DNA of 27,743 nucleotides, taken from IMG/VR virus record IMGVR_UViG_3300021426_000080, positions 1-27,743 of that record; one strand, given 5' to 3'. Made by a program: the position numbers and the translations under genes. Positions 1 to 27,743 of this stretch are shown piece after piece. Numbering within the stretch: the stretch's first letter is position 1; each line of letters opens with the position of its first letter. The DNA comes from a virus. Lineage: Duplodnaviria > Heunggongvirae > Uroviricota > Caudoviricetes. The notes beneath the pieces are model-generated. The model did not search any database and had not been told where the DNA came from. It saw only the letters and a list, made by a program, of their open reading frames with translations.

Positions 1-20
1 ACACGACGCTCTTCCGATCT
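1..20 (+). other. Illumina TruSeq adapter remnant (sequencing artefact)
   Basis: ACACGACGCTCTTCCGATCT is the 3' end of the TruSeq Read 1 primer/adapter sequence. Confidence 0.97.
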
Positions 21-45
21 CCTAAAAAATTCTCCGGAGGAGTTA

Positions 46-221
46 TTTTTAGATGCTTTTTACAGGGGCATGGGTTTCTTTTCTTTCATGTTATTCACTC
101 CACCTCCTTTACCACTGATTTTTTCAGCTGTTTTCCGTTCTCCTTTCAAGAGTTCCATGGTTTTATTTTTCGGAGTCTCCGTCCAAGACTCCCCCATGCC
201 TCTTTAAAAGGTATCTAGAAA
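46..221 (+). ncRNA. Candidate structured non-coding RNA with a 29-bp closing stem
   Basis: 46-74 pairs with 193-221: 24 Watson-Crick pairs, 4 G.U pairs and 1 mismatch. Internal hairpin GGAGTCT(172-178)/AGACTCC(186-192). The interior is pyrimidine-rich. Confidence 0.55.
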
Positions 222-278
222 TTGCTAAAACTAAATAATAACCAAACAAAACTATACAAGAAATGGAGGAAACTGGCT

Positions 279-635
279 GTGGGACGCCAAAAACTAGGTA
301 AAACTACTCCAACAACGCCGATGTCTCCTCCTGGGCGTACACCTGAGGCAAGAGAGAATCAGCTTATATCATTGGCATACGATCTTGCCGAATCAAGACT
401 GCGCGAAGGAACCGCCACTTCAGCTGAAGTGGTTCATTTTTTAAAACTTGGATCTTTGAAGGAAAAGCAGGAACTTGAGCTTACGAAGAAAAAGATGGAG
501 CTTATGACCGCTAAAACCGAAGCGTTACAATCTGCTAAACGAGTGGAAGAACTTTATGGCGCAGCGATTATGGCCATGCGTCGATATTCTGGTGCCGGAA
601 TGGAGATAGACGATGATGAGGAATACTACGAATGA
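279..635 (+). CDS. Conserved phage protein, candidate small terminase subunit
   Basis: GTG start at 279, 8 nt after GGAGGA (the ORF track start at 222 lacks an RBS). Helical protein (RENQLISLAYDLAESRLREGTATS); first gene at the left end, ATGA-coupled to the HNH gene. The TerS role is positional inference only. Confidence 0.5.
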   Translation: MGRQKLGKTTPTTPMSPPGRTPEARENQLISLAYDLAESRLREGTATSAEVVHFLKLGSLKEKQELELTKKKMELMTAKTEALQSAKRVEELYGAAIMAMRRYSGAGMEIDDDEEYYE

Positions 636-1060
636 ACCCAGTCATTAGAACCTACACAGAATTAATCCAACTTCCAGACTTCATTTCCCGTTATGAGTAT
701 TTACGTCTCGGCGGTAAAGTCGGAGAAGATACTTTTGGCTTCGATCGATGGCTCAATCAAGACTTCTATACTTCAAAGGAATGGCGAAAGTTTAGAAGAG
801 AAATAATCTCACGAGATCTCGGATGTGATCTTGCCTGCAAAGATCGACCGTTCCTGCAAGGTGAGACGGTGATTATTCATCATATAAATCCAATCGGTAA
901 AGGCGATATTTTAAATCATACTGAGTTCCTTATGGATCCTGAGTATGTGATTGCTACATCAAGTAATACACACAATGCGATTCATTATGGTGATCGGTCA
1001 TTACTTAAGTCTTTCGATCCAGTGCTTCGTCTACCAAATGATCAATGCCCTTGGAGATAA
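632..1060 (+). CDS. HNH endonuclease (packaging-associated type)
   Basis: RD.GC..AC motif, then IIHHINPI and NTHNAIHYG; lies in the packaging module like the HK97 gp74-type HNH. Confidence 0.85.
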   Translation: MNPVIRTYTELIQLPDFISRYEYLRLGGKVGEDTFGFDRWLNQDFYTSKEWRKFRREIISRDLGCDLACKDRPFLQGETVIIHHINPIGKGDILNHTEFLMDPEYVIATSSNTHNAIHYGDRSLLKSFDPVLRLPNDQCPWR

Positions 1061-1097
1061 TTACAACCCCCTATAAGAGGGATTGGAGGAAAAAGAA

Positions 1098-1556
1098 ATG
1101 TATTATAGAAATGATGAACTTTACCACCATGGCATTCTAGGCCAGAAATGGGGCGTTAGACGCTATCAGAATCCGGATGGGACTTTAACTACTGAAGGAA
1201 AAGCTCGTTATTTTAATTCTGATGGCACGCTTAATGCCAAAGGAAGAAAGGAAGAAAAGAAACTTTATGCCGATGTTAATAAGAACTGGTATAAAGTACA
1301 TAATGCCGCTGCCAGCAGAAATAACAAAAAAATTGCTGAGATAAATGCAAAATACGATGGCCAAGATTTTGGATATGATTCCGCAACTGATAAATATACC
1401 TCGGATGCTGGAAAAGCATATGTTAAAGAGATTTCAGAATCATGGAAGAAACTGTATAGGGATGAGTTGATGAAGCAGTATCCAGCATCATTACAGCTAG
1501 GGTATGATTATGTAGAAAGTCTTCCAATGTACTGGCAATTTGATGATCTAATTTAA
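1098..1556 (+). CDS. HHG-KWG-tag family protein 1
   Basis: ATG at 1098 after GGAGG. N-terminus MYYRNDELYHHGILGQKWGVRRYQNPDGTLT is shared with four other ORFs in the window. Confidence 0.85.
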   Translation: MYYRNDELYHHGILGQKWGVRRYQNPDGTLTTEGKARYFNSDGTLNAKGRKEEKKLYADVNKNWYKVHNAAASRNNKKIAEINAKYDGQDFGYDSATDKYTSDAGKAYVKEISESWKKLYRDELMKQYPASLQLGYDYVESLPMYWQFDDLI

Positions 1557-1586
1557 TAGCAACAAGATTTGAAAGGTTGATTCAAA

Positions 1587-1928
1587 ATGACCGACAGTAT
1601 TCTTAAAACAATCAGGGGAATGCTCGGCCCTGACGAAGATTATGAGCACTTTGATTCTCAGATCATTCCGCACATCAATGCGGCATTCTCTCGTCTGTGC
1701 CGGCTTGGCGTCGGTCCAGAACTACCATTTAAAATTACCGGACCGAATGAGACGTGGTCTGATTTTATTGATTCCGGTTATCAGGAAGAAGTCAAAGAGT
1801 ATATTTTCTTGAAGGTTAAAACCGTATTTGATACGAGTACTATTAACTCTTCGGTTCTTTCCGCTTATAACGAGCGAATAAAAGAATTGGAATGGGAGAT
1901 GAATGATGTAGCTGAAATTGGTTACTGA
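1587..1928 (+). CDS. Probable head-tail connector (gp6/gp15-like adaptor)
   Basis: 113-aa helical protein (SILKTIRGMLG..FDSQIIPHINAAFSRL..LGVGP..YIFLKVK..FD..ELEW) resembling phage connector proteins; no other connector candidate follows the capsid gene. Confidence 0.6.
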   Translation: MTDSILKTIRGMLGPDEDYEHFDSQIIPHINAAFSRLCRLGVGPELPFKITGPNETWSDFIDSGYQEEVKEYIFLKVKTVFDTSTINSSVLSAYNERIKELEWEMNDVAEIGY

Positions 1929-1934
1929 TTCAAA

Positions 1935-2318
1935 ATGGCTTTTCAATTCTTTAATCCTAATCCGGCAGGAAGATTCGTAGGAGACTGTACGATCCGAGCG
2001 ATCTGCAAATTTCTGAATCAGGATTGGGACACCGTTTATGCCGCCACAACATTTCAAGGCTTTCTGTACAAAGACATGCCTTCCGGAAATGCAACTTGGG
2101 GCGCGTTCCTGTACAAACTCGGATACATCCGAAAATTCATACCAGATAACTGTCTTGGGCGATACTCCGTGAAAGATTTTTGCAGAGATCATCCTCAAGG
2201 CAGTTTTTTATTGGTTTTAGATCAGCATGTTGTAACTGTAGTAGATGGAGATTATTACGATACGTGGGATTCAGGGAGTGAGATGCCCACGTACTATTGG
2301 ACGAAAGGAGAACAATAA
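1935..2318 (+). CDS. Cassette gene 1: putative papain-like cysteine hydrolase
   Basis: NPNP..GDCTIRAI (Cys at a helix start), QHVVTV (His) and YYDTWDS (Asp) in the order of a Cys-His-Asp triad. Confidence 0.55.
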   Translation: MAFQFFNPNPAGRFVGDCTIRAICKFLNQDWDTVYAATTFQGFLYKDMPSGNATWGAFLYKLGYIRKFIPDNCLGRYSVKDFCRDHPQGSFLLVLDQHVVTVVDGDYYDTWDSGSEMPTYYWTKGEQ

Positions 2319-2321
2319 GAA

Positions 2322-2780
2322 ATGAGCGCAACGAATTTTGGAATTAACCCTGCACCAGTTATTCCAACACCGGTTCCTTCTGCAGGAGCCGCGAAAGGAT
2401 TCTCAAGTCTGCCGACAGTAAATCCGGTACCAAACACTCAGCCGATGAATCCCGTTATGAGTGCGGCTGCTGGACCTAAATGTAATATTGTTTGGGTTGA
2501 AAGCATGGACGAAGTTTTGTCATATCCGACTTCTCCGAGCGAAGAGATGTATTTTCAGGATAATAACAACCCTGTGATTTATCGTCGTGAAACGGACGCC
2601 AACGGGAATATTAAAAATCCGATCCATGCCCTTCACTACACAGTTGAAGAACTTCCGTTCGGCCCCGAAGCTCAATTCGTAACGAAAGATGAGCACAAGC
2701 AGCTTTACGATCTTGTCGAGAAACTAGCCGGAACGGTTGACGGAATGAACAATAAGCTTGAAAAGCTTCTGAACGGTTGA
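2322..2780 (+). CDS. Cassette gene 2: Pro-rich N-terminus, small globular core, C-terminal helix
   Basis: AAGGAG RBS; PAPVIPTPVPS..PTVNPVPNTQPMNP, then WVESMDEV..YRRETDANG and FVTKDEHKQL..VEKL. Confidence 0.8.
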   Translation: MSATNFGINPAPVIPTPVPSAGAAKGFSSLPTVNPVPNTQPMNPVMSAAAGPKCNIVWVESMDEVLSYPTSPSEEMYFQDNNNPVIYRRETDANGNIKNPIHALHYTVEELPFGPEAQFVTKDEHKQLYDLVEKLAGTVDGMNNKLEKLLNG

Positions 2781-2793
2781 GGAGGGTAACTTA

Positions 2794-3015
2794 ATGAATC
2801 CATTCTTTAATTCACATCAGCAGAATCAGCAGCAGGGATTCGGATCTGGCTTCGATTTGAATTCTGCTCTTCAGAATCTGGCACGACAGATTGCTCCGAC
2901 CGGGATGTCAGCTGAGCAGATTGTCCGCCAGAAAATTCAAAATAGAGAAATGACCCAAGAGCAATTTAATCAGTTTGCAAGTATCGCAGATCGACTGACC
3001 GGTAGAAAACGCTAG
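2794..3015 (+). CDS. Cassette gene 3: small Q/N-rich protein
   Basis: GAGGAGG RBS; MNPFFNSHQQNQQQ..MTQEQFNQF. Confidence 0.8.
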   Translation: MNPFFNSHQQNQQQGFGSGFDLNSALQNLARQIAPTGMSAEQIVRQKIQNREMTQEQFNQFASIADRLTGRKR

Positions 3016-3025
3016 GTCAGTCTTT

Positions 3026-3084
3026 TATTTATTCGATGTTCACCTCCGAACCTATCTGCAGTACGGCGAGGATCTGAATAAATA
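3026..3084 (+). promoter_or_regulatory. Long imperfect hairpin directly upstream of an RBS
   Basis: TATTTATTC(3026-3034) pairs with GAATAAATA(3076-3084), continued by GAT/ATC and CCTC/GAGG; ends 7 nt before TAGGAGG(3091-3097). Confidence 0.5.
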
Positions 3085-3106
3085 CATTTTTAGGAGGAAT
3101 GAGACA

Positions 3107-3949
3107 ATGTCTTATTCTGAAAACGGTAATGCTAATTTTACTATGCCCGTAAGTCCGATGTACGGTGGCAACGGCGGTTTTGGTAATGGCTTCTTCGGCG
3201 GCGACGCTGCCTGGTGGCTGATTATCCTGCTCCTGTTCGCCAACAACGGTTGGGGCAATGGCTTCGGCTTTGGCGGCGGTATGGGCGGTATGATGCCATT
3301 TATGATTGGTAACCAGCAGAATGCTGATGTCCAGCGTGGTTTCGACCAGTCCGCCATTATGGGCTCTCTGAATGGTATTACCAGCGCTCTCAGCAACGGC
3401 TTCGCAAATGCTGAGATCTCTCGCTGCAATGCTAACACAAATATTCTTCAGGCTCTGAACACCAATCAGGCGGCGACAATTTCAGGCATGAATGGCCTTG
3501 CCATGAATCTTCAGAACTGCTGTTGTGAGAATCGTGCCGGCCTCGCCGACCTCAAGTATACGGTCGCGACAGAGAATTGCGCTGATCGCACTGCCCTGAG
3601 CGAAGGTCTGACCAATATGCTCATGGCAAACAATGCCAATACCCAGGCGATTGTTAATGCTACGAATGCCGGTATTCAGACCGTTATGGATAAGATCTGC
3701 CAGCTTGAGCTTGCTGGTAAAGATCAGCAGATTGCTGCTCTTACGGCTCAGCTGAACGAAGCGAATCGTCTGGCCTCTCAGGCCCAGCAGACTGCAACAA
3801 TTCAGGCCGGTCAGCGTGCTCTGGCGAATGAGATTGAGCAGTATGTTCTGCCGACGGCGCGTCCTGCGTATATCGTTCAGAATCCGAACTGTTGCCCTCA
3901 GAATCAGAACTGCTGTCCTCAGAATACAGGCTGCGGCTGCATGGGTTAA
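3107..3949 (+). CDS. Cassette gene 4: Gly-rich membrane-segment, coiled-coil, Cys-rich protein
   Basis: AGGAGG RBS; GGNGGFGNGFFGG-AAWWLIILLLFA-NNGWGNGFGFGGGMGG, N/A/Q-rich heptad region, NCCCENR, and a C-terminal CCPQNQNCCPQNTGCGCMG (12 Cys in total). Confidence 0.85.
   Translation: MSYSENGNANFTMPVSPMYGGNGGFGNGFFGGDAAWWLIILLLFANNGWGNGFGFGGGMGGMMPFMIGNQQNADVQRGFDQSAIMGSLNGITSALSNGFANAEISRCNANTNILQALNTNQAATISGMNGLAMNLQNCCCENRAGLADLKYTVATENCADRTALSEGLTNMLMANNANTQAIVNATNAGIQTVMDKICQLELAGKDQQIAALTAQLNEANRLASQAQQTATIQAGQRALANEIEQYVLPTARPAYIVQNPNCCPQNQNCCPQNTGCGCMG
3878..3925 (+). repeat. 21-bp tandem repeat (about 2.3 copies) encoding QN(P/Q)NCCP
   Basis: CAGAATCCGAACTGTTGCCCT / CAGAATCAGAACTGCTGTCCT / CAGAAT. 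Confidence 0.85.
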
Positions 3950-3961
3950 GGAGGTGCCGAG

Positions 3962-4414
3962 ATGGCTGAATGGACTAGTGTTGCCGTTCAGACGGTCAAC
4001 CCCGGTGAGGCCATCGTCTTCACCGATACGGCACAGCCTTGCCTGAAGGGTTATATTCTGCACCGTGAGGATAGCGGCGCTTTTCTGATGAAGGGAATCG
4101 ACACCGGTTCCTGCGTTCGGAGATGCTGCTGCAAGCCGGCTACCGTAGACTATATGGTGGATTTCGGCGCTAATATCGCCATTCCTGAAGGAGAGACCGT
4201 TGGACCTATTTCGGTCGCGTTCGCTCTTGATGGAAATACTCTGGCAGGAACCGAAATGGAAGTTACGCCGGCCGCTATTGAACAGTACTTTAATGTCTCC
4301 AGAGCTGCCAACGTGTCCATTTGGAAGGGCTGCTGCCAGACGCTCAGTATTCGTAACACTGGAACTACGCCTATTCTGGTCCAGGCTGCGAATATTGTGT
4401 TCAAGAAGAAGTGA
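3962..4414 (+). CDS. Cassette gene 5: beta-rich Cys-containing protein (possible BclA-C/TNF-like jelly roll)
   Basis: AAGGAGGT RBS; alternating beta-strand pattern (QTVNPGEAIVF, YMVDFGANI, ISVAFALDG, TLSIRN, ILVQAANIVF); 7 Cys. The fold is inferred. Confidence 0.7.
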   Translation: MAEWTSVAVQTVNPGEAIVFTDTAQPCLKGYILHREDSGAFLMKGIDTGSCVRRCCCKPATVDYMVDFGANIAIPEGETVGPISVAFALDGNTLAGTEMEVTPAAIEQYFNVSRAANVSIWKGCCQTLSIRNTGTTPILVQAANIVFKKK

Positions 4415-4428
4415 GGAGGAAATTCAAA

Positions 4429-5028
4429 ATGGAACTGAAAACTGAATCCATGGAAAACATGAAGAAAGTCGTCGCAAAATGCCTCGACGAACTCATGCAG
4501 AAGAATGACCTCTCTCCTGCCGAAACAAAAGCCGCTATTGACGGTCTTCATCTGTATGACGAGCTTTGTTGTCGTATTGAGGAGTGCAAGGCCGAGGAAG
4601 ATAAGAAAGAACCCGGTGAGTATGCCGAGCGTGGATATTCTATGCACGGCGAACCTTACCGTCAGTATCACATCACTTCTTATGGCATGCCCGAGAGGGC
4701 CGTTTACTCGGATCGCAGTTATGGTAACATGAACCGTGGAAGCTATGGAAATCCGAATTACGGCGTTCGTGGCTGGTATCAGAGCAATTCTGATGGCTAC
4801 TCTGGCTATCCCGGATATCCTTCTGAGTTCATGAACCGTAGTTATTGCAGTGATCCGTACTACGGTCCTGAATACTTCGATCGTGGGCGCGGCTACAGTC
4901 GTCACAGCATTAGCGATCGTGCGGTCTCTTGTCTCGAAAAGCTCTTTGATACATCCGCTTCTGATTATGAGAAGCAGGAACTCAAGAAGTATATTTCGAT
5001 GATTCGTGCCGCCGGTATGAACGACTAA
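4429..5028 (+). CDS. Cassette gene 6: helical termini flanking a Tyr/Gly/Ser-rich low-complexity core
   Basis: ATG at 4429 after GAGGAGG plus ATTCAAA; about 18 Tyr between 4618 and 4908; C-terminus YSRHS..EKQELKKYI. Confidence 0.8.
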   Translation: MELKTESMENMKKVVAKCLDELMQKNDLSPAETKAAIDGLHLYDELCCRIEECKAEEDKKEPGEYAERGYSMHGEPYRQYHITSYGMPERAVYSDRSYGNMNRGSYGNPNYGVRGWYQSNSDGYSGYPGYPSEFMNRSYCSDPYYGPEYFDRGRGYSRHSISDRAVSCLEKLFDTSASDYEKQELKKYISMIRAAGMND

Positions 5029-5035
5029 GTAAAAC

Positions 5036-5072
5036 GAGAGAGCCTTGGGGTCATCCTCAGGGCTCTCTTTTT
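5036..5072 (+). terminator. Intrinsic terminator closing the six-gene cassette
   Basis: AGAGAGCCTTGGGG-TCAT-CCTCAGGGCTCTCT stem followed by a T run. Confidence 0.85.
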
Positions 5073-5098
5073 AATATTGCAGGAAGTGAGGGCCTAGC

Positions 5099-5587
5099 AT
5101 GTATTACGAATCAAACAGCAACTATCTGGCCCATCACGGGATTTTGGGTCAGAAATGGGGTGTCCGTCGATTTCAAAATAAAGATGGCACCAGAACTCCT
5201 CTCGGACGAAAAAGAGAGCGAGAGAATAATAAAGTTGACCACGATAAACTTGTAAAGTCTACGGATGCGAAAGAACTTTACAAGCACCGCGATCAACTTT
5301 CAGATAGGGAGCTTCAGGATCGTTTGAATCGTCTTCGTAATGAAGATGCTCTTCGTCAAATGGCGAACGCAAAAAAGAAAGCCAATAACGGACAGAGCAT
5401 GTCAAAAAAAGTATTGGCTAAAGTTGGCGAAAAGACGGCTGAAATAATTGCTGCTGCCGCTGTAGGAGCCGTGCTTGGCACAACCAATGGAAAAGAGCTT
5501 GGCAATAAGATTGCACAAGGAGCTAAGGTAGTTAAAGAGTATGGACCGGATTTTGTCGGCTTCTTCATGGACGATTGGAAGCCATGA
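5099..5587 (+). CDS. HHG-KWG-tag family protein 2
   Basis: MYYESNSNYLAHHGILGQKWGVRRFQNKDGT; helical LSDRELQDRLNRLRNE segment; hydrophobic IIAAAAVGAVLG segment. Confidence 0.85.
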   Translation: MYYESNSNYLAHHGILGQKWGVRRFQNKDGTRTPLGRKRERENNKVDHDKLVKSTDAKELYKHRDQLSDRELQDRLNRLRNEDALRQMANAKKKANNGQSMSKKVLAKVGEKTAEIIAAAAVGAVLGTTNGKELGNKIAQGAKVVKEYGPDFVGFFMDDWKP

Positions 5588-5589
5588 TT

Positions 5590-5952
5590 TTATTCATCGG
5601 TCCAAGGCCTGCTTGAATAATAATCCTCGGCGCCGTAACTTTCATCTGATGGATCTTCGTCATCGTCCCAGTCGATTTCTCCATAACTGTCGGTTTCAAT
5701 ATACATAGGATTGTCCGGATCGGCAAATGGTTCATAATACGGATCAAATTTGTGATCATTATGTTCTAAATCCGATTCATCTTTGCTATCTGTAACAGAA
5801 GACGCAAGACCGGCGACGATTATTGCTGCCGCGCCTCCAGCTACAACAGCAACTCCGGTGCCAATATATTTTAGAACCCGCGTTGCTTTTTCTTTTAAAG
5901 GACGCTTTTCTTTCTTATTGGAATTGTCGTCCTTTTTAAGATGAAATTTCAT
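5590..5952 (-). CDS. Antisense moron: single-pass membrane protein with an acidic C-terminal tail
   Basis: GGGGTG RBS before the ATG at 5952. Basic N-terminus, then IGTGVAVVAGGAAAIIVAGLA, then a D/E/Y-rich tail (WDDDEDPSDESYGAEDYY). The only credible minus-strand gene. Confidence 0.8.
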   Translation of the reverse strand: MKFHLKKDDNSNKKEKRPLKEKATRVLKYIGTGVAVVAGGAAAIIVAGLASSVTDSKDESDLEHNDHKFDPYYEPFADPDNPMYIETDSYGEIDWDDDEDPSDESYGAEDYYSSRPWTDE

Positions 5953-5970
5953 GTGTATCACCCCACTTCA

Positions 5971-5999
5971 ACTATACCACAATTCTTTCATATCTGCAA
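5971..5999 (-). promoter_or_regulatory. SigmaA/sigma70-like promoter with extended -10 driving the antisense moron
   Basis: Minus strand reads TTGCAG (5999-5994), a 17-nt spacer ending TGG, then TATAGT (5976-5971), 19 nt upstream of the ATG. Confidence 0.75.
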
Positions 6000-6019
6000 T
6001 CTCGAGGTGAAAATTCAAA

Positions 6020-7792
6020 ATGGCGTTATCCAATACGGCGGTTCCGACCTATTACGGACAGTTTCGGGACGCTGTATTGAGAGGCGAAATCCCGATCTGC
6101 AGATGGATCGAAATGGAAATGAACCGCATTGACAGATTGATCGCTAATCCAAGGTATTATTATGACGATGCGGTTGTTGAAGGATTTATCGATTACTGCA
6201 ACTCTGAATTGACGCTTACTGATGGCAGCGATCTACATTTGCTCGATACATTTAAGCTTTGGGCGGAAGAAGTATTCGGATGGTATTACTTTGATACTCG
6301 AAGTGTATACGTTCCGAATGAAGACGGGCACGGCGGTTATTATAAGAATGTCCGTTATAAAAATCGTCTTACGAAGAAGCAGTTTCTAATTGTTGGACGA
6401 GGCGCTGCAAAGTCGATGTATGCCTCTGCAATTCAAAGTTATTTCCTAACGGTTGATGCATCGACTACGCATCAGATTACAACGGCTCCGACAATGAAGC
6501 AGGCGGAAGAAGTTCTAAGTCCTATTAAAACTTCAATTGTTCGAGCCAGAGGTCCACTGTTTCAATTTCTAACCGAAGGATCACTTCAGAACACAACTGG
6601 ATCAAAAGCGAATCGTGTAAAACTTGCTTCCACGAAAAAAGGCATTGAAGATTTTCTTACGAATTCTCTTCTTGAAATCAGGCCTTTTAGCATCGATAAA
6701 CTTCAGGGGCTTCGCTGTAAGTGTGCAAGCGTTGACGAATGGCTTTCCGGTGATATTCGAGAAGATCCGATTACCGCTATTGAGCAGGGATGCGCTAAAG
6801 GCGGCATAGATGATTACTTGATTATCGCCACAAGTTCTGAGGGAACTGTTCGAAACGGATCCGGAGACTCTATCAAAATGCAGCTTATGAAGATTCTTCG
6901 AGGCGAGTTTGATGACGATGAGACCGGAGAAGCGTTCGATGACGTGTCTATTTGGTATTATCAGCTTGATGATATTCATGAAGTTGGTGATCCAAGAATG
7001 TGGATTAAAGCGAATCCAAATCTTGGGCATACTGTTACTTACTCGGCGTATCAGAAAGATGTAGCTAAAGCTGAGAATTTTCCAGATCAGAGAAACGAAA
7101 TTCTTGCTAAGCGATTTAATCTTCCTATGGAAGGATTCACATATTTCTTTACATATGAAGAAACACTTCCGCACAGGAAGCGAAACTTCTGGGGTTTGCC
7201 ATGTGCCATTGGCGCGGATCTTTCCCAGGGAGATGACTTCTGTGCATTTACATTTCTTTTTCCGACCCGCGACGGAAAATTCGGAGTCAAAGTTCGAAGT
7301 TATATTACCTCCAAGACAATGTCGGAGCTTCCTTTGGCTATGCATACAAAGTATGAGGATTTTATCAAAGAGGGAAGTTTGATCGTACTTGACGGCGTCG
7401 TGCTCGATATGATGCTCGTATATGATGACTTGGATCAGTTCATTATCGATAATGAATATGATGTTCGTTGCTTTGGGTTCGACCCGTATAACGCAAAAGA
7501 ATTTGTTGAGCGATGGGAAACTGAGAATGGTCCGTTCGGAATTGAAAAAGTAATTCAGGGTGCTAAGACAGAATCTGTTCCTCTCGGAGAGCTTAAGCAT
7601 TACGCAAACGAACGAATGCTCTTATTCGATCAGGAGCTTATGTCTTTCTGTATGGGTAACTGCATTACGATCGAGGATACGAATGGAAATCGTAAGCTTC
7701 TTAAGAAACGAAGAGAGCAAAAGATCGATAACGTGTCTGCAATGATGGACGCATATATTGCATATAAGCATAATAAGGATGCGTTTGAGTAA
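6020..7792 (+). CDS. terL: Terminase large subunit
   Basis: Walker A-like LIVGRGAAKS, Walker B-like ASVDEW, IKANPNLG, nuclease GADLSQGDDF, FGFDPYNA and KIDNVSAMMDA. Confidence 0.95.
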   Translation: MALSNTAVPTYYGQFRDAVLRGEIPICRWIEMEMNRIDRLIANPRYYYDDAVVEGFIDYCNSELTLTDGSDLHLLDTFKLWAEEVFGWYYFDTRSVYVPNEDGHGGYYKNVRYKNRLTKKQFLIVGRGAAKSMYASAIQSYFLTVDASTTHQITTAPTMKQAEEVLSPIKTSIVRARGPLFQFLTEGSLQNTTGSKANRVKLASTKKGIEDFLTNSLLEIRPFSIDKLQGLRCKCASVDEWLSGDIREDPITAIEQGCAKGGIDDYLIIATSSEGTVRNGSGDSIKMQLMKILRGEFDDDETGEAFDDVSIWYYQLDDIHEVGDPRMWIKANPNLGHTVTYSAYQKDVAKAENFPDQRNEILAKRFNLPMEGFTYFFTYEETLPHRKRNFWGLPCAIGADLSQGDDFCAFTFLFPTRDGKFGVKVRSYITSKTMSELPLAMHTKYEDFIKEGSLIVLDGVVLDMMLVYDDLDQFIIDNEYDVRCFGFDPYNAKEFVERWETENGPFGIEKVIQGAKTESVPLGELKHYANERMLLFDQELMSFCMGNCITIEDTNGNRKLLKKRREQKIDNVSAMMDAYIAYKHNKDAFE

Positions 7793-7811
7793 GTTTTGAG
7801 GAAAATTCAAA

Positions 7812-9161
7812 ATGGTATATTATGAGTCAAATTACCTTTGCCATTATGGTCTCAAAGGAATGAAATGGGGTCAACGTCGTTGGCAAAATGATGACGGTAC
7901 TTTTAATGAAGCTGGGAAAGCTCGATACTTTAGTAAGTCATCGTCTCATCGTCCAATTAGCGTTATGAAGCTTCAAAATGATCCCGATGTTCAGAAGTGT
8001 AAGGCAGAGCTAAAACAGGCGAAAGTTGCCAAAGATAAAGCATATAAAGCATATAATAAAGCAAGTGCCGGCGGATTAATGACGGATGAAAAAGAAAAAA
8101 AGGCGCTTATTCGTGCCGATAATGCCATTCGATTTGCAAAGCAGGATCTTTCTGATGAAAAAGCCAGAAAACGGATGGAATCTGATGTCAGGCCAAAGTC
8201 TAAGCGAAGGCTTAAACTTGAAGAAGAGTATAAAGCAAAAGGCATGACGGCGGAAGAAGCTGAACTTGCAGCATACAAAAGAGCAAGAACTGAAAAAGCA
8301 TTAAAAATTGCGGCCGGTATTGCAGTAACTGCCGCAGTGGCTTATGGCGCTAGTAAATATGTTGAGAATAATGTTGACAGAGTTATAAAATCCGATGTAT
8401 CATTCAAAAGGGTTGCAACATCTGATACTGCTGGAGTTCAGGATGCTTTTTATGCTACTTTTGGCAATAAAAAGATGGATAATGCAAAGTACGCCGGACT
8501 ATATGCCAAACAACTTAAAGCTGGCAATTATGGGAAAGCTGCTGAGCATGTCTATGAGAAAACAATTAATGCCAAAGAATCCTTTAAAATGGCCTCAACA
8601 AAAAGCGCTAAAGGTGCTTTGCAAGATTTGATGGATAATGATCCTGAATTTAAGAAGGCATTTTCTAAACAGTTTAGATTTAGTCCGGCTATGCAAAAGG
8701 CCATTCAAAATGGTAAAGTCGATAAGAACGTTTATGAATATTTTAATCAGCAACTTGGCGGAAACGCTAAGAATTCTGATGTCGCAAAGAGATACTATGA
8801 CGCATTGTCCAAGAAAGGCTATAATGCCATAATGGATGTAAACGATAAAAAGTTTAGTGGCTTTGGAACTAATATGCCGGTAATAATTTTCAATGCAAAA
8901 GACAAAGTTAATGTCAGCAACGTCCGTGAACTTAGTAATGCTGAGATTAATAAAAAGAATGCTCTTGCAACTTTGGATATTGGAGCCAAAGCAATGGGGC
9001 CACAGTTAGCAATGTATGGAGCAATTGGTGTCGGTATAGTTGGGGCATCTAATGTTTCTAGAAATAAGAAAGAGCAGCAAATAGTTGCTGATTATAAGAA
9101 AGAACATCCAGATTCAAAGTTGTCTTATAAGGATATTGTCAGAAATTATTATAATCAATAG
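7812..9161 (+). CDS. HHG-KWG-tag family protein 3 (449 aa; possible ADP-ribosyltransferase-like C-terminal domain)
   Basis: MVYYESNYLCHYGLKGMKWGQRRWQNDDGT; Lys/Ala-rich helices; hydrophobic IAAGIAVTAAVAYGA; then FKRV..FYATF..GYNAIMDVND..PVIIFN. The ART call is tentative. Confidence 0.8.
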   Translation: MVYYESNYLCHYGLKGMKWGQRRWQNDDGTFNEAGKARYFSKSSSHRPISVMKLQNDPDVQKCKAELKQAKVAKDKAYKAYNKASAGGLMTDEKEKKALIRADNAIRFAKQDLSDEKARKRMESDVRPKSKRRLKLEEEYKAKGMTAEEAELAAYKRARTEKALKIAAGIAVTAAVAYGASKYVENNVDRVIKSDVSFKRVATSDTAGVQDAFYATFGNKKMDNAKYAGLYAKQLKAGNYGKAAEHVYEKTINAKESFKMASTKSAKGALQDLMDNDPEFKKAFSKQFRFSPAMQKAIQNGKVDKNVYEYFNQQLGGNAKNSDVAKRYYDALSKKGYNAIMDVNDKKFSGFGTNMPVIIFNAKDKVNVSNVRELSNAEINKKNALATLDIGAKAMGPQLAMYGAIGVGIVGASNVSRNKKEQQIVADYKKEHPDSKLSYKDIVRNYYNQ

Positions 9162-9172
9162 GAGGTTATTTA

Positions 9173-9382
9173 ATGCATAAGGTGCTATATTCTGTTATAA
9201 CAAAAATCCCAATAATTGGGCCGATTTATGATAGTATCGCAAGACCGAAATTTAGTTCGATGGGACTTTCGGATGGCGAATATGATTTAGCATTATCATT
9301 AATCAAAAAGTATCAGAAGAAGCATCCGAATGAACAAATAACTCTTAGATTGATAAAAAAGCTAATTGAAGACGAAAAATAA
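9173..9382 (+). CDS. Small hypothetical protein (69 aa)
   Basis: Strong AGGAGGT RBS; followed by a terminator; YQKKHPN motif resembles the C-terminal YKKEHPD of the upstream ORF. Confidence 0.75.
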   Translation: MHKVLYSVITKIPIIGPIYDSIARPKFSSMGLSDGEYDLALSLIKKYQKKHPNEQITLRLIKKLIEDEK

Positions 9383-9386
9383 TCCA

Positions 9387-9426
9387 CTAAGAGGGTTGCC
9401 TTAAAAAGCAGCCCTCTTAGATTTTT
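9387..9426 (+). terminator. Intrinsic terminator
   Basis: CTAAGAGGGTTGC / GCAGCCCTCTTAG 13-bp stem followed by ATTTTT. Confidence 0.85.
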
Positions 9427-9441
9427 AAGGAGAGATTCAAA

Positions 9442-10320
9442 ATGATTTATTATGAATCTAATTACCTTTGCCATTATGGCCTCAAAGGAATGAAGTGGGG
9501 ACAACGTCGTTGGCAAAACGAAGATGGCACTTTTAATGAAGCTGGGAAAGCTCGATATTTTGGAAAATCTGCTGGCGGAAATGTACGGCGTGCTCTTGCT
9601 GGCGCATATGGAGTTAGTGAACGTGTTTATAATAAGCTTGGTAATAAAACACTGGCATCAATGAATAAAGCAGCAAAAGAGCAAATGTTGGAAAAGGCGG
9701 CTAAAGCAGATCAAAGAAAAGTTGATCGTCGGCAAGAGAAAATTAATGCCAAAAATCAGAAGACTGCGGAAAAAGATGCTGAGATTAACAAGCGAATTAA
9801 TTCTGCTAAGAATTCTTCCGAAATGGAAAGTGCGATGCAAAAGAAAGTAAAGGAAGATCTAAGAAGAAGCCAAAATCCTTTGAGTAGAACGCTTAATGAT
9901 ATCAGCGGATATAATAATTCTATAGCGAAACAGGTTGTTGATGACGTTTGTAAGAAAATGTACTTTGATGATGTAAAACAGTCAAGATCAAAAATGTCAT
10001 CTGGGCAGAAGTTCTATGATTATTTAACTTCTGGCAGTTCAAATCATGCTAATGAAAAGTATAAAAATGGTGGATATAAGAACCTTAACAAAGAATACGA
10101 GAAGTATAAGTCCGAAGGCGGTATAAAGAAAAGCAAGAAGAATTATGCCGATACTCAGCGGGCTTTGCGGCAGCAAAGAGCTAGACAGGAGCAAGAACGT
10201 CGTCGTGAAGAAGAACGTCGGTATAATGAACAGCAGCGTAAACGACAGGAAGAAATGGACCGTACCGTTAGGCAGATGAATTATTTGACTGGCGTTTACG
10301 AGCGTTCTGGAAATCGTTAA
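9442..10320 (+). CDS. HHG-KWG-tag family protein 4
   Basis: First 40 aa are 38/40 identical to ORF 7812; the remainder is unrelated, basic and helical with a Q/R/E-rich coiled-coil tail. Confidence 0.85.
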   Translation: MIYYESNYLCHYGLKGMKWGQRRWQNEDGTFNEAGKARYFGKSAGGNVRRALAGAYGVSERVYNKLGNKTLASMNKAAKEQMLEKAAKADQRKVDRRQEKINAKNQKTAEKDAEINKRINSAKNSSEMESAMQKKVKEDLRRSQNPLSRTLNDISGYNNSIAKQVVDDVCKKMYFDDVKQSRSKMSSGQKFYDYLTSGSSNHANEKYKNGGYKNLNKEYEKYKSEGGIKKSKKNYADTQRALRQQRARQEQERRREEERRYNEQQRKRQEEMDRTVRQMNYLTGVYERSGNR

Positions 10321-10331
10321 GGAGTTTTAAA

Positions 10332-11054
10332 ATGATCTATTATGAAGACAACTACCTGATGCATCACGGCATTAAAGGCCAGAAGTGGGGCGTAAGGCGA
10401 TATCAGAATCCGGATGGTACTCTTACCGCGGCCGGTAGGTCAAGATATGGGACGCAGGAAGCTTTTGATACTAAGCAAAAGTATAAAGCGGCTCGTAAAG
10501 AGTATAATAAAGCTTTCAATAATGCTTATAATCACAATCATCCTTACAGTCTTTCCAAGAAAAGGAGAGAAGCGTCGGCTGCAAGATGGGAAGAAGCTTT
10601 GAATAAAGCTCAGAATTTGAATAAAGCTCAGAAAGAGTATAAGGTTGCTAAAGGCAATGCGAAACTTGAGAAAACGATTGGCCGCGTAGAAAAAGCTCGC
10701 GATAAGATTCTTTCTGCAAGGGAAAAGAATATGGCCAAGCTTAGCGAGCGTATGGATAAACGGGTTGCTTCCGGACGCACCACACAGATGTATTCTGACT
10801 ATCGTAAAAAAGACTTTGAACTTGGAACAAAAGCTGTAAAAAGCGGCTATGATCGTTACGCCAAAACGATAAAGGACTATAAGTCTATGAAGATTTCTGC
10901 GATTAATGATCCGAGCATTAAGAAGAGCGATGCTTATAAGGAAGCCGGCAGAGCATATCGAAAGCAACTGTTTTCTGATGCGTATTATGGCGGAATGCCG
11001 ATGACAGTTCTTATGTATGCCGGACAGGCGGCGTCCGAACTTGAAGATCGATAA
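10332..11054 (+). CDS. HHG-KWG-tag family protein 5
   Basis: MIYYEDNYLMHHGIKGQKWGVRRYQNPDGTLTAAGRSRY; basic K/A/R-rich helical body; AAGGAG RBS. Confidence 0.85.
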   Translation: MIYYEDNYLMHHGIKGQKWGVRRYQNPDGTLTAAGRSRYGTQEAFDTKQKYKAARKEYNKAFNNAYNHNHPYSLSKKRREASAARWEEALNKAQNLNKAQKEYKVAKGNAKLEKTIGRVEKARDKILSAREKNMAKLSERMDKRVASGRTTQMYSDYRKKDFELGTKAVKSGYDRYAKTIKDYKSMKISAINDPSIKKSDAYKEAGRAYRKQLFSDAYYGGMPMTVLMYAGQAASELEDR

Positions 11055-11069
11055 TACACTTATCCCATA

Positions 11070-11103
11070 CCGTCTCTTTATTTTTCAAAGAGGCGGATTT
11101 TTT
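11070..11103 (+). terminator. Intrinsic terminator upstream of the portal gene
   Basis: CCGTCTCTTT / AAAGAGGCGG stem followed by ATTTTTT. Confidence 0.8.
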
Positions 11104-11148
11104 ATGCCCATTTTCGGGTTTTAACCAATTGATAGGAGGCATATTCCA

Positions 11149-12438
11149 ATGCCAACATTTATGGAAAGGCTCCAGCATGGCTGGAATGCCTTCATCAATA
11201 ATAAAGATCCGACCGTTACACAGCCGGTATATTCCTACGGTAATTATTCATACCGACAGGATCGGAATCGGATTCGAATTGGAAATGAACGTACGATCAT
11301 TAACTCGATCTACAATCGTATTGCTACTGATTGCTCCTCGATTGATATTAGACACATCAAGACAGATAGCAATGGGAGATTTTCCGATGTTATAGATTCC
11401 GGTTTGAATTCGATATTCAGTCTCGAGGCGAATATTGACCAGGAATCCAGAGCATTCGTTCGTGATATTGTGCAATCGATGCTGGATGAGGGCGTCATTG
11501 CATGTGTTCCAGTTGATACGACAACGAATCCGTATAAAGGCGGATCGTATGATATTAACACAATGCGAACCGGCAAGATTACAAAATGGATGCCGAGGCA
11601 CGTAACGATCGAATTATACAATGACCGGAATGGTCAGAGACAGGAAGTAACTCTTCCAAAAGAAATGGTAGCCATCGTGGAGAATCCGTTCTATTCGGTT
11701 ATGAATGAGCCAAACTCCACCATGCAGAGGTTAATTCGGAAACTGCGGCTCCTTGACGACGTTGATGAGCAGAGCAGTGCTGGAAAACTTGACCTCATTA
11801 TACAGCTTCCGTACGTAATTAAAACGGAGGCACGCCGGGCGCAGGCAGAACAGCGTCGAAAAGACATCGAGATGCAATTAGCCGGTTCCAAGTATGGTAT
11901 TGCGTATACCGACGGAACTGAGCGAGTGATTCAATTAAACCGTTCGTTGGACAACAATTTAATGAAGCAGGTCGAATACCTGACTGAGACACTAATGGGC
12001 CAGCTCGGGATTACGAACGAGATCTTAAATGGTACAGCCAATGAGCAGACGATGATGAATTATTACAATCGCATTGTCGAACCGATTCTTTCTGCAATAA
12101 CCGGCGAATTTAACCGGAAGTTCTTAACAAAGACTGCAAGAACAAAAGGGCAGACTTTCATGTTCTTCCGAGATCCCTTTAAGCTGGTACCGGTGTCTAG
12201 TATTGCCGATATCGCTGACAAATTCACACGTAACGAGATTCTCTCCTCGAATGAGGTCCGCGGCTTGATTGGCTTTAAACCGTCCAAAGATCCGAAAGCT
12301 GATGAATTGAGGAATAAGAATCTTAACCAGTCGTCCAACAATCAGGAAGTTTCTCCGGATGTAACTCCGGAAGGTAATGCTGATGTGGGCGACGATTCTG
12401 TTTTTAAGGAGCAAATTCAAAATGGCAAACAAGTATGA
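11149..12438 (+). CDS. Portal protein
   Basis: 429 aa between TerL and the protease; SIYNRIATD, NPFYSVMNEPNS, GKLDLIIQLPY and NEVRGLIGFKP are typical portal segments; AGGAGG RBS. Confidence 0.92.
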   Translation: MPTFMERLQHGWNAFINNKDPTVTQPVYSYGNYSYRQDRNRIRIGNERTIINSIYNRIATDCSSIDIRHIKTDSNGRFSDVIDSGLNSIFSLEANIDQESRAFVRDIVQSMLDEGVIACVPVDTTTNPYKGGSYDINTMRTGKITKWMPRHVTIELYNDRNGQRQEVTLPKEMVAIVENPFYSVMNEPNSTMQRLIRKLRLLDDVDEQSSAGKLDLIIQLPYVIKTEARRAQAEQRRKDIEMQLAGSKYGIAYTDGTERVIQLNRSLDNNLMKQVEYLTETLMGQLGITNEILNGTANEQTMMNYYNRIVEPILSAITGEFNRKFLTKTARTKGQTFMFFRDPFKLVPVSSIADIADKFTRNEILSSNEVRGLIGFKPSKDPKADELRNKNLNQSSNNQEVSPDVTPEGNADVGDDSVFKEQIQNGKQV

Positions 12439-14335
12439 CTTTAGCGGTTGGGCGACAAAGAATGATCTCCTCTGTGCAGACGGAAGAGTCATTCGTCGCG
12501 ATGCCTTTAAAGACAACGACGGCCAGACAGTTCCGCTGGTGTATCAGCATCAGCATAGCGATCCGGCCAGCATTCTTGGTCATGCTCTTCTTGAGAACCG
12601 GGATGATGGTGTTTATGCGTACTGCAGTTTTAACGATACACCGAATGCGCAGCTTGTTAAATCTGCGGTTCAGCACGGAGACGTTGTGTCGCTGTCGATT
12701 TATGCCAACCGCCTTGTTCAGGAAGGAAAAGACGTACTGCATGGTCTGATCCGAGAAGTGAGCATTGTTCTCGCCGGAGCAAATCCTGGCGCTTACATTG
12801 ACAACCCGATCCTTGTCCATGGAGAGGGAACCGCGGACGAGAGCTATGAGGATCTCCTCGACGAAGCTGTCGTTTATACCGGAGAACCGATTGAACTCTT
12901 CCACGCCGATAAAGATGGTGAGGAAGAAGAAAAGAAACCAGAAGCTGAGGAAAAGAAACCAGAGCCGAAGGAAGAAAAGAATGAAAAGGCGGAAGACGCC
13001 GAGGAGGAATCAAAAATGGCAGATGCAAAAGAAAAGACCGTTAAGGACGTATTTGACGAACTGACGGAAGAGCAGAAGAAAGTTGTTTATTTTATGATCG
13101 GTCAGGCGCTGGAAGACGCTAAGGGCGGCAGCGATGACAAAGACGATGAAGATGAAGATGAAGGAGATACCACTATGAAGCACAATGTGTTTGACAATGA
13201 TGAAGCTTACGGTCCCGTTCTGACCCACGACGATCAGATGGCGATTCTTGACTATGCCAGAAAGAACGGTAGTTTCAAGGACGCCCTTGCCATGTTCGCC
13301 GAAGATCATGGCCTGCAGCATGACGATCTGGCTCCTGTGAGCGGCTTCACCTCTTATCCATCCGGCCAGACTCCGGCCGGCGTAGACGCCCTGTTCCCTG
13401 AGTGGCACGATGTTCGTCCCGGCGCCCCTGAGATCGTTACCAATGACCAGGCTTGGGTTAAGGCTGTTCTGAATAAAGTTCACAGAAGCCCGTTTAGCCG
13501 CATCCGCACCTCCCAGGTTGACCTCCGCGAGATCGAAGGCATCCGTGCCAAGGGCTACCAGAAGGGTAAGGAGAAGACCCTTGCTGACAACTACACCGTT
13601 GCCAAGCGTACCACTGAGCCTCAGACTATTTATGCAAAGAGTGCTCTGAACCGTGATGATGTTGTTGATATTACCGATTTCGACTATGTCGATTACCAGT
13701 ATAAGATCGACCGCATGCAGCTCGAGAAGGAGCTGGCTCGCGCGATTCTGATCGGTGACGGCCGCGATGCTGCTTCTGATGACAAGATTAATGAAGAGCG
13801 TATTCGTCCTATCTGGACTGATAACGGCATCTTCACCATCCGCAAGGTTGTCTCCGCTACTGCTGCGGAGAACGATCCGGGCTTCGGCACGAACTATGTT
13901 TATGCTCAGGCTGTTGAAGAGACTATTCTCGATGCGATGATTGACTATCGTGGTTCCGGCAACATGGATATGTTCTGCGCCCAGCGTTTCTTCAACAAGA
14001 TCCAGCTCGCTAAGGATCTGAACGGTCGTCGTCTGTATAAGGATAAGGCCGAACTCACCTCTACGCTCGGTGTGAACGGCGTTTACAATGTTCCGGAATT
14101 CGAGAACCTGACCCGCACCGAGGGCTCTGGCGCTTCTGCTAAGACCTATCGTCTGCTGGCCATCATCGGTAACCTCAATGATTACAACATCGGTGCAACC
14201 AAGGGCGGCGAGATCACTCACTTCACCGATTTCGACATTGACTTCAACCAGCTCAAGAGCCTGATTGAGACTCGCGTCTCTGGTGCGAATACTCGTATCT
14301 ACAGCTTCATCGTTCTGGAAGAGGAAGTTGCGTAA
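12422..14335 (+). CDS. Fused HK97-type prohead protease / scaffold linker / major capsid protein
   Basis: ATG at 12422 after AAGGAG. Protease motifs YDFSGWAT, VPLVYQHQH, SLSIYA and EVSIVLAGANPGA; acidic E/K/D linker; capsid region from MKHNVFD with ELARAILIGDG. Confidence 0.9.
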   Translation: MANKYDFSGWATKNDLLCADGRVIRRDAFKDNDGQTVPLVYQHQHSDPASILGHALLENRDDGVYAYCSFNDTPNAQLVKSAVQHGDVVSLSIYANRLVQEGKDVLHGLIREVSIVLAGANPGAYIDNPILVHGEGTADESYEDLLDEAVVYTGEPIELFHADKDGEEEEKKPEAEEKKPEPKEEKNEKAEDAEEESKMADAKEKTVKDVFDELTEEQKKVVYFMIGQALEDAKGGSDDKDDEDEDEGDTTMKHNVFDNDEAYGPVLTHDDQMAILDYARKNGSFKDALAMFAEDHGLQHDDLAPVSGFTSYPSGQTPAGVDALFPEWHDVRPGAPEIVTNDQAWVKAVLNKVHRSPFSRIRTSQVDLREIEGIRAKGYQKGKEKTLADNYTVAKRTTEPQTIYAKSALNRDDVVDITDFDYVDYQYKIDRMQLEKELARAILIGDGRDAASDDKINEERIRPIWTDNGIFTIRKVVSATAAENDPGFGTNYVYAQAVEETILDAMIDYRGSGNMDMFCAQRFFNKIQLAKDLNGRRLYKDKAELTSTLGVNGVYNVPEFENLTRTEGSGASAKTYRLLAIIGNLNDYNIGATKGGEITHFTDFDIDFNQLKSLIETRVSGANTRIYSFIVLEEEVA

Positions 14336-14399
14336 TCTGAATTCATAAACCGCCAAACGTCGGGAATCCGAATTACAAATTCAAAATGGAAGTGATTGC

Positions 14400-14741
14400 G
14401 TGAAATTTTACGGAGAAGTCGGATTTGTTGAAGTGACCGAGAAGCGTCCGGGAGTGAAAACTTTAAAACCGGTTGAATACAAGTACGCCGGAGATGTTCT
14501 TCGACGTAGTCTTCGCTATCAGTCTGGTAACGAGGTTAACGATACGATAGCTCCGTCTCAGCAGATTTCGATTCTGGTTGATCCGTATGCTCGCAGTCAC
14601 GTTGGATCAATTAAATATGTAAAGTGGATGGGTACCGCATGGAAGGTTACAGAAGCCTCCTTGCAGTACCCACGACTTATTCTGACGCTGGGAGGAGCAT
14701 ACAATGGAGCGACGGTCGGATCTTCTGATACAGGAACTTAA
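14400..14741 (+). CDS. Probable head-closure (stopper) protein
   Basis: GTG start; beta-rich (KFYGEVGF..ISILVDPYA..YVKWMGTAWKV..YPRLILTLG); follows the capsid gene. Confidence 0.7.
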   Translation: MKFYGEVGFVEVTEKRPGVKTLKPVEYKYAGDVLRRSLRYQSGNEVNDTIAPSQQISILVDPYARSHVGSIKYVKWMGTAWKVTEASLQYPRLILTLGGAYNGATVGSSDTGT

Positions 14742-15054
14742 AGACCTGCTCGGAACGGATGAAGTGTATTTTCAAGCCTCTCCAGACGCCGGAACAAACG
14801 GTGAAGGGGAGGCTTATCTCTTTACCGGAATTAACTATCCATGTTTCATCATGGAACGTACAACTGCATATCAGCCCAAGGCAAACGATAAGACATATCT
14901 GTTTCGTCCTGGGTATCAAGTAACATACATCAATCGTGATGAGCCGGATCCGGAAATGCTAGAGGCAGTGATGCAGCGTTTTGGTCATTGCCACTACGAA
15001 AGGCATTTTGTAGCGGATAATCTCCATCACGATGTTTTTATGATTTATTATTAA
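14704..15054 (+). CDS. Probable tail terminator/completion protein
   Basis: GGAGG RBS; VYFQ..YPC..YQVTYI.RDEPD..F..DNLHHDVF; directly upstream of the major tail gene. Confidence 0.7.
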   Translation: MERRSDLLIQELKDLLGTDEVYFQASPDAGTNGEGEAYLFTGINYPCFIMERTTAYQPKANDKTYLFRPGYQVTYINRDEPDPEMLEAVMQRFGHCHYERHFVADNLHHDVFMIYY

Positions 15055-15067
15055 GGAGGACAAACCC

Positions 15068-15763
15068 ATGTCTAAACTAGTATGGGACCAGGTCGGCGAA
15101 AAGCTTTACGAAACTGGTACTAAACAGGGCGTTCTTTATCCTCAGGCCGCAGACGGTACCTATCCGAACGGTGTTGCCTGGAACGGCCTGACTTCGGTTT
15201 CCGAATCTCCCGATGGCGGTGACGCCAATGATATTTACGCCGATGATATTAAATACCTTGTTCTGCGTGGCGTTGAGAACTTCGGCGGCACCATCGAAGC
15301 CTATACGTATCCCCCTGAGTTCGAGGAGTGCGACGGTTCTGCCCAGCTTCTTGCCGGTGTGAATATCGGTCAGCAGCCCCGCAAGACCTTCGGCTTCAGC
15401 TATGTTTCCACCATCGGCAATGACACCGAAATGGACGCGCACGGTTATAAGATTCACCTGATCTACGGTGCTTCCGCTTCTCCGTCCGAGCGTTCTTATG
15501 AGACGGTCAACGATAGTCCGGAACCGATTCAGTTCAGCTGGGAGTTCACGACCGTTCCTGTCAACGTGACCGGTCACAAGGCTACCGCTCTGCTTACGAT
15601 CGATTCGACTAAGTTCCCGCCCCAGCAGGATGGCAAAAAGAATGTTAAGCTTAAGGCAATTGAAGACGTTCTTTACGGAACTGACGGCGAAGGTTCCAGC
15701 GAGGGAACAGCACCAAGACTCCCGCTGCCGGACGAAGTGCTCGATATTCTCACCCGCACTTAA
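15068..15763 (+). CDS. Major tail protein
   Basis: KLVWDQVGEKLYETG..AWNGLT..YADDIKY..TIEAYTYP..FSWEFTT are typical siphovirus tail-tube motifs; biased codon usage. Confidence 0.92.
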   Translation: MSKLVWDQVGEKLYETGTKQGVLYPQAADGTYPNGVAWNGLTSVSESPDGGDANDIYADDIKYLVLRGVENFGGTIEAYTYPPEFEECDGSAQLLAGVNIGQQPRKTFGFSYVSTIGNDTEMDAHGYKIHLIYGASASPSERSYETVNDSPEPIQFSWEFTTVPVNVTGHKATALLTIDSTKFPPQQDGKKNVKLKAIEDVLYGTDGEGSSEGTAPRLPLPDEVLDILTRT

Positions 15764-15774
15764 TCATGAACTTT

Positions 15775-15809
15775 GGGAGGCTGTCTGAAATACGGCAGCC
15801 TCTCTTTTT
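15775..15809 (+). terminator. Intrinsic terminator after the major tail gene
   Basis: GGGAGGCTGTC / GGCAGCCTCTC stem followed by TTTTT. Confidence 0.85.
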
Positions 15810-15831
15810 ATATTTGAAAGGAGAACAGAAA

Positions 15832-16290
15832 ATGTACGCAAAGAAAGTAACCTATAAAGGATTTGACGGACATGATGTGGAAGAAGTTGTTCGTTTTAAT
15901 TTGACGAAGGCCGAGGTTCTTAATCTTGACCTTAAGTATGAAGATTACGGCGGTCTTATGGGCTATTACCGTAAAATGATTACGGATATTAAAGAGGGCG
16001 ACGCCAGTTGGAAGCCTTATGTTAGTTTCCTTCAGTCAGTTCTTCTTTCCGCGTATGGCCAGAAGACTGAAGACGGTCGCTTTATTAAAAAGAAAAATGG
16101 CGTTCCGCTTAGCGAAGAGTTTGAGACTTCGGAGGCGTACGCTGCGGTGCTGATGCCACTTCTTACGGAGGATGGGCTTTCCGAGCTCGAACCGATGATG
16201 CTTGGAATTTTCCCTGATATGGACGAGGCACAGTATGAGAAAGGAAAAGAACAGGTGAAGGCTGATATTGGCCTGTCGCTTGTTGAGTAA
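15832..16290 (+). CDS. Tail assembly chaperone
   Basis: ATG at 15832 after AAAGGAG (the track start at 15766 lies before the terminator); VTYKGFDG..RFNLTKAE..AYGQKTEDGRFIK..FETSEAY; between MTP and TMP. Confidence 0.75.
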   Translation: MYAKKVTYKGFDGHDVEEVVRFNLTKAEVLNLDLKYEDYGGLMGYYRKMITDIKEGDASWKPYVSFLQSVLLSAYGQKTEDGRFIKKKNGVPLSEEFETSEAYAAVLMPLLTEDGLSELEPMMLGIFPDMDEAQYEKGKEQVKADIGLSLVE

Positions 16291-16297
16291 ATAAACG

Positions 16298-16843
16298 ATG
16301 CCGATCCCCATTACTATTCCTGGACGAGAGTTATACGACGAAGCAAACGAACGGTTTATAGATATTCCGACGACGACCGTTGTTTTAGAGCACTCTTTAA
16401 TCAGTATTTCAAAATGGGAGGCAAAATGGCATAAGCCTTTTCTGTCCGATAAGCCAAAAACTAAAGAAGAATCTCTGGACTATTATCGTTTTATGGTAGT
16501 TGGACAGAAAGTTGATCCCTTAGTGTTTCTTTGTATGACAAAAAAGAACCATCGGGATATTGAAGATTACATAGCCGATCCGATGACGGCAACCACAATA
16601 AAAAAGACAAATTCAAAAAGTCGTCGGGAAATAATTACGAATGAAATTATTTATTATTGGATGGTAGAGCTAGGAATACCGTTTCAGCCGTGTGAGAAAT
16701 GGCATTTGAATCGTCTGCTTACATTGATTGAGGTTACCAGCATTAAAAAGCAGCCTCCTAAGAAAATGTCGCCATCCACTATAGCAAAGAGAAACCATGC
16801 TCTTAATGCCGCAAGAAGAAAACAGCATGGAACGAGAGGATAA
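16298..16843 (+). CDS. Second tail assembly chaperone-like protein
   Basis: LEHSLISISKWEAKWHKPFL..YIADPMTAT..EIIYYWM..EKWHLNRLLTLI; between chaperone 1 and the TMP. Confidence 0.7.
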   Translation: MPIPITIPGRELYDEANERFIDIPTTTVVLEHSLISISKWEAKWHKPFLSDKPKTKEESLDYYRFMVVGQKVDPLVFLCMTKKNHRDIEDYIADPMTATTIKKTNSKSRREIITNEIIYYWMVELGIPFQPCEKWHLNRLLTLIEVTSIKKQPPKKMSPSTIAKRNHALNAARRKQHGTRG

Positions 16844-16849
16844 GATACC

Positions 16850-17227
16850 ATGGTTACGGTCAAGGTTAGTGGCAGTTATCGAAAAACCAGATCCTTTTTA
16901 ACAAAAGCAAAGAATTTAAAATTAGATTCAATTCTAAGAAAGTACGGAGAACAAGGGGTCAAGGCTTTGATGAACGCGACTCCGAAAGATACCGGAAAAA
17001 CGGCAAATTCTTGGGTGTATGAGATCCGCCACGAATCGAACGGGCCGACTCTTATCTGGAAAAATACTAATATTGTTGACGGTGTATCAATCGCGGTTAT
17101 TTTGCAGTATGGGCATGGTACTGCAAATGGAGGATATGTGCAGGGAAGAGACTATATTAACCCTGCACTTCGTCCGATATTTGATCAGATTGCAAAATCC
17201 GCCTGGAAGGAGGTCACGGAATCATGA
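16850..17227 (+). CDS. HK97 gp10-like tail component
   Basis: ATPKDTGKTANSW and LQYGHGT..YVQGRDYINPAL match the gp10-like pattern. Confidence 0.75.
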   Translation: MVTVKVSGSYRKTRSFLTKAKNLKLDSILRKYGEQGVKALMNATPKDTGKTANSWVYEIRHESNGPTLIWKNTNIVDGVSIAVILQYGHGTANGGYVQGRDYINPALRPIFDQIAKSAWKEVTES

Positions 17228-20200
17228 CGAGCATAGAAGAACGAATTGTATCTCTTGGCTTTAATAACAAAAGCTTTGAGCAGCACGCGGCCCAGTCAAT
17301 GTCCACGCTTGATAAGCTTGATCATATGCTGAATTCTTTCGGCGGGTCAAAAGGTATGGATCTTCTTAATAATGCTCTTGAAGCTGTGACCAGTAAATTT
17401 TCTGTCATGGGCACTATCGGAGATCAGGTTTTGAGAAGAATTGCCGATACTGCCATGAACGCCGCGAATAGTCTTATCCAAATGGGCAAATCTATGTCCA
17501 TCGATCAGGTTACTGCCGGCTGGGGAAAGTATGAACAGAAAACGGCATCAGTCCAGACGATTATGAATGCCACTGGTGATTCAATCGAGAAGGTAAACGA
17601 ATACTTGTCCGATCTGATGTGGTATTCGGATGAAACCAGCTTTGGATTCACTGATATGACCTCTGCACTCGGTCAGATGACCTCTTCTGGCGGTAAGGTT
17701 GAAAACTTGATTCCGCTTCTGATGGGTGTTGGTAATGCCGTTGCTTATGCTGGTAAAGGTGCTTCTGAATTTAGCCGAGTTGTCTATAACTTGAACCAGT
17801 CATATGGTGCAGGAGCTTTACAGTTGATGGACTGGAAGTCGCTTGAACTTGCCGGTGTTGCTTCCAAAGAGCTGAAACAGGCGTTTATCGATGTGGCTAT
17901 TGCTCAGGGAAAGATTAAAGAAGGCGACGTTACAATTGCTAACTTCAGTCAGACTTTGTCAAAAAAGTGGGCCGATACGGCAGTTATCGAAGCGGCTTTT
18001 GGTAAATTTGCTGAAATGACCACGGAAGCAAAGCGTTTGATTGATTCCGGTGTTTATAGAAATGCAACTGAAGCTTATCAGGCACTTGCATCGAAATACG
18101 GAGAAGTTGCAGTTAAAGCGGCTCAGTCTGCTCAGGAAGCAAAATCTTTCGCCGAAGCTATAGCAGCTACGAAGGATGCCGTAAGTTCCGGGTGGCTTAC
18201 GACCTTTGAGCATATTTTCGGTAACTACGAAGAAGCAAAAAAGCTTTGGACCGATCTTACAGATGTTCTTTGGGAAATGTTTGCAGCTGGAGCCGAGATG
18301 CGAAACGAGGTCCTTGAAAGATGGCATAACGCAAAAGTCGGCGGCTATCAGACCTTGATCGAAGCACTGGAAAATGTTTTCGAGGTTATTACAAAGCTTA
18401 CAAATCTTACTCGTGGCGGCCTTTTGAAAGTTATATTTGGTTCGAAAGGTGACGACGTTCACGCATTAACGTTAATACTTATTAATGTGACCAGAGCGTT
18501 TAAGTTTTTCAGCGAAGATCTGCTCCAATTCACCAACAACATTGAGCGTTTTAATGTTTTTGGAAAGATTTTTACTGGACTGCACGCAACGTTCGTTGCA
18601 TTAAAAGTTCCTATTTCGCTAGTAGGGCAAGCAATACACGAGGTTTTAGATCCTTTATTTACTTATAATGGGAATGAACTAAAATGGCCTAGAGATCTAG
18701 CGATTATTATAAGTCAGCTAGCTACAAAGTTTAAAGATGCTGGAATAGCATTTAATAATTGGATTCGAAACGAAGACACGATTATATTTTTAAGTAGAAT
18801 TGCAAGAGGCCTGGCGAGTATCGTCGATCTCGCATCTACGGTTGGAATAAGTATTAAAGATCATCTCATTGAACTTGTGCCGTATTTAAAGGATCTTGCT
18901 TCCGGCTTTCTTGTTACTCTTGCTTCCATCGGGGAAAGAATTACATTGATCGTTAATCGGATCAAAGATTCCGGGGTAATTAATCGTATTCTTGACAGTA
19001 TGACATTAGCATTTAAAGCTCTCGATCATATTGTTTATGCCGCTTGGAGTGTAATTCATGGATTTGTTCTTGGGATAATTGACAGCTTTCCAAGTATGGG
19101 CGGATTCGTTAACAAAATACTCGATATTGTTGATGCATTTTCAAACTGGATTATCGAGGCAACAGAATCGGTCGATTGGTTTAATACGTTCCATGATATT
19201 GCGAGTGGTGCAACACCGATTTTAGGTACATTATTTAATGCCATTTCAAAGATTTTCGATTTTGTCTCCAAGCATAATCCTTTTGAGCTTTTGGCTTCCG
19301 GTATTCAAAAGGCATGGGGTGTTATTTCAAACACGGTCAGTAAGATTAAAGAGGCTTTTACAGAAGTATTTGATGGCGAAAACAAACTCGGCGGAAATAT
19401 TTTTTCAATAGCTGGAACAATAGGCCTTCTTGGCTTAGCGATCAAAAAATTCTTAACTGGAAAGTCAATAAAAGAATTTGCCGATAATCTGAATGGATTT
19501 TTTGATAACGGAATTCTTGGGATTCTTACGGGTAATAAATTTGGCGAGACATTCGGGAAAACCTTGGAAAGTGTACGTGGCGCGATTAACTCTTTCGCAA
19601 ATGGAACAAACGCAAAGGCTCTGAAAGATGTTGCCATTGGACTTGGTATTCTAACCGCGTCGTTACTCGTTCTTTCTCTCATGGATCTTAATAAGCTTGC
19701 GGCATCCATGCTCGTGCTTACGGTTGGTCTTGGCGAGATGATCGGAACATTGGCAATTTTACAAACGATTCCAAAGATCAATAAAGGCGTTACAACGGAT
19801 CTATTGAAAATCGCTGGAGCAATGCTTTTGTTCGCTCTGGCTGTTGGAACGGTTTCTGTTGCGATTCTTGTAATGGCGGCAGCACTTAAAGTTCTATCGT
19901 CGATTGATCCGACATCGCTGGTTATTTCTATTTTAGCCGTTATTACTACTTTGGCCGCTGTAACATTGGCTTTGACAGTGCTTAGTAAGTTTGCAAGTGG
20001 TCGAAAAATGCTTGCCGCCGGGGCTTCGATTCTTATGCTGTCGGTCGGAATACTGGTTCTTACGGCTGCTTTGGCGGCGTTGTCTTTTATTCCATACGAC
20101 AAACTTCAAAATGGAATTACTGCGCTGGCGTTCGCATTGATTATTGTCGGTGGTGCGCTTGCTTTGTTATCGCTTGTCGGGGCAAAGGTTCTACTTGCGG

Positions 20201-22827
20201 CCGGTTCGATTCTCATTGCTAGTGCGGCGATTCTTGCGCTTACAGCGGCTCTTACTGTTCTTGCTCTAATTCCAGGAGAAGCTCTTGCGAAAGGTCTTCT
20301 CATGATTGCTGGAGCTCTTGCCGTCATGGTGGCAGCTCTTTTAATCTTGTCCCTTGTTGGCCCGATGGCGCTTATGGCTGGAGGAGCTTTGCTGATGCTT
20401 GGCACAGCTTTAGCGATTGCTTCTGTCGGAATGCTTATCATAGCGGTCGCGCTTCGGGTTCTTAAGCCGTTGGCGAATTCAATGCCTAAAATTGCCGGTG
20501 GTTTGGCGCTTATCGGAGCTTCCATGTTGGCGCTTGGAGTAGGCGGTCTTGTCGCTGGCCTTGGTCTTGTTGGCTTTGCTGCGATGATTCCTTTGGCTTT
20601 CGCGCTTAGTTTGCTTAGAGGCCTTAAGCTTGCAAAAATAGCAGGAGGCTTAGCATTGCTTGGAGCCGCAATGATTCCTTTGGGGATTGGCGGTTTAGCG
20701 TTGCTTGTCGGAGCGCCTGGATTATTGCTCGGCGGTTTAGCTTTTATTGCATTTGGTCTTGGGCTTCAGTCATTATCCACCGGTCTTCATGCAATTGAAG
20801 GCATCAAAGCCGGAACGATGCTTGAGGTTGCCGCAGGAGTTGCTGCTCTTGGGCTGGCCGGTAGTGTGTTGCTTGTAGGGGCTCTTGGGCTTGGCCTTGG
20901 TGCTCCGGCATTGATTGAATTTGCTTCGGCGCTGCCTCCTTTGGCAGAAGGTCTCCATACATTTGAAACAATTAATTGGGATACGATCGGAAAAGCGTTC
21001 GTTATATTTGCAGAAAGTGTTGGAGCGCTGTTTGTGCTTCAGTTCGCTACCATACGAGATGGCGTTCCTACCTTGATCGAGCTTGCAAATGCAATGCCGA
21101 TCCTTGCCGATGGCTTCTCGTCATTTGCTAATGCTGAGGTGTGGCTTGGCTTGCCTGCTGCTGCGGATGCGCTTAAAACGGCAATTTCTTCGTTGTTTAA
21201 ATTGCAGTTTTCTACGATTCGTGATGGAACGCCGACTTTGATTGAATTGTCAAAAGCGTTACCGAGTCTTTCGGATGGCTTTAAGTCATTTGGCGGTTTA
21301 GACGCTGAGATGATTATAAGAGTTGGAGATGCGATGTCGACAGTGATTAAATCTCTGTTTAAGTTGCAGTTTTCATCACTTATCGACGGGACGAATTCTT
21401 TAATCAGTCTTGGAAATGCGTTGCCGATTCTTGCTGCTGGTTTCAGAGCTTTCGAAGGTCTTGATCCAGAGTGGATTCGGAGTACAGCAATTTCTCTTGC
21501 CGATGGCATTAAAGCATTGACTGGAGATTTTCTTAGCAATTTGTTCAAAGGAAGTCCGGATTTTGCAGGCCTTGCAAATGGGATTCTTCAAATTGCTATG
21601 GCGGTATCGTCAATTCCCGCTGATGCCGGAACACGTCTTACTGATATTGCCAACGGATTAACTGTTATCGCTGCGACGGTAGATCTTAATATGCAGCAGA
21701 TTACGCTTAGCTTTACAACTTTGCAGGCTAATGTTGAGACTATTTCTTCAGTCATCATAATGGTAATCACTACGATGTGCGATCAGATCGTAATCGTTAT
21801 GACTGTGATGACTTCAAATGTTGAAAGTATGGTTCAAAATACTTTGCAAAATGTAACGCTAAAAGTTATGACATCATTGGCTGGTATCTCCGTCACTGTT
21901 GTGACTTACATGTCTAGCATTCGGTTCTCAATTCAGAACGCGCTTAGCAGCATTGAACTTATATTCTCCGATTCGTTGTCTCGGCTCATAAATTCTCTTA
22001 ATGCGACAGCGAGTGAAGCATACAATGCCGGTGTGTCCATTGGTCAAAACTTAGCTGATGGCCTGTGGTCTCAGGTTGCGGCGGTTCAAGAAGCCGCGAA
22101 TGCTCTTGCTGCTGCAGCTGGAAGTAGTTCTGGATCGGTATTTTCAAGTAGTTCTGGATCAGTGTTCTCGGGCATAGAAAGACGCGGAGGATTTCAAAAA
22201 ACAAAACCTGGAGAATATACAATAACTGGCTTTAAAGATCTGTACAATTATACAACTATATCCGGCTTTAAAGATCTGTACAACTATACGAACGCTATAT
22301 TTAAAGGCTGCGGAAAAGAAGCCGGTAATTCGTTCTCGACTGGTGTAAGGGCTGCTCTTGGTATTCATTCTCCGTCAAAAGTCATGGAAAAGATCGGTAA
22401 ATTCACAATGCTCGGATTTGCAAATGGTCTTGGAGATGAAAGTTCTGGCGTTTCCAATGGGCTTCTTCGTACGATGGATCCAATTCTAGCGGCGATTACC
22501 TCGCTGATGAGCGAAGATTTGTCTCCGACGATTACTCCGGTTATGGATATGACAAACATAAATGATGCTGCCAGTGAATTTTCAAATCTGTTCGATTCTT
22601 CGGCTTCTTATGCTTTGTCCTCTATCGGAAATATTTCTGCAAACACCAGAGCTTCTCGAATTTCCGGCGAAACAAATCAAAATGGAATTGGCGGCGTTGG
22701 TGATACTATAACTAACACGATCAATGTCTATGCTCAGCCAGGACAGGATGTCAATGAACTTGCCAGGGTGATTGAGCAGAGGCTCGTAAGACTTAATAAA
22801 CAGCAAAGGTTGGGTGCTCTTGGATGA
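17224..22827 (+). CDS. Tape measure protein
   Basis: 1867 aa, helical; N-terminal tape-measure domain (DETSFGFTDMT..YNLNQSYG); long Ala/Leu/Gly hydrophobic repeat region; C-terminal LGIHSPSKV motif. Confidence 0.96.
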   Translation: MTSIEERIVSLGFNNKSFEQHAAQSMSTLDKLDHMLNSFGGSKGMDLLNNALEAVTSKFSVMGTIGDQVLRRIADTAMNAANSLIQMGKSMSIDQVTAGWGKYEQKTASVQTIMNATGDSIEKVNEYLSDLMWYSDETSFGFTDMTSALGQMTSSGGKVENLIPLLMGVGNAVAYAGKGASEFSRVVYNLNQSYGAGALQLMDWKSLELAGVASKELKQAFIDVAIAQGKIKEGDVTIANFSQTLSKKWADTAVIEAAFGKFAEMTTEAKRLIDSGVYRNATEAYQALASKYGEVAVKAAQSAQEAKSFAEAIAATKDAVSSGWLTTFEHIFGNYEEAKKLWTDLTDVLWEMFAAGAEMRNEVLERWHNAKVGGYQTLIEALENVFEVITKLTNLTRGGLLKVIFGSKGDDVHALTLILINVTRAFKFFSEDLLQFTNNIERFNVFGKIFTGLHATFVALKVPISLVGQAIHEVLDPLFTYNGNELKWPRDLAIIISQLATKFKDAGIAFNNWIRNEDTIIFLSRIARGLASIVDLASTVGISIKDHLIELVPYLKDLASGFLVTLASIGERITLIVNRIKDSGVINRILDSMTLAFKALDHIVYAAWSVIHGFVLGIIDSFPSMGGFVNKILDIVDAFSNWIIEATESVDWFNTFHDIASGATPILGTLFNAISKIFDFVSKHNPFELLASGIQKAWGVISNTVSKIKEAFTEVFDGENKLGGNIFSIAGTIGLLGLAIKKFLTGKSIKEFADNLNGFFDNGILGILTGNKFGETFGKTLESVRGAINSFANGTNAKALKDVAIGLGILTASLLVLSLMDLNKLAASMLVLTVGLGEMIGTLAILQTIPKINKGVTTDLLKIAGAMLLFALAVGTVSVAILVMAAALKVLSSIDPTSLVISILAVITTLAAVTLALTVLSKFASGRKMLAAGASILMLSVGILVLTAALAALSFIPYDKLQNGITALAFALIIVGGALALLSLVGAKVLLAAGSILIASAAILALTAALTVLALIPGEALAKGLLMIAGALAVMVAALLILSLVGPMALMAGGALLMLGTALAIASVGMLIIAVALRVLKPLANSMPKIAGGLALIGASMLALGVGGLVAGLGLVGFAAMIPLAFALSLLRGLKLAKIAGGLALLGAAMIPLGIGGLALLVGAPGLLLGGLAFIAFGLGLQSLSTGLHAIEGIKAGTMLEVAAGVAALGLAGSVLLVGALGLGLGAPALIEFASALPPLAEGLHTFETINWDTIGKAFVIFAESVGALFVLQFATIRDGVPTLIELANAMPILADGFSSFANAEVWLGLPAAADALKTAISSLFKLQFSTIRDGTPTLIELSKALPSLSDGFKSFGGLDAEMIIRVGDAMSTVIKSLFKLQFSSLIDGTNSLISLGNALPILAAGFRAFEGLDPEWIRSTAISLADGIKALTGDFLSNLFKGSPDFAGLANGILQIAMAVSSIPADAGTRLTDIANGLTVIAATVDLNMQQITLSFTTLQANVETISSVIIMVITTMCDQIVIVMTVMTSNVESMVQNTLQNVTLKVMTSLAGISVTVVTYMSSIRFSIQNALSSIELIFSDSLSRLINSLNATASEAYNAGVSIGQNLADGLWSQVAAVQEAANALAAAAGSSSGSVFSSSSGSVFSGIERRGGFQKTKPGEYTITGFKDLYNYTTISGFKDLYNYTNAIFKGCGKEAGNSFSTGVRAALGIHSPSKVMEKIGKFTMLGFANGLGDESSGVSNGLLRTMDPILAAITSLMSEDLSPTITPVMDMTNINDAASEFSNLFDSSASYALSSIGNISANTRASRISGETNQNGIGGVGDTITNTINVYAQPGQDVNELARVIEQRLVRLNKQQRLGALG
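21028..21560 (+). repeat. About 54-55 aa repeats inside the tape measure
   Basis: LF.LQF..(I/L).DG...LI.L..A.P.L..GF..F recurs at 21028, 21193 and 21355, with a degenerate copy at 21541. Confidence 0.8.
22123..22170 (+). repeat. 24-bp tandem duplication (SSSGSVFS x2)
   Basis: AGTAGTTCTGGATC at 22123 and 22147. Confidence 0.85.
22216..22290 (+). repeat. 36-bp tandem duplication (TI.GFKDLYNYT x2)
   Basis: GGCTTTAAAGATCTGTACAA at 22228 and 22264. Confidence 0.9.
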
Positions 22828-23540
22828 TTTACGGACGTAACTACTTTACCTTTGCGGGAAAAAACTGCAAAGACTTTAATGTCTATGTGAGTGGGCAGGG
22901 GACTTATAACGCTCCTGCCCGCGTTTATTCAACATACGAAATTCCGGGAAGAAACGGAGATTTGTATATTGACGAAAAACGATTTGAAAATATTGAATTG
23001 ACTTATCCGGCATTTATATTCGAAGACATGATAACGCATGTCGATGGATTAAGAAACTATTTGCTGTCGCAGAAGGGTTACCAGCGTTTGGAGGACACCT
23101 ACCATCCGGATGAGTATCGTATGGCAGTGTTTTCCGATGGCTTTGAATTCGATGTCGATCCAAGGCATGAAGTGTCTACTTTCGATATTACGTTCAGATG
23201 CAAGCCCCAACGATTTTTGAAGTCCGGAGAAAAAGTAATCACGTTAACCGCGAATGGACCGGTCTACAATCCTACCCTTCAGGAAGCAAAGCCTCTCATT
23301 CGCGTTTATGGAACTGGTGTTCTAGGCATTGGAAGCGAATCAATAACGATTTCGGCGGCAAATACCTATACAGATATTGATTGCGAAATGATGGACTGTT
23401 TTAAAGGTTCTGAAAATCGCAATTCATATGTGACATTTACAGACCATAATTTCCCGACGCTAAAGCCAGGAGATACGAATTTTGCGCTCAATTCGGGCAT
23501 TAGTAAGGTTGAGATTATTCCAAGATGGTGGAGACTTTAA
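22824..23540 (+). CDS. Distal tail protein (Dit)
   Basis: ATGA-coupled to the TMP; YEIPGRNGDLY, FRCKPQRF, YNPT..AKPLIRVYG and FPTLKPG..IIPRW. Confidence 0.88.
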   Translation: MIYGRNYFTFAGKNCKDFNVYVSGQGTYNAPARVYSTYEIPGRNGDLYIDEKRFENIELTYPAFIFEDMITHVDGLRNYLLSQKGYQRLEDTYHPDEYRMAVFSDGFEFDVDPRHEVSTFDITFRCKPQRFLKSGEKVITLTANGPVYNPTLQEAKPLIRVYGTGVLGIGSESITISAANTYTDIDCEMMDCFKGSENRNSYVTFTDHNFPTLKPGDTNFALNSGISKVEIIPRWWRL

Positions 23541-23557
23541 TAAGGAGTGAGAACTGA

Positions 23558-26149
23558 ATGATACCGATTTTATATTCTGGCTCAGAAACCAGTTTTACGT
23601 CTAACGGACTTGGGCGTTTGACAGATATTATTGAATGCACGTGTACGGAAGAACGTAACGGTATCTATGAGGTTGAATTCACGTATCCTGTTACTGGGAA
23701 ATTCTATCAGCAGATGGTAAACATGGTCGAAGCGCACGCAACAGGAAACTGGAACAATTGCGGCGTGATCGGCTGCGTCCATGATGATAGGCATGATATC
23801 CAGCCCTTTGATCTTTACTCCGTGTCTTCACCGATAGATGGTGTTGCAACGTTTAATGCGCATCATATTTCGTACCGTTTGGGAAGAGAAATCGTCGTTC
23901 CGTTTTCTGCAACAAGTGCGGCCGATGCGATTTCTCAACTGCCACTAAAGATTAAAGGCGGAAGTCTCTTTACGTTTTGGACGGATAAAGCAACGGGCGG
24001 AAGTATGGAACTCAAGCATCCAGAAAACGTTAGAAATATTCTTGGCGGTCAGGAAGGATCTATCCTTGACTGTTTTGGAACAGGAGAATACGAGTTCGAT
24101 AAATTCGCCGTAAAGCTTTATCAAAATCGCGGAGTGAATACCGGAGCAACAATTCGTTATGGCAAAAACATGACGGATATTACTCGTGATATTGACAGCA
24201 GCGGATCTTATAATGCGGTGGCTCCGTATTGGACGGGTCAGGTAACAGATGAAAGTACTCAAGAGACAAGAGATGCTATCGTATATTTGTCAGAGGTATT
24301 TGTAAAGGCCCCCGATGTTGCTGGTGACCCGATCATTGCAGCACTTGACGTTTCCGGTGATTTTCAGGAAATTCCTACTCAGAATGAGCTTAAGGCAAGG
24401 GCACTTCAGTATTTGAACGAAAATAAGCCTTGGGTTCCAAAAGACAACATTAAAGTCAGTTTCGTTCAGCTATGGCAAACGGAGGAATATAAGAACGTAG
24501 CAATTCTTCAGCGCTTGTCAATTTGCGATCAGATTAACGTTTACTATGAAGCTCTTGGCGTTGTCGCAGAAGAGCAAGAGGTTATTCGAGTCGTATATAA
24601 TGTCCTTCTGGAACGTTACGATGAAATGGAGCTTGGCGAGCCAGAAACAAGTCTTGCCAGTTCTCTGTCTAGTGAGACTATGGCCCAATTCGAGTCTGAA
24701 TTGGAGAAAGCAAAGAAGGCTGCAGTTACGTCGAGCATGCTTCAGGCCGCAATCAAGCATGCAACGGATCTCATTACAGGTGGACTTGGCGGGCACGTTG
24801 TATTTACGCTGAACGCCGACGGAAAACCGGAAGAAATTCTGATTATGGACACGGACGATCCGAATACCGCTGTAAATGTCTGGCGATTTAATAAAAACGG
24901 CCTCGGTCATAGTCATAATGGCTATAATGGGCCATTTTCCGATGTTGCCTTAACGGCCGATGGTGCTATTAACGCTGCTTTAATTACAACCGGTACGATG
25001 CTCGCCAATATTATTAAAGGTGGCACGTTGAGTCTTGGTGGCGCTAATAACGGCAATGGCGTAATGCGAGTTTATGACGCGAATAATAACAACATTATTA
25101 CTGCGGATGTTAATGGTATTGTATTTAATGGAATAAAACACTTGACGCCTTCAACCGTAATTTCTGGGCAGTATAATGATGAGGATTCTCCATATTTCTG
25201 GGAAGTGCCGGAGGGTAATTATACAAATCCTAGTCGTGTTCCAAATAAGGTATGGTATCAGCGTAGGGTTGGGATAAACGATGGCGGAATAGCTTTCTAT
25301 AGAGTTTTAACAAATAATGATAATGGGGTTATAAATCCACCGTCCGTTTCAATTGTCGGTAGAGCAAGGGCTGTTAATGAATCTGTCCAAATAACGGCTA
25401 AAGAAAAATTGTTTTTAACGAACTATGATAATCTTGCCTATATTAATATCGGTTGTCCTTTGATCAATGCTGGTTCGCACAGTACTAATGAAAATCGCAC
25501 AATCATCTTTGGAGGATATGCTTTACAGGTTCCGTCTATTGTGTATGGGCGCACGACCGACGACTATAATCCATGGTATACGGTTTTAGAGAATTCGTAT
25601 GGACCGTCATTTAATATTGGGTCTAAATATGGAAGCGATAGCGCTTCATGGGTATTTAATACTCGCGATGGCTCGTTTTTTACGGATATTCTATATGTGA
25701 ACGGTGTTTATGTTGACGGGACAAAGTCAAGGCTTGTTAAAACGGACGATTTCTCAGATAGACTTCTTTACTGTTACGAAATGCCAACCCCAATGTTCGG
25801 TGATATTGGAGATTCGGTTCTTGATTCGGATGGGAAATGTTATATTTATCTTGATCCGATCTTTTCAGAAACGGTTGATACTTCTCATCAGTATCAGGTA
25901 TTTCTGCAAAAATACGGGGCTGGCGACTGTTGGGTTTCAGAACGTCGGCCGGATTATTTTGTTGTAGAAGGAACGCCAAATCTGAAATTTGCATGGGAGT
26001 TAAAAGCCAAACAGTTTGATTATGATAATCGCCGTCTTGATGTTCATGAAAAGACGTACGAGCAACCCGACGAGAATTATTATGATTATGAAAATGCGGC
26101 GGCCACATTTATTAAGAACCTCGAAGAAGAAAGGATGAGCATTGAATGA
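23558..26149 (+). CDS. Tal / baseplate hub-spike protein with a variable middle region and conserved C-terminal domain
   Basis: Follows Dit; N-terminal EERNGIYEVEFTYP..IRYGKNMT hub pattern; WRFNKNGLGHS..ADGAINA; C-terminal KSRLVKT..LYCYEMPTPMFGDIG..FAWELKAKQ. Confidence 0.85.
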   Translation: MIPILYSGSETSFTSNGLGRLTDIIECTCTEERNGIYEVEFTYPVTGKFYQQMVNMVEAHATGNWNNCGVIGCVHDDRHDIQPFDLYSVSSPIDGVATFNAHHISYRLGREIVVPFSATSAADAISQLPLKIKGGSLFTFWTDKATGGSMELKHPENVRNILGGQEGSILDCFGTGEYEFDKFAVKLYQNRGVNTGATIRYGKNMTDITRDIDSSGSYNAVAPYWTGQVTDESTQETRDAIVYLSEVFVKAPDVAGDPIIAALDVSGDFQEIPTQNELKARALQYLNENKPWVPKDNIKVSFVQLWQTEEYKNVAILQRLSICDQINVYYEALGVVAEEQEVIRVVYNVLLERYDEMELGEPETSLASSLSSETMAQFESELEKAKKAAVTSSMLQAAIKHATDLITGGLGGHVVFTLNADGKPEEILIMDTDDPNTAVNVWRFNKNGLGHSHNGYNGPFSDVALTADGAINAALITTGTMLANIIKGGTLSLGGANNGNGVMRVYDANNNNIITADVNGIVFNGIKHLTPSTVISGQYNDEDSPYFWEVPEGNYTNPSRVPNKVWYQRRVGINDGGIAFYRVLTNNDNGVINPPSVSIVGRARAVNESVQITAKEKLFLTNYDNLAYINIGCPLINAGSHSTNENRTIIFGGYALQVPSIVYGRTTDDYNPWYTVLENSYGPSFNIGSKYGSDSASWVFNTRDGSFFTDILYVNGVYVDGTKSRLVKTDDFSDRLLYCYEMPTPMFGDIGDSVLDSDGKCYIYLDPIFSETVDTSHQYQVFLQKYGAGDCWVSERRPDYFVVEGTPNLKFAWELKAKQFDYDNRRLDVHEKTYEQPDENYYDYENAAATFIKNLEEERMSIE

Positions 26150-26349
26150 AAGTTGTAACAAGTGCAACGGTATTTTCTGACGCCGTTGGCATGAGACTGT
26201 CCATGACTTATTCCGTCGTTGATGACGAAACCGGAAAGATCGTGGAAGACAATAAAAGAGCTAATCGAGTAATTATTGACTCTGAAGCAAAAGCTAATGC
26301 GAATAAAGTGCTCGAGTATGCTCAGAGATATGTAGATACTTTGGAGTAA
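26146..26349 (+). CDS. Small conserved tail-region protein (67 aa)
   Basis: ATGA-coupled to Tal; GMRLSMTYSVVDDETGKIVEDNKR. Confidence 0.75.
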   Translation: MKVVTSATVFSDAVGMRLSMTYSVVDDETGKIVEDNKRANRVIIDSEAKANANKVLEYAQRYVDTLE

Positions 26350-26392
26350 TATTCTAGAAAAACCAAAAGCATGACCGGAGGATACTATAAAA

Positions 26393-27743
26393 ATGATTAC
26401 TTATCGAAATAGACTCGACGTGACTCCGGGCGGTGTTCCGTTGAGGATTGATATAAGTCAGTATGACAGCGATTTTCAACTGATATTTGAGCTGTATTCA
26501 ACCAGAGGCGATTTCGTTATTGCAAGTGGCACCACCGTTACAATTCGAGGAACGAAGAGAGACGGAAATGGAATTTCTGTTGATGCTGCCATAGATGGAA
26601 ACACCGTAACTGTCGCTGGGGATCAGCAAATGACCGCTGTTGCTGGAGACCAGGTCTTTGAACTGACGCTCTGGAAAGGCGACAAAGAACTGAGCACTTC
26701 GAATTTTATCCTCCGTGTTGAACGTGCCGCTTTGGATAAAGACACGTTGATATCCGGTTCTAAAATTCGTGAGCTGGTAAATGTGATTGACCGAACAGAT
26801 GAAATTATCGATGCGGCTCATACGGTTGACGCTGCGGTTAGAACCTACAAGACAGATCTTGAAGCATTAAAAACAGATGCTCAGACCGCTGCTACAAAAG
26901 CGAAAGAATCTGAGCAAGCCGCTAAGGAAGCCGCTAAAACAGCTGCCAAGGATGCCGTTGATGAAGCTTCAGAGCTTTTGGATCAGAAGATTCAAAACAC
27001 TCTTGACAATGTAGATGAATCCAATCGTCTTCTTACCGAAGTTCAGGACGATATGACGAAAGTCAACAAAAAAGCGGAACAGATCGTTAAGTTGACTACC
27101 GACGCGGATCTGGTTGCCAAGCAGGCTCTGCAAAAGGCCGGAAACGCAGAAAACGAAGCGGCGGAAACGTCGAATAAACTTGACGCAATTCAGCAGACGG
27201 TTGATAATTTCAGACTTCAGCTTGCGAATAAAATCGACGATGCCTTTCTCGAAAACGGGCTTTTGTATATGCTTGCCGATGGCACGGTAGTTGTCGGACC
27301 ACTTGGGCCTTTTGCTGGCGGCGGAGGCAGCGGCGGTGGAGACACAAACCATGCCGTCATAACCGTTACAAACACAACTGGATGGCTTAGCAAGACTATC
27401 GCCGCGTCGTCTTCCTGCGTAGTCAGTTTTGTCTGGAGTTCAATAGAAGACGAGATGCCGACTGGGGATGGCACCATGCGAGTTACAGTAAATGGTGTTT
27501 CTAAAGCGAGTCGACAGATTGCGCAAGGAGAAGTTACGGTTGATCTTGCGAAGTATTGCTCAAACGGAGCAAATGTTTGCAAGGTGCAGATTAGTGATAT
27601 TTACGGCAACGCCCGTACGATTAACTTCTCCGTGACCGTTACGCCGCTGAGCATTAGCTCGACATTCGATAACAGCAATCCCTTCTCTGGGGCAATTGCT
27701 TTTCCATATACTCCGGTTGGCTCAGTCGCAAAGACCGTTCATT
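26393..27743 (+). CDS. BppU-like baseplate upper / tail fibre protein, truncated at the window end
   Basis: Absent from the ORF track because it has no stop. Read by eye as open from ATG 26393 (GGAGG upstream) to the end: MITYRNRLDVTPGGVPLRIDISQYDSD..IRGTKRDG..NFILRVERAAL (BppU N-terminal pattern), Ala-rich coiled coil, GGGGSGGG linker, then beta-rich domains. Confidence 0.85.
   Translation, partial: MITYRNRLDVTPGGVPLRIDISQYDSDFQLIFELYSTRGDFVIASGTTVTIRGTKRDGNGISVDAAIDGNTVTVAGDQQMTAVAGDQVFELTLWKGDKELSTSNFILRVERAALDKDTLISGSKIRELVNVIDRTDEIIDAAHTVDAAVRTYKTDLEALKTDAQTAATKAKESEQAAKEAAKTAAKDAVDEASELLDQKIQNTLDNVDESNRLLTEVQDDMTKVNKKAEQIVKLTTDADLVAKQALQKAGNAENEAAETSNKLDAIQQTVDNFRLQLANKIDDAFLENGLLYMLADGTVVVGPLGPFAGGGGSGGGDTNHAVITVTNTTGWLSKTIAASSSCVVSFVWSSIEDEMPTGDGTMRVTVNGVSKASRQIAQGEVTVDLAKYCSNGANVCKVQISDIYGNARTINFSVTVTPLSISSTFDNSNPFSGAIAFPYTPVGSVAKTVH

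What the first reader, a model, noticed from the sequence alone, without database searches (positions are those of the whole stretch)
46..221. Probable ~175-nt structured RNA at the genome end with exposed anti-Shine-Dalgarno motifs
46-74 pairs with 193-221 over 29 positions with one mismatch. Four of the five non-Watson-Crick positions are G.U pairs on the + strand, which argues for an RNA helix on this strand rather than a DNA inverted repeat. The enclosed ~118 nt are pyrimidine-rich and largely unpaired. They contain CACCTCCTTT (101-110), matching the 16S rRNA anti-SD core CACCTCCTT, a second TCTCCTTT (139-146), and a 7-bp hairpin (172-192). One hypothesis is a phage sRNA that pairs with ribosome-binding sites, as the C-rich loops of staphylococcal RNAIII do. 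Others are a decoy RNA or a packaging-linked RNA. Alternatively, the motifs are SD sites for a minus-strand micropeptide ORF (158-60, MELLKGERK..MKEKKPMPL).
Basis: partly seen in the sequence, partly recalled or inferred. Interest (0 to 1): 0.75.

Follow-up and report, generated by a model that had tools for sequence, protein, structure and literature searches.

The report
Conserved anti-ribosome-site RNA hairpin beside phage cos
Just inside the left sticky end of this rumen/gut phage lies a long hairpin, kept by compensating mutations in a large group of phages of Gram-positive bacteria, whose loop always shows the sequence of the ribosome's mRNA-docking tail; it is probably an undescribed RNA control element at the head of the DNA-packaging genes.

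Summary
Bases 1-20 are an Illumina adapter. Base 21 is the true left cohesive end, because over 20 independent contigs and curated phages start at the homologous base. The 46-74/193-221 helix recurs as a 23-39 bp stem in 36 of 38 sequence clusters. It also occurs in six cultured phages: FP_oengus, Lactococcus 1706, Arthrobacter Gordon and Tokki, Microbacterium Damascus and Bifidobacterium BitterVaud1. The arms differ completely between lineages yet stay complementary (16 of 25 pairs compensatory; RNAalifold finds the same helix).

With symmetric scoring, G.U outnumbers A.C 95:20 on the + strand (30 lineages against 2), so pairing is selected on the sense strand. The loop nearly always carries CUCCUUUC, the 16S rRNA 3' tail sequence, and it is predicted unpaired. 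The conserved copy is 140-147, not 101-110.

The minus-strand peptide is rejected. A cos-binding DNA site is disfavoured: in Damascus the element lies 2.1 kb from cos, and Streptomyces relatives with the same cos lack it. No Rfam family matches.

Best reading: a sense-strand leader RNA that acts through anti-SD/RBS pairing, mainly on the next gene, whose long duplex is a likely RNase III site. No transcript data could be obtained, so the mechanism is inferred.

The parts
1..20 (.). Illumina TruSeq adapter remnant, not phage DNA
   Evidence: Sequence ACACGACGCTCTTCCGATCT. Contigs behind L012, L041 and L057 carry shorter remnants before the same phage base.
21..45 (+). Left cohesive-end core. 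Base 21 is the first base of the packaged genome. The CTCCGGAG palindrome (31-38) sits between an A-run and a T-run.
   Evidence: More than 20 independent IMG/VR contigs start at the homologous base. So do the curated genomes of Streptomyces phage RosaAsantewaa, Microbacterium phage Damascus and Arthrobacter phage Gordon. Gordon has published 9-base 3' ends (PMC5513430).
46..74 (+). 5' arm of the closing helix (can be extended to 41-74)
   Evidence: Alignment columns 1-25 of A3 pair with columns 180-204.
75..192 (+). 118-nt pyrimidine-rich loop
   Evidence: 74% C+T. Loop length ranges from 36 to 142 nt in relatives.
101..110 (+). Second anti-SD-like motif CACCTCCTTT, lineage-specific
   Evidence: Kept in L004-L007. 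L008 has a similar motif at another place in the loop.
137..152 (+). Family-conserved loop motif GTTCTCCTTTCAAGAG (core CTCCTTTC at 140-147), the reverse complement of the phage's usual RBS TTGAAAGGAGAAC
   Evidence: It is the only nearly invariant block in the MAFFT alignment of 20 divergent elements. It is present in 41 of 43 distinct loops and is predicted unpaired (mean P 0.74 against a loop mean of 0.53). The same CTCCTTTCAAGAG occurs in Gordon and Damascus, and CTCCTTTCAAGAA in Tokki. CTCCTTTC occurs 2 times on the + strand of the 94.8-kb genome, against 25 for GAAAGGAG.
172..192 (+). 7-bp hairpin inside the loop (GGAGTCT / AGACTCC)
   Evidence: L005 shows U-A to C-G and G-C to G.U; L004 shows U-A to U.G.
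193..221 (+). 3' arm of the closing helix (can be extended to 226)
222..278 (+). A-rich spacer carrying the SD GGAGGAA (266-272) of gene 1
   Evidence: Sequence. In relatives the next start codon lies about 10-85 nt after the 3' arm.
279..635 (+). Gene 1, 118 aa, GTG start, PHROG 4259, function unknown. Small-terminase candidate by position only.
   Evidence: PHROG 4259 match, E = 1e-36. No Pfam, NCBIfam or PDB match. Model is two helices, with no Foldseek match. Mean column identity is 66% over 29 homologues.
632..1060 (+). HNH endonuclease, the usual partner of cos packaging in this phage group
   Evidence: PHROG 4321 match, E = 8e-52. Annotated as HNH next to the gene-1 homologue in actinophages.

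Best explanation
Window 46-221 is a sense-strand structured RNA element. It is inherited in the supercluster of siphophages that links Actinobacteria phages with the Lactococcus 1706 and Faecalibacterium FP_oengus group. A near-perfect helix of 23-39 bp closes a variable loop. The loop displays, single-stranded, an almost invariant CUCCUUUC, which is the sequence of the 16S rRNA 3' tail and so the complement of a strong Gram-positive ribosome-binding site.

The element sits at the head of the packaging and late gene block. In most members this is just inside the left cohesive end. A start codon with a strong SD always follows within about 10-85 nt.

The most likely mechanism is cis control of the block it heads. 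The exposed anti-SD pairs with the RBS of the next gene (6-11 bp are available in every member) and gates its translation. The long duplex is a probable RNase III entry site that processes or stabilises the transcript crossing cos from the right-end RNA polymerase gene block.

Shown: the structure, its strand and the conservation of the motif. Inferred: transcription, cleavage and the pairing partner.
For: Structure.
- A long-range stem scores 10 or more sd above shuffles in 34 of 38 sequence clusters.
- On alignment A3, RNAalifold predicts exactly this 25-bp helix. 16 of 25 pairs have changes on both sides, 89% of cells are paired against 37-55% when partners are slid, and 0 of 500 shuffles reach the observed values.

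Strand.
- With G.T and A.C scored alike, G.T:A.C is 147:26 over 49 distinct stems and 95:20 over cluster representatives. 30 lineages have G.U > A.C against 2 the other way, p = 2.5e-7.
- The wobbles are spread along the whole stem. Four-fold-site skews (GC 0.03, TA 0.21) are too small to explain the bias.
- The + strand folds better in 38 of 43 elements (-54.6 against -45.0 kcal/mol).

Motif.
- It is the only near-invariant block.
- It is more accessible than the loop average in 37 of 43 elements.
- It is the single opposite-strand copy of GAAAGGAGAATAAA, each phage's common RBS word, in the genomes behind L034, L038 and L026, and one of only two + strand copies of CTCCTTTC in G000.

Leader position.
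- It is always on the coding strand of an all-plus genome, and a gene start follows closely.
- There is no promoter-like or terminator-like site of its own.
- In Damascus it lies 2.1 kb from cos but directly before the gene-1 homologue.
- ReqiPoco6 lacks it but has a plain 15-bp anti-SD:SD hairpin before the same gene.
Against:
- There is no lineage-specific covariation between the loop motif and the TIR of the next gene. The longest complementary run averages 7.6 nt for own pairs against 7.5 nt for crossed pairs, p = 0.35.
- For the window itself, the loop-to-TIR duplex energy is no better than for shuffled loops. Gene 1 here uses GGAGGAA, which offers only about 5-9 bp.
- Rare motif variants (L058, L065, L080) are not compensated in the SD.
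- In Lactococcus phage 1706 the element precedes orf1, not the gene-1 homologue, so the target cannot be gene 1 specifically.
- Partial sequence conservation in the arms (TAGAT..TTTAAAG..CTTATAGG) would also suit a sequence-specific protein.
Confidence: 0.45

Rival explanations
1. Trans-acting anti-RBS RNA. The loop is cut out of the cos-crossing transcript at the long helix. It then pairs with the GAAAGGAGA-type ribosome sites of other phage (or host) mRNAs, shutting down one class of genes late in infection.
For: - The loop is a perfect 12-14 nt complement of TTGAAAGGAGAAC, which heads at least 12 genes.
- It is 26 of 27 complementary to the TIR of the gene at 77,595 (E = 3e-7) and 18 of 19 to the TIR at 15,832. 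Sister contigs keep such a site.
- AAAGGAGA-type sites head 30 of 101 non-late candidate starts but only 2 of 41 late ones.
- The motif is constant, whereas the SD of the next gene varies.
- The architecture, a long stem flanking an RNA, resembles the RNase III stalks that release pre-rRNA (established knowledge).
Against: - There is no terminator and no promoter of its own.
- The extended complementarity is confined to the window's close kin. The 94.6-kb relative L022 has only a 14-nt antisense match.
- The variable base in the sister contigs is swapped rather than compensated.
- A generic anti-SD would need to be very abundant to matter.
Confidence: 0.2
2. DNA-level element. Either a cosB-like recognition site for the terminase/HNH machinery, or a hairpin formed in single-stranded + strand DNA during replication or packaging.
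For: - It lies 25-120 bp from the cut site in most members and at the left end in phage 1706, where terminase-binding sites of cos phages usually lie (established for lambda cosB).
- The arms keep some sequence in common, and the highly conserved gene 1 protein could recognise a conserved motif.
- G.T wobble tolerance would also fit single-stranded DNA.
Against: - Damascus has the same cos core at its ends, but the element is 2.1 kb away, after a lysis cassette.
- RosaAsantewaa and HazuAndZazu have the same cos core, gene 1 and HNH without the element.
- The arm spacing varies from 36 to 142 bp, and complementarity covers the whole 23-39 bp.
- A 5:1 G.T:A.C bias is not expected for duplex DNA sites.
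- Cruciform extrusion with such large spacers is unfavourable (established knowledge).
Confidence: 0.15
3. Another RNA function at the head of a long one-way operon. Candidates are a put/EAR-like antiterminator, a stop or processing signal for the phage's own YonO-like RNA polymerase, a mimic of the 16S tail that titrates a protein, or a packaging cofactor RNA.
For: - It sits at the start of roughly 40 kb of co-directional late genes.
- In the joined genome it lies directly downstream of the RNA polymerase gene block, a layout also seen in FP_oengus and probably in BitterVaud1, where a large unannotated gene holds that place.
- The motif is identical to the universal 16S tail, and it is constant across phyla.
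Against: There is no direct evidence for any of these. No Rfam match to pRNA, put-like or other families was found. No U-tract follows the helix.
Confidence: 0.1
4. The motifs are ribosome sites of a minus-strand micropeptide gene, or a STAB-SD on a minus-strand RNA.
For: The window has SD-like AAAGGAGG followed by GTG/ATG, giving a 9-12 aa frame on the minus strand.
Against: - In about 28 of 45 relatives no ATG, GTG or TTG lies 3-12 nt after the conserved minus-strand motif.
- Where a start exists, the frames are 1-45 aa and unrelated.
- In the window the conserved motif copy itself is followed by no start.
- The helix is weaker on the minus strand.
- Essentially all genes are on the + strand.
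Confidence: 0.02
5. A MITE-like selfish inverted-repeat element (Correia/ERIC type) with no function for the phage.
For: Terminal inverted repeats of about 30 bp around about 100 bp match the size plan of such elements (established knowledge).
Against: - It is single-copy in the genome.
- It keeps a broadly conserved place at the head of the packaging gene block, and the same orientation, across phages of two phyla.
- The loop motif is conserved, and the wobble bias is strand-specific.
Confidence: 0.03

Closest known systems
P1/P7 c4 antisense RNA of the immI operon (Rfam C4), and the P4 CI / N15 CB leader RNAs
   Same: A phage RNA folded in the leader of an operon, whose exposed loops are complementary to ribosome-site sequences further down the same transcript.
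   Different: There is no Rfam hit. The architecture differs: one helix of 23-39 bp and a large loop with a generic anti-SD. The setting differs: the packaging operon beside cos in lytic Gram-positive phages. Processing is not shown.
Anti-SD sequestering leaders (RNA thermometers, riboswitch expression platforms, local anti-SD:SD hairpins)
   Same: A CUCCUU-type sequence upstream of a strong SD on the same RNA. ReqiPoco6 has the plain hairpin form before the homologous gene.
   Different: Here the anti-SD is not in a hairpin with the SD. It is held in the loop of a separate long helix, so pairing would make a pseudoknot-like contact. No covariation with the SD was found.
RNase III processing stalks (pre-16S/23S rRNA stems, 23S intervening sequences, T7 and lambda processing hairpins, Correia element hairpins)
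   Same: A near-perfect duplex of more than two helical turns formed by distant flanks around a variable insert, in a polycistronic transcript (established knowledge).
   Different: Cleavage was not tested. The partial sequence conservation in the arms and the conserved loop motif are not features of RNase III sites.
Lambda-type cosB / terminase recognition sites
   Same: It lies between the cos cut and the first packaging gene in most members.
   Different: It is displaced 2.1 kb from cos in Damascus, and absent in Scapunavirus with the same cos. Its spacing is variable, and it shows a strand-specific wobble bias.
phi29 pRNA (Rfam RF00044)
   Same: About 120-175 nt, encoded near the genome's left end, with a helix formed by the 5' and 3' ends.
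   Different: There is no Rfam match. These phages package from a cos site with terminase and HNH, and no loop-loop complementarity was examined. This is a resemblance only.
cabRNA of staphylococcal phages (PMC10686824)
   Same: A structured phage RNA arising from the packaging gene region.
   Different: cabRNA comes from within the terminase genes and is defined by CBASS activation. There is no sequence or structural link here.

Membership tests
Any Rfam 15 family | Match to a curated covariance model | tested here: not met
   Window 1-1500 at E <= 10 gave only chance hits, none over the helix as a unit. 20 relatives at gathering score gave 0 hits.
phi29-type pRNA | Rfam RF00044 match, and a phi29-like protein-primed phage without cos or small terminase | tested here: not met
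   No hit. The genome has cos ends, HNH, TerL and portal genes.
C4-type leader antisense RNA | Rfam C4 model match | tested here: not met
   No hit.
C4-type leader antisense RNA | Loops complementary to an RBS downstream on the same transcript | tested here: inconclusive
   6-11 nt of complementarity to the next gene's SD exists in every member, but it is no more than to other members' SDs.
Lambda-type cosB | Fixed position next to the cos cut site | tested here: not met
   Damascus carries it 2.1 kb from cos. It is absent in RosaAsantewaa and HazuAndZazu, which have the same cos core.
Lambda-type cosB | Bound by the small terminase | not testable with these tools
   The gene 1 protein has no known fold or family.
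RNase III substrate | Duplex of about 20 bp or more without large bulges | tested here: met
   23-39 bp, with 0-3 mismatches.
RNase III substrate | Cleavage in vivo or in vitro | not testable with these tools
   No reads could be laid.
Intrinsic terminator | GC-rich hairpin with a short loop followed by a U-tract | tested here: not met
   The scan found none at 1-300 and none at the right end. The loop is 118 nt, and no T-run follows position 221.
Small protein gene on the minus strand | Start codon at SD spacing, and a conserved frame | tested here: not met
MITE / Correia-like repeat | Many dispersed copies | tested here: not met
   There is a single copy in the 94.8-kb genome, apart from the assembly overlap.

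The most novel reading that the evidence does not exclude
A large group of phages of Firmicutes and Actinobacteria makes, from the transcript that crosses the joined cos site, an RNA that mimics the ribosome's anti-Shine-Dalgarno tail. The RNA is released at a long processing helix. It then competes with ribosomes for one class of ribosome-binding sites (or titrates a factor that binds the 16S tail), reprogramming translation when packaging starts. A less likely variant is that it is an RNA cofactor of cos packaging.
Probability: 0.15. Interest if true: 0.85.

Novelty: new variant of a known kind. Interest (0 to 1): 0.62.

Why it matters
If the reading holds, this is an undescribed and widespread phage RNA motif. 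Its covariation support is unusually clear, and it carries a built-in functional clue: an invariant copy of the 16S anti-SD sequence. It heads the packaging genes of a phage supercluster that spans two bacterial phyla (bioRxiv 10.1101/842583).

It occurs in cultured, easily handled phages: Lactococcus 1706, Arthrobacter Gordon, Microbacterium Damascus and Faecalibacterium FP_oengus. The mechanism can therefore be tested directly. It would add a case of RBS-directed RNA control, or of rRNA-tail mimicry, to phage late-gene regulation.

A practical by-product: the adapter at 1-20, and the many contigs that start at the same base, define the physical genome end of hundreds of uncultivated gut and rumen phages.

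Tried and rejected
- Nucleotide search of phage records found no relative of the region.
- Rfam gave nothing.
- MAFFT on 20 divergent elements aligned only the loop motif and staggered the arms. Covariation across the whole family was therefore counted per sequence in scripts, and with the pair-count tool on one alignable clade.
- The cis-target test by own-versus-crossed complementarity was negative. Duplex energies against shuffled loops were significant in only about a third of lineages, and not in the window.
- A search for a long trans target in the 94.6-kb relative L022 found only 14 nt.
- RBS-flavour matching between the loop and each phage's common RBS is real, but it does not separate the cis, trans and relic readings.
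- Gene 1: Pfam, NCBIfam, PDB sequence search and Foldseek on an AlphaFold model gave no assignment.
- Rejected readings: minus-strand ORF, intrinsic terminator, MITE, and mutational strand bias as the cause of the G.U excess.
- The catalogue of more than 10,000 candidate viral structured RNAs (PMC10690425) may contain this motif. Its text does not describe it, and its models were not available to compare.

Full report
**What is in the window.**
- The first 20 bases are the reverse complement of Illumina read-through adapter.
- The window is the first 27.7 kb of a 94,846-bp IMG/VR virus record. Bases 21-144 recur at its right end, so the assembly runs through the joined ends.
- Practically all genes are on the + strand: 109 against 11 short, probably spurious, ORFs.
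- Upstream of base 21 in the joined form lie, in order: a 922-aa YonO-like 'RdRP' gene with a C-terminal HTH, a 79-aa gene (PHROG 4303), a GC-rich hairpin, and then CTGAATCGCCGGCCT.
- Downstream lie gene 1 (279-635, GTG start, SD at 266-272, PHROG 4259, function unknown), an HNH endonuclease (632-1060), the large terminase (6020-7792) and the portal gene (11149-12438).

**Base 21 is the physical left end.**
- A protein-anchored scan of IMG/VR found more than 560 loci with a gene 1 homologue.
- More than 20 independent contigs start at the base homologous to window 21, with the same CCTAAAAAATTCTCCGGAGG-type sequence. Three more carry adapter remnants just before it.
- Curated genomes of cultured relatives start the same way. 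RosaAsantewaa and Damascus also end with the same hairpin plus ATCGCC(C/G)GCCT-type layout as our right end.
- Arthrobacter phage Gordon has published 9-base 3' cohesive ends (PMC5513430).
I confirmed it here independently.

**The helix is real and selected.**
- In the window, 46-74 pairs with 193-221 through 24 Watson-Crick pairs, 4 G.U pairs and 1 mismatch. The fold has z = -6.8.
- Scripts searched the region between the end and gene 1 in every locus. 36 of 38 sequence clusters have a gapless long-range stem of 19-39 bp enclosing 36-142 nt. Its score is 10 or more sd above shuffles in 34 of the 38.
- The arm sequences differ almost completely between lineages.
- On one alignable clade (alignment A3, 9 sequences), RNAalifold predicts exactly this 25-bp helix. 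16 of 25 pairs show changes on both sides and 89% of cells are paired. Sliding the partners drops pairing to 37-55%, and 0 of 500 shuffles reach the observed values.
- The element is also present in cultured phages:
  - Faecalibacterium FP_oengus has a 23-bp stem.
  - Arthrobacter Gordon and Tokki have 35-38 bp stems.
  - Microbacterium Damascus has a 33-bp stem.
  - Bifidobacterium BitterVaud1 has a 37-bp stem.
  - Lactococcus 1706 has a 34-bp stem.
- These phages belong to the Actinobacteria/Firmicutes phage supercluster described in bioRxiv 10.1101/842583. That paper does not mention the element.

**Which strand.**
- I re-scored stems with G.T and A.C treated alike, so that the search could not favour either.
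- G.T on the + strand then outnumbers A.C by 147:26 over 49 distinct stems, and by 95:20 over cluster representatives. 30 lineages have more G.U against 2 with more A.C, p = 2.5e-7.
- The wobbles are spread along the stem and occur in both arms.
- Four-fold-site skews in this genome (GC 0.03, TA 0.21) predict at most about a 1.5-fold bias.
- The + strand fold is more stable in 38 of 43 elements.
- Pairing is therefore selected in a single-stranded + strand molecule. That means RNA, or less simply + strand DNA.

**The loop motif.**
- The only nearly invariant block in an alignment of 20 divergent elements is CTCCTTT(C). In the window it lies at 140-147, within GTTCTCCTTTCAAGAG.
- The same CTCCTTTCAAGAG occurs in Gordon and Damascus, and CTCCTTTCAAGAA in Tokki.
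- It equals the 3' tail of Gram-positive 16S rRNA (own knowledge).
- It is predicted unpaired (mean 0.74 against a loop mean of 0.53) and is more accessible than the loop average in 37 of 43 elements.
- On the genome's + strand CTCCTTTC occurs twice, against 25 for its complement.
- In three relatives whose common RBS is GAAAGGAGAATAAA, the loop holds the single opposite-strand copy.

**The minus-strand peptide is rejected.** After the conserved minus-strand SD-like motif, about 28 of 45 relatives have no start codon at 3-12 nt. The window's conserved copy has none either. The few frames found are 1-45 aa and unrelated.

**DNA site or RNA?**
- The position beside cos suggested a cosB-like site. 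Three results argue against it, in addition to the wobble bias:
  - Streptomyces phages RosaAsantewaa and HazuAndZazu have the same cos core, gene 1 and HNH, but no such stem.
  - Damascus has the cos core at its ends, then a five-gene block with an endolysin and membrane proteins. Only then comes the element, 2.1 kb from cos and directly before the gene 1 homologue.
  - The spacing between the arms varies four-fold.
- Conversely, in phage 1706 the element is at the left end before orf1, while the gene 1 homologue is orf4.
- The common denominator is that the element sits on the coding strand at the head of the packaging block, and a start codon with a strong SD follows within about 10-85 nt.
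- It has no promoter-like or terminator-like site of its own. This fits a leader or inter-cistronic RNA element.

**Mechanism.**
- An exposed anti-SD tens of nucleotides upstream of a strong SD on the same RNA is expected to pair with it. 6-11 contiguous complementary bases exist in nearly every member.
- ReqiPoco6 lacks the element but has a plain anti-SD:SD hairpin before the homologous gene.
- I therefore favour cis gating of the first gene's translation. The long duplex would act as an RNase III-type processing or stability signal on the transcript that crosses cos from the RNA polymerase gene block. Both steps are inference.
- Evidence against a strictly cis target:
  - There is no own-versus-crossed covariation.
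  - The window's duplex energy is no better than for shuffled loops.
  - The motif is constant while the SDs vary.
- A trans role remains open. The loop is the perfect complement of TTGAAAGGAGAAC, which heads at least 12 genes. This RBS type is enriched among non-late genes: 30 of 101 against 2 of 41 candidate starts.
- The loop is also 26 of 27 complementary to the TIR at 77,595 and 18 of 19 to that at 15,832. Sister contigs hold such a site, but a more distant 94.6-kb relative does not.

**Known families.**
- Nothing matched in Rfam.
- The nearest functional analogues are the P1 c4-type leader antisense RNAs, generic anti-SD leaders and RNase III stalks.
- The element fails the tested defining features of cosB, pRNA, terminators, MITEs and small ORFs.
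- A bulk catalogue of viral structured-RNA candidates exists (PMC10690425) and could not be compared.

**Verdict.** The element is best filed as a new, widespread leader RNA motif of unknown but testable mechanism.

Noticed in passing
window 1-20; L012, L041, L057 starts: Adapter remnants are fused to the physical left end in several IMG/VR contigs. They are a practical marker of true genome termini in metagenomic phage contigs.
   Followed up: yes
G000 94,660-94,722 (L002 1438-1500): The right-end cos core is a GC hairpin (GGGAGGGGGT..ACCCCCTCCC) followed by CTGAATCGCCGGCCT. Its layout is conserved from Streptomyces and Microbacterium phages to this rumen phage. The last 9 bases are the probable 3' overhang.
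   Followed up: partly
window 15814-15832 and G000 77569-77595: Two gene starts have TIRs that are 18 of 19 and 26 of 27 complementary to the element's loop. They belong to a 152-aa gene after the major tail protein and to a 340-aa gene with an N-terminal hydrophobic segment and no PHROG match. In sister contigs the one variable base is swapped between loop and site.
   Followed up: partly
whole genome G000: There are two flavours of translation start. TTGAAAGGAGAA-N5-8-ATG occurs mostly in non-late genes. GGAGG-AAATTCAAA-ATG(GAA) recurs about 10 times in the late region.
   Followed up: partly
G000 about 47,650, 50,850 and window about 15,800: Some genes carry a local CTC(C/T)TTT..AAAGGAG hairpin over their own SD. 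This suggests anti-SD masking is used elsewhere in this phage.
   Followed up: no
window 279-635: The gene 1 protein (PHROG 4259) is very conserved, 50-60% identical between phages of Actinobacteria and Firmicutes. It is predicted as a two-helix hairpin with a basic N-tail and an acidic C-tail ending in Tyr. No known family or fold matches. It is a small-terminase candidate by position only.
   Followed up: partly
L094 579-640 (Rhodococcus phage ReqiPoco6): A 15-bp hairpin pairs TTCCTCC with the AAGGAGGAA ribosome site of gp010, the gene 1 homologue. This phage lacks the long-stem element.
   Followed up: no
L090 1-398 (Arthrobacter phage Gordon): About 400 nt of non-coding DNA lie between the left end and the element. 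Their content was not examined.
   Followed up: no

Follow-up and report, generated by a model that had tools for sequence, protein, structure and literature searches.

A conserved six-gene module of gut and rumen phages that may encode a stalk-and-knob assembly

What do six small genes of unfamiliar kind do in the midst of a tailed phage's packaging genes? The question is raised by a member of the Caudoviricetes (IMG/VR record IMGVR_UViG_3300021426_000080), of which a stretch of 27,743 nucleotides, here called the window, was analysed. Six co-oriented genes, g1 to g6, occupy positions 1935 to 5028 of its plus strand (Table 1). A sequence-only reading had described them as a self-contained run closed by a strong terminator, and reading frames, stem, T run and folding energy all bear this out, the frames lying where they had earlier been placed. 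The first gene begins 6 nt after its upstream neighbour, the following spacings are 3, 13, 91, and 12 nt, and the open reading frames of g5 and g6 overlap. The terminator stem (5036-5069) has a folding energy of -27.1 kcal/mol (z = -5.5), equalled by 0 of 200 shuffles, while a hairpin near the end of g3 (2993-3022) is not significant (z -1.7). For g6, the ATG at 4429 is more likely the true start than the GTG at 4411; it follows GAGGAGG and is part of the motif ATTCAAAATG, found at nine gene starts of the window.

Table 1. Features of the six-gene block, in window coordinates
Feature	Position	Strand	Description
g1	1935-2318	+	127 aa, predicted cysteine peptidase, phrog_3754
g2	2322-2780	+	152 aa, Pro-rich N-terminal third, small conserved domain, C-terminal helix
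g3	2794-3015	+	73 aa, Q/N-rich small protein
g3/g4 spacer	3016-3106	none	91 nt, insertion hot spot in relatives
g4	3107-3949	+	280 aa, Gly/Asn-rich, Cys clusters, phrog_16490
g5	3962-4414	+	150 aa, predicted stand-alone C1q/TNF-type jelly roll, phrog_20016
g6	4429-5028 (ORF open from GTG 4411)	+	~199 aa; 205 aa from GTG
Intrinsic terminator closing the cassette	5036-5079	+	15-bp stem, 8 G-C pairs, 4-nt loop, T run

These genes are far from chance open reading frames, as g5 has relatives in at least 560 IMG/VR stretches, the g4 family comprises at least 7,980 clusters at 90% identity, all of them unnamed and without a Pfam match, and independent gene callers report the same six genes in other assemblies. 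They also travel together, as had been proposed: all six were detected in 94 of the 115 related loci with enough flank, and their order is colinear in 112. In loci L006-L015 the cassette is 93-98% identical while the flanking TerL, HNH, and connector genes reach only 55-67%, a contrast indicating that it moves as a whole, bounded by g1 and g6. Tailed phages that infect gut and rumen Bacillota exchange the block horizontally as a conserved accessory module. Its recurrence as hypothetical proteins, which the sequence-only reading had suggested, extends to Butyrivibrio phage Ceridwen, lemur Dulem viruses, and human faecal phages.

At least four locations are known for the module: it may stand ahead of the large terminase or of the entire packaging module, between head genes, or after holin and endolysin genes beside an integrase. 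The packaging genes at 222-635, 632-1060 (HNH), and 1587-1928 (connector) form an uninterrupted run with the large terminase in four relatives (L039, L050, L051, L100), a run that the cassette splits in the window lineage; it is indeed an insertion into a packaging module. Elsewhere it lies inside head/packaging clusters, in three different backbones overall, or directly after endolysin/holin genes (Ceridwen, Dulem virus 33, L143, L157, L159, L162, L166), and lysis genes stand within it in L009, L021, and L146. The head modules of its carriers are unrelated, a protease-capsid fusion in the window's phage against portal, minor head protein, scaffold, and capsid in L117 and Ceridwen. That the cassette stays intact while its surroundings shuffle implies strong selection for a joint function.

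The AF2 model of g5 (pLDDT 91.1, pTM 0.84) is all-beta with seven Cys, a ten-stranded jelly roll of the C1q/TNF type, and it matches PDB entries 9h38 (Z 17.2), 1wck (Z 16.4), and 7r1m (Z 14.2) with an rmsd of 1.6-2.2 A over 122-129 residues (122 residues for 9h38 and 1wck) at a sequence identity of only 10-14%. Foldseek agrees (E 3e-7, probability 1.00), and the Atlas matches are heads of Bacillota collagen-family proteins (TM 0.81). With the fold thus confidently predicted, g5 is closest to F-BclA, the C-terminal domain of BclA, and ExsF, and the suspected trimeric head domain is, as predicted, a trimer-type head by fold. Sequence searches found no relative, either in Pfam at E up to 0.1 (PF18573, BclA_C, included) or in PDB with a 45-sequence profile. 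The likeness is to the exosporium of the Bacillus cereus group, where BclA, F-BclA, and ExsF (BxpB; PDB 1wck, 9h38, 7r1m, 9h3d) share the predicted fold over the whole length of g5 and where ExsF, like g5, stands alone as a domain of about 150 residues. A short N-terminal leader of BclA, a proteolytically trimmed stalk protein, is docked by ExsF (PMC12357932), and this arrangement mirrors the gene set of g1, g4, and g5.

It is very improbable, all the same, that the cassette is spore-coat or exosporium-like cargo that modifies host spores. Apart from the predicted fold of g5, this idea draws on its Cys-rich and Tyr-rich partners, which recall coat proteins. Judged by record titles, however, the carriers include phages and prophages of Selenomonadaceae, Butyrivibrio, Eubacterium ruminantium, and Lachnospira, which are non-sporulating hosts. 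An association with spore-forming hosts, proposed earlier, is thus not borne out; hosts such as Selenomonadaceae and Butyrivibrio make a spore-coat role unlikely, and this host range largely refutes the idea. The module is also phage-encoded and lacks the collagen stalk, no NCBIfam sporulation family was matched, and g4 did not match the exosporium leader TIGR03720 when scanned against NCBIfam at E up to 1. A classical secreted surface appendage, another earlier suggestion, is not indicated either, since a signal or lipobox-like N-terminus is absent from all six products.

The constant companion of g5 is g4, present in every g5 locus and at most 500 nt upstream in 95 of the 115. It matches phrog_16490 (E 1.8e-35 in the PHROG search) and contains 12 Cys and 12% Gly; the conserved Cys are CCC at 138-140, C158, C198, and a C-terminal CC...GCGC. 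Its AF2 model, of low confidence (pLDDT 56), has helices at 35-45, 82-141, and 151-247. A hydrophobic core at 34-46 (Kyte-Doolittle 13-residue maximum 2.08) is flanked by Gly and Trp, is only about 12 residues long, and reaches 1.47 in 19-residue hydropathy, values that are marginal for a membrane-spanning segment. Of the membrane-anchored coiled coil that had been read from the sequence, then, a hydrophobic segment followed by long predicted helices stands, the length of the core leaves the span borderline, and g4 would be a Cys-rich rod with a probable membrane anchor. Its short N-terminal peptide is conserved in two variants, LSAADVAAVTGG/GN and MVMPVSPM.

In outline g4 resembles an i-spanin of the Rz type, with a putative N-terminal hydrophobic anchor, two long predicted helices separated by a brief linker, conserved Cys, and a C-terminal end that contains Pro, and the frequent position of the cassette after holin and endolysin genes recalls two-component spanins. 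The likeness is qualified by the short core and by the low confidence of the helices. Unlike an i-spanin, g4 is about twice as long and travels with five further genes, and most of its hosts are monoderm. No lysis-labelled PHROG similar to g4 was found in the PHROG search, nor an o-spanin-type lipoprotein partner among the six products.

The putative maturation enzyme is g1, which matches phrog_3754 (E 3.5e-26 in the PHROG search) and belongs to a family of 3,658 clusters at 50% identity. Among 45 relatives, N7, N9, D17, C18, R21, W31, F82, H98, and D109 are invariant, and the papain-like label of the sequence-only reading keeps as its sole basis the pattern of Cys18, His98, and Asp109. From this pattern g1 is predicted to be a Cys-His-Asp cysteine peptidase. 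Peptidase C39 offers the nearest comparison: the Cys near 18, the His about 80 residues later, the Asp 11-14 further, and a size of about 130 residues would all fit, and in a relaxed profile alignment the three residues, in C39 order and spacing, fall onto the C39 triad. In contrast to C39 peptidases, g1 has no transporter fusion and no significant sequence or profile match; C39 was not found when 45 members were scanned against Pfam, no other Pfam or PDB match was obtained, and the hhalign probability against sets of 5 and 9 C39 domains was only 0.2%, which is not significant. Stand-alone copies annotated 'putative peptidase' occur in Bacillus Tsamsa-like phages, which lack g4.

These features bear on the idea of a protease-activated membrane-active protein, in which g1 would cut the N-terminal peptide from g4 so that the exposed Gly/Trp-rich segment inserts into a membrane, much as in a bacteriocin once its leader has been processed, or in a viral fusion subunit that has been primed, with g5 as the head. 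Double-glycine leaders follow the consensus LSxxELxxIxGG, which the LSAADVAAVTGG/GN variant of g4 resembles; the Cys, His, and Asp of g1 agree with C39 peptidases in order and spacing, and the layout of g4 is reminiscent of class I fusion subunits and i-spanins, running from a leader through a hydrophobic peptide and two long predicted helices to a tail rich in Cys. We give the idea little credence: besides the negligible C39 profile score and the want of Pfam or PDB matches, the MVMPVSPM variant has no leader-like pattern, residues at the putative cleavage site vary, controls abolished the covariation between g4 variants and the flanks of the g1 active site, and g1 occurs in Bacillus phages without its supposed substrate.

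The composition labels given earlier hold throughout, by residue counts (Pro in g2, Q/N in g3, Gly/Cys in g4, Tyr in g6) and, for the beta-rich, Cys-containing g5, also by the model. Residues 1-52 of g2 are 21% Pro and precede a domain whose alignment and conservation profile give WV.G...A..YP..PG...D...FYIK.TD.NG; its C-terminal VTKxEF..L is weakly like the beta-layer motif of trimeric coiled coils (PDB 5apz, 5apw; E 0.45-0.6). Because g2 is fused behind g1 in two proteins elsewhere, P0173 and P0212, we infer that the two work together. The g3 product (Q 18%, N 10%) ends in a conserved MTQxQFNQ and is kept in 81 loci by iterated HMM search, with no family match in Pfam, PHROG, or NCBIfam. In g6, found downstream of g5 in 91 IMG/VR loci, residues 62-170 are 17% Tyr; the middle is rich in Tyr, Gly, Ser, and Arg, the helical ends are conserved, and the motif GYSxHS..DR...LE.MMD is shared. 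Relatives have insertions of 1-5 kb between g3 and g4. In L009 and L021 these are lysin plus holin-like genes, in L014, L023, and L026 ORFs that resemble virion, neck, or fibre genes, and in Dulem virus 33 an endonuclease.

In codon preference, g4, g5, and g6 are the only genes that side with the protease-capsid and major tail (tail-tube) genes; they score +0.14 to +0.18, the remaining non-reference genes -0.13 to -0.38. Two other genomes also place g4 first or second among their non-reference genes. Together with the 6-nt distance of g1 from the upstream late gene and the start motif of the head genes, common to g1 and g6, this suggests that g4, g5, and g6 are abundant late products. The codon signal is strong in the window genome only.

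Late expression would fit poorly with lysogenic-conversion cargo, a prophage-expressed membrane structure that excludes superinfecting phages or alters the cell surface. Such cargo might be expected from an opposite-strand integrase adjoining the cassette in 12-13 loci and a repressor in five, from the tyrosine integrase at 42.3 kb of the window's phage, and from the module's own terminator and mobility between phages. To our knowledge, exclusion systems consist of one or two small proteins, unlike this set of six, and PADLOC-DB gave no defence match for any component (g4 against PbeC, E 0.014, is a chance-level coiled-coil hit). The genes are moreover co-oriented and translationally packed with late genes, leaving no promoter room before g1 in the window, g4 to g6 have the codon use of major structural genes, and the cassette is carried by Ceridwen, which has no integrase and for which only a lytic cycle has been seen (PMC7372960). 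The conversion hypothesis is quite improbable.

Our tentative best guess is an abundant stalk-and-knob assembly whose site of action, late in infection, would be the cell envelope and not the spore. The fold of g5, the helices and hydrophobic core of g4, and the presence of g4 in every g5 locus point to stalk and knob. In this scheme g4, g5, and g6 would be late products of high abundance, with g4 forming an elongated, probably oligomeric coiled-coil stalk held in or on the cytoplasmic membrane by its short Gly/Trp-flanked hydrophobic segment, with a g5 trimer of the C1q/BclA type as its partner head. The conserved N-terminal peptide of g4 may be bound by g5, by analogy with ExsF and the BclA leader; g1, together with g2, may process or cross-link one component, and the low-complexity g3 and g6 could serve as matrix or adaptor partners. 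Its place after endolysin/holin genes, the lysis genes inside it, and its presence in lytic-only Ceridwen suggest that the assembly would act at the envelope around lysis. Several points weigh against this role: monoderm hosts need no spanin-like step, the site after lysis genes is also classical for unrelated cargo, the cassette lies among head/packaging genes in many lineages, and both the borderline core of g4 and the window-restricted codon signal temper it. Without a signal peptide, g5 and the g4 rod would lie on the same, probably cytoplasmic, side, which makes an envelope-breaking role hard to picture.

The main rival places the same parts on the particle, as an accessory fibre or head decoration on capsid or neck, with g4 and g2 as a trimeric shaft, g5 as the distal knob, and g1 maturing it. 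C1q/TNF knobs tip many phage fibres, and g5 matches 8ke9, a cyanophage short tail fibre (Z 13.1), PRD1 P5 (Z 10), and the Sf6 knob (Z 9.2); phage proteins with collagen-C1q architecture also exist. Like these TNF-like knobs (PRD1 P5, the Sf6 needle knob, the cyanophage A-1(L) short tail fibre) and the phi29 gp8.5 head fibres, g5/g4 would pair a trimer-type beta-sandwich head with a coiled-coil shaft, to which g4's coiled-coil and g2's beta-layer-like motifs would contribute. Capsid- and tail-tube-like codon use, residence in head/packaging clusters of three backbones, and head-fibre-, neck-, and virion-protein-like ORFs at the g3/g4 hot spot are further arguments. Yet the matches to fibre knobs (Z 9-13) are weaker than that to BclA, the fibres just named combine head and shaft in one virion polypeptide whereas the cassette has separate genes, and the putative shaft, g4, differs by its hydrophobic segment and its clustered Cys. 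One cassette across unrelated head modules would be unusual for a lattice-docking part, g5 is at least as conserved as terminase, unlike receptor-binding tips, and a hydrophobic Gly-rich segment, three low-complexity partners, and a private terminator are atypical for fibres. None of the six matched a structurally labelled PHROG. We regard a virion fibre as rather unlikely.

A bolder form of the envelope assembly is doubtful. Here the module would build a novel kind of abundant Cys-rich protein structure in infected cells of strict anaerobes, with a membrane-anchored g4 rod, a BclA-like g5 trimer as cap, a low-complexity matrix of g2, g3, and g6, and maturation by g1; it might be either a machine for lysis and envelope remodelling or a matrix that cross-links as virions leave the anoxic gut. 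For a phage the parts are odd: prion-like partners accompany a Cys-stapled rod and a head of the BclA/ExsF type. Shared by thousands of phages, the cassette is among the commonest gene blocks of gut and rumen Bacillota phages, and no publication on it was found; the block is nameless, and four of its six proteins have no Pfam family. Its function, once solved, would annotate thousands of viral genomes and may reveal a new infection step in anaerobes. A cultured pair carrying the cassette exists in Butyrivibrio fibrisolvens DSM 3071 and phage Ceridwen.

Genes g1-g6 form a co-oriented six-gene cassette. The tentative reading ranked first among those weighed here is that they encode a stalk-and-knob structure, made late and in abundance, which is assembled at the cytoplasmic membrane. 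In such an assembly, g4 would form a membrane-anchored rod carrying g5 as a trimeric head, g1 together with g2 would act as a maturing peptidase, and g3 and g6 would be matrix partners. The assembly would work on the envelope around lysis, to which the cassette's links are positional only. No paper describing a BclA-like phage cassette or the six-gene block was found in the literature.

The six open reading frames are present where a sequence-only reading had placed them, tightly spaced (gaps of 6, 3, 13, 91 and 12 nt, then an overlap) and closed by a strong terminator, and that reading's composition labels for the six proteins are accurate. Independent gene callers called the same six genes in other assemblies, with a Pfam match for none. 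A hairpin after g3 was not significant as an internal terminator. The g6 frame opens at a GTG (4411); an alternative ATG at 4429, preceded by GAGGAGG within the 10-mer ATTCAAAATG, is the likelier start.

Features of the window, with two further landmarks of the 94.8-kb IMG/VR virus record of which it forms the first 27.7 kb
Feature	Position	Strand	Remark
137-aa protein	222-635	+	phrog_4259
HNH endonuclease	632-1060	+	
DUF7211-tagged protein	1083-1556	+	DUF7211 motif
Connector-family protein	1587-1928	+	PF24829, E 1e-25; phrog_4247 'virion structural protein'
Cassette g1-g6	1935-5028	+	
g1	1935-2318	+	Cys-His-Asp protein
g2	2322-2780	+	Pro-rich N-terminus
g3	2794-3015	+	Q/N-rich
g4	3107-3949	+	Gly/Cys-rich, putative rod
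Antisense ORF	3482-4063	minus	193 aa
g5	3962-4414	+	predicted jelly roll
Antisense ORF	4150-4905	minus	251 aa
g6	to 5028	+	Tyr-rich
Terminator	5036-5069	+	15-bp stem and T run; -27.1 kcal/mol, z -5.5
Second DUF7211 protein	5099-5587	+	DUF7211 motif
ORF	5590-5961	minus	123 aa
Large terminase	6020-7792	+	
DUF7211-motif protein	7812-9161		
Small gene	9173-9382		
Hairpin	9387-9420		after small gene
DUF7211-motif protein	9442-10320		
DUF7211-motif protein	10332-11054		
Hairpin	11070-11096		before portal
Portal	11149-12438	+	
Protease-capsid fusion	12377-14335	+	
Major tail protein	15068-15763	+	
Hairpin	15775-15804		after major tail gene
Tape measure	17224-22827	+	
ATTCAAAATG copies	1580, 1928, 4422, 6013, 7805, 8703, 9435, 12415, 14379	+	
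Lysis genes	36.6-39.2 kb		beyond window
Tyrosine integrase	42.3 kb		beyond window

Per-gene profiles were searched on 95 IMG/VR loci, two annotated phages and 75 loci of species-representative bacterial genomes. Flanking DNA was sufficient at 115 loci; all six genes were detected in 94 of these and gene order is colinear in 112, so that they do travel together, as had been proposed; the loci were gathered via g5, and these counts describe g5-bearing loci and are no measure of how frequent g1-g4 are apart from it. In this set g4 was found at every locus with enough flank (115/115), and at 95 of them it precedes g5 by at most 500 nt. Loci that lack g1, g3 or g6 are the most distant of the survey; profiles built from closer relatives probably lose sensitivity there. 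A plasmid search for the cassette returned a single match, a Vescimonas megaplasmid, and searching phage records at the nucleotide level yielded no informative match.

The cassette is an exchange unit bordered at g1 and g6, since in the related loci L006-L015 its six proteins are 80-98% identical to those of the window (g5 93-97%) while the flanking connector, HNH and terminase proteins are just 55-67% identical. It is found in at least four genomic contexts. The window lineage carries it between the connector gene and terminase, while in L039, L050, L051 and L100 it lies upstream of a contiguous packaging set (137-aa protein, HNH, connector, terminase). In the Butyrivibrio phage Ceridwen, the lemur virus Dulem virus 33, L143, L157, L159, L162 and L166, it stands directly downstream of holin and endolysin, beside an opposite-strand integrase/repressor; an integrase on the opposite strand adjoins it in 12-13 loci. 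In L117, a Lachnospiraceae isolate prophage, and its group, it falls between the portal/minor head protein and the scaffold/capsid genes.

Within the cassette, three junctions are insertion hot spots: g3|g4, g4|g5 and g1|g2. The first holds lysin and holin-like genes in some loci, virion-, neck- or head-fibre-like ORFs in others and an endonuclease in Dulem virus 33; the second is occupied in L117 by an ORF that, on inspection by eye, looks like a cytosine methyltransferase, and the third in L146 by a holin-like gene. The sister phage L009 clearly shows how an entire functional module can move into the internal hot spot: its lysis module (a 526-aa lysin and two holin-like genes, 3848-6391) separates g3 from g4. 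The window phage has its lysis module after the tail genes (36632-39159 of the record), and the two lysins are 93% identical.

The g5 model (pLDDT 91.1, pTM 0.84) is a C1q/TNF jelly roll across its full length. Its best matches among solved structures are the F-ENA tip protein F-BclA (9h38, Z 17.2, rmsd 1.6 A over 122 residues), BclA (1wck, Z 16.4), EDA (Z 15.0) and ExsFA (7r1m, Z 14.2), whereas phage fibre knobs match more weakly (Z 9-13). In the Atlas, the closest clusters that carry a name are heads from the C-terminus of Bacillota collagen-family proteins (TM 0.81). Sequence searches with g5 gave no match in Pfam or PDB. Despite this BclA/ExsF-like fold, the spore-coat-like role suggested in the sequence-only reading is unlikely because several carrier hosts are non-sporulating, and spore cargo likewise ranks low among the alternatives. 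Bacterial carriers, named by the titles of metagenome-bin records, which can be wrong, include Selenomonadaceae, Selenomonas sp. AE3005, Lachnospiraceae, Oscillospiraceae, Eubacterium ruminantium ATCC 17233 and Lachnospira intestinalis. Selenomonadaceae are diderm. A cultured carrier phage is Ceridwen, whose host is Butyrivibrio fibrisolvens. Ceridwen is without an integrase and only its lytic cycle has been observed (PMC7372960), which counts against a purely lysogenic function; lysogenic conversion is among the lower-ranked readings.

The putative rod, g4, belongs to no known family in Pfam and NCBIfam searches, yet its relatives make up a very large family of their own, with no named member among at least 7,980 clusters at 90% identity. 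It begins with a conserved N-terminal peptide that switches between two variants, ..SAADVAAV.. and ..MPVxPM.., and contains a 12-residue hydrophobic core with Gly/aromatic-rich flanks, the conserved motifs DVQRGFDQ, CCC and ENCADR, a long helical region and a Pro-containing tail, NPxPxPAYVVQNPNCC...GCGC. Its monomer model is poor (pLDDT 56), with helices predicted at 82-141 and 151-247. A complex prediction of three g5 chains with g4 residues 75-280, a construct that excludes the conserved N-terminal peptide, scored 0.01, which speaks neither for nor against contact. That peptide would be the most likely docking element, and g5 may bind it by analogy with the ExsF precedent (PMC12357932).

Two candidate covariations were rejected. 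Cysteine 198 of g4 and C27/CxC of g5 agree in 127 loci and disagree in 16, yet these represent just 2-5 phylogenetically independent pairs and are therefore not evidence. The g4 N-terminal variant gave first-pass scores at g1 positions 19 and 95-97; mutual information with control traits (p 0.67) showed no enrichment near the g1 active site. No g5 column was associated with the variant.

Invariant residues of g1 are C18, H98 and D109, plus N7, N9, D17 and R21, and its family comprises 3,658 clusters at 50% identity. Stand-alone copies are known from Geobacillus phage GBK2 and from Tsamsa-like phages of Bacillus, whose early regions carry them under the annotation 'putative peptidase'. Pfam gave no match for the single protein, 45 members or ten longer relatives, nor did a PDB profile search, nor hhalign against C39 domains drawn from five plus 41 genomes. 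By sequence, then, g1 is a predicted peptidase that cannot be placed in C39 or another peptidase family. Among representative relatives (P0173, P0212, P0199, P0211, P0259), g1-like domains also occur as tandem pairs, and in a form that follows an N-terminal membrane helix and has a second copy in which the catalytic Cys is lost; P0173 and P0212 are g1-g2 fusions, which tie the two genes functionally. In its C-terminal part, g2 has a VTKxEF..L stretch with a weak likeness to the beta-layer motif known from trimeric coiled coils, and a PDB sequence search with g2 returned coiled-coil noise only. Low complexity marks g3 and g6, both of which are conserved and contain short, ordered motifs. NCBIfam and PADLOC searches returned no match, and four of the six proteins are named by no family library. 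A protease-activated membrane-active protein is another reading of the cassette and is ranked lower.

In the window, the only genes whose codon choice follows that of the protease-capsid and major tail genes are g4, g5 and g6, with log-likelihood ratios per codon of +0.18, +0.14 and +0.16; the other window genes outside the two reference sets, including g1-g3, portal and connector, range from -0.13 to -0.38. The trend is weaker elsewhere, g3 and g4 holding the top codon rank in L117 and g4 that among non-reference genes in Ceridwen. Third-position GC is higher in g4-g6 than in packaging genes in 48 of 54 loci. Codon use thus suggests that g4-g6 are produced in amounts like those of major structural proteins. 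This signal is shared with the main rival, a virion fibre or decoration, which the g5 fold, the coiled coils and the cassette's frequent location among head genes also favour; it is placed second and considered rather unlikely, as phages with unrelated head types carry the same cassette, conservation of g5 is high and a hydrophobic segment is present in g4.

The two long antisense ORFs over g4-g6 are probably not genes but artefacts of the strong codon bias there; g4-g6 contain 0-0.4 TTA/CTA/TCA codons per 100.

Exact copies of ATTCAAAATG number nine on the + strand between 1580 and 14388, against 0.2 expected. At 1580, 1928, 4422, 6013, 7805 and 9435 a listed or proposed gene begins with the ATG of the 10-mer; these genes are the connector, g1, g6, terminase and two DUF7211 genes. 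The remaining three lie within or just 5' of listed ORFs, where the capsid fusion and a gene at 14400 may have alternative starts. The 10-mer may provide a context for translation initiation, or mark module boundaries at which recombination occurs.

An N-terminal DUF7211 motif (HHGILGQKWGVRR type) is common to five proteins with unrelated bodies. A DUF7211-type gene comes after g6 in 55 related loci and is not conserved with the cassette, showing 35-77% identity where the cassette exceeds 90%. The 123-aa ORF, the sole sizeable minus-strand ORF of its region, encodes a hydrophobic Gly/Ala-rich helix with an acidic tail and converges on the DUF7211 gene just 5' of terminase. The connector-family gene is grouped with HNH and terminase where the packaging module begins, well away from other head-tail joining genes, a placement kept in about 50 related loci. 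Three more strong terminator-like hairpins lie in the structural region, which suggests that the late region is split into several transcription units.
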